Part shown: positions 1 through 64,000 of the stretch, in pieces
How the letters are laid out: each line of letters opens with the position of its first letter
How positions within the stretch are numbered: position 1 is the stretch's first letter
Source: Candidatus Omnitrophota bacterium
GTDB lineage: Bacteria; Omnitrophota; Omnitrophia; Omnitrophales; JACQLI01
Assembly (NCBI GenBank): GCA_016179745.1
Contig: JACPCP010000015.1
Span: forward strand, 45,608 to 109,607
Direction: 5' to 3'
DNA length: 64,000 nt
Made by a program: the position numbers and the translations under genes
Notes under the pieces: model-generated
Told to the model about the DNA's origin: nothing
Database searches by the model: none
Seen by the model: the letters and a program-made list of their open reading frames with translations, nothing else

Positions 1-372
1 GGGAGCGACAGTATTGCGGACGGGAGCGTTATGCCGCACCCTCGGGCCTACGGCGCTTTTCCCAAGCGCCTGGCTTCATGCTCCAAAGCGGGGCCCGTCG
101 GTCAAAGCCCCTGCTGGGGGAGAACGATCCACCAGATGACCGGACTTCCCGCAAAGATGATGGGGCTTCGTGAAAGGGGAAGGCTCGGGACCGGACTTTT
201 CGCCGATCTTGTTCTGTTTGACCCTGCCCTGATCCGGGACGGGGCGGATTACAAAAATCCCAAAGTTCCCCCTGAAGGGATCGAATGGGTCTTTGTGAAT
301 GGAAAACCGGTTGTCCAAAAAGGGCGGTATCAGCCCGTCCACTCCGGCCTTTTCCTGACCCCCCAGCGGTGA
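1..372 (+). CDS. Amidohydrolase-family protein, C-terminal fragment (N-acyl-D-amino-acid deacylase-like). The 5' end lies outside the window.
   Basis: Frame 1 is open from base 1. The string HPRAYGAFP...MTGLPAKMMGL..GLFADLVLFDP...GIEWVFVNGK matches the C-terminal pattern of D-aminoacylases. Confidence 0.5.
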   Translation, partial: GSDSIADGSVMPHPRAYGAFPKRLASCSKAGPVGQSPCWGRTIHQMTGLPAKMMGLRERGRLGTGLFADLVLFDPALIRDGADYKNPKVPPEGIEWVFVNGKPVVQKGRYQPVHSGLFLTPQR

Positions 373-388
373 TATACTCCGCATACCC

Positions 389-916
389 ATGGCAGACTTA
401 GAACGAAAAGGGGCCGCTACGTTTAAAGGAAATCCTTTGACCCTGGTCGGCCCGGAACTCAAAAAGGGGGACAAGGCCCCCAGCTTCCAGCTTCTCGGAA
501 ACGATTTATCAGCCGTCACTCTGGAGAATTTCAAGGGAAAGACAAAGCTGATCAGCGTCGTTCCGTCACTGGATACGCCGGTTTGTGACCTTCAGACCAA
601 GCGTTTCAATGAGGAGGCATCGAGGCTCCCGGGCAATGTGGCGGTTTTAACGGTGAGCGCAGACCTTCCGTTTGCCCAGGCCCGCTGGTGCGGCGCCGCC
701 CATGCTGACAAAATCAAGTGTCTCTCAGACCACCGGGAAACCTCTTTCGGAAAGGCCTACGGCGTTCTCATCAGGGAGCTTCGCCTCCTTTCCCGCTCGA
801 TTTTCGTGATCGGCCCCGATGACCGCTTGAAATACGTCGAATACGTGAAGGAAATCACCGAGCACCCCAAATACGATCAGGCGCTTGAGAGTCTTCGGGA
901 GAAAGCCCGAGCCTAA
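389..916 (+). CDS. tpx: Thiol peroxidase (Tpx, atypical 2-Cys peroxiredoxin)
   Basis: 175 aa. Contains SVVPSLDTPVCDLQTKRFNEEA with the peroxidatic Cys, and has the typical Tpx length and N-terminus (KGNPLTLVGPELKKGDKAP). Confidence 0.9.
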   Translation: MADLERKGAATFKGNPLTLVGPELKKGDKAPSFQLLGNDLSAVTLENFKGKTKLISVVPSLDTPVCDLQTKRFNEEASRLPGNVAVLTVSADLPFAQARWCGAAHADKIKCLSDHRETSFGKAYGVLIRELRLLSRSIFVIGPDDRLKYVEYVKEITEHPKYDQALESLREKARA

Positions 917-922
917 TTCCCC

Positions 923-1846
923 GTGGGAAGCTCGAGTGTCAAGCGAGCTTTAATTTCTCTCGCTGTGGTCTTGACCCTCTCCGTCCAACTGGCTTGGGCG
1001 GAGAAGGTCAAGATGATCGATGGCCGCATCCAAGGCGTCAACCCCAGCCGGCAGGAGGTCACCCTCTCCTTTCAAGATCCCGTGAGCGGAAAGACGGAGG
1101 AGCTTGTGCTTCGGGTGGACGCCCATACCGGATTCGGCGAAGGCGTTCGCTTTGAGGACCTCAAGGCCGGAGAACCCGTGGCCGTCGATTACCGGGAAGA
1201 GACGGGAGAACCTCTGCTTGCTCTTCAAATCCGACGGGTCCCCCTGACCGGTGTCCCTTTCGATAAAATCCCGTTCCGAGATTCCGCCGACGTCAGTTTC
1301 CGGCACGGATTAAAATCTAAAGAAGAAGGGAACCTTCTTGCCGCAGAAAGCCATTTTCGAAAAGCCCTTGAGATGGATCCGGACAATCCGGACCCCCATT
1401 TCGAGCTTGGGAACCTTCTCGTGGAGCGGGACGAGCTGGAAGGGGCCCGCCGTGAATTTGAGCAGGCCCTGATGATTGACGCCGCCCACGTCCCCTCTCA
1501 TTACAATTTGGGATTGGTCTATTGGGCGCAGGGTCTTTTGGCCGAGGCCCGGGAGGAATTTCGAAAGGCGCTGGAATATGATCCTTCCAATGTCAAGGCC
1601 CAGCTCCAAATCGGCTACACGTATCAAGCCGGGGGTTTCTGGGAGGACGCCCGGCAGGCCTTTGAGAAGGCCGGAGAGATGAATTATTCCGATCCCGAAC
1701 CCCGGCGGGCCTTGGAGACCCTTCAGGAAGGCGCAAGGACCCGGTCTGAAAGCGACGAGGCCCGGGCCCGGAAATTACAGAGCGGATCTCATTTGATTGG
1801 AGAATTGTTCGCCGAGCGATACCGGGATGAATCCCAGAGAAGCTAG
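923..1846 (+). CDS. Secreted TPR-repeat protein
   Basis: GTG start and an N-terminal hydrophobic signal (LISLAVVLTLSVQLAWA). It carries 3-4 TPR-like 34-aa units (AESHFRKALEMDPDNPDPHFELGNLL..., HYNLGLVYWAQGLLAEAREEFRKALEYDPSN). Confidence 0.7.
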   Translation: MGSSSVKRALISLAVVLTLSVQLAWAEKVKMIDGRIQGVNPSRQEVTLSFQDPVSGKTEELVLRVDAHTGFGEGVRFEDLKAGEPVAVDYREETGEPLLALQIRRVPLTGVPFDKIPFRDSADVSFRHGLKSKEEGNLLAAESHFRKALEMDPDNPDPHFELGNLLVERDELEGARREFEQALMIDAAHVPSHYNLGLVYWAQGLLAEAREEFRKALEYDPSNVKAQLQIGYTYQAGGFWEDARQAFEKAGEMNYSDPEPRRALETLQEGARTRSESDEARARKLQSGSHLIGELFAERYRDESQRS

Positions 1847-2549
1847 GACTGATTTTTCCGGGATCAAGGCCGTCTTCTTCGACGCCGGCGGCACGCTCTT
1901 CGAGCCTTATCCTTCTGTCGGAGAGATTTATGCCGAGGTGGCGGCACGGCACGGTCTTCGGGCGGACCCCAAGGATTTGGAGGAGACGTTCCATTCTCTT
2001 TGGGAGGAGAGGGACGGGCTCCGGAGTCTTGCCGGATCTTCCAGCGAGAAGAAGGAAAGGGAATGGTGGCACGGCCTGGTTTGGGATGTTTTTTCCAAGC
2101 TTGGAAAAATCCGGGATTTTGAGACCTTTTTTGAGGAGCTCTATGACCGGTTTGCCGGGGCCGGTGCGTGGCGCCTCTTTCCCGACGCCCTGCCGGCGCT
2201 TCAGGATCTGAAAAGGCGTGGGAAAATTCTGGGAATCGTCTCCAACTGGGATTCCCGGCTGTTCGGAATCGTGGAGGGTCTGGGGCTCGGCGGCCATCTT
2301 GATTTTGTCCTCGCTTCGGCCACAACGGGCGCTGCCAAGCCGAGTCCGAAGATCTTCCAAGAGGCGCTCAAACGGGCCCGAGTGTCCGGCCCCGAGGCCT
2401 TTCATGTGGGTGACAGCCTGGAGGATGACATCCAGGGGGCCGAAGGGGCCGGGATCCGGGCCGCCCTTCTGGACCGGAAGGGCCGCCGGCGGGGGCATAC
2501 CCTCATTATTTCTTCGCTACAGTTTTTGTGTAGAATGTTCGAAAATTAA
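1827..2549 (+). CDS. HAD-superfamily hydrolase (subfamily IA, REG-2-like)
   Basis: Motif I is FFDAGGTLF; later motifs are VSNWDSR, AAKPSP and HVGDSLEDDIQGA. I chose the ATG at 1827; the TTG at 1797 is an alternative start. Confidence 0.75.
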   Translation: MNPREARTDFSGIKAVFFDAGGTLFEPYPSVGEIYAEVAARHGLRADPKDLEETFHSLWEERDGLRSLAGSSSEKKEREWWHGLVWDVFSKLGKIRDFETFFEELYDRFAGAGAWRLFPDALPALQDLKRRGKILGIVSNWDSRLFGIVEGLGLGGHLDFVLASATTGAAKPSPKIFQEALKRARVSGPEAFHVGDSLEDDIQGAEGAGIRAALLDRKGRRRGHTLIISSLQFLCRMFEN

Positions 2550-2598
2550 GTGGCAATATACTTTGCGTGCTTTTAACCATGAAAAGGGAGGGAAGCAG

Positions 2599-2985
2599 AT
2601 GAAAAAGATAGGGGTTCTGGTGGCCCTGTTTTTAGTGATCGGAGCAATCCCCGGCTGGTGTGTTTGCGGGGCGGACGCTTGGTTGAATGACCAGGCCAAT
2701 TCAGAGAATTACGCAATCAAGACGGGAGGCATGCTCCTGAGAGGACTCCACGGGATTGTCGAAGCGCCCGTTGAGATCGGCTATCACACCTATGACGGCG
2801 CCGTCAACAAGACCGAGTATGGAGTGGGTGTTCTTAAGGGATTAGGGACCGGTCTTCTCTGGACCTTTGACGGTGTCATTCGGGGGGCGTGGGACATCGT
2901 GACCTTTGCCTTTCCGGACTATCACGGCGAGCCGGGCACACACGACCTTGCGGCCGAAATCCGTGGCGGAGGCGCAGCCGAATAA
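2599..2985 (+). CDS. Small secreted protein resembling the exosortase-system-associated TIGR04073 family
   Basis: A GGGAGGG RBS precedes the ATG at 2599, followed by signal peptide MKKIGVLVALFLVIGAIPGWC. The pattern LLRGLHGIVEAPVEI...RGAWDIVTFAFPDYHGEP matches my recollection of TIGR04073. Confidence 0.55.
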   Translation: MKKIGVLVALFLVIGAIPGWCVCGADAWLNDQANSENYAIKTGGMLLRGLHGIVEAPVEIGYHTYDGAVNKTEYGVGVLKGLGTGLLWTFDGVIRGAWDIVTFAFPDYHGEPGTHDLAAEIRGGGAAE

Positions 2986-3035
2986 AAAGGCCGAATTTTT
3001 AGCAGCCGATTCATCAGCAAAAATTCATAGATAAA

Positions 3036-3084
3036 AAAGGACAGGTTTCCCCACGACGAGGGGCACCTGTCCTTTTTTATTTTT
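3036..3084 (+). terminator. Rho-independent terminator
   Basis: AAAAAAGGACAGGT...ACCTGTCCTTTTTTATTTTT: a 9-14 bp stem followed by a T-run, 50 nt after the stop at 2985. Confidence 0.8.
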
Positions 3085-3192
3085 AGCTCTGCAACGATCG
3101 TTATAAACTGTTATGCCTTGCTAGCGTTTCTTAGAATGAAGTCCCTCCAACTCCAGGAAATTTTAAGACTTTTTTGAACCCGTTCCCGGATT

Positions 3193-6100
3193 GTGATAAG
3201 ATTCCTCCCAACTTTCCTTACGAAGGCGAACAACTCCTTGTTTCGTAAAATCATCAGCCTAACTATCATTTTGACTCTGATCGTCAATCCGGCTTCTTTC
3301 GCCGGTTTTTCTCCCCCTCCTTCTGTTCGGGCAGTTACTGCCGGCGAGAGTCTGGATTCTTTTGTGACGGTCAGCGATTTCTTTATTCCCGGAACGGGAA
3401 AAACCAGTTTTGAAACAGCCCTTTTGGACCCCCGCCAGCCGCTCCTCCTTTATCTCGAAGACGCTCACGGGAACCTCTCCGCCCAGAGGCATATCACCCA
3501 GGCCCTGGATTGGATTTCAAAACAGGCGAAGCTCCGGGAGCCGTGGATCGCCCTGGAAGGGACCGGGCCGGGTGAAATCGACCACCGGGTCTTATCGGCG
3601 TTTCCTCACCGGCCGGCGAGAATGGACGTGGCAGAAAAATTCCTCCGGCAAGGCCGGCTCAATGGGGCCGAATATTTTGCTGCCTTGAACCCAAACGTCC
3701 GGCTCTTCGGCGTCGACTCCGAGGTGCTGGCTGAGCGGAACCGCCGGAAATACCGGGGCCTCGCACGGCTTCAGCCGGAAACCGGCGGCCCTCTCTTGAG
3801 GCTGATTCGGGCGAGTCAGTTTCTCAAGAAAAAAATCTACTACGGCGATTTGGTGCGGCTTGATCAAAGCGCCGTTCAGTTTGAACAAGATTCCAGGAAT
3901 TTATTGAAGCACCTCGCTCTTCTTCGAAATCTTGCCAAAAGGAAAGGTGTTTCATTAGACAAATACCCGCATCTTTCAAGCGCCCTGAGGGGCCCTGCCC
4001 CTTCTTTGTCGGGCTCCCTCAATGCGGCCGAGACCCTCCTGGAGATTCGCCGCCTCACAGAGGACTTGTGGAAAAAGCTTCTTGATTATCGTGAGGCACG
4101 GGACGCCTTTTTTATGGACAGGCAAGTAAAGTTTTATCAAAAGCTTTTGAGTTGTTCTCTCCTGCCGGAGGATTATTCAAAATACGTTAAAGACCCCAGG
4201 GGTTATTCGCTGGATTCGCTGAAGAGACGGACCCAGCTTTACCATTTTTTGCTGCGCCCCGAATCGCTCCGTCCCCGAAAGGGCGACTTTGAAGCATTGG
4301 AAATCGCTTCCCAACCGGCCCTGGAATTTTATGAACTGGCCCGCAAGCGGGATCAGTTTCTCATTGCCAACCTCGAGGCCCTGGTTCCCAAGGGCCCGAG
4401 CCGAAAAACTTTCTTCATCTCCGGCGGCTTTCACCGTCAGGGTGTTAGCTCCCTTCTGAGATCGAAAGAAATCCCTTTTGCAGTCCTCACTCCGAAGATT
4501 ACCCAGTCGGGAGGAGAGGAAAATTATCGGCGTCTCCTGGCTCAGACGTCCGCCGTTAATCTAAAGTCGAGTTTCCGTATCCCTGAGTTTAGGAATAAGT
4601 TTCGGCGGGCCCTCTTGACTTCATTGCGGGCAGATCCTTTTCTTCCTGACGGGACGAAGATAAGAATTCTAGAACGGTATAGGAAGTCCTTTCCTCCCGA
4701 ACTCATCTCCATCTCCAGGAGCGAAGTGCGCAATCCGGAAATAAGCCCTCTTGTTCTTACAAACGATAAGAGCCGGGATGCCGCAGTCAACCTGATTCAA
4801 TTTGGTGAAGCGCTGATTGACCGGGTGGGGCAATCAGCGGGCTCTGGAGAAGCCCCGGTTCCTTTGAATGGAGCTCTTCTTAAAGGGTTTTTCAAGTCCG
4901 CCTTTCACTACATGACAAACGACCCGAAAAATCCTGAGAGGATCCTTAATCTGGCCGAGACCTTCATGGGGGCCTGGGAGGGATGGGAATGGGAGGTTCG
5001 TTTCGGGAAATATGAAAGGCCTTACCGGGTCACCCGGCCTTTTGACCCGGGGGAGGGGAAGCCGGTCTGGAGAGAGAAGAGTCTCCTCATCGAGATCGAT
5101 CGGGAAACGCTCCGAAGATTTCAGTCGAACCAACTGGCCGAGTTCTACCTGGCAACCACATTTTTCGGCCGCCTCCTTTTTGGGGCCCTGTCGAGCGACA
5201 GGAACAAGATTGATCTCCGGAGGGCCGAAGCGGAGGTAGCGGCCGCCCTCCTTCGGAGTTTTAAAAATTCCGAAGAGGAAAAACGCAGCTTTGCGGGAAA
5301 CTTTCTTCAGGCCTTAATGCAAACTCAACAGACGGCCCTCGCCACAGAGATCCGTTCGAGGCTCACCCGTCAGTCCAGGGGGAAAGTGAAGCTGCAGAAC
5401 GGACGGATTGAGCTCGGTGAACAGCTTGGGAAGGGCGGGTTTGGCACGGCTTACGAGGCGGTCTTGGGAAGGCTCAAGGTTGTCGTCAAAAAGGCGGAGG
5501 GGGCATCGCTTGCGACCTCCGAAGGGAAGGCTCGATACGATCGGGAGGCCCAGATTATTGCCGCCTTTGCTCAAAGAGGGTTTACCAATCTCGTGGGCTG
5601 GCGGGAGGATTTTAAAGAAAATGGGGAACAATACACCGTGATGGATTTTGCCGAGGGAAAACCGCTTTCTGATCTTCTTCCACTGCTGACCGAGAAGGAG
5701 GCCATCGAGGTATTAATTGAAACCGCAAGGGCGCTTGAGCAGATGAACAGCATCGGCGTTTTTCATCGGGACGTGAAGCCGGACAACATTATCGTTCACT
5801 GGGACTCCAGGACTCGAAAGGTCCTGCAGGTCAAACTGATTGATTACGGCCTCGCCAAGATTTTTAACTGGGAACTCGCCAGGCAAGCCGGTATCCAACC
5901 AAGCCGTTTTGTCGATGAAGAAACCGGCGAAGAGAGGTCGCAGACCCAATCCGGAACCGGCATGGGGACCCCCGGCTACATGTCTCCCGAACAGGCGCAG
6001 GGCGAGCAATCCAAGCTGGGTCCCCAGACCGACTACTATGCGCTCGGTGCCATGGCCTATGAAATGAAGGCAGGCTACAAGGCGGGCGATCCGCCGTCCA

Positions 6101-7266
6101 AGCGGGCCACCTCCGCTTTCGATTTGATCACGAGGCAGATCAACGGTCAGTATGAAGATCCAAGCCGCCTTGCTGGGATGCCTCCGGAGCTGGCCCGTCT
6201 CATTAAAAAGGCCATGGCCCCGGAATTGTCGGAGCGTTTTCAAACTGCCAAAGAACTCCGTGAGGCCCTGGAGCATTACTTAAGAATTTCTTCTGAAGCA
6301 AGCCCGCCGCCCAGCCAGATTCAAAAGCCCAAAGAACTGTCCGGGTCCACCCCTCAAACCCCCCAGACCCCAAAAGTCAGCCGGTTAAAACGGGACCGTT
6401 TTCAAAAACGGGGCCCCCCAACGGTAAAGCTTTTGATCGGAGCTGTTGCGGCCTTGGTCCTGGGGGTGATTGGCGTTATATTCCTCCATTCCGGTGAAAA
6501 GTCCCCTCCCATCCCCACAACCCCAACCACCGTAGCTCCAACCATTCCAAAACAGGCCGCACCTCCTTCTACTGTTGCCACAACCGTGCCTCCTGAGATT
6601 CCCGCAGTTTCTCCCAAGCCTCCCAAACCCGAAGTGAAAACGCCTGAAAAGAAGACTTCATCCCAAGGCCCTGATCCTGAAACCTTGTCTCAAGCCCAGA
6701 GAGCCTTAGAAGCCCTTAAAGAGGCTTCCCAAAAGCTTCCGCCGGACTTACAGGCTTTCGAAGGAGAGCTCACCGGGCTTCTTACCGCTCTCGATCAATC
6801 CGGGAAAGATCTCCTGGCTGCTCGCAAGGCCCTGCTTTCTTCCTTTCAGAATTTAACCGAGGGCCTTCAAGTTCTTGAAAGGCACCTCTCAAAACCCGAA
6901 GACCGGCGGGGCGATCCTTCCAAGGCCTTGATCGATCGCCTCAAACAAGCCGGCCCCCGAATCCTTAACGAAATGCTGATTTCTCCACGGAAGAAGCAGA
7001 ACTTCAAAAGTTCGCCGAAGCCGCAAAGACCTTGGAGAACCTCCTCAAACTCAAAGAGGAGTCCCTCACCCAACTCAATGCCGCCAGCCTTGAATACCAA
7101 CTCGACTTCGATCTTCAAACCGCCCAGCTCGCCCTCCAATGGTTTGAAGTCCTTTGGCTCACCCACCGCTCCGATATCGAACGGGATGCGGAAGAGGGGA
7201 ACGAAGCCGCCAAGACCGCTGCCAAGGAAATTCCAAAAGAAATCGAAAAATTCAAGCTTTCCTTGA
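3193..7266 (+). CDS. Large multidomain Hanks-type Ser/Thr protein kinase. The ORF as printed probably reads out of frame after about 6970.
   Basis: Kinase motifs are present: GKGGFGTAYEAV, VVVKKA, HRDVKPDNIIV, DYGLAKI, GTPGYMSPEQ (about 5400-6275). A TM helix LLIGAVAALVLGVIGVIFL (about 6427-6490) is followed by a Pro/Thr-rich linker and a coiled coil. An N-terminal domain of ~500 aa carries LLYLEDAHGN...FFISGGFH. The frame-1 tail after 6970 is low-complexity S/P/K. Confidence 0.8.
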   Translation: MIRFLPTFLTKANNSLFRKIISLTIILTLIVNPASFAGFSPPPSVRAVTAGESLDSFVTVSDFFIPGTGKTSFETALLDPRQPLLLYLEDAHGNLSAQRHITQALDWISKQAKLREPWIALEGTGPGEIDHRVLSAFPHRPARMDVAEKFLRQGRLNGAEYFAALNPNVRLFGVDSEVLAERNRRKYRGLARLQPETGGPLLRLIRASQFLKKKIYYGDLVRLDQSAVQFEQDSRNLLKHLALLRNLAKRKGVSLDKYPHLSSALRGPAPSLSGSLNAAETLLEIRRLTEDLWKKLLDYREARDAFFMDRQVKFYQKLLSCSLLPEDYSKYVKDPRGYSLDSLKRRTQLYHFLLRPESLRPRKGDFEALEIASQPALEFYELARKRDQFLIANLEALVPKGPSRKTFFISGGFHRQGVSSLLRSKEIPFAVLTPKITQSGGEENYRRLLAQTSAVNLKSSFRIPEFRNKFRRALLTSLRADPFLPDGTKIRILERYRKSFPPELISISRSEVRNPEISPLVLTNDKSRDAAVNLIQFGEALIDRVGQSAGSGEAPVPLNGALLKGFFKSAFHYMTNDPKNPERILNLAETFMGAWEGWEWEVRFGKYERPYRVTRPFDPGEGKPVWREKSLLIEIDRETLRRFQSNQLAEFYLATTFFGRLLFGALSSDRNKIDLRRAEAEVAAALLRSFKNSEEEKRSFAGNFLQALMQTQQTALATEIRSRLTRQSRGKVKLQNGRIELGEQLGKGGFGTAYEAVLGRLKVVVKKAEGASLATSEGKARYDREAQIIAAFAQRGFTNLVGWREDFKENGEQYTVMDFAEGKPLSDLLPLLTEKEAIEVLIETARALEQMNSIGVFHRDVKPDNIIVHWDSRTRKVLQVKLIDYGLAKIFNWELARQAGIQPSRFVDEETGEERSQTQSGTGMGTPGYMSPEQAQGEQSKLGPQTDYYALGAMAYEMKAGYKAGDPPSKRATSAFDLITRQINGQYEDPSRLAGMPPELARLIKKAMAPELSERFQTAKELREALEHYLRISSEASPPPSQIQKPKELSGSTPQTPQTPKVSRLKRDRFQKRGPPTVKLLIGAVAALVLGVIGVIFLHSGEKSPPIPTTPTTVAPTIPKQAAPPSTVATTVPPEIPAVSPKPPKPEVKTPEKKTSSQGPDPETLSQAQRALEALKEASQKLPPDLQAFEGELTGLLTALDQSGKDLLAARKALLSSFQNLTEGLQVLERHLSKPEDRRGDPSKALIDRLKQAGPRILNEMLISPRKKQNFKSSPKPQRPWRTSSNSKRSPSPNSMPPALNTNSTSIFKPPSSPSNGLKSFGSPTAPISNGMRKRGTKPPRPLPRKFQKKSKNSSFP

Positions 7267-8726
7267 AAGAGCTTCAGACCCAGAAAGACGGAAATAAAAC
7301 CCAAACGCAAACCTCAACCTTTAAACAGATCCTATCCGGTCTTTTCAAGGCTGCCGATACCTCTACGGACATTGTTACCCTCCAACGAGCCCTTTGGAAA
7401 TCGGACAAGGACTTCAAGAATGTGTTGAAGAATGCGAAGTTTGAAGTGCCCAATGCCGCTCCAAAGCAGCCCACTTACGACGTCAAGACAACCACGGTTA
7501 AAATCGGTGGGAAGACCCACAAGAATCTTTCGGTCTTGACTGCACGTAAAGGATGGATTTCTAATGCAGTGGAACTTCCGGTCACGCTCGAAGGTTCAGA
7601 GAATACGCATTTTCGGTTTGATACGACGGTGATCATTCGTAAGACCGAAACTTCAGTCGGGGCCCTGTGGTTCCTGGTGAAAATAAATAAACCAGGGTTG
7701 ATTTCGCTGAGGTGGGAAAGCGGTTTCCAGGAGCAGACACAAAATATATCTTTTGGCATTAGAAACAAGGACAGGGAAGAAGATTTTTTTGGCGACGGCG
7801 ACCCTATCCCTGCTCCTGCATTTCCGTTCAATCAACCCATCGTTATCTCTGTAAGGAAAACAGGCCGAGAGATTGTATTTTATTTAAAAAGAGATGAACA
7901 AGCCGGCTACGAACGCCTTCATACTTTTAGTCAAAAGGCCGATGACGGAAAGTTCGGTTTTCTGATCAACATATACAGCTCCGACCCCTCCGGCAACCCC
8001 AACGACTCCGAAATCCTCTTCCTGTCCGTCGAAGGAAAAACCGTTGAGAAGGTGCTCGGTTCGGAAGTCCTGGAGACGGGCCCTCCCCGGTCCGAGGTAA
8101 GAGGGACAACGTCCATGGACCCGGCGGGTCGGGGGCTGATTGCGATTCCGTTTCGAGGGGACGGAGGGCGGTTATTGAGGAGTTTGGCTTCCCCCGCCTC
8201 TCCTTTAAAGGGTCTCTTGATGAGTCAGAGAATTGGGGTTGTGCTGGTAGAGGAGGGGGGCGGAGAAACGGCGCAGGCAGAGCGATGGGGGCCACTGGCA
8301 AGGATTTACGGGATCAAAATCATGAAGCTTCGGGGTCAAGTCAGGGGATTTCGAGCAGGGGGTGCGGAGCTCGAGAATTTTGAAAAGCGAGCGGCGGGCC
8401 TCTTTGGGATCCCCAGGGATGGGATCCGGAGAATCGTTTTCTTGGGCGGAGAAAATTCTCCGGAAGGAACCGCCATGACATTTCATCGTTTGGCTGAATC
8501 CCGTCTCATTCCCATGCGGGTCGATTATGACCGATTGCTAGAGAACCCCGGTTACCGTTATCGAAATCTCGTGGCGGCGGCGTGGCTGGCCAGGTTGCCG
8601 AAGGACCCGAATGTATTTCAAAATTTTCCATGGGATCAATTTTTCCAGCTGAATACGGACGGGAGCATTGCGTTAAGGCTCAAGCAGGAATTTGAAACGG
8701 ACCGGCTCCAAAGGCGTTCCGCCTAG
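7032..8726 (+). CDS. Probable continuation of the kinase protein: coiled coil, a lectin/LamG-like beta-sandwich and a C-terminal domain of unknown function
   Basis: Frame 3 is open from 6969 and reads as coiled coil (EEAELQKFAEAAKTLENLLKLKEE) upstream of the annotated TTG. It overlaps the frame-1 ORF by 235 nt. Confidence 0.6.
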   Translation: MENLLKLKEESLTQLNAASLEYQLDFDLQTAQLALQWFEVLWLTHRSDIERDAEEGNEAAKTAAKEIPKEIEKFKLSLKELQTQKDGNKTQTQTSTFKQILSGLFKAADTSTDIVTLQRALWKSDKDFKNVLKNAKFEVPNAAPKQPTYDVKTTTVKIGGKTHKNLSVLTARKGWISNAVELPVTLEGSENTHFRFDTTVIIRKTETSVGALWFLVKINKPGLISLRWESGFQEQTQNISFGIRNKDREEDFFGDGDPIPAPAFPFNQPIVISVRKTGREIVFYLKRDEQAGYERLHTFSQKADDGKFGFLINIYSSDPSGNPNDSEILFLSVEGKTVEKVLGSEVLETGPPRSEVRGTTSMDPAGRGLIAIPFRGDGGRLLRSLASPASPLKGLLMSQRIGVVLVEEGGGETAQAERWGPLARIYGIKIMKLRGQVRGFRAGGAELENFEKRAAGLFGIPRDGIRRIVFLGGENSPEGTAMTFHRLAESRLIPMRVDYDRLLENPGYRYRNLVAAAWLARLPKDPNVFQNFPWDQFFQLNTDGSIALRLKQEFETDRLQRRSA

Positions 8727-8727
8727 C

Positions 8728-8755
8728 TTGACTTAATCTCGATGTTTGAGATAAT
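8728..8755 (+). promoter_or_regulatory. Sigma70-type promoter of fabI (TTGACT, 16-nt spacer, GATAAT with an upstream TG)
   Basis: TTGACT lies at 8728-8733 and TGAGATAAT at 8747-8755. The ATG is at 8765, and there is no SD in the 9-nt gap. Confidence 0.6.
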
Positions 8756-8764
8756 CATGCCCCT

Positions 8765-9580
8765 ATGTCAGAACTCCAAACCGCCGCTGAGAAGACCCCC
8801 TTCAAATCCGATCTCTTAAAAGGAAAAAAGGGATTGGTGGTCGGCGTGGCCAACAAGCGCTCCATCGCCTGGGCCGTTGCCAGGGCCCTGTCGAACCACG
8901 GCGCCCAGCTTGCCTTTACCTATCAGGGAGACCGCCTCAAGGAAAGCGTGGCGGAACTGGCGGCGACCCTTCCCGGGAAATCACCGCTTTACCCTTGTGA
9001 TGTGACCCAGGATGAGGAAATCAAAAAAGTTTTCGCCGGGCTCGGCGAGGAATTCGGCTCCCTTCAATTTCTGGTCCATGCCGTGGCCTTTGCCAAAAAA
9101 GAGGATTTGGACGGCCGCACGGTGGACACCTCCCGGGATGGTTTTCAATTGGCGCTCAATGTCAGTTCTTATTCCCTCATCGCCCTGACCAAGGCCGCCG
9201 AGCCGCTTCTTGAAAAAGAGGGCGGCAGCGTTGCGGCGCTCACGTATCTGGGTTCCGAAAAGGTGATTCCCAATTACAATGTCATGGGCGTGGCCAAGGC
9301 AGCGCTTGAGTCCGCCGTCCGGTATCTGGCCTACGACCTCGGGAAAAAGAGAATCCGGGTGAACGGGGTTTCAGCAGGTCCGGTGAACACACTGGCCGCC
9401 CGTGGCATCTCGGGGTTTACCTCGATGCTCGAGGGGCACCGCCACCGGGCGCCGCTCGGCCGCAATGTGGAAGTGGAAGAAGTGGCCAATACCGCTTTCT
9501 TTCTTTTGAGTCCGCTTTCAAGCGGTATCACCGGTGAAGTGATTTACTGCGATGCGGGCTACCGCATCATGGGCGCCTAG
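8765..9580 (+). CDS. fabI: Enoyl-[acyl-carrier-protein] reductase (NADH)
   Basis: GLVVGVANKRSIAW, the catalytic region YNVMGVAKAALESAVRYLAYDLG, and RVNGVSAGPVNTLAA. 271 aa. Confidence 0.92.
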   Translation: MSELQTAAEKTPFKSDLLKGKKGLVVGVANKRSIAWAVARALSNHGAQLAFTYQGDRLKESVAELAATLPGKSPLYPCDVTQDEEIKKVFAGLGEEFGSLQFLVHAVAFAKKEDLDGRTVDTSRDGFQLALNVSSYSLIALTKAAEPLLEKEGGSVAALTYLGSEKVIPNYNVMGVAKAALESAVRYLAYDLGKKRIRVNGVSAGPVNTLAARGISGFTSMLEGHRHRAPLGRNVEVEEVANTAFFLLSPLSSGITGEVIYCDAGYRIMGA

Positions 9581-9591
9581 CCGCAATTTTC

Positions 9592-10197
9592 GTGTCTTCC
9601 AATATCCTCGTCTTCGACCTCGAAACCCAGCGGTCCTTCAAAGAAGTCGGCAAGCAGAATCTTCACAAGCTCCGTGTCTCGGTCGTCTGTGTTTTTGATT
9701 ACCTCACGGGAAGCTATGAAAGTTACGAGGAAAAGGATCTCATCCGGCTCGACAAGAGGATCCGGGAGGCGGACCTTTTGATTGGTTTCAATATCCGGCG
9801 TTTCGACCTTCCGGTCCTGGCGCCCTACCTCTTTGTTCCCGTGGAGAGTTTTCAGGTGCTGGATTTGATGGAGGCGGTGGAAAAGGAGCGGGGACACCGG
9901 GCGAGCCTGGAGTCCCTTGCCCAGCCGACCCTGAGGCTCCGTAAAAGCGGGACCGGGATTGATGCCCTGGCGCTTTTTCAGGAAGGAAAGATGGAAGAGT
10001 TGAAGAGTTACTGCTTGAACGACGTCCGCCTCACCAAAGAGGTCTATGACTACGGCGTGGCGAACGGCAAGGTTTACTTCACCTCCTCCTGGGACTACAA
10101 AACCTACGAAATCCCCGTCCATTGGAAGGAAGAGACCGAGCAAGCTTTGAAGGCTGTCAAACCCACAGCTCCTGAGTTTCCCACCAGTTTGTTTTAA
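9592..10197 (+). CDS. RNase H-like / DEDD-type 3'-5' exonuclease domain protein
   Basis: GTG start. ILVFDLETQ (DxE motif), IGFNIRRFDLPVL and YCLNDVRLT are typical of exonuclease-fold proteins. Confidence 0.6.
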   Translation: MSSNILVFDLETQRSFKEVGKQNLHKLRVSVVCVFDYLTGSYESYEEKDLIRLDKRIREADLLIGFNIRRFDLPVLAPYLFVPVESFQVLDLMEAVEKERGHRASLESLAQPTLRLRKSGTGIDALALFQEGKMEELKSYCLNDVRLTKEVYDYGVANGKVYFTSSWDYKTYEIPVHWKEETEQALKAVKPTAPEFPTSLF

Positions 10198-10269
10198 ATA
10201 AGCTGCCCCCTTTTTATTTCTTAACCTATTTATATATAACCTGTTATGTCTAAATAAGGCCCTTCATTT

Positions 10270-10303
10270 GAAGTTTGACAAAATTAGTCAGGTATCCTAT
10301 CAT
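10270..10303 (+). promoter_or_regulatory. Promoter of the Fe-S operon (TTGACA-17-TATCAT), overlapped by a candidate Rrf2/IscR-type operator (TGAC-AAAATTA-GTCA)
   Basis: TTGACA lies at 10275-10280 and TATCAT at 10298-10303. The inverted repeat TGAC N7 GTCA at 10276-10290 resembles the GACT-N-AGTC core of IscR type-1 sites. Confidence 0.45.
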
Positions 10304-10312
10304 TTCATTGCC

Positions 10313-11545
10313 ATGTTGAAGCTTCCCATCTATATGGATAATCATGCGACGACCCCCATCGACCCCCGTGTTCTGGAGGCCATGGGGAGTTGTTTGCGTG
10401 AGCATTTTGGAAACGCCTCGAGCCTGAACCACCCTTTCGGCTGGCAGGCCCAGAAGTTGGTGGAGCGGGCCCGGGCCCAGATCGCCCGCCTCCTTCACGC
10501 CGACTCAAAGGAAATTGTTTTCACAAGCGGCGCCACGGAATCGAACAATCTGGCCCTCAAGGGGATTGCCGAAATCTACGGGGAAAAGGGCCGTCACCTC
10601 ATTATGCAGGTCACGGAGCACAAGTCCGTCCTTGACCCTGCCCGCCATTTGGAGAGGCACGGGTTCCAAGTGACTTATCTTCCCGTTGATTCCTACGGCC
10701 AGATTCGTTTGGACGAGCTAGAGCGGGCTATCACCGGCAAAACCATTTTGATTTCGATCATGGCCGCCAATAACGAGATTGGGACCCTCGAACCGATTGA
10801 AGAGATTGGAAGAATTGCAAAGGAGAAAGGGGTCCTTTTTCACGCTGACGCCGCCCAGGCGGTCGGAAGAATTCCCGTGGACGTGGAGAAAATGGGGATC
10901 GATCTCCTTTCCTTTTCGGCGCACAAGATGTATGGCCCGAAGGGGATCGGGGCGCTTTATGTGAGGAGAAAAAATCCACGGGTCAGACTGGCGCCCCAAA
11001 TTCACGGGGGCGGCCAGGAGGGGGGGCTCCGGTCCGGGACGCTCAATGTGCCTGCGATCGTGGGATTTGGCGAGGCCTGTGAAATTGCGGCAAGGGAACT
11101 TGAGACGGAGACCGAACGGATCCTGAGACTCCGGACGAGGCTCTACGAGGCCGTCACCCGGGGCCTTGACGAAGTCACCTTGAATGGGCATCCCCGGAAC
11201 CGTCTGGCCGGGAATTTGAACCTTAGTTTTTCCGGGGTCGAGGGCGAGTCTTTATTGATGAGTTTGAGTGAAGAGATTGCCGTGTCTTCGGGTTCCGCCT
11301 GCACGCAGGCGAGGGTCGAACCTTCCTACGTTTTAAAGGCGCTCGGCCTGGCCGAGGATCTTGTCCATTCGTCGATCCGGTTTGGATTGGGCCGTTTCAA
11401 TACTGAAGAGGAGGTGGATTATACGGCCCGGCGGGTGGTCCAAACGGTCCGCCGGTTGCGTGAAATCTCTCCTCTTTACGAAAAAACCGGGTCCGGAAAA
11501 AAATCGGAAAGAAAACCGACCCTTCAGGAGGGCCTCCCAAAATGA
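10313..11545 (+). CDS. iscS: Class I cysteine desulfurase (IscS/NifS type)
   Basis: YMDNHATTPIDPRVLEAM, a PLP-Lys region SFSAHKMYGPKGIGALYV, and the active-site loop SSGSACTQ. The ATG at 10313 is in frame with the longer ORF from 10268. Confidence 0.9.
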   Translation: MLKLPIYMDNHATTPIDPRVLEAMGSCLREHFGNASSLNHPFGWQAQKLVERARAQIARLLHADSKEIVFTSGATESNNLALKGIAEIYGEKGRHLIMQVTEHKSVLDPARHLERHGFQVTYLPVDSYGQIRLDELERAITGKTILISIMAANNEIGTLEPIEEIGRIAKEKGVLFHADAAQAVGRIPVDVEKMGIDLLSFSAHKMYGPKGIGALYVRRKNPRVRLAPQIHGGGQEGGLRSGTLNVPAIVGFGEACEIAARELETETERILRLRTRLYEAVTRGLDEVTLNGHPRNRLAGNLNLSFSGVEGESLLMSLSEEIAVSSGSACTQARVEPSYVLKALGLAEDLVHSSIRFGLGRFNTEEEVDYTARRVVQTVRRLREISPLYEKTGSGKKSERKPTLQEGLPK

Positions 11546-11865
11546 TTTCAGTCACTTCTCAGGCCATCAAGGAAGTCAAAAGGCTCCTGACGGAACAAAC
11601 GCCCCGGGAGGGGCTGGGGCTTCGGGTCGGCGTCCGGGGCGGCGGCTGCTCCGGCCTTTCCTATTCCCTTAATTTTGATGTGAAACACGAGGGAGACAAT
11701 GTCTTCCGGGAAGAGGGGACACTGATTTACGTGGATCCCAAAAGTCTCCTTTATCTGGAAGGGATGACCCTGGATTTTTCGGACAGTTTGCAGGGCAGAG
11801 GATTTAAATTCATCAACCCCAATGCCAGCAAAACCTGCGGCTGCGGGGAATCTTTCTCGGTCTGA
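11542..11865 (+). CDS. iscA: IscA/HesB-family Fe-S cluster insertion protein
   Basis: 107 aa. GLRVGVRGGGCSGLSY... with C-terminal CGCGESF. The start overlaps the iscS stop by 4 nt. Confidence 0.9.
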   Translation: MISVTSQAIKEVKRLLTEQTPREGLGLRVGVRGGGCSGLSYSLNFDVKHEGDNVFREEGTLIYVDPKSLLYLEGMTLDFSDSLQGRGFKFINPNASKTCGCGESFSV

Positions 11866-11883
11866 TAAAGGAGGCAAGAGCCC

Positions 11884-12330
11884 ATGCGATACACGACGAA
11901 GACCGAATACGGAGTGGTTTGTCTGGCCCACATGGCCCGCCGGTCCACCAACGGCGCCGTGACCGTGAAGGAGATAGCGGAAAAGGAGAGTTTTTCTCCC
12001 GATTACGTTGAGAAAATTCTGCACACGCTGCGTTCCGCCAATATCGTCCGTTCCCATCAGGGAAAACAGGGGGGATTTTCCCTCGCCCGCCATCCTTCCG
12101 AGATCACCTTAAAAGAGGTCATCGAGGCGCTGGAGGGGGCGACCTTTGATGTCTTCTGCGAGCCCGAGGTGAGGGAAAACATTGTCTGCACACATTACGG
12201 GATGTGCGGCATCCGTCCGGTGTGGGACCGGACCAAGGAAGTCCTGGACCATCTCTACGGAGGCATTACGCTGGAAATGATGGCCGGGGGAGAAAGGGAA
12301 TCCAGGGGTTTGATCGCTGTCGAAAGGTGA
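11884..12330 (+). CDS. Rrf2-family transcriptional regulator (IscR/SufR-like, with Cys ligands)
   Basis: MRYTTKTEYGVVCLAHMA is a typical Rrf2 N-terminal wHTH. A cysteine cluster follows: C..EVRENIVCTHYGMCGIRPVW. Confidence 0.85.
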   Translation: MRYTTKTEYGVVCLAHMARRSTNGAVTVKEIAEKESFSPDYVEKILHTLRSANIVRSHQGKQGGFSLARHPSEITLKEVIEALEGATFDVFCEPEVRENIVCTHYGMCGIRPVWDRTKEVLDHLYGGITLEMMAGGERESRGLIAVER

Positions 12331-12333
12331 GGA

Positions 12334-13767
12334 ATGAAAAAGGCTGAAGAGCTGATCAATCAGGAATACAAATACGGCTTTGTGACCGAGATCGAGGCCG
12401 ATACGGTCCCGCCCGGCCTGAATCAGGACGTCATCCGTTTGATTTCTTCCAAAAAGAAAGAGCCGCCTTTCATGCTGGAGTGGCGCCTCAAGGCCTACGA
12501 GCGATGGCTCACGATGAAAGAGCCCACGTGGCCGAAGGTCCACCACCCGCCCATCGATTATCAAAAGATCATTTATTACTCGGCGCCCAAACAGAAGAAA
12601 TCGCTTTCGAGCCTGGAGGAGGTCGACACGGAACTCCTGAAGACCTTCGAGAAACTCGGCATTCCCCTCGAGGAGCAAAAGCGCCTCTCGGGTGTTGCGG
12701 TTGACGCCGTCTTTGACAGCGTTTCCGTGGCCACGACTTTTAAGGAGAAGCTGAAGGAGCTCGGCATTATTTTCTGCTCCTTCTCCGAGGCCGTCCAGGA
12801 GCATCCGGACCTTATCCGGAAGTATCTGGGTTCGGTCGTGCCCGCCAACGACAATTACTACGCCGCCCTGAATTCGGCGGTTTTCAGCGACGGCTCCTTC
12901 TGCTTTGTCCCGAAGGGGGTGCGGTGCCCCATGGAGCTTTCGACTTATTTCCGGATCAATTCGGCCGACACCGGCCAATTTGAGCGGACCCTGATCGTGG
13001 CGGAGGAGGGAAGCTCGGTGAGTTACCTTGAAGGTTGTACGGCCCCGATCCGGGACAAGAACCAGCTTCATGCGGCCGTGGTGGAGCTCGTGGCGCTCGA
13101 GGGCGCCCGGATCAAATATTCCACGATCCAGAACTGGTATGCCGGCGACAAGGAAGGGAAGGGCGGAATTTTCAATTTCGTCACCAAGCGGGGCAAGTGC
13201 GCCGGAAGAAATTCAAAAATTTCCTGGACCCAGGTCGAGACCGGGGCTGCCATCACCTGGAAGTATCCGAGCGTGATCCTTCAGGGCGACAACTCGGTTG
13301 GGGAGTTTTATTCCGTGGCCCTCACTCACAATTACCAGCAGGCCGACACGGGCACGAAGATGATCCACATCGGAAAAAACACAAAGAGCACAATCCTCTC
13401 CAAGGGGATTGCCGCCGGGCACGGATCGAATTCCTACCGGGGCCTGGTGAAGGTGCTCCAAAAGGCGGCCCAGGCCCGCAATTACACCCAATGCGATTCA
13501 CTCCTTTTGGGCGACCGCTCGAGCGCCAACACCTTTCCTTACATTGAGGTCCGGAACCGTTCCGCCCGGGTCGAGCACGAGGCCACCACCTCCAAGATCA
13601 GCGAAGACCAGCTTTTCTACTGCCGGAGCCGTGGGATCACAGGCGAAAACGCCGTCTCGATGATCGTGAACGGTTTTTGCAAGGAAGTGTTCAAAAATCT
13701 TCCCATGGAATTCGCCGTTGAGGCGACGAAATTGATGAACGTCAGCCTGGAAGGGGCCATCGCTTAG
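12334..13767 (+). CDS. sufB: Fe-S cluster assembly protein SufB
   Basis: 477 aa. Contains [23 protein letters not shown] and FYCRSRGI...FCKEV, all typical of SufB. Confidence 0.95.
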
Positions 13768-13781
13768 GAGGGAATCGGGAA

Positions 13782-14540
13782 ATGTTGGAAATTCGAAACT
13801 TGCACGTGACGGTGGGTGAGGCCGGGATCGAGATCCTGAAGGGAATCAATCTCAAGGTCGGCCGGGGAGAAGTGCACGCCATCATGGGCCCCAATGGCTC
13901 CGGGAAAAGCACACTCGCCCGGACCCTCGCCGGACATCCCGATTCCAATGTGACTCAGGGTGAGATCCTCTACGAGGGTAAAAATCTGATTGGAATGGAG
14001 CCGGACCAAAGGGCCCGGGAGGGAGTTTTTATGGCCTTCCAGTATCCCGTCGAAATTCCGGGGATCAGCACGGCCTATTTTTTGAGGGCCGCCCTGAATG
14101 CGGTCCGGACCCAACGGGGGCTGGAAGAGCTGGATGCCGTTGAGTTTCTCGGCCTTCTCAAGGAGAAGATGAAAATTGTGGAGATGGACCCGGGCCTCCT
14201 CAACCGTCCTGTGAATGAAGGTTTCTCGGGTGGCGAGAAGAAGCGGAACGAGATCCTTCAGATGGCGGTCCTGGAGCCCAAACTCGCCATCCTGGATGAG
14301 ACGGATTCCGGCCTTGATATTGACGCCTTGAAGGTGGTTGCTGCCGGGGTCAACCGGCTGAAGAGTCCCGACCGTTCCATCGTCCTTGTCACACACTACC
14401 AGCGGCTTTTGAATTACATCACGCCCGATTTCGTTCATATCCTCCTTGAAGGAAGAATCGTAAAGTCCGGGAAAAAGGAATTGGCGCTCGAGCTCGAGGC
14501 CAAAGGATACGACTGGCTCAAGGGGGAGGTCCATGTTTGA
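13782..14540 (+). CDS. sufC: Fe-S cluster assembly ATPase SufC
   Basis: Walker [10 protein letters not shown], signature [13 protein letters not shown], and Walker [13 protein letters not shown]. Confidence 0.95.
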
Positions 14541-15870
14541 GATCGACCCCTGCCGGGAGGCCTTCCGGACTTTAGAGAAAAGGGAAGCTTCAAAGGTTCC
14601 CCCCGAACTCGTGTCTCTGCGCCGCACGGCCTTTTCACGTTTCACCGAGCTCGGTTTTCCGACTCCCCGTGAGGAAGAGTGGAAATACACGAACGTTTCG
14701 CCCCTCCTGAAGCATCAATTTAAATTTTCGATTGAACAGCCGGCCAACGGGTTGACGGCTGAGGAAATCCACTCTTTCAGGCTCTCCGGCCTGGCCGGCG
14801 CCCAGCTCGTGTTTGTCAACGGCCTCTTTTCCCCGAAACTTTCCCACACCGGCGAACTTCCCTCCGGGGTGAAGGCGGCGAGCCTTTCAGAAGCCCTCAT
14901 TCACGATCCCGGCCTTGTCCGCCCCGAGCTGGCCCGGACCGCCCCCTACGGCCGGAACGGATTCACAGCTCTCAACACAGCCTTCATTCACGACGGCGCC
15001 TTCATTCATCTTTCAAGGGGGAGCGGTTGTGAGAAACCGATCCACCTGGTCTTCATCACCCAAACGCCCTCAGGCCCGCTCATTTCCCAGCCGAGAAACC
15101 TGATCGTGCTCGAGGCCGGGAGCCGTGCAGCCGTCATTGAAAGCTACTATTTTCTGGACGGGAAGGCCTACCTGACGAATGCCGTGACGGAAATCGTCCT
15201 CAAGGAAGATGCCTCGCTGGATTATTACAAGGTCCAGCGGGAAGATGCTCGAAACGGTTTTCATGTCGCCACGACCGGCGTGCGCCAGGACCGAAACAGC
15301 CGGTTTTTCTCCTTCTCGATTTCTCTCGGCGCAAAGCTGGAGAGGGAAGACCTCAACGTCCTGCTGGGGGCAGAGGGTTCGGAATGCACCCTGAACGGTC
15401 TTTATCTGGTCTCCGACGGCCAGCACATCGACCATCACACGGTGATTGACCATTTGAAACCGCAGGGCACAAGCCATCAGCTTTACAAGGGCATTCTGAA
15501 GGGAAAGTCCCACGCTGTTTTCAACGGAAAGGTTTTTGTGCGGGAGGACGCCCGGAAGTCCGATGCGGAGCAGGTGAATAAAAATCTTCTTTTGTCCGAC
15601 GAGGCGGGTGTCGACACCAAACCCCAGCTTGAGATCTCCAATGACGATGTCAAATGCACGCACGGGGCGGCCGTCGGGCAACTGGACGAAGACGCCCTTT
15701 TCTATCTGAAGTCCCGGGGCCTTGACGACGAAAACTCCAGAGACCTCCTGACCCACGGGTTTGCGGCCGATGTGATCAACCGGGCCCGGATCGACGCCGT
15801 CCGGATGGAGCTCGACCGGGAACTTTGGGCCTGGCTTCAGAACGATCATTTGGCGGGGGAAACGAAATGA
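14533..15870 (+). CDS. sufD: Fe-S cluster assembly protein SufD
   Basis: 445 aa. Shows SufB/D beta-helix family similarity ([26 protein letters not shown]) and overlaps sufC by 8 nt. Confidence 0.9.
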
Positions 15871-17096
15871 TCCGGGATGCCTTCGACGCCGTCAGGGTCC
15901 GGAAAAACTTCCCGGCCTTAAACCAGAAAATTTACGGGAAACCCTTGGTTTATCTCGACAATGCAGCCACCACCCAGAAGCCAAAGTCAGTGATTGACGC
16001 CCTCGAGCAGTATTACTCTTCAGAGAATGCGAACATCCACCGGGGGATTTACTATTTGAGCCAGCAGGCGACGAACGCCTATGAAGGGGTCCGTGCCAGG
16101 GTCCGGCAATTCCTCAATGCCCGGTCCAGCGAGGAAATCATTTTTGTCCGGGGCGCCACTGAGGGCATCAACCTGGTGGCCCAGTCCTACGGCCGAACCT
16201 ATGTCAAAGAGGGCGATGAAATTGTCGTCTCCGTCATGGAACATCATTCCAATATCGTCCCGTGGCAGATGCTTTGTGACGAAGCGGGCGCCAGGCTTCG
16301 AGTCATTCCAATCAATGACGAAGGCGAGATTTTGACGGGAGAGTATGAAAACCTTCTGAACGAGAGGACCAAACTTGTTTCAATTGCCCACGTTTCGAAT
16401 GTCATCGGCACCCTCAATCCCGTCAAGGAGATGGTCGAAAAGGCCCACGGGCGGGGTATCCCTGTTTTGGTGGACGGGGCCCAGGCCGTGCCGCATCTGA
16501 AAGTGGATGTTCAGGATCTGGACTGCGATTTTCTTGTTTTCTCCGGCCACAAGATGTTCGGGCCGACCGGGGTCGGGGTCCTTTACGGAAAATCGGAGCT
16601 GCTTGAGAAAATGCCGCCCTACCAGGGCGGGGGCGACATGATCAGCTCGGTCACGTTTGAGAAGACGGTTTACAATAAAATTCCCTACAAGTTTGAGGCC
16701 GGCACCCCGCACATTGCGGGAGTGATCGGACTGGGCCGGGCGATCGATTACCTGAATGAAATCGGGATGGAGGAGATCGCCGCTTACGAGGAGGAACTTT
16801 TAAGGGTTGCTACCGAGGCGCTCGGCCGAGTCCCGGGGCTCCGGCTCATCGGCACGGCAAGGAAGAAATCAGCCATCGTGTCATTTGTCCTGAAGGAGGT
16901 GCACCCGCATGACATCGGCACCATTTTGGACCGCCAGGGCGTGGCGATCCGGGCGGGCCATCACTGCGCCATGCCTTTGATGCAGCGCTTCGGCGTGCCG
17001 GCCACGGCCCGGGCGTCTTTTGCCTTCTACAATACGAAAGAGGATGTCGACGCCCTTTGCCGGGCGCTTGGCAAAGTCCGTGAGGTGTTTAAATAA
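15867..17096 (+). CDS. sufS: Class II cysteine desulfurase SufS
   Basis: ATGA overlap with sufD. Contains YLDNAATTQKP, FSGHKMFGPTGVGVLYG and RAGHHCAMPL. Confidence 0.92.
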   Translation: MIRDAFDAVRVRKNFPALNQKIYGKPLVYLDNAATTQKPKSVIDALEQYYSSENANIHRGIYYLSQQATNAYEGVRARVRQFLNARSSEEIIFVRGATEGINLVAQSYGRTYVKEGDEIVVSVMEHHSNIVPWQMLCDEAGARLRVIPINDEGEILTGEYENLLNERTKLVSIAHVSNVIGTLNPVKEMVEKAHGRGIPVLVDGAQAVPHLKVDVQDLDCDFLVFSGHKMFGPTGVGVLYGKSELLEKMPPYQGGGDMISSVTFEKTVYNKIPYKFEAGTPHIAGVIGLGRAIDYLNEIGMEEIAAYEEELLRVATEALGRVPGLRLIGTARKKSAIVSFVLKEVHPHDIGTILDRQGVAIRAGHHCAMPLMQRFGVPATARASFAFYNTKEDVDALCRALGKVREVFK

Positions 17097-17575
17097 TGTC
17101 TGAACTTGAGGAACTTTATCAGGAAGTCATTATTGATCACAGCAAGAGCCCGAGGAATTTTCATGCGCTTAAAGAAGCCAATCGTCACGCTGAGGGATAC
17201 AATCCGCTTTGCGGGGACCATTTTAAGGTGGCTCTCCGGGTGGAGGGCGATGTGATCCAGGAGATCGGGTTTGAAGGCACGGGCTGCGCCATCTCCAAGG
17301 CCTCGGCCTCGATGATGACGGGGAGCGTCAAGGGAAAGACCGTGACGGAGGCGAAGGCCCTCTTTGAGGAATTTAGAAATTTATTCGCTGGCGAATCAAT
17401 TCAAAAAGCGAACGTAGAACGGCTTGGAAAACTGGCGGCGTTTGCCGGCGTTCGGGAGTATCCGGTGCGGGTGAAGTGCGCCACCCTGGCCTGGCATACG
17501 CTCAAGGCCGGGCTCGAAGGGGAAGGACAAACGGTTTCGACCGAGCTGCCGTCCACCGAGTGGGAAGCAGGGTGA
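17096..17575 (+). CDS. sufU: SufU-type (IscU-like) sulfur-transfer/scaffold protein
   Basis: NPLCGD, GTGCAISKASASMM and VKCATLAW motifs. TAATG overlap with sufS. Confidence 0.88.
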   Translation: MSELEELYQEVIIDHSKSPRNFHALKEANRHAEGYNPLCGDHFKVALRVEGDVIQEIGFEGTGCAISKASASMMTGSVKGKTVTEAKALFEEFRNLFAGESIQKANVERLGKLAAFAGVREYPVRVKCATLAWHTLKAGLEGEGQTVSTELPSTEWEAG

Positions 17576-17582
17576 GGAAGAA

Positions 17583-18140
17583 ATGGAAATTACAGAGTCT
17601 TTGAAACTTTTGCGTGACTGCGTGGCCACCCAGATTCCGAGCGGAATTCCGGTGAAGCTCCCGGCCGGGAGCCAAGTGAAGGTGACTCAGTCTTTGGGGG
17701 GAAATTTTACGGTCCTGACCGAAACAGGCCTGATGGTCCGCATTGCGGCCGCAGAGGGCGACGCCCTCGGCAAAAAATCCGAGGCCGGCCCGGCGGAAGC
17801 GGCCCTCTCCGTGGAAGTTTCACCGGAGGCGCTCGAGAAATTGGTCTGGGGCGAGCTCCGGACCTGTTACGACCCCGAGATCCCCGTCAATATCGTGGAT
17901 CTGGGCCTGATTTATCTTTGCCGGGTCACCCCCGTTCCGGAAGGCGGAAATCAAGTCCTTGTCAAAATGACGCTGACGGCCCCCGGCTGCGGAATGGGCG
18001 GGGTCCTCAAGGCCGATGCCGAGGCGAAGATCGGAAGGCTCGCCGGGGTCCGGTCGGTCCAGGTCGAACTCGTCGTGGACCCGCCCTGGAATCAGGGCAT
18101 GATGTCCGAGGCCGCCAAACTTCAGCTCGGTTTACTGTAA
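17583..18140 (+). CDS. sufT: SufT-like Fe-S assembly protein (DUF59/MIP18 domain with N-terminal extension)
   Basis: C-terminal YDPEIPVNIVDLGLIY...MTLTAPGCGMG...VELVVDPPW is a DUF59 signature. At 185 aa the length fits long SufT. Confidence 0.75.
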   Translation: MEITESLKLLRDCVATQIPSGIPVKLPAGSQVKVTQSLGGNFTVLTETGLMVRIAAAEGDALGKKSEAGPAEAALSVEVSPEALEKLVWGELRTCYDPEIPVNIVDLGLIYLCRVTPVPEGGNQVLVKMTLTAPGCGMGGVLKADAEAKIGRLAGVRSVQVELVVDPPWNQGMMSEAAKLQLGLL

Positions 18141-18142
18141 CC

Positions 18143-20911
18143 TTGGACGAAGACAAAAAGCTCCAGCAGGAAAAACTCAAGCCGCTTCGGGACGAGGTCC
18201 GTTTCCTCGGCGACTGCCTGGGCCGTGTCTTGATTGCCCAGGAGGGCCGGAAGTTTTTTGATCGGGTCGAGTGGGTTCGTAAAACTGCCATCGCCCTTCG
18301 CCGGGAACCGAGCGCCTCGCTCGAAGCCAAGCTCCTCCGGAAAATCCGTTCCCTCCCCCTCGAGACCCTCACAAAGCTCATCCGGGCCTTTACTGTTTAT
18401 TTCCAGCTCGTGAACCTCGCCGAGGAAAAACACCGCATCCGGAGAAAGCGCCATTACGAGTCGCTTCCCCAATCCAGGCCGCAGCCCGCCTCGGTCGAGG
18501 AAATGGCGCTCAAGCTGAAGGAGTCCGGCATGAGTCCCGGGAAGGTTAAGAAAATTCTTTCCGAGATTTCCATTGAGCTTGTTCTCACCGCCCATCCAAC
18601 GGAGGCCCAGCGCCGTTCCATCTTGGAAAGGCTCTTTGCCGTCAACGGCCTTTTGATCGACCGGGAAATCCGTTACCTCACAAGCCGGGAGCTCCGGGAG
18701 AATAACAGCAAAATCCTTCGTGAGATTGCGATTCTTTGGCAGACCGACGAACTCCGGCGCCGCCGCCAGACACCGATGGATGAAGTGGAGAATATCCTTT
18801 TCTACCTGGACGCCACCCTTTTTGAGACGCTCCCCGCCACGCTGCTCCATTTTGAAAAAGAGCTCCAGAAGCGGTTTCATCAGCCCATTCCGGTGGGGCC
18901 GTTGGTGCGCTTCGGTTCGTGGGTGGGAGGGGACCGGGACGGTAACCCCCACGTGACGCACGAAGTGACCTTTGAGGCCCTCCGCCGGCAAAAGGAGGCC
19001 GTCTTAAAAAAATACATTCAGGCGCTGGACCGGCTCATTTTGGAATCCAGCCAGTCCCTTGAACTGGCCGGCGCCACCGACGAGCTTCTCAAATCAATGG
19101 AGAAAGACAACCGTTCCCTTCCCCGTTTTGCCGAGGCGATGAAAGAGAAGAGCCGGAAAGAGCCTTACCGGAAAAAGCTGACCTTGATTCAGCGAAAACT
19201 CGTCAACACCCTTCGCTTCAATGCCCCTCCCGAGCTGAGGCAGAGCTCCACGGATGAAACCCTGGAGGCCGGTTACCGGAATGCCGGGGAGTTTCGTTCG
19301 GACCTGGCCGTGGTTCGTCGTTCCCTTGAGAAGCAAAAAGGGGGAAACCTTCAGGCGGCCGAATACCGGGCGCTTGAACTTGCCATTGAGCTTTTCGGGT
19401 TCCGGTTTGTCAGACTGGACATTCGGGAAGACCGCCTGCCCCTTGAAAGGGCTGTTTCCGAGATTGTCAGGAGCGAGGGCTGGGTCAAAGAAAAATTTTC
19501 CGATCTTCCGGAGGAAGAAAAATGTTCCTGTCTCCGTCAGTGGATCCGAACAGCCCCCCGTTCGATTCAACGGGGCCCCCTCTCGGACGAGACCCGGGAA
19601 GTGCTGGCCACCTTCGAAACCATCCGCCGGGCCCATGAGGAGATCGACTCCCGGGCGATTGACTCTTACATCCTCAGCATGACCCATTCGAGAAGCGATG
19701 TCTTGATGCTCCTTTGGCTGGCCCGGGAGACGGGCAATCCCGGGCTTCATCTGGTCCCTCTTTTTGAGACGATCCGTGATTTGGAAGAGGCCCCCCGGGT
19801 GATGGAAGCGCTTTACCGGGATCCGGTTTATGCGGAACACCTCCGGGGACTTGGAAAAAATCAGGAAATCATGCTGGGCTATTCCGACAGCAATAAAGAC
19901 GGCGGGTTCCTCACCTCCAATTGGGCCCTTTACGAGGCGCAGAAACGGCTGACCCGGGCGGCCCGGCGGTTTGGGGTCCGCCAAAAGCTTTTTCACGGCC
20001 GTGGCGGGACGATTGGCCGGGGAGGAGGCCCCGCCAACCAGGCGATTTTGGCCCAGCCGGCCGGGACGCTCGAGGGGCGGATCAAGATCACCGAGCAGGG
20101 GGAGGTCATTTCCTCCAAATATTCCAATCCCTACATTGCGGAGAGAAATATCGAGCTCGTGCTCTCGGCGGTCCTCGAGGCCTCCTGGCTCCGGCAGCGG
20201 CCCGCCCGGGAGGAGGAAAAATGGGAGAAGACGATCGAGGCCCTTTCCCGGGAGTCTTACCGGGCCTACCGGAGTCTTGTCTATGAGGACCCGGGATTCC
20301 CGGAATATTTTCGGAGCGCCACCCCGATTGAGGAAATTTCAGCCCACCACATCGGCTCCCGTCCGGCCCGGAGGGTGGAAAGTTCCCGGATTGAGGACTT
20401 GAGGGCCATCCCCTGGGTCTTTAGCTGGATGCAGTCCCGGACCATCCTTCCGAGCTGGTTCGGATTGGCCTCCGCTCTGGGCCGCACGGAGAAAGTCTCC
20501 CTTCAAGACTTGAGGGAGATGTATCGCCGCTGGCCCTTTTTCCGGACCTTGATTGATTTTATGCAGATGAGCATGCAGAAGGCCGACTTTCGGATTGCCT
20601 CGCTCTACGCCGGCCTGGTCCCCGACGCCAAGATCCGGGAAAAGATATTTTCCCGCCTCGAGGAGGAATACGCACGCACCCTCAAGATCCTTTTGGAAGT
20701 TACGGGGCAAAAGGAGATTCTAGACAACTACTACGCCCTTCAAAATTCCATCCGGCTCCGGAATCCCTACGTCGACCCGATGAGTTACGCCCAGGTGATT
20801 TTGCTGGACCGGCTGCGCCGCTCGCCGGACGAGAAGGAGAAAGACGCCTTGTGGCGGGCCGTCCTTTTTTCAATCAACGGGGTCGCCCAGGGCCTGCGCA
20901 ACACCGGCTAA
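18143..20911 (+). CDS. ppc: Phosphoenolpyruvate carboxylase
   Basis: LTAHPTE, GYSDSNKDGGFLTSNW, FHGRGGTIGRGGGP and C-terminal GLRNTG. The start is uncertain: TTG at 18143 just after the sufT stop. The ORF extension back to 17918 overlaps sufT. Confidence 0.9.
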   Translation: MDEDKKLQQEKLKPLRDEVRFLGDCLGRVLIAQEGRKFFDRVEWVRKTAIALRREPSASLEAKLLRKIRSLPLETLTKLIRAFTVYFQLVNLAEEKHRIRRKRHYESLPQSRPQPASVEEMALKLKESGMSPGKVKKILSEISIELVLTAHPTEAQRRSILERLFAVNGLLIDREIRYLTSRELRENNSKILREIAILWQTDELRRRRQTPMDEVENILFYLDATLFETLPATLLHFEKELQKRFHQPIPVGPLVRFGSWVGGDRDGNPHVTHEVTFEALRRQKEAVLKKYIQALDRLILESSQSLELAGATDELLKSMEKDNRSLPRFAEAMKEKSRKEPYRKKLTLIQRKLVNTLRFNAPPELRQSSTDETLEAGYRNAGEFRSDLAVVRRSLEKQKGGNLQAAEYRALELAIELFGFRFVRLDIREDRLPLERAVSEIVRSEGWVKEKFSDLPEEEKCSCLRQWIRTAPRSIQRGPLSDETREVLATFETIRRAHEEIDSRAIDSYILSMTHSRSDVLMLLWLARETGNPGLHLVPLFETIRDLEEAPRVMEALYRDPVYAEHLRGLGKNQEIMLGYSDSNKDGGFLTSNWALYEAQKRLTRAARRFGVRQKLFHGRGGTIGRGGGPANQAILAQPAGTLEGRIKITEQGEVISSKYSNPYIAERNIELVLSAVLEASWLRQRPAREEEKWEKTIEALSRESYRAYRSLVYEDPGFPEYFRSATPIEEISAHHIGSRPARRVESSRIEDLRAIPWVFSWMQSRTILPSWFGLASALGRTEKVSLQDLREMYRRWPFFRTLIDFMQMSMQKADFRIASLYAGLVPDAKIREKIFSRLEEEYARTLKILLEVTGQKEILDNYYALQNSIRLRNPYVDPMSYAQVILLDRLRRSPDEKEKDALWRAVLFSINGVAQGLRNTG

Positions 20912-21786
20912 CTCAGAAGCCTTAAAAGGCCCTGCGGATTTTTGAGGAGGTAATCGGGCTTGATCTTTCGAAGCTCTTCCCTGACGGCCCGGGGGTCCCG
21001 GGTGAATTTTGGAAAAGCGGCGGTCCGGAGGGAAATAAATTTTTTGGCTCGCTTTCCGGCCAGGACATCGTCGGGCAAATCGCCGACGTAAAGGAAACGA
21101 AGACGTGTGCGGGACGGTGTCCGGTAACGGTAACTTTTTTTAAATTTTCTTGCGGCTTCAAGGATCGGCCAGGGGTCCGGTTTCCGGAGCCGTTTTCCCT
21201 GCCGCCTTTCCTCCCGGCGGACCTGGTCAATCGTGACCAGGACATCAAAGAGACTCAAAATTCCCAATCGCTTCAGTGCATATTCCGCCTCGTAACGGTC
21301 CCGCCCCGTGACGATCCCCAGCCGGACGCCCCGACCGTGGATTTTTTCCAAGAGGGACTTTGGAAAGATCAGTTTTTCCTTCCGGATGAGACCCGAACCC
21401 TTCTTTGAACCCAGGTAGATTCCTTGAAATATTCCGGCGATCTTCCGGTAGCTGGGCGTTTCCACCCGCCCGTAAAGGACCTTGAGTCCCTTGAGGAGTC
21501 CTTCGATTCCAAGCGGCCGCCCGGGGAAGGTGCCTCTCAATTCGGAAATGGAGAGGCGATGAAGGGCCGTCTCGAGAAACGTGATGATGCCGTAGCAGGC
21601 GTCCCAGTCATCATTGAAGCCGCCGAGGAGTTTAAATTGGTCGATCTCCTTCGGTGTGACGACGCCGGGGCGGTTCAGGTAGATCTCAACCGTTTTTTGG
21701 ATGGCGGCAAGGTAAGAAGCCCGGGTGTCGACCAGGACGTTATCGATGTCAAAGAGGACGACATCGAATCGGTTTCGTCGAGACAC
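20908..21786 (-). CDS. HAD-superfamily phosphatase-like hydrolase with a large cap insertion
   Basis: Motif I is VVLFDIDNVLVDT, motif II IVTGRDR, motif III KPDPWP, and motif IV YVGDLPDDV. I chose the GTG at 21786, because the longer ORF would overlap ilvD. Confidence 0.7.
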   Translation of the reverse strand: MSRRNRFDVVLFDIDNVLVDTRASYLAAIQKTVEIYLNRPGVVTPKEIDQFKLLGGFNDDWDACYGIITFLETALHRLSISELRGTFPGRPLGIEGLLKGLKVLYGRVETPSYRKIAGIFQGIYLGSKKGSGLIRKEKLIFPKSLLEKIHGRGVRLGIVTGRDRYEAEYALKRLGILSLFDVLVTIDQVRREERRQGKRLRKPDPWPILEAARKFKKSYRYRTPSRTRLRFLYVGDLPDDVLAGKRAKKFISLRTAAFPKFTRDPRAVREELRKIKPDYLLKNPQGLLRLLS

Positions 21787-21797
21787 CGGCGAGCGCC

Positions 21798-23480
21798 TCA
21801 AGCCGTGGTGACGGCTCCCTGGGAGGCCGACGTGAAAAGGCGGGCGTATTTGGCGAAGATGCCGGTGGTGTAACGGGGGACCGGACGAATCCACGCCCGG
21901 AGCCTTTGACTTAATTCTTTTTCGGAAATTTCGAGCGTGAGTTTCCGGCCGGGAAGATCCAGGGTGATCCGGTCTCCTTCGTTGACGACCGCAATCGGCC
22001 CGCCTTCCTCGGCTTCCGGCGAGACGTGACCGACCATGGCCCCCCGGGTGGCGCCGGAAAACCGGCCGTCTGTGAGAAGGACCACCTTTTCCCCGAAGCC
22101 TTGTCCTGCAATGGCGGCGGTGACAGCGAGCATCTCCCGCATCCCCGGGCCTCCCCGTGGGCCTTCGTAACGGATCACCACCACGTCACCGGGTTTAATT
22201 TTTTTATCCTGGACCGCCTTGAAGGCCGCCTCTTCGGAATCAAAGACCCGGGCCGTTCCGTTAAAGACAAGATCCTTCGAGCCCGTCAATTTAAGGACGG
22301 CGCCGTCCGGGGCAAGATTTCCGTGGAGCACGACGAGTGCCCCTTCCGGGTGAATGGGATTTTTCGTTGAGCGGACCAGGTCCCGCCCGGCCTCAAGGTC
22401 AAGCCGGATGGCTTTCAAATTTTCTTCAAGAGTTTTTCCCGTGACGGTTAAAGCGTCTCCGTGAAGGAGGCCGGCTTCGAGCAGTGTTTTGAGAAGAAGG
22501 GGGACCCCGCCCTTGGCGTCCAGATCGGACATCACAAACCGGCCGGCCGGTTTCATGTCTCCGAGGTGCGGTGTCTTTCGGCTGATTCGTTCAAAATCAT
22601 CGAGTGAAAGTTTGATGCCCGCTTCTTTGGCAAGGGCGAGAAGGTGAAGCACGGCATTGGTGGAGCCGCCGATGGCGACATCCGCCGTGATCGCATTCTC
22701 AAACGCTTTTTTCGTCAGGATGTCCCGGGGGCGGATCCCCTTTTCGAGGAGAAAGAGAACCTGTTTTCCGGCCTGTCGGGATGTTGAAAGGTGACGAGGA
22801 TCTTCCGCCGGGATCGAGGCCGACCCCGGGAGCGACATTCCGAGCGTCTCAATCACGGTGGCCATCGTATTGGCCGTGAACATCCCGGCGCAGCTTCCGG
22901 CGCCGGGGCAGGCTGAACATTCCAGGGCCCGGAGTTCGGCCAGGGTCATCTTTCCCCGGGCAAACTTTCCGACCGCCTCAAAGACATCCTGGATATTGAC
23001 GTCGTGACCTTCAAATTTTCCGGGATAAATCGTTCCGCCGTAGATAAAAACCGTCGGGATATTGAGGCGGATTGCCGCCATCACGGAGCCCGGCAGGTTT
23101 TTGTCACAGCCTGCGATCGTGACCAGGCCGTCGAAACGTTCCCCGATCGAGGCGCATTCAATGGAGTCGGCGATGATTTCCCGGGAAATGAGCGAGGCCT
23201 TCATCCCCTCGGTCCCCATCGAAATCCCGTCAGAAACGGTGATGGTCCCGAATTCGAAGGGGACTCCGCCCGCTTCCCGCACGCCTTTTTTGACTTCAGC
23301 CGCCACCTTGTCAAGGTGGACATTGCAGGGGGTGATGTCAGAGGCCGTGTTGGCGACACCGATGAAGGGTTTTTCGAGGTCCTCGTCGGTGAGTCCCATG
23401 GCCCGGAGCATGGCCCGGGCGGGCGCCCGTTCGGGGCCCTCGGTGATTTCTCTGGAACGGTGTTTAAGTTTTGAATTCAT
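21798..23480 (-). CDS. ilvD: Dihydroxy-acid dehydratase
   Basis: 560 aa. Contains [35 protein letters not shown] and TDGRFSGAT. Confidence 0.95.
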
Positions 23481-23536
23481 GGGCCGGGTATTTTAACACA
23501 ACCAACGAAAAACGTGCACCGGACGGCGTCCGGAAA

Positions 23537-24547
23537 CTAAACCAGGTAAGAGGCGAGGGCGCTTGAAAGATTTGAGGTCGGCTTTCCGGAGGGGTCCTGG
23601 GTCGGGAGTGTGACCGGCGTGTATTGATTCAGGATGGGTGCGTTGACGGCAATGCGGTCGTAGTAAGTCGGAAGGTCGATCTGGTAGAAAACGCCGATCG
23701 GGACCTGCTCGCCCCGGTAATAGGCCATTTCAAAGGCCTGTTTTTTCTTCGAAAGGACTTCCTCTTCATTCGAGGCGTCTTTCACCCGGCTGTCGTAGCC
23801 CTCTTTTTCAATATCAAAGCAGCGGGGTTTTTGCTGGCCGTGGCTTTCCACCATTTGGGCAAACCACTCCTTGGTGTGGAGGTCGTTATAAGTCGGGCAG
23901 GGCTGGAGCACATCGACCAGGGCCATGCCCCGGTGGAGGATGGCCCGTTTGATGGTTTCCTTCAGGTGGGCCCCGGCAAAGGCGTAGCTTCGTGCGATGA
24001 AGGTGTAACCGGAACTCAAGGCGAGGGCAAGCGGATTCACCCCGTCCATCACGTTCGGGAGGGGAAGCGATTTCGGTTTCTCACCCCGTTTCAAGGTCGG
24101 CGAGGCCTGACCTTTTGTGAGTCCGTAGACTTCGTTATTGTAAACAATGTAAGCAAGATCCACATTGCGGCGGCCTGCGTGGACAAAGTGAGCGGCGCCG
24201 ATTCCGTAACCGTCGCCGTCTCCGCCGACGGCCACCACTTCAATTTCAGGGTTGGCCATCTTGGCGCCCAGGGCGAAGGCGAGGGTGCGGCCGTGAAGGG
24301 AATGAATTCCGTAGGTCTTGATAAAGTGGGGGGTCTTTGAAGAACAGCCGACGCCCGAGACCATCGTCACCCGCCACGGGGCGAATTTGAGCTCGGCCAG
24401 CGCCTGCTGCACCGAGGCCGTGATCCCAAAATCGCCGCAGCCCGGGCACCAGTCGATATGGACGTCCGTCTTGAAGTCCTTCATCGTCAGCGGCTTTTCC
24501 GAAAGATTCTTGGGATTGATCTTCGTGGTCTCCATACCGATGGGCAC
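23537..24547 (-). CDS. korB: 2-oxoacid:ferredoxin oxidoreductase, beta (TPP-binding) subunit
   Basis: WCPGCGDFGI, GVGCSS, GGDGDGYGIG and NNEVYGLTKGQ. The 2-oxoacid substrate is not determinable from sequence. Confidence 0.85.
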   Translation of the reverse strand: MPIGMETTKINPKNLSEKPLTMKDFKTDVHIDWCPGCGDFGITASVQQALAELKFAPWRVTMVSGVGCSSKTPHFIKTYGIHSLHGRTLAFALGAKMANPEIEVVAVGGDGDGYGIGAAHFVHAGRRNVDLAYIVYNNEVYGLTKGQASPTLKRGEKPKSLPLPNVMDGVNPLALALSSGYTFIARSYAFAGAHLKETIKRAILHRGMALVDVLQPCPTYNDLHTKEWFAQMVESHGQQKPRCFDIEKEGYDSRVKDASNEEEVLSKKKQAFEMAYYRGEQVPIGVFYQIDLPTYYDRIAVNAPILNQYTPVTLPTQDPSGKPTSNLSSALASYLV

Positions 24548-24555
24548 TCTCTCCT

Positions 24556-26379
24556 TTACATTCCCGCCGTTAAGACGACTTTGGCTTCGTTCTTTTTGGC
24601 CACTTGGAGGACGCCTTCGACAATCTCAGTCTCGGAAATCGGCCGCCCGTTCCATTTTAGAATTTTGTGATGAACCTGAATGCCGGTTTCCCTCCGGACG
24701 AGGCTGGCCAGCTGGCCGGAATAGTTCATTTCGATATCCACGATTTTCTTCGCCTTCTTTAGAATCCGGGTGACGGCCTCGGCCGGAAAAGGCCAGAGAA
24801 GATGGACTAGAAGGAAATTGGCGTTAATGCCCGCTTTCTTCAGCTTCGGGAGCGCATCCAAAATAGCGCCTTTGGGAGAGCCCCAGCTCATGAGGGTGAG
24901 GTCGGCCGAGGCGTCGCCGTAAAACCGGATTTGGTCTTTTTCGGGAATCTCCCGGGCCGCAATCTCAAGCTTCTTCATTCTCTTTTCGTGCATCGGGACC
25001 CGGTTCGCCGCACTTTCGTCGATGTTGCCAAGCTCATTGTGCTCGTCCCCTGTCATCCAGAAGATCCCGTCCTGCATTCCCGGAAACGTCCGGGGCGAAA
25101 TTCCGGCCTCAGTGAAGGCGAACCGTTTATACATTCCGTCAATGGAGTAACGGCTCATGTCTTCTTTTGTAGCGACCCTGCCCCGGTCAATCCGGAGTTT
25201 GGATTCATCGAAGGGGAGAAAGCTTTGGGTATTATTTCCGATATTTTTGTCGGTCAGGACAACGACCGGAGTTTGATAACGGTCGGCGTAGTTGAAGGCC
25301 TCAAAGGAATCGTAGAAGTATTCCTCGTGGTCGGCCGGGGCAATGACAATCCGGGGAAATTCGCCGTGGGCAAAGTGGATGGCAAAGAAAAGCTCTCCCT
25401 GCTCGTGCCGGGTGGGGAGCCCGGTGGCGGGTCCGCCCCGCTGGTAATTGAAAACTACAAGGGGCACCTCGTTCATCCCTGCCCAGCCGATCCCCTCTGC
25501 CATCAGCGAGAATCCCGGGCCGGAGGTCGAAGTCGAGGCCCGGACCCCCATAATGGAGGCGGCAATGGCCTGTTCTACGGATGAAATCTCATCCTCACAT
25601 TGCATGACGAGCATCCCATGCTCCGGGAGCCCTTCCAGATAGACTGATTCGTCACTGGCCGGGGTGATGGGGTAATAAGTTTGGAACCGGCAGCCGGCCT
25701 TGAGTTTTCCCACGGCCACGGCGGTGGTCCCGGTCATGACGAGGCGTTGGGGCACTCCGTGGATTTGTTCGAGCCTGTAGGGGAACTTATCGATGGAATC
25801 CCTTTTAACGAAGGAGTAGGCCTTCTTGGCCACGGCCATGTTCATCGGGACCAGTTTTGCCTTCCGGCCGGTGAAAATCCCAGCCAATCCTTTTTCAAGG
25901 ACAGAGATGTCAAAATCAAGGAGGGCGAAGGAGGCAGCGACCGAAATGGTATTCTTCATAATGACGAGTTTGGAGAAAGATTCTCCCGTTTCAGCGGCGA
26001 CTTGCCTCAAGACTTCAGCGTAATCCAGGGGGACGAGGAGGACCCCTTTGGGGAGATTCAGGTTTTCGGGGTGGGTGACGGTCGGGTCGTAGAGGAGGGC
26101 CCCGTCGGGCACGACCTCGTGGGCGTGGATCCGGGCCGTTGAATCCTCAAAGGTGGCGAGGAGGTGAACGGGGTCGAGATGGGACCCCACCTGCTTCGAG
26201 GAGACCCGGATCTGGAAATAGCTGTGTTCTCCGATGATATTGGAGTGGTATTCCCGTTTGCCGAAGACCCAGAGGCCTCCGGTGACACAGGCCCGGGCGA
26301 AAAGGGTGGCTGAGGAGTCAACCCCGGTGCCTTGCGGCCCTCCAATCATCCACGAAAGGTCATTCACCGTTTTCTTCAT
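24556..26379 (-). CDS. korA: 2-oxoacid:ferredoxin oxidoreductase, alpha subunit (fused gamma-alpha, 607 aa)
   Basis: The N-terminal gamma-like part reads GGPQGTGVDS..., followed by YPITPASD and GGPATGLPT motifs. It sits immediately upstream of the beta subunit. Confidence 0.85.
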   Translation of the reverse strand: MKKTVNDLSWMIGGPQGTGVDSSATLFARACVTGGLWVFGKREYHSNIIGEHSYFQIRVSSKQVGSHLDPVHLLATFEDSTARIHAHEVVPDGALLYDPTVTHPENLNLPKGVLLVPLDYAEVLRQVAAETGESFSKLVIMKNTISVAASFALLDFDISVLEKGLAGIFTGRKAKLVPMNMAVAKKAYSFVKRDSIDKFPYRLEQIHGVPQRLVMTGTTAVAVGKLKAGCRFQTYYPITPASDESVYLEGLPEHGMLVMQCEDEISSVEQAIAASIMGVRASTSTSGPGFSLMAEGIGWAGMNEVPLVVFNYQRGGPATGLPTRHEQGELFFAIHFAHGEFPRIVIAPADHEEYFYDSFEAFNYADRYQTPVVVLTDKNIGNNTQSFLPFDESKLRIDRGRVATKEDMSRYSIDGMYKRFAFTEAGISPRTFPGMQDGIFWMTGDEHNELGNIDESAANRVPMHEKRMKKLEIAAREIPEKDQIRFYGDASADLTLMSWGSPKGAILDALPKLKKAGINANFLLVHLLWPFPAEAVTRILKKAKKIVDIEMNYSGQLASLVRRETGIQVHHKILKWNGRPISETEIVEGVLQVAKKNEAKVVLTAGM

Positions 26380-26561
26380 GAGGCTCCTTTAAACTATAGT
26401 AATGCCGATTTTTTTATCAAGATTAGGGTATTTGGGTTAGCAAATGAAGGCAGCTTGCCTCGTCCCTCACTATTCCTTATGATGAAGCCCTTTATGAATC
26501 AAGAATGCGTCACTATACCAATTCTCAAGGAAAACTCAACAGAAAAAAGGGGGTCTTCACG

Positions 26562-26786
26562 ATGACGCTGGCGGAACGGATTCAGGCCTCAGTATTGGGG
26601 GCCCTTCCCGGGGCGGAGGTGACGGTTCAGGATATGACCGGGGGAGGGGACCACTTTCAAGTGATTGTCCTTTCCCCGGCCTTCAAGGGAAAAACCTTGA
26701 TTGAGCAGCACCAGATGGTGCACGCCTCCCTCGGGCCCTTGAAGGACGAAATTCACGCCCTGGCCATCAAAACCCGTGCCGTCTAG
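26562..26786 (+). CDS. bolA: BolA-family protein
   Basis: 75 aa from the ATG at 26562. GGGDHFQVIVLSPAFKGKTLIEQHQMVH...IHALAIKT is a typical BolA core. Confidence 0.8.
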   Translation: MTLAERIQASVLGALPGAEVTVQDMTGGGDHFQVIVLSPAFKGKTLIEQHQMVHASLGPLKDEIHALAIKTRAV

Positions 26787-26833
26787 GGGACGGTTTGTGA
26801 TAGAATTGGGCCCCCTCAAAGGGAGAAAGACCT

Positions 26834-27160
26834 ATGACCAACACGACTGAAAAGATTCAATCAGAGATCCGGGCCGATAAAATCGTCATCTTCATGAAAG
26901 GGACGCCCGATTTTCCCCAATGCGGTTTCTCGGCGAAGACGGTCGAGATTTTTAAAAGCCTCGGGTTTCCGTTTCATACCGTGGATATCCTGGCCCATCC
27001 GGACATCCGGGCCCTCCTCCCTCAGATTTCCAACTGGCCGACCTTCCCGCAGGTCTTCGTGAAGGGAAAATTGATCGGCGGGTGCGATATCGTGAGTGAG
27101 ATGCACAGCGAAGGCCAGCTCAAGCCGCTCCTCGAATCCGCCTTTAAAGACTCAAAGTAA
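26834..27160 (+). CDS. grxD: Monothiol glutaredoxin (Grx4 family)
   Basis: CGFS active site (PQCGFS), WPTFPQVFVKGKLIGGCDI. 108 aa, adjacent to bolA. Confidence 0.9.
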   Translation: MTNTTEKIQSEIRADKIVIFMKGTPDFPQCGFSAKTVEIFKSLGFPFHTVDILAHPDIRALLPQISNWPTFPQVFVKGKLIGGCDIVSEMHSEGQLKPLLESAFKDSK

Positions 27161-27191
27161 CGTTGAACCCTTGTTGATAAAGGAGAAAAAT

Positions 27192-27713
27192 TTGCCTCAG
27201 AACACTCTCAGTAAAATTTTAACTTTCATTCTCGTGACGGCCGTCTTGGGGACCGGCGCCGGGAGTCTTTGGGCGGCGGAAGGCGTCCGGATCGAGGCCG
27301 GAAAAAAAGTCACATTGACCTACAAACTTCTGGTGAAGGGAACCCTTCTCGAAGAGGCCGATGTCAAAAATCCCTTCACCTATCTTCACGGGAAAAATCA
27401 GATTGTGCCGGGGCTTGAGAAAGGCCTGACGGGTCTTCGGGCCGGCGAAAAAAAGACGGTTCAGGTTCCCACCCGGGAGGCTTACGGCCCCCCCAACCCC
27501 CAGGCGTTACAAGAAATCCCCAGGGAGAATCTACCGAAGGATGTCAGTGCCACGAAGGGGACTCTTCTGGAAGCCACTTCCCCGGAAGGGATGACTCAAG
27601 TGGTCAAGATCGTTGAGGTGAAACCGAAATCCGTGGTGATTGATTTCAACCACCCGCTGGCCGGCAAGGACCTCGAGTTTCAGGTTGTGGTTTTGAGGGT
27701 GGAAACGCCCTGA
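27192..27713 (+). CDS. Secreted FKBP-type peptidyl-prolyl isomerase (SlyD-like)
   Basis: AAGGAG RBS and a TTG at 27192, then a signal/TM segment ILTFILVTAVLGTGAGSLWA. YLHGKNQIVPGLEKGLTGLRAGEKK and DFNHPLAGKDLEF are also present. Confidence 0.75.
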   Translation: MPQNTLSKILTFILVTAVLGTGAGSLWAAEGVRIEAGKKVTLTYKLLVKGTLLEEADVKNPFTYLHGKNQIVPGLEKGLTGLRAGEKKTVQVPTREAYGPPNPQALQEIPRENLPKDVSATKGTLLEATSPEGMTQVVKIVEVKPKSVVIDFNHPLAGKDLEFQVVVLRVETP

Positions 27714-27720
27714 GTCCGGA

Positions 27721-28245
27721 CTATTTCCCGAGTGTTTTCTGGCCCGGCTTCCAATCGCAGGCGGTGAGACCCCCGGTCTGAAAGGCCTGCAGGGTCCTCA
27801 AGGTTTCATCCACGCTTCGTCCCACCGAAAGGTCGTTGACGACGGCGCTACGGCAGACGCCCTGAGGGTCGATGATGAAAGTGCCTCGAAGGGCCACGCC
27901 CTTGTCTTCCACGAGAACTCCAAACGTCTTGCTGACTTCGTGGCTGGTGTCGCCGATCATCGGGAATTTGACCTTCCCGAGGCCGCCTTCGCACCACGCC
28001 TTGTGCGAATAAACACTGTCCGTGCTGGCGGTGAGGACCTCCGCCCCGACCTTTCTAAACTCGTCATACTTGGCATTAAAGCCCTGGATCTCGGTCGGGC
28101 AGACGAAGGTAAAGTCGAGAGGATAGAAGAAGATCACGACCCACTTTCCCTTGTAATCGGAGAGTTTGACTTCCTTGAAGGAGCTGTCAGGCAAGAGGGC
28201 CTGTGCTTTGATGTCCGGAACCGGTTTTCCTACTTTTAATTCCAC
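27721..28245 (-). CDS. Typical 2-Cys peroxiredoxin (AhpC/Prx family)
   Basis: FFYPLDFTFVCPTEI carries the peroxidatic Cys, and the C-terminal ..ACDWKPG carries the resolving Cys. Confidence 0.9.
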   Translation of the reverse strand: MELKVGKPVPDIKAQALLPDSSFKEVKLSDYKGKWVVIFFYPLDFTFVCPTEIQGFNAKYDEFRKVGAEVLTASTDSVYSHKAWCEGGLGKVKFPMIGDTSHEVSKTFGVLVEDKGVALRGTFIIDPQGVCRSAVVNDLSVGRSVDETLRTLQAFQTGGLTACDWKPGQKTLGK

Positions 28246-28356
28246 AATTTCCTCCCTTTGTTTTCTGGTGTTTTAAGCGGGTAGGGATTATGTCCCATCC
28301 ATACTTTTTGTCAACTGCCTTGATTCGGGGTGGGGGATTCGATAGACTTGCCGCCC

Positions 28357-29214
28357 ATGCAAGCGCCTGCCACGAGGAAAATCCGGGTGGGGCACAGCCC
28401 CGATGCTGATGACGCCTTCATGTTTTATGCCCTCGCCAAGGAGAAGATCCCAACCGATGGTTTCGAGATTGAGCATGTCATTGAGGACATCGAGAGCTTG
28501 AACTGCCGGGCCTTTCAAGCCGATCTCGAGGTCACGGCCCTTTCCTGCCACGCCTTTGCCCATCTGACAGACCGCTATCAATTGCTTCCCTACGGGGCAA
28601 GCGTGGGCGAGAATTACGGACCGGTGCTCGTTTCAAAAAGAGATCCATCCAGACCGGTCGATCTGAAAGGATCACGGATCGCCGTGCCGGGCCGATACAC
28701 CACTGCCTTTCTGGTCCTTCAAATTTATGAGCCGGGCTTCACGCCGGTTTTTGTCCCCTTTGATGAAATTTTTTCAGCCCTCGAGAAGGGAGCGGCGGAT
28801 TTTGGCCTTTTGATTCACGAGGGCCAGCTGACTTACTCAGAGAAGGGGTTCCGGAAAATTCTTGATTTGGGCGAGTGGTGGTTTAAAGAATTCAAGCTTC
28901 CGCTCCCGCTTGGAATCAATGCGATTCGCCGGGATTTGGGAGAGGAGACGATCCTGGGTTTCAGCCGGCTCTTTAAACGGAGCCTTGATTACGCCCTGGC
29001 CCACCGCCGGGAGGCGATGGGTTACGCTTTGGAATTCGGGAGGGGGATGGGCCCCGGACGGGGAGACCGTTTCGTGGGGATGTATGTGAACGATTACTCG
29101 CTCGACCTCGGCAAAAAAGGGAGAGAAGCCCTTCGCCTTCTCCTGAATCTAGGTTCGGAGAAGGGTCTTCTCCCTCGCTCGTTGGAAGTTGAGCGGCTTG
29201 AATTGATTCTTTAA
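28357..29214 (+). CDS. MqnA/MqnD-family (PF02621-like) menaquinone-via-futalosine biosynthesis protein
   Basis: IRVGHSPDADDAFMFYAL... and a periplasmic-binding-protein-like fold pattern. MqnA and MqnD cannot be separated by eye. Confidence 0.6.
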   Translation: MQAPATRKIRVGHSPDADDAFMFYALAKEKIPTDGFEIEHVIEDIESLNCRAFQADLEVTALSCHAFAHLTDRYQLLPYGASVGENYGPVLVSKRDPSRPVDLKGSRIAVPGRYTTAFLVLQIYEPGFTPVFVPFDEIFSALEKGAADFGLLIHEGQLTYSEKGFRKILDLGEWWFKEFKLPLPLGINAIRRDLGEETILGFSRLFKRSLDYALAHRREAMGYALEFGRGMGPGRGDRFVGMYVNDYSLDLGKKGREALRLLLNLGSEKGLLPRSLEVERLELIL

Positions 29215-29220
29215 GGCAGA

Positions 29221-29252
29221 AACAAAAAGGCCCCCGGAATTATGGGACCTTT
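29221..29252. terminator. Bidirectional hairpin terminator between convergent genes
   Basis: AAAAAGGCCCC-CGGAATTAT-GGGACCTTTTT: an imperfect stem flanked by an A-run and a T-run. Confidence 0.5.
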
Positions 29253-29416
29253 TTGATGATGAAGTAGAGGGCCAGAATCACCGAGAGAACCCCAAGCACG
29301 AGTTGAATTGTGACCTGCGCCACCCCGATCGCCAGAATCGGCGCCAGAACATTCGGAACCACCAAGGCCAATCCGTCGACCAGAAGCACCAGCCGAGCAA
29401 TGAGTTTTAACCCCAT
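29240..29416 (-). CDS. Small hydrophobic membrane protein (58 aa, two predicted TM helices)
   Basis: Not in the ORF track because it is under 60 aa. An AAGGGGGG RBS lies 7 nt upstream of the ATG at 29416. Sequence: MGLKLIARLVLLVDGLALVVPNVLAPILAIGVAQVTIQLVLGVLSVILALYFIIKKVP. It is a better candidate than the overlapping 71-aa ORF 29211-29426. Confidence 0.45.
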   Translation of the reverse strand: MGLKLIARLVLLVDGLALVVPNVLAPILAIGVAQVTIQLVLGVLSVILALYFIIKKVP

Positions 29417-29565
29417 TCTGATTCACCCCCCTTCTTTTTCCTAACCATACTAAACGGCAAGTCCCGGGTTCTTCTCAAGATAAATTTTTCCTGCCGGTTT
29501 TCCGGGGCGGGGAAGGAATCGCTTAACTTCTTTTAAAGCTGAGGGTTACAAGATGGAGGGTCAGG

Positions 29566-30690
29566 CTACAGCTCTAAAATTTTAGGGAGCCGGTTTAAGA
29601 CTCGGCATCCCTGCCGGGTGACGAGGACCATGTCTTCCAGGCGGACCCCGCCGGCATCTTCATAATAAAGGCCGGGTTCCACGGTGACGACCTGCCCGGC
29701 CTTGAGGATGTCCTTGCCGGCGCTGATCCGGGGCGGCTCGTGGATTTCAAGCCCGACGCCGTGTCCTGTGCCATGGAAGAACCCTTGCATTCGGCCGTTC
29801 ATCTCCCCGGTCTTGAAGCCCAACTGCTCGAAACGGCGCTGGATGGCCTCGTGAATCCGGCTGCCGTCGGCGCCGTGCCGGATCGTTCGAAAGGCGATCT
29901 CCTGTCCTTCCCACACGGCGGCAAACATCCTTTTCAGTTTCGGCGAAGCCTTGCCCCGGACCACCGTGCGTGAAAGGTCCGCATAGTAGCGGGTTCTGAT
30001 CGACTGGGGAAAGATGTCCATCACGATCGGCTCGTTCGCCTTCAGCGGTCCCGAGCCTTCGTTGTGAGGATCGACCCCGTCGATTCCCGAGGCCACGATC
30101 GTGTGCTGGGCCACGCAGCCCCGTTCCATCAAACTGAGGTGGATGACCTTTTTGATGTCTTCACTTGTGAGGGGCTTTCCCCGGCGGTAAAGTTTCCCCC
30201 GGCGAATCGTGGAGCGGGCGATGATTTCACAAGCGGCCCGGCAGGCGGCCTCCGTGTGACGGAGCGTAGTTTCAAGGGCCCGCACCTCGGCCGGCGACTT
30301 GACGGTCCTCTTTTCAAAAAAGGGGTCCGGCTTCGGCGTGAGATGAAATCCCCTCTTTCGGAGGGAATCGGCGTAGGCGATCGGGAAGTCGGACGGGACC
30401 CGCAAATTTCGAATCCGTTTTAATTTTAAAAAGTCCTCGATTAAACCGATGAGAGAAGGACGTTCCTTCTTTCGCTTTCGGTAATCGGCGGCGAGTTTGG
30501 AGGTTGAGAGGACCCGGTCTGCCGAGGACTGGGAGCGGGCCCGGTCGACTTCAAGGTCGCTCATGAGAAGGACCTTCTCACCGCCCATCTGGAGAAAGAC
30601 AAAGGGGTCCGGGGCGATGAAACGGGTCGCATAATAAAGATTGGCGTCGCGCTCGCTGGCGGCGATAATCAGGGCGGCCGTCTTTTTCAT
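29566..30690 (-). CDS. M24-family metallopeptidase (Xaa-Pro aminopeptidase / prolidase-like)
   Basis: HGTGHGVGLEIHEPP, EPGLYY and VRLEDMVLVT are pita-bread fold metal-ligand motifs. Confidence 0.85.
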   Translation of the reverse strand: MKKTAALIIAASERDANLYYATRFIAPDPFVFLQMGGEKVLLMSDLEVDRARSQSSADRVLSTSKLAADYRKRKKERPSLIGLIEDFLKLKRIRNLRVPSDFPIAYADSLRKRGFHLTPKPDPFFEKRTVKSPAEVRALETTLRHTEAACRAACEIIARSTIRRGKLYRRGKPLTSEDIKKVIHLSLMERGCVAQHTIVASGIDGVDPHNEGSGPLKANEPIVMDIFPQSIRTRYYADLSRTVVRGKASPKLKRMFAAVWEGQEIAFRTIRHGADGSRIHEAIQRRFEQLGFKTGEMNGRMQGFFHGTGHGVGLEIHEPPRISAGKDILKAGQVVTVEPGLYYEDAGGVRLEDMVLVTRQGCRVLNRLPKILEL

Positions 30691-30750
30691 ATCGGCCCCC
30701 ATTATATGAAAAAACGCTTAACAAGGAACGTTTGTTAAAAGGAGGGTTCC

Positions 30751-31056
30751 ATGGGAGAGTTTGTCAAGGTTGCGAAAAGAGGTGAGATCCCTCAGGACAC
30801 GGGCAAGTGTGTCGAGGTCCAGGGAAAGGAAATCGCACTTTTTAATGTTGGGGGAAAGGTTTGTGCGCTCAAACACGTTTGTCCGCATCAGGGAGGGCCT
30901 TTGGCCGAGGGCGGACTCGATGGAAGTGTAGTGACCTGCCCCTGGCACGGCTGGCAGTTTGATGTGACGACCGGAGTTTGCACTTTCAATGATTCCATCA
31001 GACAAGAAACTTTTAAAGTTAAAGAAGAAGGGGAGGATATTTTTGTCGAAGTTTAA
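30751..31056 (+). CDS. Small Rieske [2Fe-2S] protein (NirD-like)
   Basis: CPHQGGPL ... CPWHGWQF, the Rieske ligand boxes. 101 aa. Confidence 0.85.
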   Translation: MGEFVKVAKRGEIPQDTGKCVEVQGKEIALFNVGGKVCALKHVCPHQGGPLAEGGLDGSVVTCPWHGWQFDVTTGVCTFNDSIRQETFKVKEEGEDIFVEV

Positions 31057-31867
31057 TTCCTGGCCGAGGCGGGTCATCTGCCTGACGGCGGAGACGACCG
31101 AAATCATCTTTGCTCTGGGAGTGGGGGAGCGAATTGTGGGCGTCTCGGGCTACACCGTCCGGCCGCCCGAGGCCCGGCTCAAGGAAAAAGTCGCCGCCTT
31201 CACCTCCGCCCGAATGGACAAAATCCGGGCCCTCGAGCCTGATTTGATCTTTGCCTTCTCGGACCTTCAAAAAGACATTGTCCGGGATCTCACCGAAGAG
31301 GGCTACAACGTCTTCGTGACGAATCAAAGGAGCCTCGAAGAGATCGGCGAAGTCATCATTTCCGTGGGGCGGCTTCTGGGGCTTGAAGGAAAGGCCGAAG
31401 CGCTCTGCGACAAATTTTACGGGGAACTCGACAAACTCGAGAAGAAAGCTTCAGAATTTCCCAAACGGCTTCGGGTCTATTTTGAAGAGTGGGACGACCC
31501 CTTGATTTCTGGGATCGGGTGGGTGGGGGAATTGATCCGGATGCTCGGCGGGGAGGATATTTTTGAAGAACTGGAATCCGGAAAAGTCGCCCGCCAAAGG
31601 CAAGTCGAATCCGCAGAGGTGATCCGCCGAAACCCCGAAGTCATTCTGGCCTCCTGGTGCGGCAAAAAAGTTCAGGTCGAGAAGATCCGGTCCCGGCCCG
31701 GTTGGGACAAAATCGAAGCGGTCAAGCGTCACCAGATTTACGAAATCAAGTCTGTCGACATCCTCCAGCCCGGTCTCTCCCTTTTGGAAGGCGCCCGCCA
31801 AATCTTCGAAATCTTCCAAAACCTCCACCGCCCCCAATCCAAATTTCCCCTTCCCATTCGGGTGTAA
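31043..31867 (+). CDS. Periplasmic-binding-protein type 2 family protein (BtuF/cobalamin- or siderophore-binding-like)
   Basis: RVICLTAETTEIIFALGVGERIVGVSGY ... PDLIFAFS. I chose the TTG at 31043 after a GGGGAGGA RBS. No obvious signal peptide. Confidence 0.65.
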   Translation: MSKFNSWPRRVICLTAETTEIIFALGVGERIVGVSGYTVRPPEARLKEKVAAFTSARMDKIRALEPDLIFAFSDLQKDIVRDLTEEGYNVFVTNQRSLEEIGEVIISVGRLLGLEGKAEALCDKFYGELDKLEKKASEFPKRLRVYFEEWDDPLISGIGWVGELIRMLGGEDIFEELESGKVARQRQVESAEVIRRNPEVILASWCGKKVQVEKIRSRPGWDKIEAVKRHQIYEIKSVDILQPGLSLLEGARQIFEIFQNLHRPQSKFPLPIRV

Positions 31868-31950
31868 CCTCCCCAGCTGGCTCCCCCCGTTAGAGATAAT
31901 TTTTCTCTAGCGGGGTTTACTTGTCCGTTTCCGGTGGGTATACTTCGATT

Positions 31951-32166
31951 ATGGAAATCAACCGAAAACTTATCTGGGACTACGAGTTTGACGAAAAGGA
32001 CCGTGAAAAGGAATCCTTCCGCCGCTGGTATGTGACCCGTGTGCTGACCCAGGGCGGAATTCAAGACATTAGAGATGTCGGAATGAGGACCATTTACGAT
32101 GACCTTCCCCGTCTTTTTCTTCCGAAGCAAATCCGGGGAAGTGAGATACGTTCTTCCCTGGGCTGA
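31951..32166 (+). CDS. Small domain protein of the kind found with, or fused to, AbiEii-type nucleotidyltransferase genes
   Basis: LIWDYEFDEKDREKESFRRWYVTRVLTQGGIQDIRDV matches the pattern LxWDxxxxxxDxxKxxxxxIxRVLxxG as I recall it. A TATACT box lies 6 nt upstream of the ATG. Confidence 0.4.
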   Translation: MEINRKLIWDYEFDEKDREKESFRRWYVTRVLTQGGIQDIRDVGMRTIYDDLPRLFLPKQIRGSEIRSSLG

Positions 32167-32626
32167 GGAGTGTGCGAAACAGCTCGGCTTGAAACTTGAA
32201 GTCCGGAGACAGTCAGTCAGCTTTGCCAACTGCTTTTTCGAATCCGATCGAGGCGAGATCCTCCGGGTTGATTTTGCCCAGGACGCCCCCTTTCGTCTGG
32301 AAAAGACGGCGCTTCAACCGGAACTTCATATTTACATCGACAACCTGACGGACATCGCCTGCAACAAACTTTCCGCCTTGTTTGACAGGGCAGAGGCAAA
32401 AGATTTTGTGGACCTTTATTTTCTTGATCGGGAGTTTCTTCCGTTTAGAGGAATCCTTGAGAAGACGAGGACAAAACATGTGGGTCTTGACGATTATTGG
32501 CTGGCCCAGGCCCTGTTTCGTGTCCGAGAAGTGGAAAAGCTGCCTCGAATGCTGAAGGAAGTGCCCTTGGAAGAGCTCAAGCGATTTTTCCTCGGGCTTG
32601 CGAAAGAAATGATTCGGAAGAATTAG
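32099..32626 (+). CDS. AbiEii/AbiGii (DUF1814) toxin-family C-terminal region lacking the N-terminal nucleotidyltransferase motif. Possibly one frameshifted gene together with 31951-32166.
   Basis: NKLSALFDRAEAKDFVDLYFL is characteristic of AbiEii. No GGTAL...S.D.D motif is present. It overlaps the upstream ORF in the +1 frame at a G4 run (32135-32138). Confidence 0.45.
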   Translation: MTFPVFFFRSKSGEVRYVLPWAEECAKQLGLKLEVRRQSVSFANCFFESDRGEILRVDFAQDAPFRLEKTALQPELHIYIDNLTDIACNKLSALFDRAEAKDFVDLYFLDREFLPFRGILEKTRTKHVGLDDYWLAQALFRVREVEKLPRMLKEVPLEELKRFFLGLAKEMIRKN

Positions 32627-32723
32627 AATTTCTTACCGGCACAATCACAAATTTCCCCTTCCCTTGCAGGCGCAAATCACGTAACCTAGGGGCCGTTTTG
32701 AGTCCCCTCACAAGGAAATCCCG

Positions 32724-33542
32724 GTGAAAAAACTGACACTTGAGGAATTGCCGTCTAAAGCGAAGGAGATCCGGCGAGACATTATCCGGATGCTGGCCGA
32801 GGCCGGTTCCGGACACCCGGGCGGTTCCCTTTCGGCGGCCGATATTTTGACCGTCCTCTATTTTCACCTCATGAATCACGACCCGGCGAACCCCAAATGG
32901 CCCGACCGGGATCGGCTCATTTTAAGCAAGGGACACGGCGCTCCGGTCCTTTATGCCGCTCTCGCCCACGCCGGTTATTTTCCGGCGGAAAAGCTTTTGA
33001 CGCTCCGCAAACTGGGGAGCCCGCTGCAGGGGCACCCGGACATGCGCCGCCTGCCGGGCCTCGAGGCCTCGACCGGTTCCTTGGGGCAGGGACTTTCGAT
33101 CGGGATCGGATACGCCCTGGCCCGGCGCCTCGACAAAAAATCTTATTTTACTTACGTGATTTTAAGCGACGGCGAAACCAACGAAGGGCAGACCTGGGAA
33201 GCGGCTGCGGCGGCGGCCCATCACAAGGTGGACCACCTCATTGCGGTCCTCGATTACAACAAATTCCAGTTGGATGACTCGGTGAAAAAAATCTGTGACA
33301 TGGAACCGATGGCGGAGAAATGGCGGAGCTTCAACTGGCACGTCGAGGAGATTGACGGGCACAACCTTCATCAGATTGCGGCCGCCCTGAGGGAGGCGCA
33401 GGAGGTCCAGGGGAAACCCTGCATGATTATCGCCCACACCGTCAAAGGGAAGGGCGTCTCTTTTATGGAGAACAACAATCACTTTCACGGCGTCGCCCCC
33501 ACAAAAGAAGAAGCGGAGCGGGCCCTTCGGGAGCTGGTGTAA
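32724..33542 (+). CDS. Transketolase, N-terminal (TPP-binding) subunit
   Basis: GSGHPGGSLS, SKGHGAP, LGQGLSIGIG and SDGETNEGQTWEA. GTG start. Confidence 0.9.
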   Translation: MKKLTLEELPSKAKEIRRDIIRMLAEAGSGHPGGSLSAADILTVLYFHLMNHDPANPKWPDRDRLILSKGHGAPVLYAALAHAGYFPAEKLLTLRKLGSPLQGHPDMRRLPGLEASTGSLGQGLSIGIGYALARRLDKKSYFTYVILSDGETNEGQTWEAAAAAAHHKVDHLIAVLDYNKFQLDDSVKKICDMEPMAEKWRSFNWHVEEIDGHNLHQIAAALREAQEVQGKPCMIIAHTVKGKGVSFMENNNHFHGVAPTKEEAERALRELV

Positions 33543-33546
33543 TTCA

Positions 33547-34506
33547 ATGGAAAAAAAATTAGGACCCGCCACCCGGGACGCCTACGGGCAGACATTGGTG
33601 GAGCTTGGCAAAGACAATCCCAATGTCGTCGTTCTCGACGCCGACCTTTCCAAATCGACCAAGACGGCGGCCTTTGGTGAAAAATATCCTGAGCGCTTCT
33701 TTAATATGGGGATCCAGGAGGCAGACATGGTCGGGGTCGCCGCCGGCCTCGCCGCTGCCGGAAAAATCCCGTTTGTTTCGAGCTTTGCCTGCTTCCTGGT
33801 TTGCAAATCCTACGATCAATTGCGAATGGCGGTCGCCTTTCCGGAGCTCAATGTCAAAATCGTGACCTCCCACGGCGGAATCAGCGTGGGGGAGGACGGC
33901 GCTTCGCAGCAATCGATCGAAGACGTCGCCTTGATGACCTCGCTCCCCGGCTTTGCCGTGATGGTCCCCTCCGACGCTGTTCAGACCCGGGCGCTGGTCC
34001 ACGAAGCGGCCCGGCACGTGGGACCGGTTTACATCCGGACCGGACGGCCCAAGACGCCCGTGATTTATCCGGAGAAAACTTCTTTTCAGATCGGGAAGGG
34101 GGTCCGGCTGCGGGAGGGAAAAGACGTGACCTTGATCGCCAACGGGCTCCTTGTCTTTGAGGCGCTGGCCGCTTCGGAACAATTGAAGGCGGAGGGAATC
34201 GAGGCAAGCGTGGTGGATCTTCACACGGTGAAGCCCCTGGACCGGAAGCTTCTCCTCGAAGAAGCGGCCCGCACGCATGCCTTCGTCGTTTCGGAAGAGC
34301 ACCAAATTTGGGGCGGGCTCGGGAGCGCCGTGGCGAGGCTCATTTCCGAAGAGCAGCCGGTCGTGATGGAATTTGTGGCGATCCAGGACACCTATTCCGA
34401 ATCAGGGGCCCCGGACCAGCTCATGGAAAAATACGGCCTCACGGCGCCTTACATTGTGAAGCGGGCGAAGCGGGCCGTGGCGAGAAAAGGCCGGGTTTCC
34501 GTCTAA
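33547..34506 (+). CDS. Transketolase, C-terminal (pyrimidine-binding) subunit
   Basis: FFNMGIQEADMVGVAAGLA and SHGGISVGEDGASQQ. Adjacent to the N-terminal subunit. Confidence 0.9.
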   Translation: MEKKLGPATRDAYGQTLVELGKDNPNVVVLDADLSKSTKTAAFGEKYPERFFNMGIQEADMVGVAAGLAAAGKIPFVSSFACFLVCKSYDQLRMAVAFPELNVKIVTSHGGISVGEDGASQQSIEDVALMTSLPGFAVMVPSDAVQTRALVHEAARHVGPVYIRTGRPKTPVIYPEKTSFQIGKGVRLREGKDVTLIANGLLVFEALAASEQLKAEGIEASVVDLHTVKPLDRKLLLEEAARTHAFVVSEEHQIWGGLGSAVARLISEEQPVVMEFVAIQDTYSESGAPDQLMEKYGLTAPYIVKRAKRAVARKGRVSV

Positions 34507-34529
34507 GCCTGGACCCCGGCAGCGTTAGA

Positions 34530-36302
34530 ATGACATTTCCTTTTAGAAAAATATTCTTCGCTTCCTCTCTTTTAGTTTTCACTCTCCCGGCGCTTGTCTC
34601 CTCCGAAGTGGAACTCGTCGACCCTGTTTCCATCGACCGTGCGGCGAATGCGATGGTGGTCACGGCCGATCCCTATGCGACCGAGGCGGCCCTTGAAATT
34701 CTTGAGGCCGGCGGCAATGCGGTCGATGCAGCCATTGCGGCCCAGTGGGTCCTGAATGTTGTGGAGCCCGAGTCTTCCGGGATCGGAGGCGGCGGATTTT
34801 TCGTTTATTACGATTCCAAATCAAAAGCCATTGTCACCTTTGACGGCCGTGAAAAGGCGCCCGCCCGGGCCGCCCCCAAAATGTTTCTGGACGAAGAAGG
34901 CAACCCCCTTCCCTTTTATCCGGACCGGATTACGGGGGGGCTTCCGGTCGGCGTGCCGGGCACGCTCAAGCTTTTAAAGCGGGTCCACGAGCGTTTCGGA
35001 AGCGGGAATCTCCGATTCGAAAAACTTTTTGCACCGGCGATCGAGTTGGCCGAGGAAGGGGTGCCGGTTTCAAAACGGCTCGCCGAGGCGATTCAGGAAG
35101 AAGAGGGGCGGCTCCGGCAATTCGAGGCCTCACGGAAAATCTTTTTTCATCCGGACGGGAGTCCTCTCCGGAAAGACGACATTCTTGTCCAAAAGGATTT
35201 GGCCCGGACCTTCACGAAAATTGCCGGGGAGGGGATCGGCGCTTTCTACGAGGGGGAAATCGCCCGGGCCCTTGTGAACACCGTGAAATACGCCCCGGTC
35301 CGGCCCGGGTTCCTGGAACGGACGGACCTTGCGTTTTATGAAGCCGTGGAGCGGGACGCCCTTCACGGCACCTACCGGGGCCATGACATTTTCACGATGG
35401 GCCCGCCTTCCTCGGGGGGCGTGGCCCTGATCGAGATCCTGAATATCCTCGAAAACTTCAGCCTGATTTTTTACGGGCCCACGCCGGATTCCTTTCATCT
35501 GGCCATCGAGGCGCAGAAGATGGCCTTTGACGACCGGGCGAGACACCTGGGGGACCCGGATTTCAATAAAATCCCGCTCAAGAAACTTCTCTCGAAAGAT
35601 TACGCCAGGAAAAAGGCGCAGTCGATCAAGTTCGAGGAAGTGAAGGAAATGGATTCTCCGGCGGAGGAGGCCTCCCTTTCGGCCCTCGGCAATACGTCCC
35701 ACATTTCCATTCGGGACAGCGCCGGCAATCTTGTCTCCTACACGACGACGATCGAGCATGTCTTCGGCTCTGCGATGGTGGTCGACGGCTGGGGTTTTGT
35801 TCTCAATAACGAACTCACGGATTTTGACGCCGAGCCCGGCTTCGAGGGATTGTCCGGGGTGATGCCCAAGGGCCACGTCCTTGCCTCGGCCGTGCCGAAG
35901 ACCTTGAAGCCCAATGCCCCCGGCCCCGAGAAGCGGCCCCGGAGCAGTATGTGCCCTGTGATTATTTTCAAGAACGGCCAGCCCTTCCTCATTGCCGGCT
36001 CGCCCGGCGGCTCGCTCATCATCCCCGTCGTCCAGGAAATCGTGACCAATTTAATCGACTTCCGCCTGCCGCTCGAGGCCGCCCTTTCAGTGCCCCGCTT
36101 TGCGGCCCGGGGGAGTGCGGTCGAGGTGGAGTCGGATTTTCTGAAGGATTCCGGGGCGATTGATAATTTGAAGCGGCGGGGACACCGTTTTGTCCTTCGG
36201 AAGCCCTTCGGCAATGCCCAGGCCATCGCCTACGAAAAAAACGGCGGGACCTTTGTGGGCGTGAGCGACCCCCGGGGCGACGGCTCGGCCAAGGGCACTT
36301 GA
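34530..36302 (+). CDS. ggt: Gamma-glutamyltransferase, secreted
   Basis: The ATG at 34530 is followed by signal peptide FFASSLLVFTLPALVSS. GNTSHISIRD carries the autoprocessing Thr, and GSPGGSLII is present. Confidence 0.9.
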   Translation: MTFPFRKIFFASSLLVFTLPALVSSEVELVDPVSIDRAANAMVVTADPYATEAALEILEAGGNAVDAAIAAQWVLNVVEPESSGIGGGGFFVYYDSKSKAIVTFDGREKAPARAAPKMFLDEEGNPLPFYPDRITGGLPVGVPGTLKLLKRVHERFGSGNLRFEKLFAPAIELAEEGVPVSKRLAEAIQEEEGRLRQFEASRKIFFHPDGSPLRKDDILVQKDLARTFTKIAGEGIGAFYEGEIARALVNTVKYAPVRPGFLERTDLAFYEAVERDALHGTYRGHDIFTMGPPSSGGVALIEILNILENFSLIFYGPTPDSFHLAIEAQKMAFDDRARHLGDPDFNKIPLKKLLSKDYARKKAQSIKFEEVKEMDSPAEEASLSALGNTSHISIRDSAGNLVSYTTTIEHVFGSAMVVDGWGFVLNNELTDFDAEPGFEGLSGVMPKGHVLASAVPKTLKPNAPGPEKRPRSSMCPVIIFKNGQPFLIAGSPGGSLIIPVVQEIVTNLIDFRLPLEAALSVPRFAARGSAVEVESDFLKDSGAIDNLKRRGHRFVLRKPFGNAQAIAYEKNGGTFVGVSDPRGDGSAKGT

Positions 36303-36321
36303 GAGGTGATAGAATAGGCCC

Positions 36322-37116
36322 GTGAAACCATACCTCGATTTGTTAAAACACATTCTTGCCGCCGGAACGGAGAAAAAAGACCGCACCGGCGTCGGGACGA
36401 TCAGCACCTTCGGCTATCAAATGCGTTTTGATCTCACTCGGGGATTTCCGCTTCTCACGACCAAGAAGATTCATCTGAAATCGGTGATCTACGAACTTTT
36501 GTGGTTTTTGGCCGGCGACACGAACGTGAAATATTTGAAAGATCACGGGGTCACCATTTGGGACGAGTGGGCGGACGAGGACGGCCAGCTCGGGCCGGTC
36601 TACGGAAAGCAATGGCGTTCCTGGGCCGATGCCAAAGGAGGAACGATCGATCAAATCGCCAATGTGGTCGAGAGGATCAAAACAAATCCCGACGACCGGC
36701 GGCTCCTTGTGAGCGCCTGGAACGTGGCCGAGATCGACCAAATGGCGCTCCCGCCCTGCCACTGCCTCTTTCAATTCTACGTTCGGGACGGGGAACTTTC
36801 CTGCCAGCTTTATCAAAGGTCGGCGGACGCCTTCCTCGGCGTCCCCTTCAACATCGCTTCTTATGCCCTTCTCACGCTGATGGTAGCCGGGGTGACGGGG
36901 CTCAAACCGGGAGAATTCATCCACACGTTTGGGGACCTTCACATCTATTTGAATCACCTGGAGGCGGTGCGCCTTCAACTCACCCGTGAGCCCCGTCCGT
37001 TGCCGGGAATGGTCCTCAACCCCGAAGTCAAAGACATCTTCAGTTTTCATTATGAAGATTTCCGGCTCGAAAATTACGATCCCCACCCGGCGATCAAGGC
37101 CCCGGTGGCGGTGTAG
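36322..37116 (+). CDS. thyA: Thymidylate synthase (ThyA)
   Basis: [19 protein letters not shown] and GDLHIY. 264 aa, GTG start. Confidence 0.95.
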
Positions 37117-37153
37117 TCCCCGCAGGGGACAGGCACCTTTAGGGGGACAGGCA
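37116..37153 (+). repeat. Intergenic copy of the GGGGACAGGCA element (hairpin GTCCCC-GCA-GGGGAC plus two direct GGGGACAGGCA units)
   Basis: Read directly: GTCCCCGCAGGGGACAGGCACCTTTAGGGGGACAGGCA. Confidence 0.8.
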
Positions 37154-37158
37154 AAATT

Positions 37159-37665
37159 ATGGAAGCTAAACTTTTCCATGTCGTGGCAATAGCAAAGAAC
37201 CGTGTCATTGGCAAAGACGGCAAGCTGCCCTGGCATTTTTCATCCGACCTCAAACATTTCAAAGAGCTGACGTGGGGGAGCACGGTGGTGATGGGCCGAA
37301 AGACCTTTGAGAGCCTCGGGAAACCGCTTCCCGGCCGGCAAAATTTCGTCCTGACCCACGCAAAAGGGGACAGTCCCCTTTGGGGGGACAGGCAGATGGG
37401 GTTGGGAGGTCCGGGCCCGGTGCGTTTCTTTAGATCCTTGGAAGAGGCCCTGGGTGCCGTCGAAACACCCCATTGCTACATCATCGGCGGCGCGGAAATT
37501 TTTAAGCAAACGATTTCCGGGGTCGACGGGATTTACCTCACCTGCATTGATCAAGAATATAAAGGAGACGCTTCTTACCCGGAGATCCCAGATTGTTTTA
37601 AGGAGATGAAACGGGAAATGCTTCAGGAGAATCCAAAACTCGAAGTGATTTATTATGAGAAGTAA
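37159..37665 (+). CDS. folA: Dihydrofolate reductase, carrying an 11-codon in-frame palindromic-element insertion
   Basis: VIGKDGKLPW, VVMGRKTFESLGKPLPGR and YIIGGAEIF. The loop after NFVLTH is about 13 aa longer than in E. coli DHFR. Confidence 0.9.
   Translation: MEAKLFHVVAIAKNRVIGKDGKLPWHFSSDLKHFKELTWGSTVVMGRKTFESLGKPLPGRQNFVLTHAKGDSPLWGDRQMGLGGPGPVRFFRSLEEALGAVETPHCYIIGGAEIFKQTISGVDGIYLTCIDQEYKGDASYPEIPDCFKEMKREMLQENPKLEVIYYEK
37362..37394 (+). repeat. Palindromic element copy inside folA (AAAAGGGGAC-A-GTCCCCTTT followed by GGGGGGACAGGCA)
   Basis: Read directly. It translates in frame as KGDSPLWGDRQ. Confidence 0.85.
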
Positions 37666-38305
37666 AGCAGCAAACCTCTACCTCCGGCAGCTTGAAGTGG
37701 GGCCGATGCAGAACTTCGTTTATCTGGTCGGCGACCGGGCGAAACGGGAATGCGTGATGATCGACCCGGCGTGGGACGTTGCCACGGTCTTTGAGGCGGC
37801 GGCGAAAGACGGGATGAAAGTCACCGGGGCGCTTGTGACCCACGCTCATTATGATCACGTGAACGGCCTCGATGATTTTCTCAAGGGGGTGAAGGGAAAA
37901 ATTTACTGCCAGCGGAGCGAGGCCGAATTCCTCAAGAATTGGCGTTCGGATTTAAAACCGGTTGAAAGCGGTGAAAAGCTCACCGTTGGGAAAATCGAAA
38001 TCACCTTTCTTCACACCCCGGGCCACACCCCGGGCTCCCAGTGTTTTTTGGTCGAAGACAATCTCGTCTCAGGCGACACCCTTTTCATTCAGGCCTGCGG
38101 CCGCTGCGACCTTCCGGGCGGCGACGCTGAAGAGATGTATTACAGCTTGAAGCGCCTGAGCAAACTTGACGACAAGATCGTGCTTTATCCCGGCCACAAT
38201 TATTCCGACGACCCCACCTCCACAATCGGCCAGGAAAAGCGCTGGAACCCTTATCTCCAAAGCCCCTCCCTCAAGGATTTTTTGGCGTTCCGCATGGGCC
38301 GATAA
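37655..38305 (+). CDS. MBL-fold metallo-hydrolase (glyoxalase II-like)
   Basis: LVTHAHYDHVNG (HxHxDH), HTPGHTPGS and a downstream GD..F... Overlaps the folA end by 11 nt. Confidence 0.85.
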   Translation: MRSKAANLYLRQLEVGPMQNFVYLVGDRAKRECVMIDPAWDVATVFEAAAKDGMKVTGALVTHAHYDHVNGLDDFLKGVKGKIYCQRSEAEFLKNWRSDLKPVESGEKLTVGKIEITFLHTPGHTPGSQCFLVEDNLVSGDTLFIQACGRCDLPGGDAEEMYYSLKRLSKLDDKIVLYPGHNYSDDPTSTIGQEKRWNPYLQSPSLKDFLAFRMGR

Positions 38306-38320
38306 GCCGGTATGAAAGGG

Positions 38321-38353
38321 AAAAGGGACAGGCACCTTTTGAGGGGGGCAAAC
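38321..38353 (+). repeat. Intergenic copy of the GGGACAGGCACCTTT element
   Basis: AAAAGGGACAGGCACCTTTTGAGGGGGGCAAAC shares GGGACAGGCACCTTT exactly with 37126-37140. Confidence 0.75.
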
Positions 38354-38518
38354 GGATTTACGCCGACCCGGGAGAGTAATTCCAAACCCAGAAGCCCTTT
38401 TCTTGAGCCACCTCGTGCGTTATAATCTGCCGTAAACCAACAGGGTTATGGGCGTAAAACGTCCCCGGTAAAAGTCGGCCACCCCGCCTCTCCCTCCAAA
38501 CTAAAGGAGGGTATTTTT

Positions 38519-39067
38519 ATGTCCAGAAAAGTCAATCAACACATCGCAAGTCAACTTGCCCTTCGGGAAGATATTGAAGAAATGATCTTCCACATCCGAG
38601 GCCAGAGGGTCATGATTGACCGGGATCTCGCCAGGCTGTACGGGGTTGAGACGAAGCACTTAAACCGGCAGGTCAGACGCAACCGGGAGAGGTTTCCAGA
38701 GGAATTTATGTTCCAGCTGACGGAGGAAGAGCGGGATGAACTGGTGACAAATTGGCACCGGTTGAACCCCTTGAAGCATTCCCCTTCTCTTCCTCATGCT
38801 TTTACGGAAAACGGTGTGGCAATGTTGGCGAGCGTTCTCAATAGTGAGAGGGCCGTGAAAATCAGCATCCACATCGTCAAGACCTTCGTAAAGTTGCGCC
38901 GGTGGGTCGTTACCTATAAGGAACTCGCCTCGAAGCTGAATGAGCTGGAAGCAAGGGTTGAAGACCACGATGAAGAAATTCGCTCTATTTTCGAAGCGCT
39001 TCAAAAGCTGATTAACCCGAGCCGGCCTGAAAAACCCAAGCGTCGGATTGGGTTTCATAAGGAGTAA
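38519..39067 (+). CDS. ORF6N-domain (KilA-N-related) DNA-binding protein, typical of phage or mobile-element cargo
   Basis: IRGQRVMIDRDLARLYGVETKHLNRQVRRNRERFPEEFMFQLT...PHAFTENGVAMLASVLNS. AAGGAGGG RBS, and a TATAAT box at 38421-38426. Confidence 0.75.
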   Translation: MSRKVNQHIASQLALREDIEEMIFHIRGQRVMIDRDLARLYGVETKHLNRQVRRNRERFPEEFMFQLTEEERDELVTNWHRLNPLKHSPSLPHAFTENGVAMLASVLNSERAVKISIHIVKTFVKLRRWVVTYKELASKLNELEARVEDHDEEIRSIFEALQKLINPSRPEKPKRRIGFHKE

Positions 39068-39097
39068 ATCCAGGGTGACAGCTACCCGAAATGAAAC

Positions 39098-39126
39098 GTG
39101 ACGTTTTTGGGATGAATCGATATAAT
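39098..39126 (+). promoter_or_regulatory. Promoter (GTGACG-17-TATAAT) 10 nt upstream of the chlorite-dismutase-family start codon
   Basis: TATAAT lies at 39121-39126 and the ATG at 39137. No SD in between. Confidence 0.5.
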
Positions 39127-39136
39127 CCCTCACCTG

Positions 39137-39832
39137 ATGGCTGAAGAACCCGAGAGACAATACGTCAACTTCCGGTTTTACAAGCTCCAATCCGAGTGGC
39201 GGAGACTCCCTGAGAGCGAAAAAGAAAAGGGGAGAAGAGAGCTTCTGGAGGTGTGTGAATCGTTCCAGAAAAAAGGGGTCATTTTTGTCAGTTATTCGCT
39301 CGTGGGGATTCGGGGCGATTCGGAATTTATGTTGTGGCGGATTGCCGAGGACCTGGAACTTTTTGAGAAGATGTCCCTCGCCATGCTTCAGACCGGCCTC
39401 GGCAAATATATCACGATTCCTTATTCCTACCTGGCGATGACCAAGCGCTCCCTTTACGTGGACAAACACGTCCACCCGGGCCAGGAAGGACGGCGGGGGA
39501 GAATCGTCCCCGGCGAATCGAAATATCTTTTCGTCTACCCCTTTGTCAAAACCCGGGACTGGTATCGCCTGCCCAAGGAGAAGCGTCAGGAGATGATGGA
39601 TGAACATATCCGGGTGGGCCACAAGTATCCCACGGTGAAACTCAACACGACCTATTCTTTCGGGCTCGACGATCAGGAGTTTGTCGTGGCGTTTGAGACC
39701 GACAAGCCGGCGGACTTTCTCGACCTGGTGATGGAGCTCCGGGAAGGCGAGGCGAGCCGCTACACCCTCCGGGACACCCCCACCTTCACCTGCCTCAAGA
39801 GGCCCCTTCAGGCGCTTTTGGCCGAGCTTTAA
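39137..39832 (+). CDS. Chlorite dismutase-family protein (Cld-like / coproheme decarboxylase ChdC-HemQ-like)
   Basis: FVYPFVKTRDWYRLPKEKRQEMMDEHIRVGHKYP...SFGLDDQEFVVAFETD...F.DLVMELR are family hallmarks. 231 aa. Confidence 0.8.
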   Translation: MAEEPERQYVNFRFYKLQSEWRRLPESEKEKGRRELLEVCESFQKKGVIFVSYSLVGIRGDSEFMLWRIAEDLELFEKMSLAMLQTGLGKYITIPYSYLAMTKRSLYVDKHVHPGQEGRRGRIVPGESKYLFVYPFVKTRDWYRLPKEKRQEMMDEHIRVGHKYPTVKLNTTYSFGLDDQEFVVAFETDKPADFLDLVMELREGEASRYTLRDTPTFTCLKRPLQALLAEL

Positions 39833-39837
39833 ATTTT

Positions 39838-39890
39838 AGGGAACAGGCAAACCCTGCTCGTGTAACTGGTTTGCCTGTCCCCTGGATTTT
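39838..39890 (+). terminator. Rho-independent terminator built from the GGGGACAGGCAAACC motif. Its 3' arm also supplies the nuoA -35 box.
   Basis: AGGGAACAGGCAAACC-14 nt-GGTTTGCCTGTCCCCT: a 16-bp stem with 1 mismatch, followed by GGATTTTT. Confidence 0.75.
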
Positions 39891-39900
39891 TAGCTATAAT
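39871..39900 (+). promoter_or_regulatory. nuo promoter (TTGCCT-18-TATAAT)
   Basis: TATAAT lies at 39895-39900 and the first ATG at 39909, with no SD between them. Confidence 0.5.
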
Positions 39901-40253
39901 TGTCTCCCATGTTTGGAATCCTGATTACCTTTGTCCTATCTCTCGCTCTGGCCGGGACTTTCATTGCCTTGGCCGTCGTCCTGGGCCCCAGGCGTCCGGA
40001 CCCGGTGAAGGCCGAGCCGTTCGAATGCGGTGAGGCGCCCTTTTCCCTCCCCGAGGCGAGGCGCCCGGTCCGGTTTTACCTCACGGCCATGCTCTTTGTC
40101 CTGTTTGATGTGGAACTGGTTTTTTTCTTTCCCTGGGCCGTGGTCTATCGCCAGCTCGGGCTCCCCGGTTTTTTTGAAATGCTGGCCTTCCTTTTTTTTC
40201 TCACCCTCGGATTCGCTTACGCCTGGAAAAAGGGAGCCCTCGAATTCAAATGA
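39900..40253 (+). CDS. nuoA: NADH-quinone oxidoreductase subunit A
   Basis: PFECGE motif and three TM helices. The start is either TTG at 39900 or, more likely, ATG at 39909. Confidence 0.9.
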   Translation: MSPMFGILITFVLSLALAGTFIALAVVLGPRRPDPVKAEPFECGEAPFSLPEARRPVRFYLTAMLFVLFDVELVFFFPWAVVYRQLGLPGFFEMLAFLFFLTLGFAYAWKKGALEFK

Positions 40254-40735
40254 ATTCTTTCCAAGAGGACACGCCGAGTTCGCCTGCGGGATTTTTTACC
40301 TCCAAGATCGAAGAAATGGTCGGCTGGGCCCGCAAGTTTTCGATCTTTCAATACCCCTTTGTTACGGCCTGCTGCGGAATGGAATATATGTCCGTGGCCT
40401 GCTCTCACTACGATATCGACCGCTTCGGAGCAGGCCTGCCCCGTTTCTCGCCCCGCCAGTCCGACGTCTTGATGGTGGTCGGGACCATCTCCCACAAGAT
40501 GGCCCCGGTCCTCAAAAAAATTTACGACCAGATGACCGAACCCAAGTGGGTCGTGGCCTTCGGGGTCTGCACTTGCACAGGCGGCTTCTACGACAATTAC
40601 GCCACGGTGATGGGGATCGACACGATCCTTCCCGTGGACGTTTATATCCCCGGCTGTCCGCCGAGGCCCGAGAACGTTTTGGACGGTCTGATGAAATTGC
40701 AGGAAAAAATCCAGAAGCAAAAACAGTTCACTTGA
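40250..40735 (+). CDS. nuoB: NADH-quinone oxidoreductase subunit B
   Basis: ACCGMEYM and GCPPRPE (N2 cluster ligands). ATGA overlap with nuoA. Confidence 0.95.
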   Translation: MNSFQEDTPSSPAGFFTSKIEEMVGWARKFSIFQYPFVTACCGMEYMSVACSHYDIDRFGAGLPRFSPRQSDVLMVVGTISHKMAPVLKKIYDQMTEPKWVVAFGVCTCTGGFYDNYATVMGIDTILPVDVYIPGCPPRPENVLDGLMKLQEKIQKQKQFT

Positions 40736-41220
40736 TGGGAAAGATACTCGACCGGTTAAAAGAGAAGTTGGGCGAGAGCCTTCTCGCCTCGCACGAATTC
40801 CGGGGCGACGAGACCGTGGTCGTCGGGCGGGAGGCATTGCTTGAAGTGACGCGTTTCCTCAAGACCGATTCGGGGCTTGATTTCAATATTCTGATGGACC
40901 TCACGGCCGTTGATTATCTTACCTGGGGCGAAGCCCGGCCCCGCTTCGAAGTCGTTTATCACCTCTACTCTCTTAGCAAGAATCATCGCGTCCGGATTAA
41001 GGTGCCGGTTGAAGAAAAAGATCCCGTCGTTCCGTCGCTGACCACAATTTGGCCCGCCGCCGATTGGTATGAGCGGGAGGTTTGGGACATGTTTGGAATC
41101 CGCTTTCCGGGCCACCCGAACCTCAAACGGATTTTGATGTATGAAGAATTCGCCGGGCATCCGCTTCGGAAAGATTACCCCGTCACGAAACGTCAGCCTC
41201 TGATCGGCCCCAAAAATTAA
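40735..41220 (+). CDS. nuoC: NADH-quinone oxidoreductase subunit C
   Basis: DLTAVDY, WYEREVWDMFGIRFPGHP and PLRKDYP. The start overlaps the nuoB stop. Confidence 0.9.
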   Translation: MGKILDRLKEKLGESLLASHEFRGDETVVVGREALLEVTRFLKTDSGLDFNILMDLTAVDYLTWGEARPRFEVVYHLYSLSKNHRVRIKVPVEEKDPVVPSLTTIWPAADWYEREVWDMFGIRFPGHPNLKRILMYEEFAGHPLRKDYPVTKRQPLIGPKN

Positions 41221-41223
41221 ACT

Positions 41224-42500
41224 GTGGAAACTCGAAACATGATGCTCAACATGGGACCGGCGCACCCGGCCATGCACGGCATTATTCGTCTGATCCTTGA
41301 GCTTGATGGCGAGAATGTCGTCAACACGGAGGTCGAGATCGGCTACCTCCACCGGGCCTTCGAGAAAATGTCTGAGCAGTCGGGCTATCTTCAGGTGATC
41401 CCCTACACCGACCGGCTGAATTATGTTTCTCCCGTTATCAACAATGTCGGTTACTCGATGGCCGTGGAAAAACTGTTTGGGATCGAAGCGCCGGAGCGGT
41501 CCCAATACATCCGTGTCATCCTGAGCGAGCTCTCCCGGATCTCGGACCACCTGACCTGCATTGGGGCATCGGCGATGGAGCTTGGGGCCTTCACAGTCTT
41601 TCTCTACCTGATGAAGGCCCGTGAATTTCTCTATGAACTGACCGAATCTGTGACGGGCGCCCGGGTGACTGTTTCTTATGTCCGGTTCGGCGGCGTGAAG
41701 GCCGATTTGCCGGAGGGTTTTGAAGAGAAGGCAAAAACGGCGGTCGCCGAAACCCGGAAGGTTTTAAAGGAATGCGACCGGCTCCTCACCCGCAACCGGA
41801 TCTTTGTGGACCGGATGAAAGGCGTGGGCGTCATTTCAAAGGAAGACGCCCTGGCCTACGGCATCACCGGGCCCTTCCTCCGCTCGACCGGTGTCGATTA
41901 CGATGTCCGGCGAACCTGGACCGCTACCTTTGCCGAATGGAGGAGATGGAACAGAGCTTGAGAATTGTCGAGCAGGCCTTGAAACAAATTCCCGGGGGGG
42001 CGATCCAAGTCGATCTCGAGGGGAAAGTGATTCCGGCGGCGGCCGCTTGTGACGAGGCAAAAATGGGACGGGTGGAGGCTTTGGCCGGGGCCCGTGTCGA
42101 GCCCGACGTCACGCTGGAAGGCGCCCACAAAGACCAATACCCCGGCCTGCAAGCGCCGGAAAAACGGGCGGTCCTCCCGGCCAAGGAAGATACCTACGGC
42201 AATATTGAGGGTCTGATGAACCACTTCAAGATGATCATGATGGGCCCCGGATTTGGGATGGGGAGTCACGGAATTTGTCCGCCGAAAGGGGAAGTTTATC
42301 AAGCTGTTGAGGGTGGAAATGGAGAGTTGGGATTTTATGTCGTGAGCGACGGCACGGGCCGGCCCGTCCGGGTGCGTGTCCGGCCTCCCTGCTTTCCGAT
42401 TATGGCGGCGCTTCCGATCTGCCTTCGGGGCGGCCTGGTTGCGGATGTGGTCGCCACGTTCGGCTCTGTCAATATGATCGGAGGAGAGCTCGACCGATGA
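41224..42500 (+). pseudogene. nuoD: NADH-quinone oxidoreductase subunit D, split into two overlapping ORFs by a frame-breaking internal deletion
   Basis: ORF 41224-41961 ends its homology at ...GVDYDVR. ORF 41772-42500 resumes at ANLDRYLCRMEEMEQS in another frame. About 22 conserved residues (PY..Y...F.VP....GD) are missing at around 41908-41913. Confidence 0.75.
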
Positions 42501-44296
42501 ACGTGGCGGAAGGAGTGTTGACCGTGGAGATTCGGAAAAAAGCGGAGCCCGTCCTCCGTCGTTACGCCACGAAACGGGCGGCGATCCTTCCCGTCTTAAG
42601 ACTGCTTCAGGAGCGCTACGGTTACATTCCCGAGGAGGCGGAAGGGGAGGTGGCCGATTACCTTGAAATTCCTGTGATCGACGTGCGGGAAGTCCTCAGT
42701 TTTTACACCCTCTTTCACCGGAAACCCGCCGGAAAGATTTGCCTCAATGTCTGCCGGACACTTTCCTGCCGATTGGCGGGAAGTCAGGAAATTTTGAAGG
42801 GCCTTGAAGACCGGCTTGGGATCCAGGCCGGCCAGACCACGCTGGACGGCCGGTTCACGCTGGAATCCGTCGAATGCCTCGGCGCCTGCGAGCTGGCTCC
42901 GATGATGGAGGCGAACGGTGTCTATGCCGGCCCCTTGACCGAAAAGGGGCTTGAGCAATGCCTGGCCGGACAACCGGAGAAAGGGGAGCAGAGGATCGAA
43001 GGGTCTGCCCCCGCCGGGACCGATTCGCCGGTGAGATTAATTTCCAAATTCTTCGAACGGGGCCGGACTTATTTCCTTGACGATTACGTGAAGGAAGGCG
43101 GCTACGAAGCGCTCCGGCAAGTCCTCGAAAAATTCAAGCCGAACGACTTCATCGAAGAAGTCAAAAAATCCAACCTCCGGGGCCTGGGCGGCGCCGGCTT
43201 CCCGGCCGGGATGAAGTGGAGCTTCGTCCCGAAGAATACCGGCAAGCCCGTCTATCTCGTGGTCAATGCCGATGAAGGCGAGCCCGGCACCTTCAAGGAC
43301 CGATACATCCTGGTCAACGCCCCGCACCTTCTTCTCGAGGGGATGGCCCTTGCGGCCTACGCCAATTCGGTTGAGAAGGCCTTTATTTATGTGAGGGGCG
43401 AATATGAAGAGCCCTGCCGGATTCTTTCGAAGGCCGTCGAGGAGGCGGAGGCCGGGGGGTTCCTCGGGAAAAATATTTTGGGAAAAAATTTTAATCTCGA
43501 GATTGTCCTTCACCGGGGCGCCGGCGCTTACATTGCGGGCGAAGAAACGGGGCTCCTGGAATCCCTTGAAGGAAAAAAGGCCTTTCCGAGATTGAAGCCG
43601 CCCTACCCGGCGGTGGTGGGGCTCTTCGGCTCGCCGACCGTGATTAATAATGTCGAAACGCTTTCTTACCTTCCTTTTGTCGCAAAGATGGGCGCCGAAG
43701 CCTTTGCCGGGCTGGGTTCACCGAGAAACGGCGGCCTCCGGCTTTTCAGTGTCTCGGGCCACGTGGCCCGGCCCGGGGTTTACGAGCGGCCGCTCGGCTA
43801 CCCCTTGAGGAGATTAATCGACGAGGCCGGCGGGGTCCGGGCGGGACATCAGATCAAAGCCGTGGTGCCGGGCGGGCTTTCGGCGGCGGTCTTGAAGGCG
43901 GATGAAATTGAGGTGGGCCTTGATTTTGACCAGTTGAAGGCGGCCGGAACGATGGCAGGCTCGGCCGGAATTATCGTGATGGATGAGACGACCTGCATGG
44001 TGGAGGCCTTGACGGTCACGATGAGTTTCTTCGGCCATGAGTCGTGCGGCCAGTGTTCGCCCTGCCGGGAGGGGACGGGCTGGGTCGCAAAGATTCTGAA
44101 ACGAATCTGCGAAGGCCGGGGCCGGGCGGGCGATATCGATACCCTTCTCGATTTGGGGGCCTCGATGAGCGGGACCACGATCTGTGCCCTGGCCGACGGC
44201 GCTGCCATGCCTCTCGGGAGCTACCTCAAAAAATTCCGCTCCGAATTCGAATTCCACCTCCGTGAAAAACATTGCGACGTCAGGGAGAATAAATAA
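42497..44296 (+). CDS. nuoF: Fused NuoE-NuoF subunit (2Fe-2S thioredoxin-like domain plus the FMN/NADH-binding 51-kDa subunit)
   Basis: The N-terminal NuoE part has CRTLSC...CLGACELAP. The NuoF part has GLGGAGFPAGMKW, VNADEGEPGTFKDR and ESCGQCSPCREG. 599 aa. Confidence 0.9.
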   Translation: MNVAEGVLTVEIRKKAEPVLRRYATKRAAILPVLRLLQERYGYIPEEAEGEVADYLEIPVIDVREVLSFYTLFHRKPAGKICLNVCRTLSCRLAGSQEILKGLEDRLGIQAGQTTLDGRFTLESVECLGACELAPMMEANGVYAGPLTEKGLEQCLAGQPEKGEQRIEGSAPAGTDSPVRLISKFFERGRTYFLDDYVKEGGYEALRQVLEKFKPNDFIEEVKKSNLRGLGGAGFPAGMKWSFVPKNTGKPVYLVVNADEGEPGTFKDRYILVNAPHLLLEGMALAAYANSVEKAFIYVRGEYEEPCRILSKAVEEAEAGGFLGKNILGKNFNLEIVLHRGAGAYIAGEETGLLESLEGKKAFPRLKPPYPAVVGLFGSPTVINNVETLSYLPFVAKMGAEAFAGLGSPRNGGLRLFSVSGHVARPGVYERPLGYPLRRLIDEAGGVRAGHQIKAVVPGGLSAAVLKADEIEVGLDFDQLKAAGTMAGSAGIIVMDETTCMVEALTVTMSFFGHESCGQCSPCREGTGWVAKILKRICEGRGRAGDIDTLLDLGASMSGTTICALADGAAMPLGSYLKKFRSEFEFHLREKHCDVRENK

Positions 44297-44684
44297 TGCT
44301 TAAGGAGAAATTCTCCCTTCCCCTCCGCCCGGGCCTCACTTCAAGAAATCTAGGGGATTCCGGGGACGGGGCCAGCCTGGACAGGCGGCCAGTCGCCGCT
44401 CGATCAAGCAGGCCCGAGCGGATGGCTCGGGCCCACCCGGTCCTATGCTTCAGCCCTTCGGCCGGGTTTTCCCATCCCCGGAATCCCAAGATTTCTAGGA
44501 CTGAACCGGCCCTGATGGGCGTCGGGGAAGGAGAATTTCTCCTTGGCAATGTTTCCACAGCAGAATCTCCCCAGCCTGGAGGCGCGAATCGCGTAGGATT
44601 CGAGAAAGTCTTGGACTGAGCGCCGAGAGGACTGGGGAGATTCTGCTGCGGATGAAACCGTTGAAAAGGCCCCGCCAATAATCC
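44297..44684 (+). repeat. Non-coding, highly self-complementary insert between nuoF and nuoG (nested long inverted repeats): a candidate structured RNA or MITE
   Basis: 44302-44323 pairs with 44524-44544 (21 bp, 1 bulge). 44344-44366 pairs with 44475-44496 (13+8 bp). There is a hairpin at 44411-44433 (9 bp). 44558-44574 pairs with 44632-44648 (17/17). Confidence 0.7.
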
Positions 44685-46169
44685 ATGGCTAAACTGACGA
44701 TTGACGGAAGAGAGATTACGGTGGAGGCGGGGACGAAGGTGATCGAGGCCGCCGAACGGCTCGGGATTTTTGTCCCCCGCTACTGCTACCACCCCGGACT
44801 TTCCATCGCCGGAAACTGCCGGATTTGCATGGTGGAGATTGAAAAATTTCCGAAGACCCAGATTGCTTGCAACACCGATTGCCTGGACGGCATGGTGGTG
44901 CGCACAGATTCGGACAAAGCGAAGGAGACCCGCCGCCACATTCTCGAATTCCTCCTTGCCAATCATCCGCTCGACTGCCCGGTCTGCGACCAGGCCGGCG
45001 AGTGCTGGCTTCAGGATTACTATATGAAGTTCGGCCTCTACGACGGCCGCTTCTATGAGGAGAAGGTCAAGAAACAGAAGGCTGTTTCGATCGGCCCCAC
45101 GGTGATGCTGGATGCCGAACGCTGCATCCTTTGCTCCCGCTGCGTCCGGTTCTCGGATGAAATTACGAAGACCTCCGAACTCGGGATTGTGAGCCGGGGC
45201 GACCACTCCGAGATTGCCGTTCACCCCGACAGGGAACTCGATAATAAATATTCCGGGAACGTCGTCGATATCTGCCCGGTCGGGGCGCTCACGGACAAAG
45301 ATTTCCGCTTCAAATGCCGGGTGTGGTATCTGAAGTCGGCCGACTCGATTTGCCCCGGCTGCGCCCGGGGCTGCAATATCCAAATCCATTACAACACGGA
45401 CCGCCCCCAGCACGGTTCAGGCGAGCGGGTGATGCGCTTGAAGCCCCGTGAAAATCCCGAGGTGAACCAGTGGTGGATCTGCGACGCCGGCCGCTACGGC
45501 TACAAATCGATCGACCACAACCGGATCGAAAGGCCCGTGGTCCGGAAACCGGACGCCGTTCAGGAAATGGACTGGCCCCAAATTCTCGACGAGGCGGCCC
45601 GGAAAATCCGGGAGGCAAAAGGAAAGATCGGCGTTTTTGTCTCCCCGCAGCTTTCGAATGAGGAACTGTCTTTGACCCGGAAACTGTTTTCCGGGGACCG
45701 GTTTCAGACTTTTCTTTTTTCGCCGAATCCCGAAGGGGACCAGGATGATTTCCTCATTCGCTCGGACAAGAATCCCAACACGAAAGGCGCCGAATTGATG
45801 GGGTTCAAAAGCACCGGTGTTGAGGCATTGTTCAAGGAGTGCGAGGAGGGAAAAATCGAAGGCCTCCTGATTTTCGGCCAGGACCTCCTCTCGCTGCTCG
45901 ATCCCCGGCGGGTCGAGCCGGCGTTGAACGATTTGTTATGGACGGTCTTCATCGGTCCCCATCACAACCTGATGTCCGAGGCGGCCTCTTACGTTTTGCC
46001 CTCGGCCGTCTACGCCGAGAAAAACGGCACCTTCACCAACTTTCAAGGAAAGGTCCAAAAGTTCAACCAGGCCCTCGAACCTCTCGGCCAGTCCCGTCCT
46101 GAAGGGGAAATCCTCAAGGACCTTGCAGACCGCCTCGGCGTAAAATTGAGTTTGGCGGCCACAGGATGA
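44685..46169 (+). CDS. nuoG: NADH-quinone oxidoreductase subunit G (short form, 494 aa)
   Basis: N-terminal 2Fe-2S (CYHPGLSIAGNCRIC), HPLDCPVCDQAGEC and CILCSRCVRF. Confidence 0.88.
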   Translation: MAKLTIDGREITVEAGTKVIEAAERLGIFVPRYCYHPGLSIAGNCRICMVEIEKFPKTQIACNTDCLDGMVVRTDSDKAKETRRHILEFLLANHPLDCPVCDQAGECWLQDYYMKFGLYDGRFYEEKVKKQKAVSIGPTVMLDAERCILCSRCVRFSDEITKTSELGIVSRGDHSEIAVHPDRELDNKYSGNVVDICPVGALTDKDFRFKCRVWYLKSADSICPGCARGCNIQIHYNTDRPQHGSGERVMRLKPRENPEVNQWWICDAGRYGYKSIDHNRIERPVVRKPDAVQEMDWPQILDEAARKIREAKGKIGVFVSPQLSNEELSLTRKLFSGDRFQTFLFSPNPEGDQDDFLIRSDKNPNTKGAELMGFKSTGVEALFKECEEGKIEGLLIFGQDLLSLLDPRRVEPALNDLLWTVFIGPHHNLMSEAASYVLPSAVYAEKNGTFTNFQGKVQKFNQALEPLGQSRPEGEILKDLADRLGVKLSLAATG

Positions 46170-47212
46170 TCACAATGGTTTTGATCCAAATCGTTCTGGC
46201 GGCGGGGGTGGTTCTTGCCGTCATCAGTTTTGCGGCGTTTCACACGTGGCTTGAGCGAAAACAGTCGGCCCTGATGCAGGACCGGATCGGGGCCAACCGG
46301 GCCACGATCTTCGGCTTTCGGGCCCTCGGCCTTTTCCATCCCCTGGCCGACGCCATCAAGATGTTTATGAAAGAGGATTTTATCCCGGCGAAGGCCGACA
46401 AATTCCTCCACACGCTGGCCCCCCTGCTTTCCTTGACCTTTGCCCTGGTGGCTTTTGCCGCCATTCCCTTTGGCGATGTTCTCAGGATCGGGAGCCTTGA
46501 AATCACGCTCCAGGCGGCCCCGATCAATGTCGGCCTTCTTTATGTCTTTGCGATGCTCTCGATGGGGGTCTACGGGGTGATCCTGGCCGGCCTTTCCTCC
46601 AACAGCAATTACGCCTTTCTCGGGGGCCTCCGGGCCTCAAGCCAGATGCTGGCCTATGAGATCACGCTTGGCGCCACGATCGTGGGCATTGTGATGATCT
46701 ATGGTTCATTGGATCTTCAGGAAATTGTCCGGAGGCAGGGCCATCTTCTTTGGGGTTGGCTTCCGATGTGGGGTTTCCTTGTCCAGCCGCTCGGGCTCCT
46801 CTTGTTTCTCACGGCCGGGATCGCCGAGACGAAGCGCATCCCCTACGACGTGCCCGAAGGGGAGTCGGAGATTGTGGGCTATTTTGTGGAATATAGCGGC
46901 ATGAAATTTGGGATGTTTTACTTCACCGACTTTATCGAGACGATCCTCATCGCCTCGCTTACGACGACCCTCTTTTTCGGCGGCTGGCAGGTGCCCTTTC
47001 TCCACCTCCTTCGCCTGCCTGGCCTGGCCGTAACGCTCGCCCAAGTCCTGGCCTTTATTTTAAAGGTTTGTTTCTTCTGCTGGCTTTTTATGACCGTCCG
47101 ATGGACGCTCCCCCGTTTCCGCTACGACCAATTGATGAATCTGGGCTGGAAAATCGTCTTCCCACTTTCACTGGCCAACCTGGTGGTGACGGCCCTGGTC
47201 CTTCTCTTTTAG
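46166..47212 (+). CDS. nuoH: NADH-quinone oxidoreductase subunit H
   Basis: ERK..A.MQDRIGANR, GVYGVILAGLSSNSNYAFLGGLRA and EGESEIVGYFVEYSGMKF. A polytopic membrane protein. Confidence 0.95.
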   Translation: MITMVLIQIVLAAGVVLAVISFAAFHTWLERKQSALMQDRIGANRATIFGFRALGLFHPLADAIKMFMKEDFIPAKADKFLHTLAPLLSLTFALVAFAAIPFGDVLRIGSLEITLQAAPINVGLLYVFAMLSMGVYGVILAGLSSNSNYAFLGGLRASSQMLAYEITLGATIVGIVMIYGSLDLQEIVRRQGHLLWGWLPMWGFLVQPLGLLLFLTAGIAETKRIPYDVPEGESEIVGYFVEYSGMKFGMFYFTDFIETILIASLTTTLFFGGWQVPFLHLLRLPGLAVTLAQVLAFILKVCFFCWLFMTVRWTLPRFRYDQLMNLGWKIVFPLSLANLVVTALVLLF

Positions 47213-47344
47213 CCGGTAAACTTACGCCGTCCGTGAGCCGTAACACAAATAGGCCATTCAAAGCTCGCAAGATCAAGGTTGAATCGGAGGCCGAAAACGG
47301 GTATAGTGCCATTTACAAGACACAACGTTCGAATCTGAAAGTTG

Positions 47345-47381
47345 CCCCAGGCAGTAAATAATTGCTTGGGTTTTTTGCTAA
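47345..47381 (+). terminator. Rho-independent terminator about 135 nt downstream of nuoH
   Basis: CCCAGGCA-GTAAATAAT-TGCTTGGG (8 bp including one G-U) followed by TTTTTTG. Confidence 0.65.
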
Positions 47382-47397
47382 AAAGGGGGCATAACTG

Positions 47398-48315
47398 TTG
47401 GAAACAATTCAAGATAGAGAAAGCGTGATAGCGAAAAAGAGATACAACCTTTGGGTGATTGTCTGGATCGTTGGGATGCATCTGGGGGCCCTCGCCGCCC
47501 CGTTTACCTTTACCTGGCCGGCCTTTTTCCTCTTTGCCTTCCTTGCCTGGCTCACCGGAGGCATCGGAATCACCCTTTGTTACCACCGCCTGCTCACCCA
47601 CGGCTCCTTTAAAGTCCCAAAATTCCTGGAATACCTCGTCACCTTTTGCGGCCTCCTGGCCTCCGAAGGAGGCCCTATCAACTGGGTGGCCCGTCACCGG
47701 ATCCACCACGCCTTTCCGGATACCGATAAAGACCCCCACAGCCCCCGCCACGGCTTTTGGTGGTCTCACGTCCTTTGGCTTTTTGTCCACAAACCGATTT
47801 TTGATAACTATGAGCTTTACTGCTCGTATGCCCCGGATTTGGCGAAGGATCCCGTTCACCAGTTTTTTAACCGCACGCACGGCCTCTATCAGATTCTCTT
47901 GGGGATTGCTCTTTATCTGTGGGGAGGATTCCCCTTTTTAGTTTGGGGGCTCTTTCTCCGGACCGTTTTTGTTTATCACGTGACCTGGTTCGTGAATTCC
48001 GCGACGCACAAGTGGGGTTACAAGACCTATGCCCTGAAGGATGACTCCAGCAATCTCTGGTGGGTCGCGCTTTTGTCGTTCGGAGAGGGGTGGCATAATA
48101 ATCACCACGCCTTCCAAACTTCAGCCCGGCACGGCCTGAAATTCTGGGAGTTTGACCAGACCTACCTCACCATTAAATTTCTCGAGCTCCTCCGCCTGGC
48201 GCGTGATATCCACGTTCCGAAGTTTCCGAAGCTGCCCCGCCCTCACCTCCCCTCTGTGAATTTGCCGAAGATCGAGAAAATTCCAGGCGTTCCTTCCTTC
48301 GAATCGATCGCTTGA
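47398..48315 (+). CDS. Membrane fatty-acid (acyl-CoA/acyl-lipid delta-9-type) desaturase
   Basis: Three His boxes: HRLLTH, HRIHHAFPDTDKDPHSP and HNNHHAF. TTG start after a GGGGG RBS. Confidence 0.88.
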   Translation: METIQDRESVIAKKRYNLWVIVWIVGMHLGALAAPFTFTWPAFFLFAFLAWLTGGIGITLCYHRLLTHGSFKVPKFLEYLVTFCGLLASEGGPINWVARHRIHHAFPDTDKDPHSPRHGFWWSHVLWLFVHKPIFDNYELYCSYAPDLAKDPVHQFFNRTHGLYQILLGIALYLWGGFPFLVWGLFLRTVFVYHVTWFVNSATHKWGYKTYALKDDSSNLWWVALLSFGEGWHNNHHAFQTSARHGLKFWEFDQTYLTIKFLELLRLARDIHVPKFPKLPRPHLPSVNLPKIEKIPGVPSFESIA

Positions 48316-48349
48316 TTCGTTAGCCTTCCTACTGTAATTTGTCCCTGCT

Positions 48350-48892
48350 GTGAGCATTCCAACCAAGGTCGTCCGCCGTCCTGAGCTGACGTTTTGGGAT
48401 CGGCTTTACCTTCCCCAGGTGCTGGCCGGGCTTTGGGTCACGTCCCGGCATTTCTTTTTCAATCTCTTCTTTCATATCCTTCATCGGTTCGGACTCTTTA
48501 AATGGATCCGGGCCGCTGTCACGTTTCAATACCCCGAGGAGCAAAGGCCCTTGGTGCCCCGTTCCCGGACGCGCCACCGGCTTACAAAGCGTGACGACGG
48601 TTCCCCCCGCTGCGTGGCCTGCATGATGTGCGAGACGGTTTGTCCGGCAACCTGCATCACGATCACGGCCGAGGAGCACCCCGACCCGAATGTCGAGAAG
48701 CGGCCCAAGAGTTTCGTGATCGATCTCGGCAAGTGCGTCTACTGCGGCTTCTGCGTGGAGGCCTGCCCCGAGGATGCGATCCGGATGGACACGCAAATCC
48801 TCGACATTGCGGCCTACTCCCGGGAGGCCATGGTCCTCGACATGCCCGAGCTTTTGAACCCCCGCTCCGCCCGCATCGTTTCTTCGAAGTAA
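48350..48892 (+). CDS. nuoI: NADH-quinone oxidoreductase subunit I (2x[4Fe-4S])
   Basis: FQYPEE, CVACMMCETVCPATCI and CVYCGFCVEACPEDAI. GTG start. Confidence 0.88.
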   Translation: MSIPTKVVRRPELTFWDRLYLPQVLAGLWVTSRHFFFNLFFHILHRFGLFKWIRAAVTFQYPEEQRPLVPRSRTRHRLTKRDDGSPRCVACMMCETVCPATCITITAEEHPDPNVEKRPKSFVIDLGKCVYCGFCVEACPEDAIRMDTQILDIAAYSREAMVLDMPELLNPRSARIVSSK

Positions 48893-49199
48893 GCCCTAGT
48901 TTCCTCATCTCCCCGCCATTTCAGACGAGCGGCTCGCCGGCTGAGCCAGGCACGGGCCGGGCGGGGCTGGTATCTCCGGGGGGCCAAGCCGGTCTAGATT
49001 AAGAACCATCCCCAAAATCTTTTCATCCCTCACCCTTCTCAGCCGGGACCTTCACCGGGTATTGTGTGAGAGGTTGAGTGAGGTGAAGAAAACATGGGAC
49101 AAAGATTAGACTATTTCCTGATTTTTCAAAATGTCGGCACGGGGGGGACAAGCGCATTCGATCAATCGCTAACATCTGCCAACGGGCGTGCTCATTTTT

Positions 49200-49228
49200 T
49201 TGACAGGGAGAATTATGTCGGAGATAAT
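49200..49228 (+). promoter_or_regulatory. Strong sigma70-type promoter upstream of the giant gene (TTGACA-17-GATAAT)
   Basis: TTGACA lies at 49200-49205 and GATAAT at 49223-49228, preceded by a T-rich tract. Confidence 0.55.
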
Positions 49229-49296
49229 TACTTTACTCGTTGTCTCAAAGCTCTTATGAATCAAGCTATCCTGGTCAGGAGTTCCGTCTCCCGGTA

Positions 49297-52200
49297 ATGG
49301 AAGTAAAACCCCGGCGGAGTCAGAAGGGCTTTTACTTTAGACTCACCACCTGGGCTGTTCTCATCACCTTCTCAACCCTCCAGATCGCCTGGGCCCAGGG
49401 GCCCGAAGCCCTCAAGCCGGCTGAAACGATCCGCCAAGCCCCCATCGATCCAAAATCCATTTCTCAGGAAGACTGGAAATCATCTTCCCAGACCGCAAAA
49501 CCGGTGGATCAAAAAACTTCGACCGACTACCTCATGGATGATTTCCCCCTGACTCGGGCGGACAAACAAGAGACCGAAGGCGAAGCGGCCGAGAAACGTG
49601 CCTTGACCCGCCAGACGATCCAATGGGAGAAACCCAGGATCACCTATTATTCCAACGGCAGGAAGAAGTCCTGGCAAAGACGGGGCACTGAGAATGGAAA
49701 GCTGAAGAGGCGTGAACTGAAGACCTATGACCCCCAGGGCAAAATCACCCGGGACCTCGACGAGACCTACCACCCGAATGGAAGGGTCGCAATCTCAGAT
49801 GACCGCCGTTACCTTGCAGGCGTCCTTGACAAACGCACCTACAAGACCTTTAACACACAAGGCCGGTTGACCCGCACTCTTTTCCGGGACTATGACCCCC
49901 ATGAAAAGCTCAGGATCTTGGACGACACCTCTTACACCAATGGCCACAAGACCGGGCGCCACCGGAATGAATACGACAGTTCCGGGATTCGCCTGAGTTA
50001 CCTTCGGGAAACCTTTTTCTCCGGAGAGAGCCTTAAAACTTCGGATAGTTACCGCTATTCGAGTGGCCGGCTCACCCAGAGGACCTACCAGGAACGAGAT
50101 GCTTCAGGAAATCAAATCGTCTCTCAATCCCGCGATTACACCGCCCCCCTCTACACGAATCTTCGGGATTTCGTATTCGAATACGCTGTAGACGGTTCCC
50201 CCTACACAGAGTCTTTCTCATTTACCGCCGAGGGCTCCACCCGGTTCCAGACGACAAAGGCCGGATACCTTGGGGCCGAAGTCAAGCTCGATATTGAAAT
50301 CATCTTTGATGAGACCCCGCCCGGAGCGGGTTCGGTGGCCCTCAGTGGCAATGCCGTTTACTCTCGGTCGGCTTCCGTAAGCCTTACTCTTGAGGTTGAT
50401 GACAACTGGACCACCGATGCCAATATCCAAATGGCCTTCTCCCAGAATGGAGGACAGACCTTTGGCGCCTTCGAAGCCTTCAACACCCAGAAGACACTCG
50501 CTCTTGAAGGCAGTGACGGCACCAAAGAAGTCATCGTCCGTTTCAAAGACGAAGCCGGCAACACCCTCGATGCCACAGACACGATTCACCTCGACCGCGC
50601 AATTCCTACCGGCAGCATCAATATCAATTCGGGGTCTTCTTACACAACCTCCACGGCCGTCACCCTAAATCTGGCTGCCCAGGACTCGGGCTCTGGCATT
50701 GATAAGATGAGTTTCTCCCAGGACAATACGGCTTGGACCGCCCCCGAGGCCTACAACGCCACGAAGAATTTCACTCTTCCTTCAGGAGACGGAACCAAGA
50801 CCCTTCGTGTGAAGTTTTACGATAAAGCCGGAAACGAGAGTCAGGTTTATTCCAAGTCCATCACTTTGGATTCAACCCTTCCTGACGGCTCCATCACAAT
50901 CAATAACAGTAATCTCTACACTTCCTCTCCTACGGTGACTCTTGCCTTGAGCGCCAACGATCCCACTTCAGGGGTTGCCGATATGCGTTTCTCAAACAAT
51001 TTCGGTTTCCAGTGGTCCGACTGGGAGCCTTTTGGCACAAGAAAGGATTGGACCCTTTCCTCTACCAATGGAGAAAGATGGGTTGCTTACGAGGTTCGCG
51101 ATTGGGCCGGCAATATCGCCAGGCTCTATGACTCCATCATCCTAGATACCCTTGCTCCCACTGGCTCCCTCAATATCAATTCAGGGGCCGTTTACACTGG
51201 TACTCCCACCGTGACCTTAAATCTTTCAGCCCAAGACTCGGGTTCCGGGATCGATAAGGTAAGTTTCTCTCAAGACAATACAACCTGGACTGCTCCCGAG
51301 GTCTACAACTCCACAAAGACCTTTACCCTTCCCTCAGGAGACGGGAATAAAACCGTCTACCTCAAGTATTACGACAAGGCAGGGAATGTAAGTGCGGTCT
51401 ATTCCAAATCCATTATTCTGGATACCCTTCCGCCCTCAGGCACGGTGCGGGTCAAGAATAGCGTTCAGTTTGTCAATCAGCGTTTCATTGATCTGGAATT
51501 CTCTGCCAGTGATGCAGGGTCAGGACTTGATTGGGTGAGGGTGTCGAATGACAACTCCACCCTGACCGAGATCCCCTACACGACCCTGGTGCCCGGCTGG
51601 GCTCTCTTGGAACCCGATGGCGTCAAAACCATCTACGTGCAATTTAAGGACAAATTCGGCCGCTGGTCGAGCCTTGTGACGACGACCGTCACATTGGACC
51701 GGGTGAAACCAGGGGTTTCCGCTGCGATCAGCTCAGGAAAGACTTACTCCAATTCGAGCCCGGTCATCGTAAATTTGCTAGCCACAGATGACCGAAGCGC
51801 CGGGACCAAACTACAGATGAGATTTGCAGTCGATGGCACAGCGGAAGGAAGTTTCAATGCCTGGGAGTCTTTGGGATCCCAGAAATCAATCAAGCTTCCA
51901 GAGGTTGACGGCAGCCACACGGTTTTCGCGGAGGTGAGGGATGAAGCCGGGAACATCAACCAAGCCTCAGTTTCCATCACTCTGGACCGGACGGCTCCGA
52001 CCGGTGGAGTCAAAATCAACAACGGGGCAGACCGAACGGGATTGAGAAAGGTCACGCTGACCCTGGATGCCCAGGATGCCTCGACCCAGGTGGAGAAGAT
52101 GCGGATTTCAGAAGACGGCGGGGCGAGCTGGACCCCCTGGCAGGATTTTTCAAACCAGATTGACTGGACTTTCGGGGGGCTTGAAGGGACGAGGGAAATC

Positions 52201-55200
52201 AGGGTCGAAGTAGGGGATTCGGCCGGGAATACCGCAACCTTCTCGGACACCATCGAACTCAACACTTCCATACCCCAGATCGCATTCACCTCCCCCTCCT
52301 CGACGGGTGATTCTCTTTACACCCTCCGCTACAAAGTGGATGGGGTGGAGCGAAGCGAAACCTGGCGTCTCGCCCCGGGGGCGAATCCACTTTTGGTGCG
52401 TGTCTCAGAGGATGGAAGACCACCGGCCTTTGCGAAGTTCACCGTGACACTCAATCAGTCGGAGCCCGCCCGTCCTTTGATGCCGAATGCTCCAACGCTG
52501 GCGGAAGACCTCATTTCAGTGACGACGGAGGGGGGGTTGGTTCTTAAATATGATAATAGCGTCCTCGTGGCCATGGAGAAACCCGGGGAGTATCAACTTT
52601 ATCTGCCGGAAGTGGATGGCAGCGGGAATCTCACAGGCGGATTAGTCCGATTTTCCGAAGGAGGTGAAATCTACTATGGGGACGGAAAAGTCGTTTGGCG
52701 CAAGGACCCTCAACAAAACACCTACTATTACAATCCCGACGGTTCTGTGCGGGAAGTGGCCGGACCGGAGGGACAAAGAAGTGTTTTCTCCTATCGCTTG
52801 GATTCCGAAAATGGCAAGGTCATGGAGACCCTTGTCTCCTCTTCAAAAGACACGAGCCTTTACGATGCCACGGGCCGCCTTCTACTAACCTTGAAAATCA
52901 ATGGGGACGTGGTTCATTACGACGGAGGAATCCTGGATTCAGTTGAGCGAAAAGGTACGGGCGAGGTCCTTCATTACGGCCGCACTGATGACCCCAAGAC
53001 GGGCGAAGTGACCGTGAGTGTTACGGGCTCCGCGACCCCCTTTCAAGAATACCCCTCGAGAGTCCGCTACGACCGCGAGGGCCAAATTCTCGAGGTGGTC
53101 GAGCCGGACGGGACTCAGATAAATTTTAAAGACGGCCTTCCAACCGAAAAAATCGAATTCATTGAAGGCGAAGTCCGTAAAACAAGCTATCAATATAAGA
53201 CGAATCCCCTTGAGGATCTTATCGGTCTCCAGATCTCAGGGACTCAATTGAAGCGGAGCTTCGACGCCCAAGGCAGACTCGGTGCGCTTGAAACCGACGG
53301 CGTTGAATTAAAAATTTCGGGGAACCTGGTGGAATCTCTGACCCTTCTTGAGGGAAGTGAAGGAGGATTTCCCTCGGGCACCACTGTTCGCTACGAAGAG
53401 CGGAATTCGCTCAAGCGGGCCCTTGTCAGTTATCCCGAGCCGGATGCAAGAAAATTAACCTACGAGGTAGAGGAAGGCGGGGATCGGTACACACTTCGTG
53501 AAATCCAGTTGCCAGATGGGACGATTCAGCGGTTTCGTCCGAACGGCAGCCTGGGATCCCTCGAGACTTCGGACGGAAGAATTTATGAATACGAGGCGGC
53601 GCCCGGCGGCGGGCGGTCCTTTTTGAAGGAATGGCGGCTTGCGGACGGCCGCAGGCTTTACTTCAAAAAGAAAAACCCGGATGCCCCGCTTCAATTATTC
53701 CTTGTCGAATTCCCGGATGGGCGGAGGATCGAAAATATCACATTCGACCCGGAGGGGCGCCTCAACCAGGCCGACGAGCGGGTCCCTGAGCGAGGGGCCG
53801 TTTCCTCACATGTGGACCACTATGAATCCGGCCGGCTTGTGAAGCGAAGTTTCCCCGATACGTCCGAGCTCCTTTTTAATGAGGACGGTATTTTTTATTC
53901 CTATCGTGATCCCCGAGGCGAAACCTACCAGGTTCGTGAGGAGAAAGGGCCCCAAAACGAGACGACCGGGTTCCGATTTGAAGGGTCCCGGGAGACGGTT
54001 GTCTATTCCCGGGAAGGCGTTCTGACCCGTTACCTCTCAAACGGGGTTTCATTTGAATTTGACCGGGAAGGAAAGGTTGCTTGGGCCAAGACTGTTTTCG
54101 GAGAAATCCAAAACCCCCTTTGGAATGAGGCCCAGGAACTCATTAGCGGCAGGGTCAGCCTGGCCGATGGATCTCGATATTTCCTGGAGGGTGGAAAGAT
54201 TGCCCGAATTCTTCGGTCCGACGGCTTGGAGATTACTTATACGGGGGACCGTGCCGCCCGGCTTGTCAAAGAGGATACGACACTTTTGCTGGAATATATC
54301 ACTGAGAACACGGGCTTGCTTAAGGGGGCTTTTGTCAGATACGAGACAGAAGGGGGACTTACGAGCGACGGCCTGATTAATTTTCTCATCCGCCCCGAAC
54401 GTGCCGGCGAGGCCGGAGAGGTTTTTGACGCACCGCTTGAAAATCTACTGACCTCCGGGAAAAGCCGGACAAGTGTGGCTGCCGTCCACCGGGTCCCTCT
54501 TGCCCTGGGAGTGGTCGAGCGAGGCAGTGCTTCAAACGGAGGTTGGTGGTTCGAAGTGATATTTGATTCTGCCGAAGTTTCGGAGGGACTTACACCGACC
54601 CTGAGTTTGGCGCCCAACCCTTTTCTCAATCACATGAATCTGGGCTACCAGATTTCGGAATCCGCCTCCGAGCCCCTCAATGATTTGATAAACTTTGGCA
54701 TTGCGGGCAACTTTGTGCTCAATGGCGGCCGGGTTCCGCTTGGGGCCGCCAGCATCGGGTCGAGAAAGGGTTTTCCGCTTAATTATGACGTCTCCCCTCC
54801 AGGAAGCTCAGTGGGTTTTTATGTGTCTTACGATGCGGATTGGATTGAAGGAATCGAAACACGGGATTTCTCAGGTTTGGGAGAGGTTGTTTTAAAAACG
54901 AAGGGGGAACTTGGGACGGTTTTGACGCTTGAGCTGACAGACCGTGAAAACCGACGAAGCCGGATCTTTTTGCGTGGGATTGACAACAGCGAGCGCTTTT
55001 TTAATCTGGATTTTTCCCTTTTTCAAGGTGTTGACATCACTCACATCAAATCGGTCAGCTATATCCTGGAAGGCGACCGGCAGCTTGTAAAGACCGGAAC
55101 GCTGGATATCCAATGGGGCAGCCCTTTCGTTGCTTTATCTCCGCAACCAGAATTGGATTCGACAAGCGGAGTCGAATTGCCGCAATTTCAATGGCTTCAC

Positions 55201-58200
55201 GTAGTGCCCCAAAAGTATCCTGCCTATCCCCAGGGTGTCTCGGATAAATTCGTAACCACTCGATCGTCCGATTCCGAGATGGAATTTCATTTCGAAGGGG
55301 CATCGGATTATTACACGGCTTCCGCCGTCTTTGATTACGATCTTGCGAATACGAAAGACGTGGTGGAATACAAGGACCTTTCAGCCTTTGCGGGTCTTCT
55401 GCTGGGAAGCGAGAGAGCGGTCGAAGGGATCAACTTTTTTTCGATTCAGGATGCACATGGGAACCGGGCCCGTGTGAGGTTGTTCGGCAACGCCGGGACC
55501 CCCAATTTTTATTTCTTGGATCTGGATAAGATGGGCATCGATCTCAGGCGGGTCCGTTCCCTGGCGTTTGTCTACAATGATCCAAAGGTGGAAGACGGAC
55601 GGGTATGGCTCCGTGGGATTCCCCGTGAGGGCCCCGTCCCCTTCCCAGCCGTAAATCCCGATACGGATGAGCTTGCCATTCTCGCCGACGAGACCGTGAC
55701 GGTGGCTGTGAACCCGGGCGAACTTGTCCGATCCGATTATCTTAGCGTGAGCATTCGGCCTCCTCCGGGCGTGGTTGATTCAAAGGCCGTGCTAACTCTC
55801 GGTGAGGCCGTCTATCGAACAGAAACCCTATCAGACGATTGGAGCCACCTGGTAATTCCCCTCGCCAAATTTTCCGGGGCGCAGGCCGATTCTCTTCAGA
55901 TTTCCTTTGAAGGAAGCACAAGAGAGGGAAGCTACTTGATCGACAATCTCGTTTTAATGCGTTTCCAGGATAATTCGGCATCAACCCTTTTGCCCAAACT
56001 CAGGGTGACAGCCGAATCCCTTTCGCAAGGGGAGAGAACTCACCTTCCGGATCTGGCGAAACTCTCAGCCTCTTTCGTCTCCGAGTTTTCCGGGCGCAAT
56101 GAAACACCGGCTCGGATCCATTCCGAACTCGGAGCCTTGACGAGTGTCGTGACCGACATTTTTTATGATTCCAATGGCCAGATCAAAGAGGTAAAGACCG
56201 GTGATGGAAAAACTCTCGTGATGGCCGAGGAAGGGCTCCAGCAGGCTTTGTTCAGTCAGGGAGTGACCGTTGATTACGGATCCGGCCCAGGAAACGAACC
56301 TCAATCCTTGACGGTTGCGGGCCCCGGAGGAAATCAAGCCCCTCTTTCGGCGAGCTATCAATACGGACGTATCCGGGAAGTGAGGCGTTCGGACGGCTCC
56401 CGCCTTCAATATGGATACGAATTCATAGACGGGGCCGAAATCACGGTCGTCAAGACACCGCTTGGGACGGAGCCTGAGACCTATGAGATCAAGCGCTATC
56501 ACCGAGATCCCGGGAACCCTTATCAGATCGGCCAGCTCTTGTCGGTCGAAGAACCCACCGGCCTTCTGACGGTCTATGAGTATGGAGCCGGGTCCGGAGG
56601 TCCCGAGGCGCCGCTTAAGCTAAGCCGGACTTATTACAAGGGGCGGTTGCGTTCGGAATTTAGTTACGAGTATCGGGAAGGCCGGACGTTTGTGACCGAT
56701 CAAGAGGGCACGGTCACGGAGTATGATTCTGATGGCCGACTTCGTTCCCACACGACGCCGGATGGTTTCCGCTACGAGCATCTCTTCGAAGATGAAAACT
56801 TTCGGGTGATTGACGGCCGAAGTTACCTTAACGGGAAACTCATCCGCCTTGAAACGGAGGGTTTCACCATTGAAGAAGCAGTGACCGACTCAGAAGGTTT
56901 CCTCACAGAGGCCCTGCTTCTTTACCAGGATGGTCACCGGACATTTTTCGTGAAGGGAGCCCCCTACCTGACCACCCGGGATGTTGGAGAAGCCACCTTC
57001 TTTGATCCGGCTAAGGACGGCGAAAACCCAGGCTTTCAAAACGAAATGTCCAATTTTCGGCTCGCTCAAACGCTCTGGAAGGGTGCCCCCAAGAGTCCAG
57101 CGGCAGAGATCCTGCCGGAAAAAGTTGAGGTGGTTCGGCTTGTTTCGAGGGAGTCGGACGAGATAAGCGCGGAATACCGCGAAGGGAGACTCGAGGACCT
57201 TCGGTTTAAGGAAGATGGAATGGAGGTGACGGGCCTTTCCTATGACCGAGACGGGGAGCTCGATGGAGCCCGGATCAAACTGGACGACGGAACCGGATTT
57301 CTGTTCCAAGAAGGGCTTCATGTTATCCGGAGCCGCTCAAATGAGGTCGTCGAGCGCCTCACCCCGTGGGATCCCCCCCTGGCCTACCGAAATGAATCCG
57401 AACGCTGGGAACGTTTAAAGATGCAGTCTGCGACTTTTGTCCGGAGCCCCGATGAGACCGGCCGCTCCAAGAAAACGGATCTCGGAATGGCCCTTTACGA
57501 TGAAACAGGCCGTATCCTTGAAATCCATTTGAGGGCGGAAGGAGTCATTCTAAGGGATTTCGAATTTAACGACCGGGGAAAACTGGTGCGGGCCAAAGTT
57601 TTTTCCGGAGGAGAGGAAACGACTGAATACCGCGAGGGTTTATCCCTTTCCTACCAGGGGGGCGACGGAAGGCCTGGGAAAGTCTTTTCCCTGTTTGACG
57701 AGGGCAACTTCCATTATGAATCGGCGAGGAGCCGTTGGAAAGTTTGGAAGGAAAAGATATCAGAGTATCTCCTGGACCCGGCTTTTGTGTTTGAGACCGA
57801 GCTCGATAGCGAGGGCATGATCCTCACCCTCACCAAAGCGAACCAATCCGTTTCAGTCTATGAAAAAGGAAAAGTTGACCAGGTTTTCGATCAGGAAGGA
57901 AGGCTCCTGATTACAAACCGGTACGACCCCCTCGAGGGAATGCTCATTTCCATCACGATGGTGGATGCCCGCAGGCGGCTTGAGGAAGACACCTTTGAGG
58001 CCCGGCGCGACCTCCGGAGGCAAAAGGTCCTGGCGCTTGAGAAATTGGCCCGCGATACGGATCTGGCCACGCAGGCGCTCCGGGACCAATTTGAGGGACC
58101 ACGGAAAATTCTTCTGGCTCAGCGCGCCAATGTGGAGTCACTTTTGGCGAACCTTGAGGCAACCAAAGTGCGCGGCAAGCAGGGGAAACGGGAGAAATCG

Positions 58201-61194
58201 GGCGCCTTGGATCAGATCCGGGGAGCGCTTCACCAGATCGAGAGCGCCCTTTCCGAACTCGACCGTAAGTATGCAGAAGCGATTGAATCCCTCTCCCAAA
58301 AAGCCGCAGAGGTTGCGAGCCAGATTGAGTCCGAGACTGGGCGGGCGCTCCAAAAGCTTGAAAAAACAAGGGCGGATTATCTGGCCGAAATCTTAAGGCA
58401 GGAGATCGCTCCGGTCCTGCATGACCTTTACCGGAATGCCCTGGGCCGTGACCCGGGCGAAGAAGAGACCCGCGAAGCCATCCGTGAAAAGGAGACCGGA
58501 ACCTTTGATTCCCACACCCTCCGGGCGAAACTCCTTAGAAGCGCGGAATACCAAGCCCGTCTTGACGAGGTGAATCGGATTCGAGAGGGAGTCCGAGAAA
58601 CACTCGCGCTCTACCTCGCGGGCCGTTATTCTGCGACGGACGAGCTTGGTCTCACTGAGAAGGAAGTGGTTTCACTCACTTCCGAGGAAGCTGACCAAAT
58701 TCTTCAGTGGCTGGATGGCCACGATCTTCATTTTGGACATTCGGCCTTTCTAGCGATGGAGAGTCTGCTCCGGGATGAGGGGAGAAATGTCTCCCTTCGG
58801 GAACTCGCTGCCCGGGCGATTTTAATCGACATCTTTTCCGGTGTGATCGGTCCTTTTGAGGAAGGGGAGCTTAAACTGAGCCTCTTTGCCTTGGAACGGA
58901 CCGCCCGATTTTACGGGGTAACGTTCTATCCCGCTGAAGTCAGTTATGAGGAACTGAGACAAATGGTTCTGGGCGGCAAGAAAGTAATGGTCCATCTGAA
59001 AGGGGATCACTACACGGTGATTACCGGCTTTGAGACGGTCTCGGAAACCCAAGTTCTTTGTCAGGACGGCCGGCCGGTCGAGATTCAGGTTCCGGTGGAA
59101 AAGGTGAAGACCCTGGAGCGGAATAAGGGGGCGGCGGGAGAAGAAGTGGTGCTCACGAAGGAGCAATTCCTCGATGCCTGGCTTCAGGGTGAAGGAGAAA
59201 AGGGATTTGTCCTCTCGGCCGTCGCGGCCGATCCCCGAGGGACCGGGACGGTTCTGACCCAGGAAAAGGCCCAATCCGTCCGGGGCGCCTTCTTTTTCTT
59301 TATTCCTTTTATCATCTCAGTCCTTGTTTCGGTCATTCAGGCGGTGATTGCGGTGGTGATTGCTGTGGTGGCCGCTGTGGTGGCTGCCGTGAGTGCCGTG
59401 ATCTCAGCCGTGGTCGGGGCCATCTCCAATTTGGTGACGACTCTGGGGCGGGGCCTGAGCTATTTGGCCCGGGGTTTCCAAGCGGTGGGGAAATTCCTTT
59501 TCGAAGGGGTTCGGGACGTAGGGAAACTTCTCTTAAAGGGCCTCCAGTTTGTCGGCTCCAGGCTTTACCAGGGATTTCAGGCGGTGGGCCATTTCCTGAA
59601 AGAAGCAGCTCTCAACTTGGGAGGAAAGCTCTGGCAGGGGATGGAGAAGATCGCTACGAAGCTCGCCCAGGGATTCACCAAGCTCTTCTCAAAGCAGGAC
59701 CTGACCAAACTTTTTTCAGTCAAGGGCGGGGCCACCAGCTTCAAGACAAGCCTCCTTAAGAATGCCCTGGGCTACGGCCTTAATTTCTCCCTTTCCAAGG
59801 GATTGGATTCGTTAGGGATTGATTTCCCAGGTCTCAATCTTCTTACCTCCTTTGTGACCGGAGGGATTGCCGGATTAACCGACAATGCCTCTTCCACGAG
59901 CTTCTTTACAAGTGCCCTCAAGAAGCTCACCCTCACGGGTCTTTCCACCCTGGCTCTCCACCTCGATCTCCCGCCTCCCATCGCCAACGCGATTTCTCTT
60001 GTTGGTGCCACCCTCGTAGGTGCCACGCTTGACCCTTCCGTTACTGTCCCCGAAGCCCTGAAAGACCTTGCCCCCACCCTTACCCGTGACTTGACCTTCC
60101 AGGGAATTCTTTCTGTCGGAGAAGCCATTGGTCTTGATCCCCGCTTATCAGCATTGATCGGCATTCCGATTAGGGCAACTGTTGGCAGTATCACAGGGAA
60201 TGCCTTGGGGGTGAAGGGGTACGAGGACCTCTTCGGAGAAATTACGAGTCAAACTATCGGTGGCCTTGTTTCTGTCGGCTCAAGCATTGGTTTGAATGCT
60301 GTTGGTGCCTCGCCCATTCTCCAAAGCTTCCTTCCAAGTTTCTTGGGTAACTTTGTTGCGGGTTTTGGTGGTACACCCGGTGGGTCTGATGCTATCCAAC
60401 GAGAAGGCGAAAACATCTTTAAGAAAATTACAGATGGCATTATTAAGTTTGGAAAGGGCCTTGCCTCCGCAGTCGGAAATGTCACATCCTTCGGCACAAA
60501 GGTTATTGAAGGTGGAGTTAACCTAGTGAAGCAGGGATTCGCTAAGGCGGTGGATTTCTTCAGCGGCGTATTTGACCGGCGGACGCAAGAAGCTTTGATC
60601 CAGGCTGGGGGCGGTAACATCGAGCAGGCCATCCTCAATAATGCAACGATTGTTAATGGAACCGCCAGAGCGTCCATCGATGGCGTTGAAATCGTTTGGG
60701 ATTCTGCGTTAGATAAGCTGACCTATACTGGTCCGGCGGGTGTAAGCGCGGCATTTTCCAAATTGGTTATGGACACAACTGGGAATTTCGGGATGGGGGA
60801 TTTTGCCTATGCTGAAACTACGCAAAACAGTGCAGTCATCAACTTAACTTCTAAAAAGTCTTACATTGAAGCTTCGGTTACGATGGACGATAAGCGCATT
60901 GTGGTTGAGTCCTTGGGCGGACGAGACCTTGTGAGCCGAACGTTGGGTCCATTTGTAAGGCCTACAGTTGTATTTGAGAGCACAGCGGCAGAGAATAATT
61001 ATCAAATTAAAGTAGATATGGAAAAAGGTGGTTTGACAGAAGTAAAAGCACCTTGGGAATATGTGACAGCAATTAAAGATTTCTTCACGCAGGGGGCTTT
61101 TAAGAGTATCGTTCAAGAGTATTTGAAAGACCAAATCGAGGATTTATTAACACCAATTTTTGAAAAGTTAGACGAAATTTTGAGAAGAAAATGA
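49297..61194 (+). CDS. Giant secreted/membrane-anchored multidomain protein (~3,965 aa)
   Basis: Single uninterrupted 11.9-kb ORF. The ATG at 49297 gives a signal peptide (KPRRSQK, then LTTWAVLITFSTLQIAWA|QG). Domain order:
- YD/MORN-like hairpin repeats (about 49640-50130, 52560-54400, 56150-57700)
- seven Ig-like repeats
- three CBM-like modules
- a coiled coil (about 57960-58400)
- a DUF4214-like motif (LYRNALGRDPGEEE)
- a C39/papain-like domain
- a TM hairpin
- 11-mer repeats
- a Gly/Leu/Ser-rich tail. Confidence 0.85.
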   Translation: MEVKPRRSQKGFYFRLTTWAVLITFSTLQIAWAQGPEALKPAETIRQAPIDPKSISQEDWKSSSQTAKPVDQKTSTDYLMDDFPLTRADKQETEGEAAEKRALTRQTIQWEKPRITYYSNGRKKSWQRRGTENGKLKRRELKTYDPQGKITRDLDETYHPNGRVAISDDRRYLAGVLDKRTYKTFNTQGRLTRTLFRDYDPHEKLRILDDTSYTNGHKTGRHRNEYDSSGIRLSYLRETFFSGESLKTSDSYRYSSGRLTQRTYQERDASGNQIVSQSRDYTAPLYTNLRDFVFEYAVDGSPYTESFSFTAEGSTRFQTTKAGYLGAEVKLDIEIIFDETPPGAGSVALSGNAVYSRSASVSLTLEVDDNWTTDANIQMAFSQNGGQTFGAFEAFNTQKTLALEGSDGTKEVIVRFKDEAGNTLDATDTIHLDRAIPTGSININSGSSYTTSTAVTLNLAAQDSGSGIDKMSFSQDNTAWTAPEAYNATKNFTLPSGDGTKTLRVKFYDKAGNESQVYSKSITLDSTLPDGSITINNSNLYTSSPTVTLALSANDPTSGVADMRFSNNFGFQWSDWEPFGTRKDWTLSSTNGERWVAYEVRDWAGNIARLYDSIILDTLAPTGSLNINSGAVYTGTPTVTLNLSAQDSGSGIDKVSFSQDNTTWTAPEVYNSTKTFTLPSGDGNKTVYLKYYDKAGNVSAVYSKSIILDTLPPSGTVRVKNSVQFVNQRFIDLEFSASDAGSGLDWVRVSNDNSTLTEIPYTTLVPGWALLEPDGVKTIYVQFKDKFGRWSSLVTTTVTLDRVKPGVSAAISSGKTYSNSSPVIVNLLATDDRSAGTKLQMRFAVDGTAEGSFNAWESLGSQKSIKLPEVDGSHTVFAEVRDEAGNINQASVSITLDRTAPTGGVKINNGADRTGLRKVTLTLDAQDASTQVEKMRISEDGGASWTPWQDFSNQIDWTFGGLEGTREIRVEVGDSAGNTATFSDTIELNTSIPQIAFTSPSSTGDSLYTLRYKVDGVERSETWRLAPGANPLLVRVSEDGRPPAFAKFTVTLNQSEPARPLMPNAPTLAEDLISVTTEGGLVLKYDNSVLVAMEKPGEYQLYLPEVDGSGNLTGGLVRFSEGGEIYYGDGKVVWRKDPQQNTYYYNPDGSVREVAGPEGQRSVFSYRLDSENGKVMETLVSSSKDTSLYDATGRLLLTLKINGDVVHYDGGILDSVERKGTGEVLHYGRTDDPKTGEVTVSVTGSATPFQEYPSRVRYDREGQILEVVEPDGTQINFKDGLPTEKIEFIEGEVRKTSYQYKTNPLEDLIGLQISGTQLKRSFDAQGRLGALETDGVELKISGNLVESLTLLEGSEGGFPSGTTVRYEERNSLKRALVSYPEPDARKLTYEVEEGGDRYTLREIQLPDGTIQRFRPNGSLGSLETSDGRIYEYEAAPGGGRSFLKEWRLADGRRLYFKKKNPDAPLQLFLVEFPDGRRIENITFDPEGRLNQADERVPERGAVSSHVDHYESGRLVKRSFPDTSELLFNEDGIFYSYRDPRGETYQVREEKGPQNETTGFRFEGSRETVVYSREGVLTRYLSNGVSFEFDREGKVAWAKTVFGEIQNPLWNEAQELISGRVSLADGSRYFLEGGKIARILRSDGLEITYTGDRAARLVKEDTTLLLEYITENTGLLKGAFVRYETEGGLTSDGLINFLIRPERAGEAGEVFDAPLENLLTSGKSRTSVAAVHRVPLALGVVERGSASNGGWWFEVIFDSAEVSEGLTPTLSLAPNPFLNHMNLGYQISESASEPLNDLINFGIAGNFVLNGGRVPLGAASIGSRKGFPLNYDVSPPGSSVGFYVSYDADWIEGIETRDFSGLGEVVLKTKGELGTVLTLELTDRENRRSRIFLRGIDNSERFFNLDFSLFQGVDITHIKSVSYILEGDRQLVKTGTLDIQWGSPFVALSPQPELDSTSGVELPQFQWLHVVPQKYPAYPQGVSDKFVTTRSSDSEMEFHFEGASDYYTASAVFDYDLANTKDVVEYKDLSAFAGLLLGSERAVEGINFFSIQDAHGNRARVRLFGNAGTPNFYFLDLDKMGIDLRRVRSLAFVYNDPKVEDGRVWLRGIPREGPVPFPAVNPDTDELAILADETVTVAVNPGELVRSDYLSVSIRPPPGVVDSKAVLTLGEAVYRTETLSDDWSHLVIPLAKFSGAQADSLQISFEGSTREGSYLIDNLVLMRFQDNSASTLLPKLRVTAESLSQGERTHLPDLAKLSASFVSEFSGRNETPARIHSELGALTSVVTDIFYDSNGQIKEVKTGDGKTLVMAEEGLQQALFSQGVTVDYGSGPGNEPQSLTVAGPGGNQAPLSASYQYGRIREVRRSDGSRLQYGYEFIDGAEITVVKTPLGTEPETYEIKRYHRDPGNPYQIGQLLSVEEPTGLLTVYEYGAGSGGPEAPLKLSRTYYKGRLRSEFSYEYREGRTFVTDQEGTVTEYDSDGRLRSHTTPDGFRYEHLFEDENFRVIDGRSYLNGKLIRLETEGFTIEEAVTDSEGFLTEALLLYQDGHRTFFVKGAPYLTTRDVGEATFFDPAKDGENPGFQNEMSNFRLAQTLWKGAPKSPAAEILPEKVEVVRLVSRESDEISAEYREGRLEDLRFKEDGMEVTGLSYDRDGELDGARIKLDDGTGFLFQEGLHVIRSRSNEVVERLTPWDPPLAYRNESERWERLKMQSATFVRSPDETGRSKKTDLGMALYDETGRILEIHLRAEGVILRDFEFNDRGKLVRAKVFSGGEETTEYREGLSLSYQGGDGRPGKVFSLFDEGNFHYESARSRWKVWKEKISEYLLDPAFVFETELDSEGMILTLTKANQSVSVYEKGKVDQVFDQEGRLLITNRYDPLEGMLISITMVDARRRLEEDTFEARRDLRRQKVLALEKLARDTDLATQALRDQFEGPRKILLAQRANVESLLANLEATKVRGKQGKREKSGALDQIRGALHQIESALSELDRKYAEAIESLSQKAAEVASQIESETGRALQKLEKTRADYLAEILRQEIAPVLHDLYRNALGRDPGEEETREAIREKETGTFDSHTLRAKLLRSAEYQARLDEVNRIREGVRETLALYLAGRYSATDELGLTEKEVVSLTSEEADQILQWLDGHDLHFGHSAFLAMESLLRDEGRNVSLRELAARAILIDIFSGVIGPFEEGELKLSLFALERTARFYGVTFYPAEVSYEELRQMVLGGKKVMVHLKGDHYTVITGFETVSETQVLCQDGRPVEIQVPVEKVKTLERNKGAAGEEVVLTKEQFLDAWLQGEGEKGFVLSAVAADPRGTGTVLTQEKAQSVRGAFFFFIPFIISVLVSVIQAVIAVVIAVVAAVVAAVSAVISAVVGAISNLVTTLGRGLSYLARGFQAVGKFLFEGVRDVGKLLLKGLQFVGSRLYQGFQAVGHFLKEAALNLGGKLWQGMEKIATKLAQGFTKLFSKQDLTKLFSVKGGATSFKTSLLKNALGYGLNFSLSKGLDSLGIDFPGLNLLTSFVTGGIAGLTDNASSTSFFTSALKKLTLTGLSTLALHLDLPPPIANAISLVGATLVGATLDPSVTVPEALKDLAPTLTRDLTFQGILSVGEAIGLDPRLSALIGIPIRATVGSITGNALGVKGYEDLFGEITSQTIGGLVSVGSSIGLNAVGASPILQSFLPSFLGNFVAGFGGTPGGSDAIQREGENIFKKITDGIIKFGKGLASAVGNVTSFGTKVIEGGVNLVKQGFAKAVDFFSGVFDRRTQEALIQAGGGNIEQAILNNATIVNGTARASIDGVEIVWDSALDKLTYTGPAGVSAAFSKLVMDTTGNFGMGDFAYAETTQNSAVINLTSKKSYIEASVTMDDKRIVVESLGGRDLVSRTLGPFVRPTVVFESTAAENNYQIKVDMEKGGLTEVKAPWEYVTAIKDFFTQGAFKSIVQEYLKDQIEDLLTPIFEKLDEILRRK
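50311..52263 (+). repeat. Seven tandem ~92-aa Ig-like domain repeats within the giant ORF
   Basis: Recurring pattern P(T/D/S)G.I.IN.G..YT....V.L.L.A.D..SG...M.FS......W...E.....K.W.L....G.K.V.V...D.AGN. Units 2 (50599-50874) and 4 (51151-51426) are about 75% identical at the aa level. Confidence 0.8.
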
Positions 61195-61736
61195 AAAAGA
61201 TTTTCAGTTTTCTTGCTATTGTATTTCTCCTTGTCATTACAGCTGTATTTGTATTTTCTGATTATCTCTCTGGTAATTTCACAAGTTATAAGATCCCTCT
61301 TGATTCTATGGCACCAACGATAAGCACCAACGACTTAATAGCAGTTGCTACTGGAGCATATGAAAAGACCCTACCAATGAGAGGTGATATTATCGTTTTT
61401 ATAACACCGTTTGATGAAAAAAAGAAATTCGCTAAAAGAATAGTTGGTTTGCCCGGTGATAAAGTTGAGATTAAAGAAGGTAAGGTTTACGTAAATGGGA
61501 AACGAATTCAATCTGATAGATTTCCAGATAATCGATATTATTTAACTCATGGAGATTGGGACTATGGGAATGAAGGCCAAATCATAGATGTGCCGGACAA
61601 TATGTATTATGTGTTGGGCGATAAGAGTGCGCATTCCAGTGATAGCAGGCAATGGGGATTTGTTCCCGCTAAAAACGTAATTGGTAAAGCAACAGTTGTT
61701 TATTGGCCGCCTTGGCGATGGAAATTTATAAAATAA
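61191..61736 (+). CDS. lepB: Type I signal peptidase (S26 family, short Gram-positive-like form)
   Basis: N-terminal TM, SMAPTI (Ser nucleophile box), GDIIVF, KRIVGLPGD (Lys box) and GDKSAHSSDSRQWGFV. ATGA overlap with the giant ORF stop. Confidence 0.88.
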   Translation: MKKIFSFLAIVFLLVITAVFVFSDYLSGNFTSYKIPLDSMAPTISTNDLIAVATGAYEKTLPMRGDIIVFITPFDEKKKFAKRIVGLPGDKVEIKEGKVYVNGKRIQSDRFPDNRYYLTHGDWDYGNEGQIIDVPDNMYYVLGDKSAHSSDSRQWGFVPAKNVIGKATVVYWPPWRWKFIK

Positions 61737-61759
61737 CGTCAAAAGTCGGAAAAAGAAAA

Positions 61760-61784
61760 AATGGCGTCACTTCCAAACGCCATT
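61760..61784 (-). terminator. Hairpin terminator oriented for the minus-strand small ORF
   Basis: AATGGCGT-9 nt-ACGCCATT. On the minus strand it is followed by TTTTTTCTTTTT. Confidence 0.55.
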
Positions 61785-62034
61785 ACGGGTACCACATTAC
61801 CGCCTCTCCAATGATCCGGGTCTTGTAAGGGTGAGCGAGTTTGACTTCCACTTCCCATCTTTGAAGTAAACCCACGATCCGATACCCGCTGCAGATCACC
61901 TCCAGAGTGGCTTTAATTTTCCCTTCCCAGTGCTTGAGGTAAAGCGTAAAATGCCCCGGCTCGCTGGAAAGGTTCCATTGCTTCCACGCTTGACCCGTTT
62001 CATCTAGGAATATCCCTGCGAGAAAGATCAACAA
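61783..62034 (-). CDS. Hypothetical small protein (~83 aa)
   Basis: This is the C-terminal part of ORF 61783-62223. I chose the TTG at 62034 because the upstream part would overlap dapF antisense. It has its own terminator. No family was recognised. Confidence 0.3.
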   Translation of the reverse strand: MLIFLAGIFLDETGQAWKQWNLSSEPGHFTLYLKHWEGKIKATLEVICSGYRIVGLLQRWEVEVKLAHPYKTRIIGEAVMWYP

Positions 62035-62444
62035 TGAAAGAAATTTCCTTTTATAAAATGGCGGCGTCGGGGAACGATTTTGTGGTGATCGACAACCGTG
62101 CCCGGAAAGTTTCAAATTTGCCGGCCCTGACCCGGGCCGTTTGCGACCGGCACCGGGGCGTGGGGGCTGACGGGGTCCTCTTGCTCGAACCCTTAGCGAA
62201 GGAAAAAGGGGACGGCCCCCCAAAAAGGGGACAGTCCCCTTTTTCTTCGAAGAAGGCCGATTTCCGGGTCCGGATTTTTAATTCGGACGGTTCGGAAGCG
62301 GAAGCCTGCGGCAACGGATTTCGCTGTGCGGCCTTGTTTGCGAAGGAAAAATTGGGGCTTCCCAACCGGCAGCAATTTGAGTCTCTCTCCGGAATGATTC
62401 ATAGTAAAAACGGTAGCATTTCCAAAAGTGCCGGGTTGAGGTAA
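62034..62444 (+). pseudogene. dapF: Diaminopimelate epimerase, 5' ~45% only. It is truncated at a RAYT element and carries an in-frame palindromic-element insertion.
   Basis: SGNDFVVID, RHRGVGADGVLLLEP and DFRVRIFNSDGSEAEACGNG (first catalytic Cys). Homology ends at about FESLSGMIH. The frame then runs into the left inverted repeat and stops. Confidence 0.8.
62203..62244 (+). repeat. Palindromic element copy inside dapF (AAAAAGGGGACGGCCCCCC, then the perfect palindrome AAAAAGGGGAC-A-GTCCCCTTTTT)
   Basis: Read directly. It translates in frame as EKGDGPPKRGQSPFS. Confidence 0.85.
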
Positions 62445-63179
62445 AATCTCCCCGTAGTTTTTTAACTCTCAATCTCACAGGGTTGTGGCGGACACGTAAA
62501 AATCAGGCACAGCCGATTCACCCTCCTTTGAAATATAAAAAGGAGGACCCCATGCCCCGCAAACCAAGGGAACTTGTCAATGAAGGAATCTACCACCTCT
62601 TCAACCGTGGTAATGACCGAAGGAACCTTTTTCAGGAGGCCCCGGATTTTCACCATTTTCTCAGCCTGCTTTTGCAAGCGGCAAAGAAATACCCTTCGGA
62701 GATCTTCCATTACTGTCTGATGACCAACCACTTTCACCTCCTGGTCCGGATTGCCCGGGGAGAAGATCTGCCTCCCTTCATGCATCTGGTCCAGCTCGGC
62801 TATGCCCGTTACTTCAAGAAGAAATACGGCTTCGTCGGTCATGTCTTCCAGGAAAGATTCCGCAGCCCACGTATCCCCGAAGAAAGCTACTACCTCCAGT
62901 GCGGCCGTTACATTGAGAGAAACCCCGTCTCAGCCCGCCTGGTCAAGGATCCCTGGGACTACCCCTATTCCAGCGCCCCTTTTTATGCCTCCGGAGAAAC
63001 CGATCCTTTAGTTACCCCGAATCTTTATTACGAGGGGATGGCGACCGACAGTGAAGAGCGGAGGCGGCGCTATCGGGAATTTCTCTCAGCCGAGGAGCCT
63101 TACGCCGGGATGATTGACAAGGCACTGGTTAAGGTCTGAACGTGGAAACTGTTGAACCCGGCACTTTTGGAAATGCTAC
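62413..63179 (+). mobile_element. RAYT/IS200-like unit: a Y1 transposase gene bracketed by perfect 25-bp inverted repeats (REP-like)
   Basis: The left repeat GTAGCATTTCCAAAAGTGCCGGGTT (62413-62437) is the exact reverse complement of 63155-63179. Each 25-mer can itself form a 6-bp hairpin. Confidence 0.8.
62552..63139 (+). CDS. REP-associated tyrosine transposase (Y1 HUH, IS200/IS605 TnpA-like)
   Basis: AGGAGG RBS 5 nt before the ATG at 62552. YHLFNRGNDRRNLF, CLMTNHFHLLV (the HUH motif is HFH), and GYARYFKKKYGFVGHVFQERFRS. Confidence 0.85.
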   Translation: MPRKPRELVNEGIYHLFNRGNDRRNLFQEAPDFHHFLSLLLQAAKKYPSEIFHYCLMTNHFHLLVRIARGEDLPPFMHLVQLGYARYFKKKYGFVGHVFQERFRSPRIPEESYYLQCGRYIERNPVSARLVKDPWDYPYSSAPFYASGETDPLVTPNLYYEGMATDSEERRRRYREFLSAEEPYAGMIDKALVKV

Positions 63180-63193
63180 GCTAAATCTAGGCG

Positions 63194-63373
63194 TTGAAAA
63201 ACAAGCCAACACAAATATCTGATTTTATTCCTCCTGAAGATAAGCTGTTGAGTGTTCGCCGTTCCACGGTCAATCCTGTTTCACCAAACGATCCGGAAGT
63301 TAATCAGTATGAACTTCTGACGGAGGGAGAGGAATTGTTAGAAGCGTGGTTCAAAAACAGGAGAAATCTATGA
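63194..63373 (+). CDS. Hypothetical 59-aa protein (low-GC)
   Basis: TTG start, below the ORF-track cutoff. Reads MKNKPTQISDFIPPEDKLLSVRRSTVNPVSPNDPEVNQYELLTEGEELLEAWFKNRRNL. Its stop overlaps the next ATG (ATGA). Confidence 0.3.
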   Translation: MKNKPTQISDFIPPEDKLLSVRRSTVNPVSPNDPEVNQYELLTEGEELLEAWFKNRRNL

Positions 63374-63723
63374 TTAAGGATGTGAAGAACGAAGAAGACT
63401 TAGTAATTATTATCTCGGAAAAGGGACAAGCTTCTTTGCGACTCGGCGTAAAGGTTGCAGAGATTTTGAAATTTGAAGATTCGATAATCGTCAGAACGGC
63501 CGCTATCAGCAAGGAGAGGGCCCGCAACATCCACCGATACTCAGAAGACGGCACCAAAATCTGGACGGTGGAGGAGCCGGAAGGTGTCAAAGATCAGGCG
63601 AATGCTTTTACGGGATTAAGGCTGAATGAGAAAGACGGAATCATCGGATACACATGGGTGGGAACGAAGCATAGAATTGATTTTGCTACCGGCAAACTCC
63701 TCAGCAGCGAATTCACCAAATGA
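63370..63723 (+). CDS. Hypothetical 117-aa protein (low-GC)
   Basis: I preferred the ATG at 63370 (MIKDVKNEEDL...) over the GTG at 63346. No family was recognised. Confidence 0.45.
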   Translation: MIKDVKNEEDLVIIISEKGQASLRLGVKVAEILKFEDSIIVRTAAISKERARNIHRYSEDGTKIWTVEEPEGVKDQANAFTGLRLNEKDGIIGYTWVGTKHRIDFATGKLLSSEFTK

Positions 63724-63890
63724 AACTCTGGCATCTCGGGCTCCTCCTTACGATTGGAGCCAGCCTTGTGAATGGCCTCCTCATCCGCTTCGATATCACC
63801 GGCCTTCCCCGTGAATTCATGCGCCTCCTCATTCTTCTAGGTCTCGGAATCCTTGCCTTCAGCCTGATCCAAAAATTCAAGCGAAATTAA
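63720..63890 (+). CDS. Hypothetical 56-aa membrane protein (two hydrophobic helices)
   Basis: ATGA overlap with the previous gene. Sequence: MKLWHLGLLLTIGASLVNGLLIRFDITGLPREFMRLLILLGLGILAFSLIQKFKRN. Confidence 0.35.
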   Translation: MKLWHLGLLLTIGASLVNGLLIRFDITGLPREFMRLLILLGLGILAFSLIQKFKRN

Positions 63891-64000
63891 TGCCCCAAAA
63901 GCTCATTGCCCTTCACCTTCTCTTTATGTTTTCCTTCCAACAAGTTACCTTTGTTTCCTGAACCGATTATCTTTCTCGGGGTGCCGATTCATCTCTTTGG

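Follow-up and report, generated by a model that had tools for sequence, protein, structure and literature searches.

Palindromic repeats that enter protein-coding genes without breaking them have been described in several bacterial groups. The Rickettsia palindromic elements (RPEs) reported by Ogata and colleagues in 2000 and 2002 are said to be palindromic repeats that lie in frame within still-functional genes, at positions compatible with the fold of the protein. RPE-1 reportedly measures about 100-150 bp and encodes 30-50 residues, and we know of no link between it and a transposase. REPIN/RAYT systems were reportedly treated by Bertels and Rainey in 2011. In the REPIN/RAYT systems of Pseudomonas and E. 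coli, a short hairpin, often present as doublets, flanks a single-copy HUH Y1 gene (Nunvar 2010, PMC2817692). A survey of intragenic REPs, which also mentions the Rickettsia elements, described stem-loops of 20-40 nt tagged with GTAG or CGTC, most of them intergenic and a fraction lying in frame within genes for known proteins, often as dimers that encode 20-30 residues and sometimes several per gene (PMC3733652). Such in-frame copies were reported in Opitutus terrae, Rickettsia, Thauera, and others, and were most abundant in O. terrae, which belongs to the PVC group that also includes Omnitrophota (PMC3733652). Additionally, Di Nocera et al. 2013 recognized the motif GGGGWSAS in the inverted repeats that flank TIRYT genes, which are relatives of RAYT genes (PMC3733652). 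In-frame intragenic REPs and RPEs are therefore already known, having been published for Rickettsia, Opitutus, and others, and since the general principle is in print, the advance presented here is one of scope and example rather than of kind.

The element that we describe, a hairpin repeat that resembles REPs and is of the GGGGWSAS type, lies in frame in the CD loop of a dihydrofolate reductase (DHFR) encoded by an Omnitrophota genome; both this phylum and folA fall outside the survey mentioned above (PMC3733652). The folA copy resembles the intragenic REPs of that survey (PMC3733652) in being a short in-frame hairpin but differs from them in lacking a GTAG/CGTC end and in its core, G4-ACAGT-C4 with shoulders of A and T runs. 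Like the TIR repeats of TIRtrons (PMC3733652), the folA hairpin fits GGGGWSAS, and in other genomes hairpins with this core form dimers and clusters and flank RAYT-like Y1 genes; the Y1 gene present in our own sequence has a different inverted repeat, GTAGCATTTCCAAAAGTGCCGGGTT, at its ends. Classical REPINs bear GTAG and lie almost exclusively outside genes; here, in contrast, a notable share of the copies seen lie inside open reading frames (ORFs). With RPE-1 the folA unit shares in-frame insertion at the surface of a conserved protein, differing in its length of 33 nt, its unrelated sequence, and its Omnitrophota host. The initial annotation of this DNA had drawn an analogy to the Rickettsia elements; the in-frame insertion and the much shorter length stand, but the closer analogues are the short REPs found within genes and the TIRs associated with RAYT/TIRYT transposases (PMC3733652). 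Our literature search returned no relevant paper on the literal sequence or on palindromic or REP repeats in Omnitrophota. What is new is the host phylum and the fact that an essential enzyme offers well-defined sites both with and without the insert, together with evidence that, among hairpins of its class in environmental bacteria, this core is the most frequent and that it adjoins RAYT-like genes in several phyla.

The repeat in folA and the loop that it lengthens

The window, a stretch of 64 kb from a Candidatus Omnitrophica metagenome-assembled genome (MAG), carries folA at 37159-37665 on the + strand (168 aa; Pfam PF00186, DHFR_1, E = 1.3e-44). At 37362-37394, on the same strand, this gene contains an intragenic two-part repeat, AAAAGGGGACAGTCCCCTTT + GGGGGGACAGGCA (nhmmer E = 3.6e-8), and the palindrome-A-palindrome with an adjoining module that the initial annotation had placed there was found as described. 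Module A, AAAAGGGGAC-A-GTCCCCTTT, is the 20-mer palindrome at 37362-37381, with perfect 9-bp arms around a central A. Module B (37382-37394) follows directly on its 3' side and brings, after 18 nt, a second occurrence of the 5' arm of module A, the whole copy reading GGGGACAGTCCCCTTTGGGGGGACAGGCA. The word GGGGACAG, which fits GGGGWSAS, is present in both modules. At its borders the insert reads ACGC/AAAAGG on one side and GGCA/GATG on the other (slashes mark the borders).

The folA frame runs across the insert as KGDSPLWGDRQ, residues 69-79, preceded by NFVLTHA. This agrees with the peptide that had been read after NFVLTH, the one refinement being that the interval opens one base ahead of the codon boundary, the K69 codon beginning at 37363. 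None of the six frames of the 33-nt unit contains a stop codon, so whether an insertion keeps the gene open depends on length alone. The ORF of the host gene is intact, and all invariant DHFR residues are present in its product. Folded in a 54-nt context, the hairpin in folA is no better than shuffles (z = -1.05); the case for the element accordingly rests on repetition and not on folding energy.

The insert was also examined against known classes of repeat. In size and symmetry it falls within the 20-40-nt stem-loops of REPs, with a 32-33-nt unit and perfect 9-bp arms around one base. The GTAG/CGTC end tag of REPs was absent at the folA copy and at that of a relative (L123, below). Its 33 nt lie below the 70-300 bp of MITEs, and no target-site duplication was found at the folA, L123, or thyA-folA spacer copies. 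The run of at least five T residues that follows the hairpin of an intrinsic terminator was likewise absent at folA.

Comparison with other DHFRs revealed how far the loop has grown. A HMMER alignment to the solved DHFRs 1zdr and 3tq8 left a 12-residue gap facing the inserted AKGDSPLWGDRQMGLGGPGP, and the E. coli DHFR chain spanned 131 residues against 142 in the query FolA. The stretch bounded by FVLSR and IIGG has a modal length of 30 residues in the 120 closest homologues, nearly all of them on Omnitrophota-like metagenome contigs, as against 42 in the FolA of the window. The loop is thus 11-12 residues longer than in solved DHFRs, close to the roughly 13 residues first estimated against the E. 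coli enzyme. An AlphaFold model of FolA built on 54 homologues (mean pLDDT 89.8, pTM 0.84) places the insert between strands 61-65 and 88-91, and its sole low-confidence part coincides with this region (average pLDDT 52 for residues 71-80 and 65 for residues 81-90). Mapped in this way onto the DHFR structure, the insert is predicted to form a disordered surface loop. In the established DHFR fold, as seen in the E. coli structure, this is the CD loop of the adenosine-binding subdomain, which lies far from the loops governing catalysis (Met20, FG, and GH). Given that distance, FolA is most likely still a working DHFR that bears an 11-residue disordered decoration, and the folA copy would be neutral or nearly so.

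Filled sites, empty sites, and further copies

Three relatives that share the gene order ggt-thyA-folA-MBL hydrolase (L121, L122, and L123) were aligned to the window. In L123 the folA loop carries GAAAGGGGACAGTCCCCTTTTGAGGGACAGGCAAC, which is identical to the window unit at 30 of 32 positions and at all 19 positions of the palindrome (19/19), in coding DNA that is 69-80% identical; the immediate flanks, ATATG before the copy and ACCGT after it, are unrelated to those in the window. The L123 unit is read in a shifted frame, giving RGQSPFEGQA as against KGDSPLWGDRQ. L121 holds a variant, AAAAGGGGACAGTCCCCTAAAGGGACAGG, together with a further hairpin, and in L122, whose flanks are 89-90% identical to those of L121, the element is absent and the loop is short. 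The presence of the insertion therefore varies among folA orthologues, the variant-filled site of L121 standing against the empty site of L122. A peptide conserved across the clade but encoded by unrelated nucleotides would have spoken against a mobile repeat; the relatives instead hold the same DNA in another frame (L123) or nothing at all (L122). Judged from these alignments, the insert is a DNA element and not a conserved peptide. The insertions in the window, L121, and L123 might go back to one ancestral event rather than to three independent ones.

A second copy lies immediately upstream. The thyA gene (36322-37116) is separated from folA by a 42-nt spacer (37117-37158, + strand), nearly all of which is repeat: a small hairpin, GTCCCC-GCA-GGGGAC, followed by GGGGACAGGCACCTTTAGGGGGACAGGCA. 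This spacer copy is identical to the folA copy at 26 of 29 positions, and the spacer repeat supplies both the TAG stop codon of thyA and the ribosome-binding site of folA, GGGGGA. In L122, L123, and a further relative, L128, the spacer copy is absent: L123 has 42 nt without the repeat between thyA and folA, and in the other two genomes the genes share a single base. The copy in the window spacer is therefore also an insertion. Among the copies, only this one follows GTAG, which doubles as the stop codon of thyA.

The modules had been said to recur in nearby intergenic hairpins, and GGGGACAGGCA was indeed found at seven sites in the window, four of them exact (37125, 37143, 37384, and 39872, the last on the - strand) and three carrying a single mismatch (38324, 39839, and 55221). 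Seven matches with at most one mismatch compare with 1.75 expected, and none of 100 shuffles reached that number. The hairpin-type repeat occupies five loci in the 64 kb, four of which (37123, 37363, 38322, and 39839) fall within 2.8 kb. A small profile built from the copies and used in an nhmmer search recovered two-part units in the folA loop of L123 (7565-7597 of L123; E = 5e-9), in the folA of the window (37363-37395; E = 4e-8), in the thyA-folA spacer (37123-37154; E = 1e-7, more exactly 1.1e-7), and in an intergenic position 3' of the gene for a metallo-beta-lactamase fold (38322-38351, + strand, AAAAGGGACAGGCACCTTTTGAGGGGGGCAAAC; E = 2e-6). At 39839-39882, 3' of a gene of the chlorite-dismutase family, inverted module copies, GGGAACAGGCAAACC ... 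GGTTTGCCTGTCCCC, form the arms of a hairpin whose RNA folds at -30.1 kcal/mol (z = -5.66).

The motif thus recurs in the spacers of the window, and it recurs in a second ORF as well, so it is not a feature of folA alone. This ORF is a 5' remnant of dapF (62034-62444, + strand; 136 aa), matching Pfam PF01678 over profile positions 1-101 of 121 only. It contains an in-frame doublet at 62203-62244 (+ strand), AAAAAGGGGACGGCCCCCC + AAAAAGGGGACAGTCCCCTTTTT, in which the 20-mer AAAAGGGGACAGTCCCCTTT recurs exactly at 62222, 25 kb from folA, after the sister hairpin AAAAAGGGGACGGCCCCCC. The doublet encodes part of ..KEKGDGPPKRGQSPF.. (also given as ..LLLEPLAKEKGDGPPKRGQSPFSSKKADFRVRIFNSDGSE..), faces a gap of 15-21 residues in solved DapF chains, and folds with z = -4.28. 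Another apparent intragenic copy, AAAAAGGGGGACAAGGCCCCC at 467 in a Redoxin/Tpx gene, was rejected because it encodes the native ..LKKGDKAPSF.. motif without extra length.

The same habit was observed in other Omnitrophota. In one further genome (L016), a gene for a MiaB-type methylthiotransferase holds three in-frame doublets of GGGGACAGTCCCC, two of which are identical 41-mers, and the solved structure of MiaB has a gap opposite each doublet. That the palindrome enters coding sequence in frame is general in the phylum. Among the 120 FolA homologues, 32 have a CD loop at least 8 residues over the mode, and many inserts have the look of repeats that have been translated, such as CHSEPRRGEES..RSFASLRMTE, EIASS..PRNDN, and HPNPLPEGEG. 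Two folA genes (L127 and L128) are 99.4% identical, with 3 substitutions in 489 nt, and differ additionally by a clean 66-nt palindromic insert that folds at -48 kcal/mol (z = -4). Another pair (L369 and L370), otherwise 100% identical, differs by a 90-nt indel; a 9-nt direct repeat marks its borders, and it falls within a palindrome whose 30-nt arms are perfect. The CD loop of folA is therefore a hotspot used by several palindrome families in Omnitrophota.

The hairpin core across bacteria and its association with RAYT-like genes

In a search of one genome per bacterial species, the 19-mer AAAGGGGACAGTCCCCTTT was found in at least 120 stretches, compared with about 4 estimated by chance. The matches include Actinomycetota, Myxococcota, Acidobacteriota, Aminicenantes, Planctomycetota, Nitrospirota, Bacteroidota, Clostridia, Omnitrophota, and others. 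In other phyla, the core occupies the tip of longer, genome-specific stems, often in +/- doublets and often just 3' of stop codons, and many of these stems are accompanied by T-runs. As a control, AAAGGGG-N5-CCCCTTT was scanned with a free centre in an unselected metagenome sample and in viral contigs. Of 141 sites on metagenome contigs, ACAGT/ACTGT was the commonest centre (28 sites), followed by TCAGA (22), and 70 sites fitted GGGGWSAS, for which a uniform expectation would be 6% of sites. On viral contigs, the corresponding counts among 128 sites were 0, 9, and 13, and there were only 3 exact matches to the hairpin. Centres of the GGGGWSAS type make up about half of the AAAGGGG-N5-CCCCTTT hairpins in environmental metagenomes.

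The Y1 protein of the window was compared by tblastn with 240 bacterial loci, chosen for the hairpin pattern alone, and with 119 viral loci; homologues (31-42% identity) were present in 9 of the bacterial loci and in none of the viral ones. All nine genes adjoin the hairpin, the upstream copies, where seen, lying 18-76 nt from the start codon, and in five of the nine (L002, L007, L085, L104, and L301) the hairpin stands on both sides of the gene. The best NCBIfam match of all nine was 'REP-associated tyrosine transposase', with three above the curated cut-off, and the nine loci come from several phyla. In other phyla, hairpins of this type thus border genes for RAYT-like Y1 tyrosine transposases. 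Because hairpins around Y1 genes constitute the classical REP-RAYT arrangement, such an enzyme is most likely the agent of spread, and mobilisation of the folA-type hairpin by a RAYT-like transposase would follow the same pattern.

The window itself contains a RAYT/TIRYT-like cassette (62413-63179, + strand) with a gene for a Y1 (HUH) tyrosine transposase at 62552-63139 (Pfam PF01797). Its protein belongs to a tight 195-aa family, has both the HUH and the Y-x-x-x-N-P motifs, and scores 67 bits against NCBIfam NF047646, under the cut-off of 80. The cassette ends in perfect 25-nt inverted repeats, GTAGCATTTCCAAAAGTGCCGGGTT, at 62413-62437 and 63155-63179, and cuts dapF short at a point 170 nt past the palindrome doublet. 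A homologue 61% identical, in another Omnitrophica MAG (L374), has a related 37-nt inverted repeat and no hairpin. We considered this Y1 gene as the mobiliser and set it aside, as its ends differ from the hairpin both here and in L374; with terminal inverted repeats of a different kind, it is probably not the enzyme that mobilises the folA-type hairpin. Downstream of the gene, a second hairpin was not found within 4.9 kb, including 4 kb beyond the window, and neither the window nor those 4 kb contained a hairpin-flanked transposase gene.

Explanations for the insert and its wider reach

We favour the reading, to which we give a probability of roughly three in four, that the 33 nt are a REP-like hairpin repeat, probably mobilised by a transposase and retained only where frame and fold are preserved. 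The repeat would comprise the core G4-AC-A-GT-C4, its A- and T-run shoulders, and then the half-copy GGGACAGGCA. Repeats of this kind would multiply within a genome and land at many sites, with new copies presumably made when a transposase of single-stranded DNA acts in trans on the AAAAGGGGACAGTCCCCTTTT hairpin. A copy inside a gene could then survive if its length keeps the frame, if it contains no stop codon, and if it falls in a tolerant, solvent-exposed loop, which in folA would be the loop between strands C and D. The initial annotation had seen in it what looks like a selfish element; that nature, as well as its mode of spread, is inferred.

The main rival is local copying, in which the folA insert was templated from the spacer repeat 240 bp upstream, or the reverse, through template switching or slipped-strand repair at hairpins, with quasi-palindrome correction converting GGGGACAGGCACC into the perfect GGGGACAGTCCCC. 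The two copies agree at 26 of 29 positions in the same orientation, the two GGGGACAG words are spaced by the same 18 nt, and the similarity extends to ATGG. Four copies crowd into 2.8 kb, tandem growth is seen in dapF and in the miaB of L016, and the indel between L369 and L370 has a 9-nt direct repeat at its bounds, as slippage predicts. Against this, L123 has the unit in its folA loop and none in its thyA-folA spacer, the identical 20-mer stands 25 kb off in dapF, and the core is present in many phyla, where it flanks transposase genes. Local copying may explain the growth of the cluster but not the dispersal of the family; as the origin of the folA insert we consider it unlikely, although it is a likely contributor to the doublets and arrays. 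The clustering, and the fact that the copy resembling the folA insert most closely is the one in the spacer 240 bp upstream, fit local copying as well.

Less probable still is a functional element kept by selection, whether an intragenic attenuator or RNase site, an internal translation start, or a lineage-specific peptide loop. The unit does offer GGGGGGA followed after 7 nt by the in-frame ATG of Met80, and with the bases next to it, it resembles the start region of folA (CCTTTAGGGGGACAGGCAAAATTATGG vs CCTTTGGGGGGACAGGCAG---ATGG); moreover, a comparison of the window with L123 shows higher conservation in the palindrome than in the coding DNA around it. Neither L123 nor L121, however, retains the ATG that follows the unit, and the hairpin is followed by TTTGGGG, with only three T, and a consensus scan calls no terminator; its fold, as noted, does not exceed that of shuffles. 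A functional peptide is further at odds with a frame that differs between relatives, with the empty site in L122, and with the low pLDDT of the segment, and unrelated palindromes fill the same loop in other lineages. The source being a MAG, and repeats being known to break assemblies (three Logan contigs all begin at window position 62342), a chimeric join or a mis-assembled repeat in folA must also be weighed. We regard such an artefact of assembly or binning as highly improbable. The folA ORF is intact with every invariant DHFR residue, and over 1659 nt one contig (L371) shows 0 mismatches to the window. Above all, independent assemblies from other samples (Logan, ENA, and NCBI) show the same class of insert in the same loop, which speaks decisively against it.

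Retaining the reading of a REP-like repeat, we can tentatively extend it: hairpins of the form G4-(A/T)(C/G)A(C/G) could constitute one REP superfamily spread across many phyla with one RAYT-like clade, and in Omnitrophota these hairpins, along with other palindrome families, could enter genes as a matter of routine, a proposal that we hold at somewhat less than even odds. If it is true, palindromes would be a regular source of new surface-loop peptides in Omnitrophota, for which the CD loop expanded in about a quarter of DHFR homologues and the single miaB with three inserts may be cited. The phylum would then represent a free-living counterpart of the RPE phenomenon of Rickettsia, with a candidate enzyme. 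The folA locus itself offers a clear and checkable case in which a non-coding repeat adds residues to an essential and well-understood enzyme, and with filled and empty sites in close relatives it provides a tractable model for the gain of protein loops. The hairpin, which annotators meet widely as spurious 'KGDSP/RGQSP/GTVP' peptides, is now tied to a candidate transposase family. Those who annotate Omnitrophota and other uncultured phyla are also warned that a conserved protein may vary in length because of a repeat. In one relative (L129), the folA reading frame passes through a copy at the 3' end of the gene and acquires the tail ..KGDSPQGDTPHSRE.

Palindromic inserts in the CD loop of folA

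Near-identical folA genes from relatives revealed that the CD loop, which carries the two-part hairpin repeat in the window, also harbours other palindromes. The sole difference between the folA genes of two such loci, L127 (114-668) and L128 (1110-1598), is a 66-nt palindromic insert, and those of a second pair, L369 (480-1103) and L370 (244-777), differ solely by a 90-nt indel, which is bounded by the direct repeat AAGGCGAAG and lies within a palindrome with 30-nt arms; both the insert and the indel lie in this same loop. In the related locus L123, another palindrome, GTAG-tagged (GTAGGGG-N15-CCCCTAC, 7525-7560), immediately precedes the unit shared with the window folA, so that the loop of this gene contains two distinct hairpin elements.

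Gene ends, reading frames and hairpin centres

The stop codon of thyA is TAG in the window (37113-37134 region), whereas it is TGA in the relatives L122 and L123. Because this TAG belongs to GTAG-TCCCC-GCA-GGGGA, the stop codon and the GTAG-tagged mini-hairpin seem to have come from the inserted repeat. Within folA, an in-frame ATG (Met80) follows GGGGGGA by 7 nt (37382-37398), a layout similar to that of the true start region, with GGGGGA at 37142-37147 and ATG at 37159; L121 and L123 both lack a conserved ATG at the Met80 position. Elsewhere in the window, a promoter-like match (TTGCCT, 18 nt, TATAAT; 10/12) at 39871-39900 overlaps the 3' arm of a repeat-derived hairpin, and the next plus-strand ORF downstream starts near 40030.

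Three in-frame doublets of GGGGACAGTCCCC were found in a MiaB-like gene of another fetched locus (L016, 4052-5380), at 4305-4345, 4487-4545 and 4828-4868, the first and third being identical 41-mers. A serine-recombinase-like ORF (2496-4139) lies directly 5' of this gene. Among the AAAGGGG-N5-CCCCTTT hairpins of the metagenome loci (L249-L368), TCAGA (GGGGTCAGACCCC) was the second commonest centre (22/141) and CCAGG was likewise recurrent, with a C-A/T-G centre common to all these recurrent types.

Transposase cassette at dapF and the right end of the window

A RAYT/TIRYT-like cassette (62413-63179), comprising a Y1 tyrosine transposase gene (62552-63139) and flanking inverted repeats that are perfect, 25 nt long and begin with GTAG, interrupts dapF, and no 3' half of dapF is present downstream. 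A homologue of the transposase gene on a fetched contig (L374, 3001-3588) also has an inverted repeat, which is related to that of the window but 37 nt long, with its two copies at 2804-2840 and 3582-3618. Three independent Logan contigs (L371-L373) carry a transposase identical to that of the window, and position 1 of each corresponds to window position 62342, within the dapF remnant and 210 nt upstream of the transposase gene; this common start points to either a break in assembly or a variant in the population at this base.

The last 4 kb (60001-64000) may represent an island or a rearranged region. Here G+C drops from approximately 0.55 to values of 0.45-0.50 over a stretch that takes in the end of a giant plus-strand ORF (49240-61194; 3984 codons), a gene for a signal peptidase, what remains of dapF, and the transposase.

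Follow-up and report, generated by a model that had tools for sequence, protein, structure and literature searches.

Bacterial interspersed palindromic repeats are a known kind of element. REP units are 20-40 nt long and are linked to RAYT transposases, ERIC sequences have longer variants which arise from internal insertions, and Correia/NEMIS elements, according to what De Gregorio et al. reportedly found, are co-transcribed to give long double-stranded RNA cleavable by RNase III. ERIC sequences are about 127 bp long, with conserved terminal repeats and TA flanks, and their co-transcription can alter mRNA stability (PMC3184786). Correia elements are 104-157 bp long; their inverted repeats (26 bp) are conserved, their target is TA, and they contain promoters as well as an IHF site (PMC3184786). 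REP/BIME elements are located within operons and between convergent genes, and influence the stability of upstream mRNA (PMC3184786). The bcr1 element of the Bacillus cereus group is a mobile transcribed repeat of about 155 bp in which compensatory changes keep the structure and whose distribution varies between strains (PMC3184786).

The locus described here lies in a 64,000-nt stretch of DNA from a Candidatus Omnitrophota bacterium (the window, meaning the whole stretch that was analysed), where 388 nt separate nuoF from nuoG. This spacer is probably a member of a family of non-coding, hairpin-forming repeats, dispersed between the genes of Omnitrophota-like groundwater and subsurface bacteria, which behaves as a non-autonomous mobile element. 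It belongs to a family with members in both orientations, is absent from orthologous sites, has a mosaic anatomy and preserves its structure by covariation. The element is best read as comparable to the MITE, ERIC, Correia, REP/BIME and bcr1 elements. The family itself is previously undescribed; its large size, mosaic build, nested 60-nt module and strict pairing are distinctive, and each of these has a precedent elsewhere. An odd gap in a tight complex I operon would thereby be explained without a new regulatory RNA, and large, mosaic, structure-conserving intergenic repeats are documented in an uncultivated phylum. No paper was found in the full-text literature that connects MITEs or other repetitive elements between genes to Omnitrophota or Omnitrophica.

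Like ERIC (IRU) sequences of the Enterobacteriaceae, which are of the MITE class, members of this family are imperfect palindromes in transcribed intergenic regions, often in operons and in either orientation. They differ from ERIC in consisting of a 176-250-nt unit accompanied by a second unit, in having termini that covary and are not conserved, and in lacking any similarity to it in sequence; nor could a TA duplication be demonstrated for them. With the Correia/NEMIS elements of Neisseria the family shares the form of a dispersed, co-transcribed hairpin repeat beside genes that occurs in full-length and internally deleted versions; the Correia hallmarks named above (inverted repeats of conserved sequence, TA target, IHF site, promoters) were not found at the window element. 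REP/BIME elements are likewise G+C-rich extragenic palindromes arranged as mosaics of different units, but the 176-250-nt units of the window are 5-10 times larger than those of REP/REPIN. A precedent for a mobile repeat that retains its double-stranded structure via compensatory changes is bcr1, which differs in its 5-bp direct repeats at each copy, its two-hairpin cruciform, its Firmicutes hosts and the absence of sequence similarity; in the window family, direct repeats (4-5 nt) flank only a nested module, termed M below.

The nuoF-nuoG junction

The genes around the spacer are as follows (window positions).

39900-40253: nuoA
40250-40735: nuoB
between nuoB and the fused nuoE-nuoF: nuoC and nuoD
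42497..44296, + strand: nuoE-nuoF fusion of 599 aa (Pfam 2Fe-2S_thioredx, Complex1_51K, SLBB, NADH_4Fe-4S), upstream neighbour of the element
44294-44296: TAA stop codon of nuoE-nuoF, which directly abuts the element
44685..46169, + strand: nuoG of 494 aa (Pfam Fer2_4, NADH-G_4Fe-4S_3, Fer4_Nqo3, Molybdopterin), downstream neighbour
46166-47212: nuoH
47398-48315: fatty-acid desaturase gene, between nuoH and nuoI

Whereas the nuoA/B, nuoD/EF and nuoG/H junctions each overlap by 4 nt, nuoF and nuoG are 388 nt apart, and the spacer has a G+C content of 60% as compared with 55% for the whole window. Both the exceptional gap and the GC-richness had been pointed out in a preliminary description of this DNA, and both hold. 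The NuoF C-terminus and the NuoG N-terminus (MAKLTIDGREITVEAGTKVIEAA, which is alignable with relatives) are intact around the insert.

Proteins 100% identical to NuoEF are encoded on six Logan contigs and, as NCBI MBI2167354.1, in a Candidatus Omnitrophica MAG. The nearest other NuoEF proteins are 73-76% identical and come from four relatives, whose nuoF/nuoG junctions are arranged as follows.

L010: a gap of 74 nt between nuoF and nuoG that holds an unrelated small hairpin
L011: nuoF and nuoG 4 nt apart
L012: nuoF and nuoG overlapping by 20 nt
L015: nuoF and nuoG overlapping by 20 nt

None of these four junctions is similar to the element, and no conservation specific to the nuo locus is seen among them. 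The empty junctions in the relatives, together with the intact NuoF and NuoG ends, indicate that the 388 nt are a lineage-specific insertion, which hit a junction normally a few bases long in this lineage only.

In the window lineage and the relatives alike, nuoE and nuoF constitute one 599-aa gene; the NCBI record for NuoF gives 463 aa only, from an internal start. The desaturase gene between nuoH and nuoI is also present in the relatives L011, L012 and L015.

The structure of the spacer is far beyond chance. The minimum free energy of the + strand is -223 kcal/mol (z -10.5; 0 of 100 dinucleotide shuffles, which average -155 +/- 6.4, are as good), and that of the - strand is -234 kcal/mol (z -11.4); over the two strands the shuffles lie at about -155 to -159 +/- 6.5, and none folds as well. 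The preliminary description had drawn two domains of inverted repeats, an apical hairpin and a perfect 17-bp stem, and all are recovered at the same positions. Domain 1 includes inverted repeats at 44302-44322 / 44524-44544 (21 nt, 90% complementary), 44336-44364 / 44476-44504, and 44354-44370 / 44471-44487 (94%), and the apical hairpin (44411-44433) is present in the minimum-energy fold. The inverted repeat of domain 2, termed I2, lies at 44554-44574 / 44632-44652 (21 nt, 95%) and contains the perfect 17-mer.

A composite copy of a repeat element

Comparison with other copies of the family and with R1, a covariance model of the first hairpin, divides the spacer into the following parts.

44296..44651, + strand: whole family-shared sequence (D1 + M + D2a), defined by all-against-all BLAST of 16 copies
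44297..44548, + strand: D1, a single long imperfect hairpin, defined by the minimum-energy fold and model R1
44374..44433, + strand: module M, 60 nt long and inserted into the apex of D1, defined by presence/absence comparison of copies
44554..44652, + strand: D2a, the second hairpin unit, whose arms are 44554-44574 and 44632-44652, defined by inverted repeat I2
44653..44684, + strand: nuoG leader, beyond the BLAST-defined family end and mostly single-stranded in the minimum-energy fold

The shared extent runs from 8 nt before the start of the D1 model (44304), i.e., about 44296, to +348 (44651). The element is non-coding and about 356 nt long, a size within that of MITEs (less than about 600 bp). 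The window copy is a composite of D1, the nested M, and a D2a which is shorter by 100 nt.

The outer stem of D1 is formed by TGCTTAAGGAGAAATTCTCC... paired with ...GGAGAATTTCTCCTTGGCA, and the consensus of the hairpin is GGAGAAAATTTCTTCCCCCTCCGCGGGCCTC...AAGAAATCTAAGGGATTCCGGGG.TGGGGCCCACCCGGTCC...GGCCGGGTTTTCCCATCCCCGGAATCCCAAGATTTCTAGGA...TCGGCCCTGATTGCTCCGGGGAAAGAAATTTTCTCC. R1 matches the window copy at 44304-44542 with 130 bits (E 5e-31), as compared with just 55 bits on the reverse strand. The basic D1 hairpin is about 176 nt long and has grown to about 250 nt in the window copy. Module M contains the hairpin GGCCCGAGC-GGATG-GCTCGGGCC and has the direct repeat GGGCC on either side, at 44369-44373 and 44429-44433. 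It is missing in L017 and in 13 of 13 short D1 copies, and is present in L016, which comes from another metagenome and represents the same locus as L017. Related 60-nt modules occur elsewhere in D1: those of L016/L017 lie on the left side of the basal stem and that of L021 on the right side, always with constant polarity. M has the look of a micro-element that can move or be deleted on its own.

D2 comes in two types, a type a of about 200 nt and a type b of about 330 nt. D2a is bounded by CAGAATCTCC...GGAGATTCTG and is seen at full length in L017, L019 and L037; relative to L017, the window D2a is without 100 nt of core at about 44614 (in BLAST, q318 joins L017 positions 996 and 1097). Several copies carry additional solo left arms ahead of D1. 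BLAST shows no similarity to other copies in the final ~33 nt upstream of the nuoG start codon. The first ~12 nt of this leader resemble by eye CGGAGAAA, a motif found after the right arm of D2 elsewhere, and the true right end of the element may therefore be near 44664.

D2b (L018, L022, L025, L029, and L030 at about 3150-3460) has GGCAGAATCTC...GAGATTCTGCC as its bounds; asymmetric blocks that are conserved (GGCGGCGTTGGG, CGAGCGAGGCCGACTCAAACCGT, TTTGGAATAC and CGTCGGCCGAGCG) surround a variable A+T-rich core. It has no Rfam match, and a sigma-54 or sigma-70 promoter in the D2b core of other copies was weighed by eye and is not supported. In one subfamily (L021 and L030, e.g., L030 around 3150 and 3650), the hairpin is lengthened by an outer inverted repeat, GTAAG(CG)TGAGTGGCAGG ... 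CCTGCCACTCACGCTTAC, which encloses D1 or D1+D2. This outer repeat (GTAAGCGTGAGTGGCAGG) may resemble the ends of IS66-type elements, which begin with GTAAGCG.

Dispersed copies and maintenance of pairing

A pattern scan of JGI metagenomes, using as pattern a block identical across four copies, together with BLAST and model R1, yields 16 distinct sites for the repeat family, all of them between genes and from metagenomes of groundwater and the subsurface. The copy located after nuoK and before nuoL (L016/L017) is 95-96% identical to the window copy, and that between purF and purM (L018) about 80%. Three of the copies lie on a single contig of 19.9 kb (L030). At nuoK|L, the junction is filled in L017 and empty in L055. 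Dispersal over 16 sites and presence/absence differences between relatives, at nuoF|G and nuoK|L, are the behaviour of a MITE. The orientation relative to the genes is mixed.

Same strand as the genes: nuoF|G, nuoK|L, purF|purM, gatA|gatB, parE-like|hicB-like and four others
Antisense to the genes: coxB|coxA (COX2|COX1), GT9|GT9, folB|mgtE, MFP|AcrB, atpD|atpC and a copy beside ubiA

The preliminary description had listed among its candidate identities a MITE- or REPIN-like insertion and a structured RNA belonging to complex I. The former is borne out by the empty junction in four relatives and the recurrence at 16 unrelated intergenic sites. The latter, as an RNA specific to nuo, is not supported, since the element is not conserved at the locus, occurs in both orientations and belongs to no Rfam family.

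Within the 64-kb window, where the preliminary description had advised a search for multiple copies, BLAST, a motif search and R1 (including runs with filters off) detect D1 just once. Other R1 matches there are terminator-like hairpins of 40-50 nt and not D1. Multi-copy status in the window's own genome is suggested from assembly breaks. Logan assemblies are built with k=31, and k-1 is the distance at which a break is expected where the graph enters a repeat; six independent Logan assemblies of the window organism all end 29-30 nt into the left end of the element. At least one further copy is thereby suggested for those samples, although the copy itself was not recovered. For a corresponding right-hand break, exact-product look-ups of NuoG, NuoH and P0001 gave none on record. 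As the window is without nuoJ and nuoK for comparison with the host of L017, the 96%-identical nuoK|L copy (L017) may or may not come from the same genome. In the window's clade, nuoJ-N are at a separate location, beside the atp genes (L037, L055).

Among GTDB genomes, an exact 21-mer yields three single chance matches in unrelated taxa; as this pattern represents the window variant only, it says little on distribution. D1 was not found in viral contigs, in which 16-mer matches are due to chance.

Pairing is maintained across the copies. R1 was built from 12 copies, the window copy not being among them, and RNAalifold on 12 independent D1 copies yields 55 pairs with 95.8% of cells paired. Eighteen of these 55 pairs have changes on both sides, as compared with 4.8 +/- 1.7 when the columns were shuffled (18 was reached in 0 of 500 shuffles) and with 4-6 pairs in a control in which the partners were slid by 1-3 columns. 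Terminal helix 1 is the most variable part, with compensation in 9 of its 17 pairs. The preliminary description had looked to covariation among homologous nuoF-nuoG spacers; it is strong, and is a property of the dispersed copies and not of those spacers. That description had also been prepared to give up its reading if covariation and further copies were lacking, and the 18 compensated pairs and the 16 sites speak against this on both counts. With covarying stems and invariant loops, the family is a clean test case for the upkeep of pairing in hairpin repeats.

Every copy has inverted repeats as its termini; these are variable in sequence, and the invariant blocks lie in the internal loops and the core. 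Variable, compensated termini are the opposite of a transposase-bound terminal repeat, and hence the classical MITE label applies only with reservation. No consistent direct repeat or target-site duplication is seen at the D1/D2 boundaries in BLAST ends and by reading of the flanks. Because it is the stems that covary, around internal loops that do not change, the family might spread via a folded single strand or a cruciform recognised by a putative mobilising enzyme. The near-complete pairing in all copies could alternatively reflect selection at each site for a host function.

Expected read-through of the element and alternative readings

No promoter-like site is present around the window copy, and no terminator-like site in 44297-44684 on either strand; the spacer is thus not an intrinsic terminator. 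As the element is located inside the operon and is without termination signals, transcription must carry it along in the nuo mRNA, and read-through is expected. The nuo transcript would then form two very stable hairpin domains at the element. The coupling of nuoF and nuoG by overlap, as in relatives, would be lost, and nuoG would initiate on a separate leader of about 30 nt that is unpaired in the predicted fold. For a mobile repeat of this kind, the hairpins in the nuo transcript would be at most incidental landmarks for RNase III or 3'-exonucleases and not a dedicated regulator. The repeats mark points where operon mRNAs may be processed, and a role in RNA processing or stability, the third candidate of the preliminary description, might arise as a by-product of the insertion.

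A more specific form of mobility is considered unlikely. Instead of a classical element with a transposase and TIR, D1 would be a module for mobility or recombination whose folded single strand is recognised by its structure, as with integron attC sites or IS200/IS605 ends, by a putative enzyme of Omnitrophota-like bacteria. The 60-nt M would be hopping within D1, and the host may have co-opted the nuo, cox and atp copies as RNA processing points.

There is a similarly small chance that the window copy has been exapted as a cis-acting RNA. Its hairpins would split the nuo polycistron, with an RNase III cut or a barrier to 3'-exonucleases setting different stabilities and stoichiometry for nuoA-F and for nuoG onward. 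The intra-operonic position, transcription, the very stable stems and the lack of a terminator-like site are all consistent with such a role, as are the almost perfect pairing throughout the copies and the many copies at junctions in housekeeping or respiratory operons (nuo, cox, atp, gat and pur). Co-transcribed ERIC, Correia and REP elements that alter mRNA stability provide a precedent (PMC3184786). However, the same operon works without the element in relatives, the window copy is damaged by truncation of D2a and insertion of M, and the copies of the family are in both orientations, some of them outside operons.

That the family consists of structured ncRNA genes, trans-acting or protein-binding, with D1 as the functional RNA, is very improbable. 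Strong covariation, invariant and asymmetric internal loops and the clear polarity of R1 (130-206 bits forward, 48-68 bits reverse) would fit this idea, as would two conserved G-U positions on the modelled strand. Apart from these two positions, counts of G-U versus A-C give no consistent strand signal, and the reverse strand is more stable as RNA in 11 of 12 copies; a functional RNA on the gene-sense strand is thus unsupported by either the counts or the folding energies of the two strands. In addition, large modules are gained and lost among the copies, and the window copy is without a promoter-like or terminator-like site of its own. The Rfam search proposed in the preliminary description gives no family: with Rfam 15, nothing in the window is near the gathering score, and nothing at E<=0.1 is found across the loci of the 16 other copies. 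The best match in the window, mir-3473 (both strands), scores 33.7 bits against a gathering score of 71.8 and is rejected as a generic long-hairpin match. The mixed orientation, the stability of the reverse strand and the lack of an Rfam family, promoter or terminator together point to an interspersed palindromic DNA element which the host tolerates in either orientation, and neither to an RNA gene nor to a riboregulator specific to nuo.

A decayed or novel small protein gene between nuoF and nuoG, i.e., the 107-aa ORF (44296-44619, the sole ORF of the spacer) or an antisense ORF, is effectively refuted: the frame is open and similar ORFs have been called on other contigs (P0121-P0123, P0125), but it matches no Pfam family, its only relatives in databases are translations of other repeat copies in different contexts (three matches among public proteins), 1-nt indels break the frame among copies, some of which have stops in every frame, and substitutions track base-pairing and not codon structure. 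The preliminary description had rightly judged this ORF to be non-coding. Repeats of this kind are miscalled as hypothetical proteins (P0121-P0126), and they interrupt short-read assemblies, as in the six that end at the edge of the element.

Several further observations were made on contigs with pattern matches and on the nuo cluster. No transposase or autonomous parent of the family was identified; the one candidate, L033, was considered on account of two inverted pattern matches 2.4 kb apart, but these are a chance 21-mer only, and the contig is otherwise unrelated. At 1480-1660 and 3920-4100, L033 has long inverted repeats of about 180 nt around 2.3 kb, which are probably those of an unrelated insertion sequence. 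In L034, a small GIY-YIG nuclease gene (463-753) is located directly downstream of a solo D1 copy.

In the window, nuoD (about 41175-42500) is split into two frames (ORFs 41224-41961 and 41772-42500), which in this MAG contig is either an assembly error or a genuine 64-nt deletion variant. At 41912|41913 within nuoD, the Logan contigs L001 and L002 of the window organism have 64 extra nt and are otherwise 100% identical on both sides; the extra nucleotides encode STPYLVYDRLDFEIPVGTTGD and yield an intact NuoD of 441 aa.

Follow-up and report, generated by a model that had tools for sequence, protein, structure and literature searches.

A probable exchangeable 3' cassette links the tail of a giant Omnitrophota surface protein to an accessory S26 peptidase

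In an uncultured Omnitrophota bacterium, a gene for a giant surface protein of 3,984 residues loses GC content near its 3' end, and the low GC content continues through an adjoining signal peptidase gene, lepB. How did two compositions come to meet inside one reading frame, and what ties the peptidase gene to the end of the giant gene? We analyzed a 64-kb stretch of DNA (the window) that contains both genes. The initial annotation had proposed that the last ~330 codons and lepB were exchanged together, in a layout similar to that of Rhs and CdiA loci. The features concerned are as follows.

49240..61194, plus strand: giant ORF, 3,984 aa (ORF list and translation)
58651..60441, plus strand: conserved C-terminal module, common to hundreds of Omnitrophota giant proteins (profile search)
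60163..60441, plus strand: transition stretch of reduced GC3, whose start matches the first residue of an orphan 3' fragment in locus L007
60415..61736, plus strand: probable exchanged cassette as delimited at the DNA level (blastn), with junction arm, 125-aa tail and S26 peptidase gene
60442..60816, plus strand: conserved junction, 'SFGTKVIEG...FAKAVDFFSGVFDRRTQEALIQAG...', with the terminal boundary motif F-A-Y-A-E at 60802-60816
60817..61191, plus strand: C-terminal tail (CT), 125 aa; sequence specific to this tail type starts at 60817
61191..61736, plus strand: lepB, accessory type I signal peptidase (S26), 181 aa (Pfam Peptidase_S26, 4e-42)
61760..61784, minus strand: inverted repeat with a 9-bp stem, in the 46-nt spacer directly after the cassette (terminator scan)
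62034..62444, plus strand: dapF fragment, 136 aa, N-terminal DAP-epimerase domain only (Pfam, ORF list)
62483..63139, plus strand: IS200-like Y1 transposase gene, immediately downstream of the dapF fragment (Pfam Y1_Tnp, 3e-11)

The giant gene and its base composition

The giant ORF contains Ig-like repeats and RHS/YD repeats (Pfam Big_3_2, Big_13, Big_7 and RHS_repeat), and its 3' end encodes a C-terminal delivery or anchor module followed by the tail. The true start is likely a Met at ~49297, which begins a Sec-type signal peptide, read directly from the sequence, that ends in AWA|Q. The module is composed of a C39-like peptidase domain (~58651-59230), a stretch of ~50 aa (~59287-59439) that is hydrophobic by hydropathy analysis, and a Gly/Ala/Leu-rich amphipathic region. 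Its C39 matches are weak; the protein of locus L024 has a precomputed Pfam C39 match. The module profile (A1) matched 490 representatives at E ≤ 1e-3 and 186 at E ≤ 1e-30, mostly of 3,000-5,000 aa. The module was found at 15 genome loci, mostly from Omnitrophota MAGs.

Measured in 600-nt segments, the GC content of the 64 kb has a mean of 0.552 and a standard deviation of 0.037. The global minimum of 0.338, at 60951-61550, is about 5.8 standard deviations under the mean (z ~ -5.8), and apart from this low no stretch of the 64 kb falls under 0.45. GC3 is 0.60 in the giant gene and 0.62 in the module, 0.44 in the transition stretch, 0.53 in the junction, 0.376 in the last 125 codons of the giant gene and 0.287 in lepB. 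The drop described in the initial annotation is therefore confirmed, and it does begin inside a single ORF. The hand counts made at the time were close to the computed values, which are 0.65 at 59401-59460 (0.67 by hand), 0.45-0.50 at 60241-60360, 0.417 at 60421-60480 and 0.35 at 60961-61020. However, the edge is not abrupt at 60.2 kb, because GC declines in two steps, to 0.48-0.52 at ~60.05-60.8 kb and to 0.33-0.42 from ~60.8-61.0 to 61.75 kb. A maximum-likelihood fit with two breakpoints placed them at 60990 and 61760, with a GC content of 0.353 between them. The L007 orphan fragment starts at a position equivalent to ~60163, close to the 60.2-kb edge of the initial annotation. GC recovers after 61.76 kb, as had been noted for dapF, which is only a fragment.

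A mosaic 3' end

The closest relative of the upstream part is L009, with ~60% identity up to 60.59 kb. This similarity falls to noise level after 60.74 kb, and the L009 tail is unrelated to that of the window. L024 contains a distant giant gene whose protein is 20-44% identical upstream, 60-68% identical from ~60442 (junction and tail; 65% for the tail, P0005) and 71% identical in LepB. With blastn, we found a single HSP of 1,339 nt and 70.7% identity between window 60415-61736 and L024 20144-21468. There is no nucleotide similarity to L024 upstream of 60415, and the HSP stops exactly at the lepB stop codon. L024 has the same pair of tail and S26 gene, with the same ATGA overlap, but its N-terminal architecture differs and lnt lies downstream. 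L027 is a third locus with this tail and lepB; its junction and tail are 55% identical to those of the window, and it has A-Y-T where the window has the boundary A-Y-A. The genes flanking the pair differ among loci (the dapF fragment, lnt or another ORF), and the three instances of the pair are all metagenomic. Because the tail is shared with the distant L024 and not with L009, the closest relative upstream, constraint alone cannot explain the pattern.

By the DNA match, the block amounts to ~250 codons (60415-61191) plus lepB. The joint unit of the initial annotation is thus supported, at a smaller size than its ~330 codons. Aligned homologues have alternative C termini rather than the same one everywhere, and similarity to L009 is lost after ~60.6-60.8 kb. 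The junction is probably a homologous-recombination arm; its part at 60442-60591 is 60-64% identical to each of L024, L009 and L007. L007 also contains an orphan 3' fragment, displaced to a position downstream of the locus's own tail and partner. This fragment begins 'MPIRASIG...', which aligns with 'IPIRATVG' of the window. The Y1 transposase in the window is 41% identical to one adjoining the module gene in L007. The inverted repeat after lepB scores as a minus-strand terminator, and its stem could end a plus-strand transcript too.

Tails and their partner genes

Among 78 representatives of the family, we distinguished ~27 types of tail after a conserved A-[FY]-A-E boundary; in at least 10 representatives, diverse tails follow this motif. 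Tail type and partner gene vary together, and related tails have mutually homologous partners. GC3 of tail plus partner is below that of the module in 11 of 12 loci; the cassette studied here has values of 0.29-0.39, against 0.44-0.62 for the three hosts in which it occurs. All partner proteins have a signal peptide or membrane anchor, and they include TPR-like proteins, a PD40 propeller lipoprotein, small TM proteins and S26. The boundary motif also stands ahead of tails with non-peptidase partners, so tails in general do not require a peptidase of their own. A single 'canonical' type makes up 45 of the 78 tails, and the family is therefore less polymorphic than Rhs or CdiA. The likeness to those systems is the replacement of a tip together with a partner gene, and the difference is that the partner here is a protease. 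The incongruence along the gene, the bounded DNA match, the three loci with tail and lepB, and the alternative tails with co-varying partners all uphold the Rhs/CdiA-like layout. Exchange of a cassette is very probable, because the mosaic structure, tail types, co-varying partners, low GC3 and orphan fragment all support it.

The window tail is found only together with the S26 partner. In its predicted structure, beta strands come first and a long amphipathic helix forms the C-terminal end. The tail has no Pfam or NCBIfam match, no word-index homologues, no recognizable family and no similarity to the tails of P0001, P0002 and L009, and its AF2 model (mean pLDDT 62) gave no fold match.

The start codon of lepB overlaps the giant-gene stop codon as ATGA. 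Its product has an N-terminal membrane anchor and, by alignment, the Ser-Lys dyad (DSMAPT, KRIVGLPGD), and it scores 137.7 bits against TIGR02227 (cutoff, 47). Identity is 76%, 71% and 61% to its nearest relatives and ~50% to ordinary Omnitrophota LepB. The ordinary protein has 213-221 aa and is encoded in a lepA-lepB operon with a host-like GC3 of 0.64. Judged from sequence, with the host seen over 64 kb, the partner is an accessory S26 peptidase with an intact dyad, distinct from the housekeeping lepA-lepB copy. The dyad is kept in four of five clade members. In P0152 of L025, Ala replaces the catalytic Ser, and the gene lies alone beside an IS66 transposase. P0152 therefore cannot be a housekeeping enzyme, and its substitution is easier to reconcile with binding, as an immunity protein or chaperone, than with catalysis.

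Competing explanations and a proposed role for the peptidase

Could the drop be an artefact, caused by amino acid bias in the tail or by reads of two organisms joined into a chimera at ~60.2 kb? Gly, Ala and Leu are abundant in the module, and Lys, Glu, Thr and Val in the tail, which accounts for part of the GC1 and GC2 difference. However, third codon positions show the largest drop, so it is not due to amino acid composition alone. Six contigs, each assembled on its own from a different sequencing run, are 99.96-100% identical to the window across 60.0-60.5 kb. Because these independent assemblies span the boundary, the mis-join considered in the initial annotation is excluded. The reading frame is also unbroken over 60.2 kb, with homology to other family members on both sides, and an artefact is effectively refuted. 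It is improbable, too, that lepB is the organism's housekeeping signal peptidase, beside the giant gene by chance, with its likeness to other loci due to constraint and vertical descent without exchange. Identities of 61-76% are not remarkable by themselves in an enzyme as conserved as LepB; its nearest outgroup is Omnitrophota LepB and not a foreign phylum; and the giant protein's Sec signal peptide needs removal by some SPase I. These points are outweighed by the opposite behavior of L009 and L024, by a GC3 of 0.29-0.38 in tail and lepB against 0.60 in the giant gene, by the length, operon and GC3 of ordinary lepB genes, by a DNA match that ends at the lepB stop between differing flanks, and by the clade member that lacks the catalytic Ser.

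A strict toxin-immunity cassette is less easily dismissed, but we consider it unlikely. The 125-aa tail would be an envelope-acting toxin, for example one that disrupts membranes via its C-terminal amphipathic helix, and the membrane-anchored S26 protein would confer immunity by binding or degrading the incoming tail. The conserved motif with variable tails behind it, the co-variation of downstream genes, the low GC content of the tips and the orphan fragment do form a polymorphic-toxin layout. If the effectors act in the periplasm, immunity proteins should have signal peptides or membrane anchors, as all the partners do; the P0001 tail weakly matches a permuted papain-like amidase (C92, E = 0.005); and the lone Ser-to-Ala gene resembles an orphan immunity gene in which catalysis is dispensable. 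However, catalysis is usually lost when an enzyme is recruited for immunity, and this clade has mostly kept its dyad. One type accounts for over half of the tails in the family. Profile, word-index and fold searches of the window tail, to which the Rhs/CdiA analogy of the initial annotation would assign a toxin function, found no toxin domain, catalytic-type motif or fold match. The most comprehensive catalogue of polymorphic toxin systems makes no mention of S26 or signal peptidase (PMC3482391).

The explanation we prefer, with somewhat better than even confidence, is an exchangeable 3' cassette that carries a tail and its cognate peptidase. Functional coupling of the two is likely. For the S26 enzyme itself, we tentatively favor a role in tail processing, and a role in immunity is rather doubtful. 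We suggest that the cassette came from a low-GC pool and replaced an earlier 3' end through homologous recombination within the junction. Tail and peptidase would then work together as cognate partners on the outer side of the cytoplasmic membrane, and the S26 enzyme may be a dedicated maturation or release peptidase for the tail. A candidate cleavage site lies at the conserved A-Y-A|E boundary or close to it, in keeping with the 'AxA' rule for positions -3 and -1 of S26 cleavage sites. No hydrophobic h-region precedes this site, so it is not a classical signal-peptidase substrate. Several S26 relatives mature one substrate (SodX, TraF and SipW, partly from NCBIfam family names), and the pair proposed here may parallel SipW with TasA, SodX with SodN and TraF with pilin. 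Through such replacement of 3' ends, the family would make alternative tails with matching partner genes.

The low-GC block and the giant gene

The mean GC content of the 64-kb window is 0.552 (standard deviation, 0.037; 600-nt windows). The lowest value is 0.338, at 60951-61550, and the rest of the 64 kb never falls below 0.45 in windows of that size. GC declines in two steps, to about 0.48 to 0.52 over 60.05-60.8 kb and then to 0.33 to 0.42 until 61.75 kb, and a two-breakpoint likelihood fit placed the deep low-GC block at 60990-61760. The computed values agree with the hand counts of the initial annotation, which were correct to within a few percent. The low GC lies inside a single ORF (49240-61194; 3,984 aa), the giant gene, and extends through an S26 signal peptidase gene, lepB (61191-61736), whose ATG overlaps the TGA of the giant gene.

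GC3 is 0.60 for the giant gene and 0.62 for the C-terminal module. It is lower, at 0.44, over 60163-60441 and 0.53 over 60442-60816, and reaches 0.376 in the final 125 codons and 0.287 in lepB. Because the drop is strongest at synonymous positions, amino acid bias alone is insufficient to explain it. Across the boundary, the window agrees at 99.96 to 100% identity with six contigs from as many sequencing runs, each assembled independently. This agreement excludes a mis-join, including the one near 60.2 kb that had been raised as a possibility.

Upstream of the giant gene, the region at 42497-48892 encodes NADH-dehydrogenase-type proteins (a NuoE/F fusion, a NuoG-like protein, and NuoH), a fatty-acid desaturase, and a ferredoxin. 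GC is ordinary throughout this region, so the low-GC block is limited to the 3' end of the giant gene. Secondary low-GC stretches are present at 63200-63500 (0.41) and 7200-7800 (0.46). The former is just 3' of a Y1 transposase gene and overlaps an ORF (63346-63723) without a family match.

The features of the giant gene and its partner are as follows.

N terminus of the giant protein: Sec-type signal peptide, read from the translation
After the signal peptide: Ig-like repeats and RHS/YD repeats, found by Pfam and motif search
From about 58651: conserved module, with a C39-like domain, one hydrophobic stretch (about 50 residues), and an amphipathic region rich in Gly, Ala, and Leu
60442-60816: junction
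60817-61191: 125-aa tail
61191-61736: lepB, the S26 signal peptidase gene

The RHS_repeat family (PF05593) matched the giant protein with an E value of 8e-7 (29.7 bits against a cutoff of 22), and there are six YDxxG[RNK] motifs. Between the last YD repeat and the tail lie about 1,300 residues, which comprise a coiled coil, the C39-like domain, the hydrophobic stretch, and the Gly-rich module. With a profile of the conserved module, A1, we obtained 490 cluster representatives at E ≤ 1e-3, of which 186 remained at E ≤ 1e-30; proteins of 3,000 to 5,000 aa with the module near the C terminus predominate. We found 15 related genome loci, which, with the source names on record for the LepB protein, assign the window to Candidatus Omnitrophota.

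The C39 profile match of the window protein is weak and below threshold (E = 0.27), and the nucleophile position is not confidently alignable. The PDB double-glycine protease 6mpz also matched weakly (E = 0.068), around the His region. The Pfam C39 domain is on record for the homologue at locus L024. The C39-like domain of every close homologue keeps HFG[HQ]SAF (HFGHSAF in the window, at 58720-58760) and G[DN]H[YF]xV[IV]T. In the weak profile alignment, Ser instead of Cys may occupy the position expected for the nucleophile.

Probable exchange at the module/tail junction

The relative P0001, at locus L007, is 38% identical to the window protein from the C39-like domain to the sequence ending in FAYAE (60816). 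Beyond the equivalent of 60816, it has an unrelated 328-aa tail, followed by a different overlapping gene for a 116-aa membrane protein. P0002 breaks at the same point and has a 544-aa tail and a PD40 lipoprotein partner. In fact, every one of the closest relatives of the window's module has a different tail.

Sliding identity plots showed a cross-over between two relatives. The closest upstream relative, L009, is about 60% identical to the window up to 60.59 kb and 34% identical at 60.59-60.74 kb, and then falls to noise level; its nucleotide similarity ends at 60335. L024 is 20 to 44% identical upstream, 60 to 68% identical from 60.44 kb to the stop codon, and 71% identical in LepB. At the DNA level, the window and L024 share one HSP of 1,339 nt (70.7% identity) at 60415-61736, which ends exactly at the lepB stop, the right edge of the cassette. 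The L024 giant has another N-terminal architecture (a pectate-lyase-like beta helix and GH115_C) and other flanks (lnt downstream). Despite this, it carries the same tail and an ATGA-coupled S26 gene. L027 is a third instance of the tail with S26 (55% identity in junction plus tail and 61% in LepB). In all three hosts, the cassette has a GC3 of 0.29 to 0.39, against 0.44 to 0.62 for the hosts' own genes.

L007 contains a second, 5'-truncated copy of the module gene (4118-5176), 3' of the P0001 tail and its partner. This copy starts at the residue equivalent to window position 60163 and runs into a tail of the family's common type. We read it as the mark left by displacement of an "orphan" 3' end.

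The L009/L024 cross-over, the DNA block at 60415-61736, and the orphan fragment uphold the earlier proposal that the 3' end of the giant gene and the peptidase gene were exchanged as a unit. We consider cassette exchange at a conserved junction to be well supported and very probable. Vertical descent with differential constraint and no exchange is contradicted by the incongruence between L009 and L024, and an artefact of composition or assembly is contradicted by the GC3 values and by the six independent assemblies. The proposed boundary near 60.2 kb stands in part. GC3 begins to fall at about 60.04-60.26 kb, and the orphan fragment starts at the equivalent of 60163. However, the DNA-level cassette begins at 60415, the type-specific sequence at 60817, and the deep GC minimum at about 60.8-61.0 kb. 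Alignment of the homologous giant genes did reveal the predicted alternative C termini (P0001, P0002, and L009), with the break later than 60.2 kb.

We then compared the last 250 residues of the 78 representatives with a complete module. These tails form 27 clusters, the largest being a "canonical" type with 45 members; the window's type has 2. Single-linkage clustering had first given one cluster of 52. Because a cluster of 45 persists after re-clustering on the last 250 residues, we do not call the family hypervariable. GC3 of the tails and downstream genes is below that of the module in 11 of 12 loci. Partner genes co-vary with the tail type: S26 accompanies the window's tail in all three loci, the genes after the related tails of L011, L012, and L013 encode homologous TPR-like secreted proteins, and the genes after unrelated tails are themselves unrelated. 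All partners examined have a signal peptide or a membrane anchor. A conserved A-[FY]-A-E motif (60802-60816) sits exactly at the module/tail boundary. In the subfamily closest to the window, it precedes seven or more different tails, and it resembles the -3/-1 AxA rule of type I signal peptidases. Pfam searches with ten alternative tails gave no match, and there is a weak C92-like match in another tail of the family.

Downstream of lepB, the "dapF" gene (62034-62444) is only a 136-aa fragment with one DAP-epimerase domain. A G/C-rich hairpin (about 62200-62235) encodes an odd insert in the fragment. From this fragment, dapF looks disrupted. It is directly followed by an IS200-like Y1 transposase gene (62483-63139). 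The six independently assembled Logan contigs with the cassette (L001 to L006) all end exactly at 62111, inside the fragment, which suggests that a repeat or a population-level polymorphism starts there, perhaps the IS200-like insertion. The window's Y1 transposase is about 750 nt 3' of the cassette. At L007, a Y1 (IS200-like/RAYT-like) transposase gene (41-568), 41% identical to the one in the window, lies directly 5' of a 5'-truncated module gene. These Y1 elements may be a coincidence or may have a part in rearranging the loci. In another Omnitrophota MAG (L014), dapB (13588-14397) starts 120 nt after the giant gene with no partner gene between, and the window's flank holds dapF. The giant gene may therefore have a conserved neighborhood of diaminopimelate-pathway genes.

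The tail and its signal peptidase partner

The 125-aa tail has no Pfam, NCBIfam, or fold match and no known toxin domain. The C-terminal part had been likened to the variable domain of a polymorphic toxin, and the Pfam, NCBIfam, and fold searches matched it to no toxin family. The 125-aa tail by itself gave no match among 5.8 billion proteins in a word-index search, and the L024 homologue was detected only by an exhaustive profile search with the upstream module. A scan of JGI metagenomes with the tail alignment was also without a match. No relative of junction plus tail was found in phage records, plasmid records, or IMG/VR contigs, so there is no evidence of a phage or plasmid carrying the cassette. 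An AlphaFold2 model of junction plus tail from a two-sequence alignment has beta strands followed by a long amphipathic helix, at moderate to low confidence. Because its mean pLDDT is 62 and Foldseek found no PDB match below E = 0.1, we draw no conclusion on the fold. No Cys or His is conserved across the three known tail copies.

LepB has 181 aa and matches TIGR02227 with 137.7 bits (cutoff, 47) and PF10502 with an E value of 4e-42. It keeps the Ser-Lys dyad, with Ser39 in DSMAPT and Lys82 in KRIVGLPGD aligned with the invariant positions, and its hydrophobic N terminus is a membrane anchor. The partner is thus a protease, as in the initial annotation: by its TIGR02227 score and dyad, it is a signal peptidase I. 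The nearest relatives are four proteins of 177 to 181 aa (76%, 71%, 61%, and 49% identity). Ordinary Omnitrophota LepB proteins have 213 to 221 aa and are about 50% identical to it. In one example, the ordinary lepB directly follows lepA and has a host-like GC3 (0.64, versus 0.66 for lepA). There is no lepA in the 64-kb window. Given this lepA-lepB arrangement with host-like GC3, the window's lepB is best read as a putative accessory paralogue that travels with the tail. A foreign-phylum origin was rejected, as the nearest outgroup is an Omnitrophota LepB.

In the 76% identical relative, P0152 (L025, 73-2089; contig shared with L026 and L028), Ala replaces the catalytic Ser. Its gene stands alone, with no tail ahead of it, at a distance of 56 nt from the IS66-family transposase gene that precedes it, and its DNA similarity to the window starts just 10 nt 5' of the start codon. 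The gene is low in GC (about 0.36 to 0.43, versus 0.50 to 0.55 in the transposase). A JGI scan with the LepB-clade alignment returned only the already known L025 contig and generic LepB proteins (≤42% identity).

Several S26-family proteins are dedicated maturation factors encoded beside their substrate, as in the SipW-TasA, SodX-SodN, and TraF-pilin pairs. Another family member, SipA/LepA of the Streptococcus pyogenes pilus islands, is a non-catalytic factor (PMC4049620). Like these, the window's lepB is a putative extra S26 paralogue that adjoins and is co-transcribed with the gene for a single surface or secreted substrate; the region around it is variable and moves horizontally. The loss of the catalytic Ser in P0152 parallels that in SipA (PMC4049620). 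However, the similarity of the window LepB to the NCBIfam SodX, TraF, and SipW models is sub-threshold, and by score it is an ordinary bacterial SPase I (TIGR02227) outside those subfamilies. Moreover, what it presumably acts on is a C-terminal tail, in a protein of 3,984 aa, and not an N-terminal leader.

Relation to known systems and possible function

The locus shares much with the Rhs/YD-repeat toxins: a large secreted repeat protein with RHS repeats, a conserved region closed by a short demarcating motif and followed by variable C-terminal tails, downstream partners that co-vary with the tail, lower GC in tip and partner, a displaced orphan 3' fragment, and exchange by recombination, as judged from mosaic identity. 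It differs in lacking the PxxxxDPxGL core-end motif (a regular-expression search found no DPxG[LWM] in the 3,984 aa), in the roughly 1,300 residues between the last YD repeat and the tail, in having no visible PAAR, VgrG, or T6SS context and no known toxin domain, in its intact S26 partner, and in the single tail type of more than half of the family. As in CdiA/CdiB, the protein is giant and on the surface, a conserved motif stands before a C-terminal region that can be swapped, the downstream gene is cognate, and orphan modules occur. In contrast to CdiA, it has no VENN motif, no TPS or FHA domains by Pfam, and no CdiB-like gene seen, and export of the giant protein is apparently via the Sec signal peptide. 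We therefore rejected strict membership in either family, because the defining motifs (DPxGL and VENN) and the TPS/FHA domains are absent and the boundary motif is another one. What survives of the Rhs/CdiA likeness noted in the initial annotation is the logic of tip exchange, with its variable tails, partners, and orphan fragment.

The window protein is one of the giant proteins that recent work has described in Omnitrophota, with C39 domains and transmembrane anchors at the C terminus (West-Roberts et al. 2023, 10.1101/2023.11.21.568195; 2026 preprint, 10.64898/2026.06.07.730766). Like them, it comes from this phylum, is thousands of residues long, and combines a C39-like domain with RHS-like beta-helical regions and a transmembrane segment close to the C terminus. 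Both preprints propose that C39 domains cut the giant proteins into pieces, and PF03412 is the largest architecture cluster among the giants in the 2026 preprint. A term search of the two found no mention of a signal peptidase, polymorphic tails, or cassette exchange.

As the putative function, we favor a dedicated processing or release peptidase for the tail. The dyad is kept in four of the five clade members, the giant gene and lepB are translationally coupled, and the boundary motif fits the AxA rule. By analogy, S26 enzymes have been repeatedly recruited to mature one neighboring substrate (SipW, SodX, TraF, and the non-catalytic SipA). However, no hydrophobic region precedes the boundary motif, and the motif also precedes tails without a peptidase partner. 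The orphan copy at L025, with its Ser-to-Ala change, fits a binding role and so speaks for a serious rival, a strict toxin-immunity pair with the tail as toxin and S26 as immunity protein. The locus resembles polymorphic toxins in its diverse C-terminal domains and in recombination with cassettes and orphan tail modules (PMC3482391). Yet that comprehensive catalogue has no S26 among its immunity and toxin domains, and a toxin as the C-terminal domain is not what the Pfam, NCBIfam, and fold searches found in the tail. We regard a toxin-immunity pair as the less likely of the two readings.

We tentatively suggest that the locus could belong to an undescribed Omnitrophota polymorphic-effector system. 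In such a system, giant RHS/C39 proteins exported by Sec would have a C-terminal module dedicated to membrane insertion. The tip would be exchanged at the A-[FY]-A-E junction, which would also be the site of S26 cleavage for tip release, and some cassettes, the window's included, would supply their own S26 enzyme. If true, a trans-acting type I signal peptidase would here for the first time release a polymorphic effector or, in the other reading, act as its immunity factor.

Omnitrophota are uncultured and mostly ultra-small bacteria with suspected predatory or host-dependent lifestyles, and the giant proteins give the chief clue to their interactions with other cells. If the giant genes end in exchangeable cassettes with cognate partners, the business end could be located as the short tail beyond A-[FY]-A-E. 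Exchangeable 3' ends would also suggest ongoing diversifying exchange, as in contact-dependent competition systems. One tail type comes with an intact, putatively accessory signal peptidase. This pairing lends itself to a simple test of whether the peptidase cuts or neutralizes the tail, and it would widen the known recruitment of S26 enzymes. Finally, with the module profile A1 and the boundary motif, giant genes from metagenomes can be screened by the hundreds for novel effector domains.

Follow-up and report, generated by a model that had tools for sequence, protein, structure and literature searches.

Tyrosine transposases whose genes are flanked by inverted repeats have been named TIRYTs, and the repeats that accompany them share the motif GGGGWSAS (Di Nocera et al. 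2013, PMC3733652). Some of these TIR repeat families are self-complementary, and they occur as dimers or clusters (PMC3733652). TIRYTs correspond to subclass 2.1 of the TnpAY1 transposases, with the same consensus (Quentin et al. 2018, PMC6006769), and experiments in which a TIRYT moves such elements have not been reported (PMC3733652, PMC6006769). REP/REPIN-RAYT systems combine short palindromic repeats, often arranged as inverted doublets that form a longer hairpin, with a Y1 transposase gene flanked by repeats (Nunvar 2010; Bertels & Rainey 2011; Ton-Hoang 2012). When REPs are located within known ORFs, they are often dimers encoding 20-30 amino acids and are sometimes present twice per gene; the largest numbers of such intragenic REPs were recorded in Opitutus terrae and Rickettsia conorii, and many of them lie in DNA replication and repair genes (PMC3733652). 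Roles in terminating transcription and in stabilising mRNA have also been proposed for REPs (PMC3733652).

The DNA analysed here is a 64-kb stretch from a Candidatus Omnitrophota bacterium, called the window hereafter and always meant as the whole stretch. A first-pass annotation of this DNA had pointed to a palindromic element inserted in frame in dapF and found again in folA. In-frame REP insertions have already been described, and this element most likely belongs to the known class of Y1-linked repeats. In the following, the locus is compared with each of these systems.

An in-frame doublet within a dapF fragment

The features of the locus and of its relatives in the window are given in Table 1. 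The 19-nt unit and the perfect 23-nt palindrome described at positions 62203-62244 of dapF were both recovered from the sequence, and the reading of the ORF (...LLLEP, then LAKEKGDGPPKRGQSPFS, then SKKADFRVRIFNSDGSE) confirmed that they are placed in frame between LLLEP and the next block of the protein. The two 11-nt arms of the palindrome are 100% complementary around a single central base. Such a 23-mer has an expectation of 0.00 in shuffles of the window, and its sole other match in the window, with 3 mismatches, is located at 37361-37383, inside folA. The palindrome contains GGGGACAG at 62227-62234, an octamer that fits the GGGGWSAS motif. Units 1 and 2 are direct repeats, 89% identical at a spacing of 19 nt, that also pair with each other (inverted repeat I3) because the 19-nt unit is itself palindromic.

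Table 1. Features of the dapF locus and related repeats in the 64-kb window (strand as +/-)
Feature	Position	Strand	Support
Truncated dapF ORF, 136 aa, N-terminal DAP_epimerase domain only	62034..62444	+	Pfam PF01678 residues 6-123, E 9e-24
In-frame insertion, 54 nt (18 codons), encoding LAKEKGDGPPKRGQSPFS, in the DapF loop after LLLEP	~62193..62246	+	Gap in DNA alignment with L121
Long hairpin, whole insertion plus CTTCG of the flank	62197..62249	+	Folding
Unit 1, AAAAAGGGGACGGCCCCCC, a degenerate 19-nt unit	62203..62221	+	Direct repeat D10
Unit 2, perfect 23-nt palindrome AAAAAGGGGACAGTCCCCTTTTT = AAAAAGGGGAC-A-GTCCCCTTTTT	62222..62244	+	Inverted repeat I20
Left 25-nt terminal inverted repeat GTAGCATTTCCAAAAGTGCCGGGTT, within the dapF frame	62413..62437	+	I1, 100% complementary
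Gene for a RAYT/TIRYT-like Y1 (HUH) tyrosine transposase of 195 aa	62552..63139	+	Pfam Y1_Tnp, E 2e-11
Right 25-nt terminal inverted repeat	63155..63179	-	Partner of left repeat
Sister copy in full-length folA, AAAAGGGGACAGTCCCCTTT then degenerate unit GGGGGGACAGGCAGATGG, adding ~12 aa	37361..37400	+	12-residue gap versus DHFR 1zdr
Intergenic copies in the thyA-folA gap, GTCCCC-GCA-GGGGAC, then GGGGACAGGCACCTTTA and GGGGGACAGGCAAAA, 18-nt period	37116..37160	+	
Single unit GAAAAGGGACAGGCACCTTTTG, intergenic, flanked by ORFs 37655-38305 and 38519-39067	38320..38341	+	
Single unit AAAAATCCAGGGGACAGGCAAACC, intergenic, flanked by ORFs 39137-39832 and 40030-41220	39865..39892	-	

Positions 62203-62244 form the core of a 54-nt in-frame insertion, the boundaries of which are uncertain by a few nucleotides. 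In the nearest homologue (P0002, encoded on contig L121), the 160 nt preceding the site share 95% DNA identity with the window, and exactly 54 nt, corresponding to ~62193-62246, are missing from dapF. When conservation of the insert among relatives was checked, as the first-pass annotation had proposed, 23 of the 24 other DapF homologues aligned (n = 25) were found to have no residues at this site. Compared with a solved DapF (PDB 9mro), 4 residues are replaced by 21 between two conserved strands. A further homologue, P0006 (contig L122), carries a different palindromic insert (CCCCCTCACCC..CCCTCTCCC-CTCAA-GGGAGAGGG..GGGTGAGGGGG, encoding the peptide PHPRPSPLKGEGKGEG) in the same loop, and therefore the DapF loop accepts such inserts repeatedly. 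The absence of the insert from the L121 gene and from 23 of 24 homologues, together with the reading of its core in another frame in folA (see below), shows that the dapF element is a DNA insertion. No convincing target-site duplication of the dapF insert was found, as GCGAAGGAA and TCGAAGAAG are partly alike in a manner confounded with the palindrome. The insert is thus unlike a MITE, which measures 70-300 bp and carries terminal inverted repeats and a target-site duplication, whereas here 54 nt are inserted with no clear duplication.

Folding of a 66-nt stretch comprising the hairpin predicted -20.5 kcal/mol as DNA (z -4.4) and -32.5 kcal/mol as RNA (z -3.5), and none of 200 shuffles of the hairpin stretch gave an equally good fold. 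Regarding coding capacity, the suggested check for stop codons showed that neither the 54-mer nor the 23-mer has a stop in any of the six frames, a degree of openness seen in 1.2% and 2.8% of composition-matched shuffles, respectively. Each frame of the element encodes a Lys/Arg-Gly-x-x-Pro-Phe/Leu peptide.

The protein encoded by the dapF ORF is 100% identical to HYU34_03830 (NCBI) of a Candidatus Omnitrophica MAG. Solved DapF structures comprise 274-317 aa versus 136 aa here, and homology ends near residue 123. The final ~10 dapF codons run into a 767-bp transposase cassette that begins ~170 nt downstream of the palindrome and that the frame enters at 62413. No continuation of the C-terminal half of DapF was detected in the window after 63179, and the lysA-dapF gene order of L121 and L122 is not present upstream of the window dapF. 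The window dapF is a truncated fragment and is probably non-functional. Because of this truncation, the fact that the frame stays open across the insert argues only weakly for selection, and the dapF copy says little on tolerance in a working housekeeping gene; taken alone it is a minor instance, since the gene is already broken. It should be noted that the earlier reading had overlooked the truncation of dapF, the Y1 transposase gene ~300 nt downstream and the published repeat class.

Copies of the element in the window and in other genomes

The sister copy is carried by a full-length folA (Pfam DHFR_1 covers residues 5-160), in which the second unit of the insert is found at 37384. The shared 20-nt core is read GGA-CAG-TCC-CCT (G-Q-S-P) in dapF and GGG-GAC-AGT-CCC (G-D-S-P) in folA, at 37366, in agreement with the difference in frame noted earlier. 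Since the core is read in different frames in the two genes, the repeated entity is the DNA and not a peptide; this claim of the first-pass annotation is further upheld by a miaB gene of another genome, in which all three sense frames are used (see below).

The perfect core has two copies only in the window, and the related variant GGGGACAGGCA or GGGACAGGCA was found at three more sites. Where the first-pass annotation had suggested an abundant element, the count is thus five element loci in the 64 kb analysed, three of which are doublets. GGGGACAGGCA occurs four times in the window, and all other family members (37116-37160, 37384, 38320-38341 and 39865-39892) carry either GGGGACAGGCA or GGGACAGGCA. 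GGGG[AT][CG]A[CG] was also located at 37125, 37143, 37366, 37384 and 39882 (minus strand). AGGGGWSAS is not enriched in the window, with 7 occurrences found versus 6.0 expected, and Rfam gave no match at gathering score in the whole window. A look-alike at site 467, AAAAAGGGGGACAAGGCCCCC, was rejected as a copy: it encodes the native KKGDKAPSF of an AhpC/TSA peroxiredoxin-type protein.

A genome scan for AAAGGGGACNGTCCCCTTT, with one genome per species, yielded at least 120 loci, with 141 copies among the matches listed. Among these matches, the exact 19-mer is distributed over many phyla and is found in another Omnitrophota MAG as well as in several isolate genomes, among them those of Thermophilibacter provencensis, Gordonibacter sp. 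28C and Thalassospira lucentensis. Several single genomes contain 3-6 exact 19-mer copies each, a number that cannot be due to chance. The centre base is A or T in 140 of the 141 copies among the matches listed, and the flanks often lengthen the palindrome by locus-specific bases. Copies are located within long open frames in 34% of cases among the matches listed, compared to 80% of random sites, and many of the 141 listed copies directly follow stop codons and are themselves followed by T-runs. With crude gene calls, 27 copies were assigned to convergent, 48 to co-directional and 12 to divergent gene pairs. The orientation of the centre base relative to the flanking genes, also from crude gene calls, showed no bias (27 versus 21). 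Among the verified intragenic copies, the A-centred strand is the coding strand in all, but these amount to six insertions only.

The first-pass annotation had asked for further intragenic copies, and these are present, though in other genomes. An otherwise conserved miaB (E 6e-75 to PDB 7mjz) of the Omnitrophota MAG L016 carries three in-frame composite inserts, each placed in an alignment gap. Two of these inserts have an identical stretch of 46 nt, and all three frames are used by the units, which are read GTVP, GQSP and GDSP. In the Aminicenantaceae MAG L039, hypF has one doublet inside the HypF_C_2 domain. These results show that the element is a copied element in other genomes. A search with the concatenated element-encoded peptide retrieved 2 proteins only, this query being too insensitive.

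In this respect the element resembles intragenic REPs and Rickettsia palindromic elements (RPE), which are likewise palindromic repeats lying in frame in genes for known proteins, often as dimers and sometimes with two inserts per gene, the host protein being apparently tolerated (PMC3733652). The in-frame placement that defines RPEs is observed in the dapF fragment, in folA, in the L016 miaB (three inserts) and in the L039 hypF. By contrast, the host phylum (Omnitrophota, Aminicenantes) and the host genes (dapF, folA, miaB and hypF) are different, the sequence family is probably a different one too, and the inserts reported here are shorter, with 12-18 aa versus ~20-30 aa. The units are shorter as well, 19-23 nt against ~100-150 nt for classic RPE-1 elements. 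The strings GQSP, GDSP, GTVP, GLSP, GDCP and GGGGAC are absent from the supplementary text files of PMC3733652, including its table of REP-encoded amino acids. In the papers searched, the exact 13-mer had no match in a bacterial context and was met only in an unrelated human-gene context.

Control palindromes of the same shape with other tips were scanned in viral contigs. The real palindrome (GGGGACNGTCCCC core) was found at 3 loci, and the controls GGGGCANTGCCCC, GGGGTCNGACCCC and GGGGAGNCTCCCC at 27, 15 and 2 loci, respectively. In the first two controls, the centre is also A or T and most copies follow stop codons. The control found at 15 loci (GGGGTCWGACCCC) itself fits the motif and is present in multiple copies in a few contigs, whereas the one found at 27 loci (GGGGCAWTGCCCC) does not fit it. 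Since viral controls are as common as the real palindrome or commoner, hairpins of this general shape are common, and the occurrence of the 19-mer in so many phyla may in part reflect convergent terminator-like hairpins. The idea that cross-phylum matches are extraordinary by themselves was dropped, as the viral controls show that both the shape and the A/T centre are common. Because these controls weakened the argument from specificity, the association with transposases was used as the main support.

Association with Y1 transposase genes

The transposase encoded downstream of the dapF insert has the HUH and catalytic tyrosine of the IS200/IS605 type, as TIRYTs do: both motifs (NHFHLL and RYIERNP) are conserved, and H60, H62 and Y120 are invariant in the transposase alignment. 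Against the NCBIfam model for REP-associated tyrosine transposases (NF047646), it scored 67.4 bits with a cut-off of 80. Three of its homologues, encoded at loci L007, L086 and L105, scored 82-90 bits, above this cut-off. A C-terminal HTH domain, reported for TnpAY1 subclass 2.1 (PMC6006769), was not detected in the window protein. The flanks of the window transposase gene are also unlike those of TIRYT genes, as they consist of other inverted repeats: the 25-nt repeats (GTAGCATTTCC...) start with GTAG, have two copies only in the whole window and are devoid of the GGGGWSAS motif. In the 400 nt upstream of the window transposase gene, the motif occurs in forward orientation only once, in the dapF palindrome at -325, and no downstream partner copy was found at this gene.

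Among the palindrome-selected loci listed (at least 120), four encode homologues of the window transposase, and at all four the palindrome lies at most ~125 nt from at least one end of the gene. In a Planctomycetota MAG (L002), it is present on both sides of the transposase gene, with an inner inverted pair formed by GAAAAGCGAGTGTCCCCTTTTT and its complement; it is also present on both sides in a Nitrospira MAG (L007). A Gammaproteobacteria MAG (L086) has a perfect copy downstream and an upstream copy from which one G is missing, and in a Nitrospirae MAG (L105) the palindrome is located upstream of the gene.

The reverse test was carried out on 80 metagenome loci selected by their transposase protein. 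The exact palindrome adjoined the transposase gene at 0 of these 80 loci, and therefore the link rests on the 8-nt motif and on the four palindrome-selected loci. Flanking inverted repeats were detected at 53 of the 70 genes that could be tested among the 80 loci. The left arms of these repeats read (A/T-run)GGGG[A/T]CAG..., as exemplified by GGGGACAGGCTAC, GGGGACAGACCAC, GGGGACGGTTCT and GGGGTCAGACTCC. GGGG[AT][CG]A[CG] was found in forward orientation within 250 nt upstream at 41 of the 80 loci and in reverse orientation at 8, the density of the upstream forward motif reaching 2.64 per kb compared to a background of 0.134 per kb, i.e. ~20-fold. A mirror bias was observed downstream, with the reverse orientation at 18 of 66 loci and the forward orientation at 4 of 66. 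The window variant GGGGACAGGCA(CC) closely resembles the arms GGGGACAGGCTAC and GGGACAGGCA at the transposase genes of L180, L191, L198 and L238, and GTAGCCTGTCCC(C) is the sequence of related arms at L172, L180 and L191. These results show that the repeat type is linked to Y1 transposases in other genomes.

The element resembles the TIRs of TIRtrons and TIRYTs in carrying GGGGACAG, in forming doublets and in flanking Y1 genes in four MAGs, and the motif was re-derived here independently from the 80 loci. The TIRs form moderately abundant families of singles, dimers and clusters; for the element, the 64 kb covered contain five loci. It differs from the TIRs in that the window element is minimal, its two half-sites adjoining directly in a 13-nt core. 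Regarding the REP/REPIN-RAYT systems, the likeness lies in the short palindromic repeats, often inverted doublets giving a longer hairpin, in a Y1 transposase gene flanked by repeats and in a mostly intergenic location downstream of ORFs. Differences lie in the 5' GTAG (or CGTC) tag of classical REPs, neither version of which is found within 62203-62244, and in the score of the window protein, under the cut-off of the NCBIfam REP_Tyr_transpos model. Classical REPs reach hundreds of copies per genome; for the element, the count covers the 64-kb window.

Interpretation and rival explanations

Taken together, these results argue that the dapF element probably consists of two units of a short, self-complementary REP/TIR-class repeat, associated with Y1 (HUH) transposases of the RAYT/TIRYT type. 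The element class is recognised by GGGG[A/T][C/G]A[C/G] (GGGGACAG in dapF), with an A-run on one side and a T-run on the other. A less likely account is that these are generic terminator-like hairpins, formed repeatedly through convergence and through slippage or template switching within a locus; the intragenic copies would then be local duplications and the neighbouring transposase a coincidence. Like intrinsic (Rho-independent) terminators, the element has a G+C-rich stem between an A-run and a T-run; many listed copies lie after stop codons with T-runs, their presence in long open frames is reduced (34% versus 80%) and convergent and co-directional gene pairs are favoured over divergent ones, with crude gene calls. 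This account keeps some weight because the viral controls with other tips are equally common or commoner, with an A/T centre too, and because the tandem units have a period of 18-20 nt, as expected from slippage. A terminator scan called unit 1, on the minus strand, as terminator-like, and this unit only. The palindrome was not called on the plus strand, where its one-base centre differs from the loop of at least 3 nt of a terminator, and the dapF element, unlike a terminator, is located within an ORF and belongs to a copied sequence family. Moreover, slippage leaves unexplained that two distant inserts in the same gene share an identical 46-nt composite, that four unrelated genomes have the palindrome beside transposase genes, and that the motif is enriched 20-fold and orientation-specifically at such genes. 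The terminator-like view and the REP/TIR view nevertheless overlap and are partly compatible.

The two remaining explanations carry very little probability. The source of the sequence being a metagenome-assembled genome, the dapF locus being rearranged and the L121 and L122 contigs ending close to dapF, an artefact of assembly or sequencing could be considered; it is very improbable, as the core is present in many independent assemblies, isolate genomes included, and the insert is a clean 54-nt in-frame addition within well-aligned coding sequence. Alternatively, selection in DapF and FolA could have acted on the encoded peptide (...KGDGPPKRGQSPF...), for example as a binding or localisation loop, with the palindrome as a by-product; in agreement with this, the frame is preserved and both proteins have the insert in a loop. 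The same DNA is however read in different frames (GQSP versus GDSP, and all three in the L016 miaB), so that this explanation is refuted for practical purposes; in addition, orthologues have no insert, the same DNA is also intergenic and dapF is truncated.

By analogy with the family to which we assign the element, a single-stranded unit (GGGGACAGTCCCC) would fold into a hairpin, which a Y1 transposase would recognise and cut, copies being pasted elsewhere with no target duplication. Most copies would settle between genes, and an intragenic copy would be expected to survive only if its length is a multiple of three, if it is stop-free and if it falls in a surface loop. The element could pass this filter easily, owing to its six open frames and its Lys/Arg-Gly-x-x-Pro-Phe/Leu turns. 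The dapF gene was probably struck twice: the 54-nt doublet entered the loop with the frame kept and, in a separate event, the 767-bp cassette with its perfect 25-nt inverted repeats, together with further rearrangement, removed the C-terminal half. A cis relation between the dapF palindrome and the neighbouring transposase gene may be supposed on the same family grounds. More tentatively, and with clear doubt on our side, the GGGGWSAS-tagged mini-palindromes might form one cross-phylum, Y1-driven family that is dense in housekeeping genes of Omnitrophota and Aminicenantes, a free-living counterpart of RPEs with a sequence shaped to keep the six frames open and to encode loop-forming peptides, the DapF loop being hit independently by different palindromes.

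The inserts add Gly/Pro-rich loops of 12-18 residues to enzymes and strong hairpins to mRNAs. Gene calling and annotation by homology can be misled by them. If confirmed, these findings would provide the poorly studied TIRYT branch with a very small candidate substrate, with a 13-nt core. If confirmed genome-wide, they would extend the in-frame colonisation of genes by REP-like elements, a phenomenon so far documented mainly in Rickettsia, Opitutus and a few Proteobacteria, to a candidate phylum with small, dense genomes.

Palindromic inserts at the DapF loop and in other genes

A different in-frame palindromic insert was found in a related Omnitrophota-like DapF encoded on contig L122, at exactly the same loop as the insert of the window dapF. 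This insert is a nested palindrome, composed of CCCTCACCC/GGGTGAGGG and CCCTCTCCC/GGGAGAGGG, and encodes the peptide PHPRPSPLKGEGKGEG.

Intragenic copies were also detected in other genomes. In the Omnitrophota locus L016, the six GGGGACAGTCCCC units of an 8-kb block all lie within miaB, as three inserts, and none was found in the intergenic DNA of this block. The hypF gene of an Aminicenantaceae member carries, beside the palindrome doublet, a second insert of low complexity (…AEKGGERRSERSGGRNEGRSADWFGERSTDRSGERTRAKN…). The exact 19-mer of the palindrome is further present within a methionyl-tRNA synthetase-like ORF of a Planctomycetales MAG, where it is read AAEKRGLSPLA, which looks more like native protein sequence than an insert; the match may have arisen by chance, or it may descend from an old copy that has since been assimilated.

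A palindrome of the same shape with other tips, AAAGGGGTCWGACCCCTTT, scanned as a control, itself makes up a family that occurs in multiple copies on a few contigs of viral or prophage origin (L153-L167, IMG/VR, e.g. IMGVR_UViG_2596583602_000001); as many as 6 copies lie in one 37-kb contig, and some copies are in tandem. It too matches GGGGWSAS, the published motif of the inverted repeats flanking TIRYT tyrosine transposases.

Location of the features in the window and in related loci
Feature	Sequence	Positions
In-frame palindromic insert in dapF	L122 (JGI Ga0209399_10006185)	4877-4930
Shortened dapF, 104 aa	L122	4721-5035
Shortened dapF, 81 aa	L121	5215-5460
miaB with three inserts	L016 (JAUSED010000009.1)	4052-5380
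hypF with two inserts	L039	3688-6183
Exact 19-mer	L067	6536
Transposase cassette, 767 bp, bounded by perfect 25-nt inverted repeats	window	62413-63179
ORF6N / phage Rha-like regulatory protein gene	window	38519-39067
Single 3984-aa ORF	window	49240-61194
Signal peptidase I gene	window	61191-61736

Putative mobile DNA in the window

The dapF reading frame of the window contains a cassette whose product is a RAYT/TIRYT-like Y1 transposase. Its 25-nt repeat consists of GTAG followed by an imperfect hairpin (GCATTT-CCAA-AAGTGC), an arrangement that resembles a classical REP; no further copy beyond the bounding pair was found within the 64-kb window. Elsewhere, the ORF6N / phage Rha-like gene adjoins one intergenic repeat unit, which may point to mobile DNA around thyA-folA.

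State of dapF

The 3984-aa ORF lies just upstream of the window dapF fragment and is followed by the signal peptidase I gene. Compared with L121, the contig carrying the closest orthologue, the fragment is 95% identical before the insert (62034-62193, 160 nt) and 79% identical after it (62251-62327, 77 nt), and similarity is absent upstream of the dapF start codon. Judging from these alignments, the fragment looks mosaic or relocated. The dapF genes of L121 and L122 are shortened too, at differing break points, and in each case only about 120-260 nt of contig follow the break. Repeated or mobile DNA may have entered dapF of these lineages too, or the gene may be decaying across the clade.
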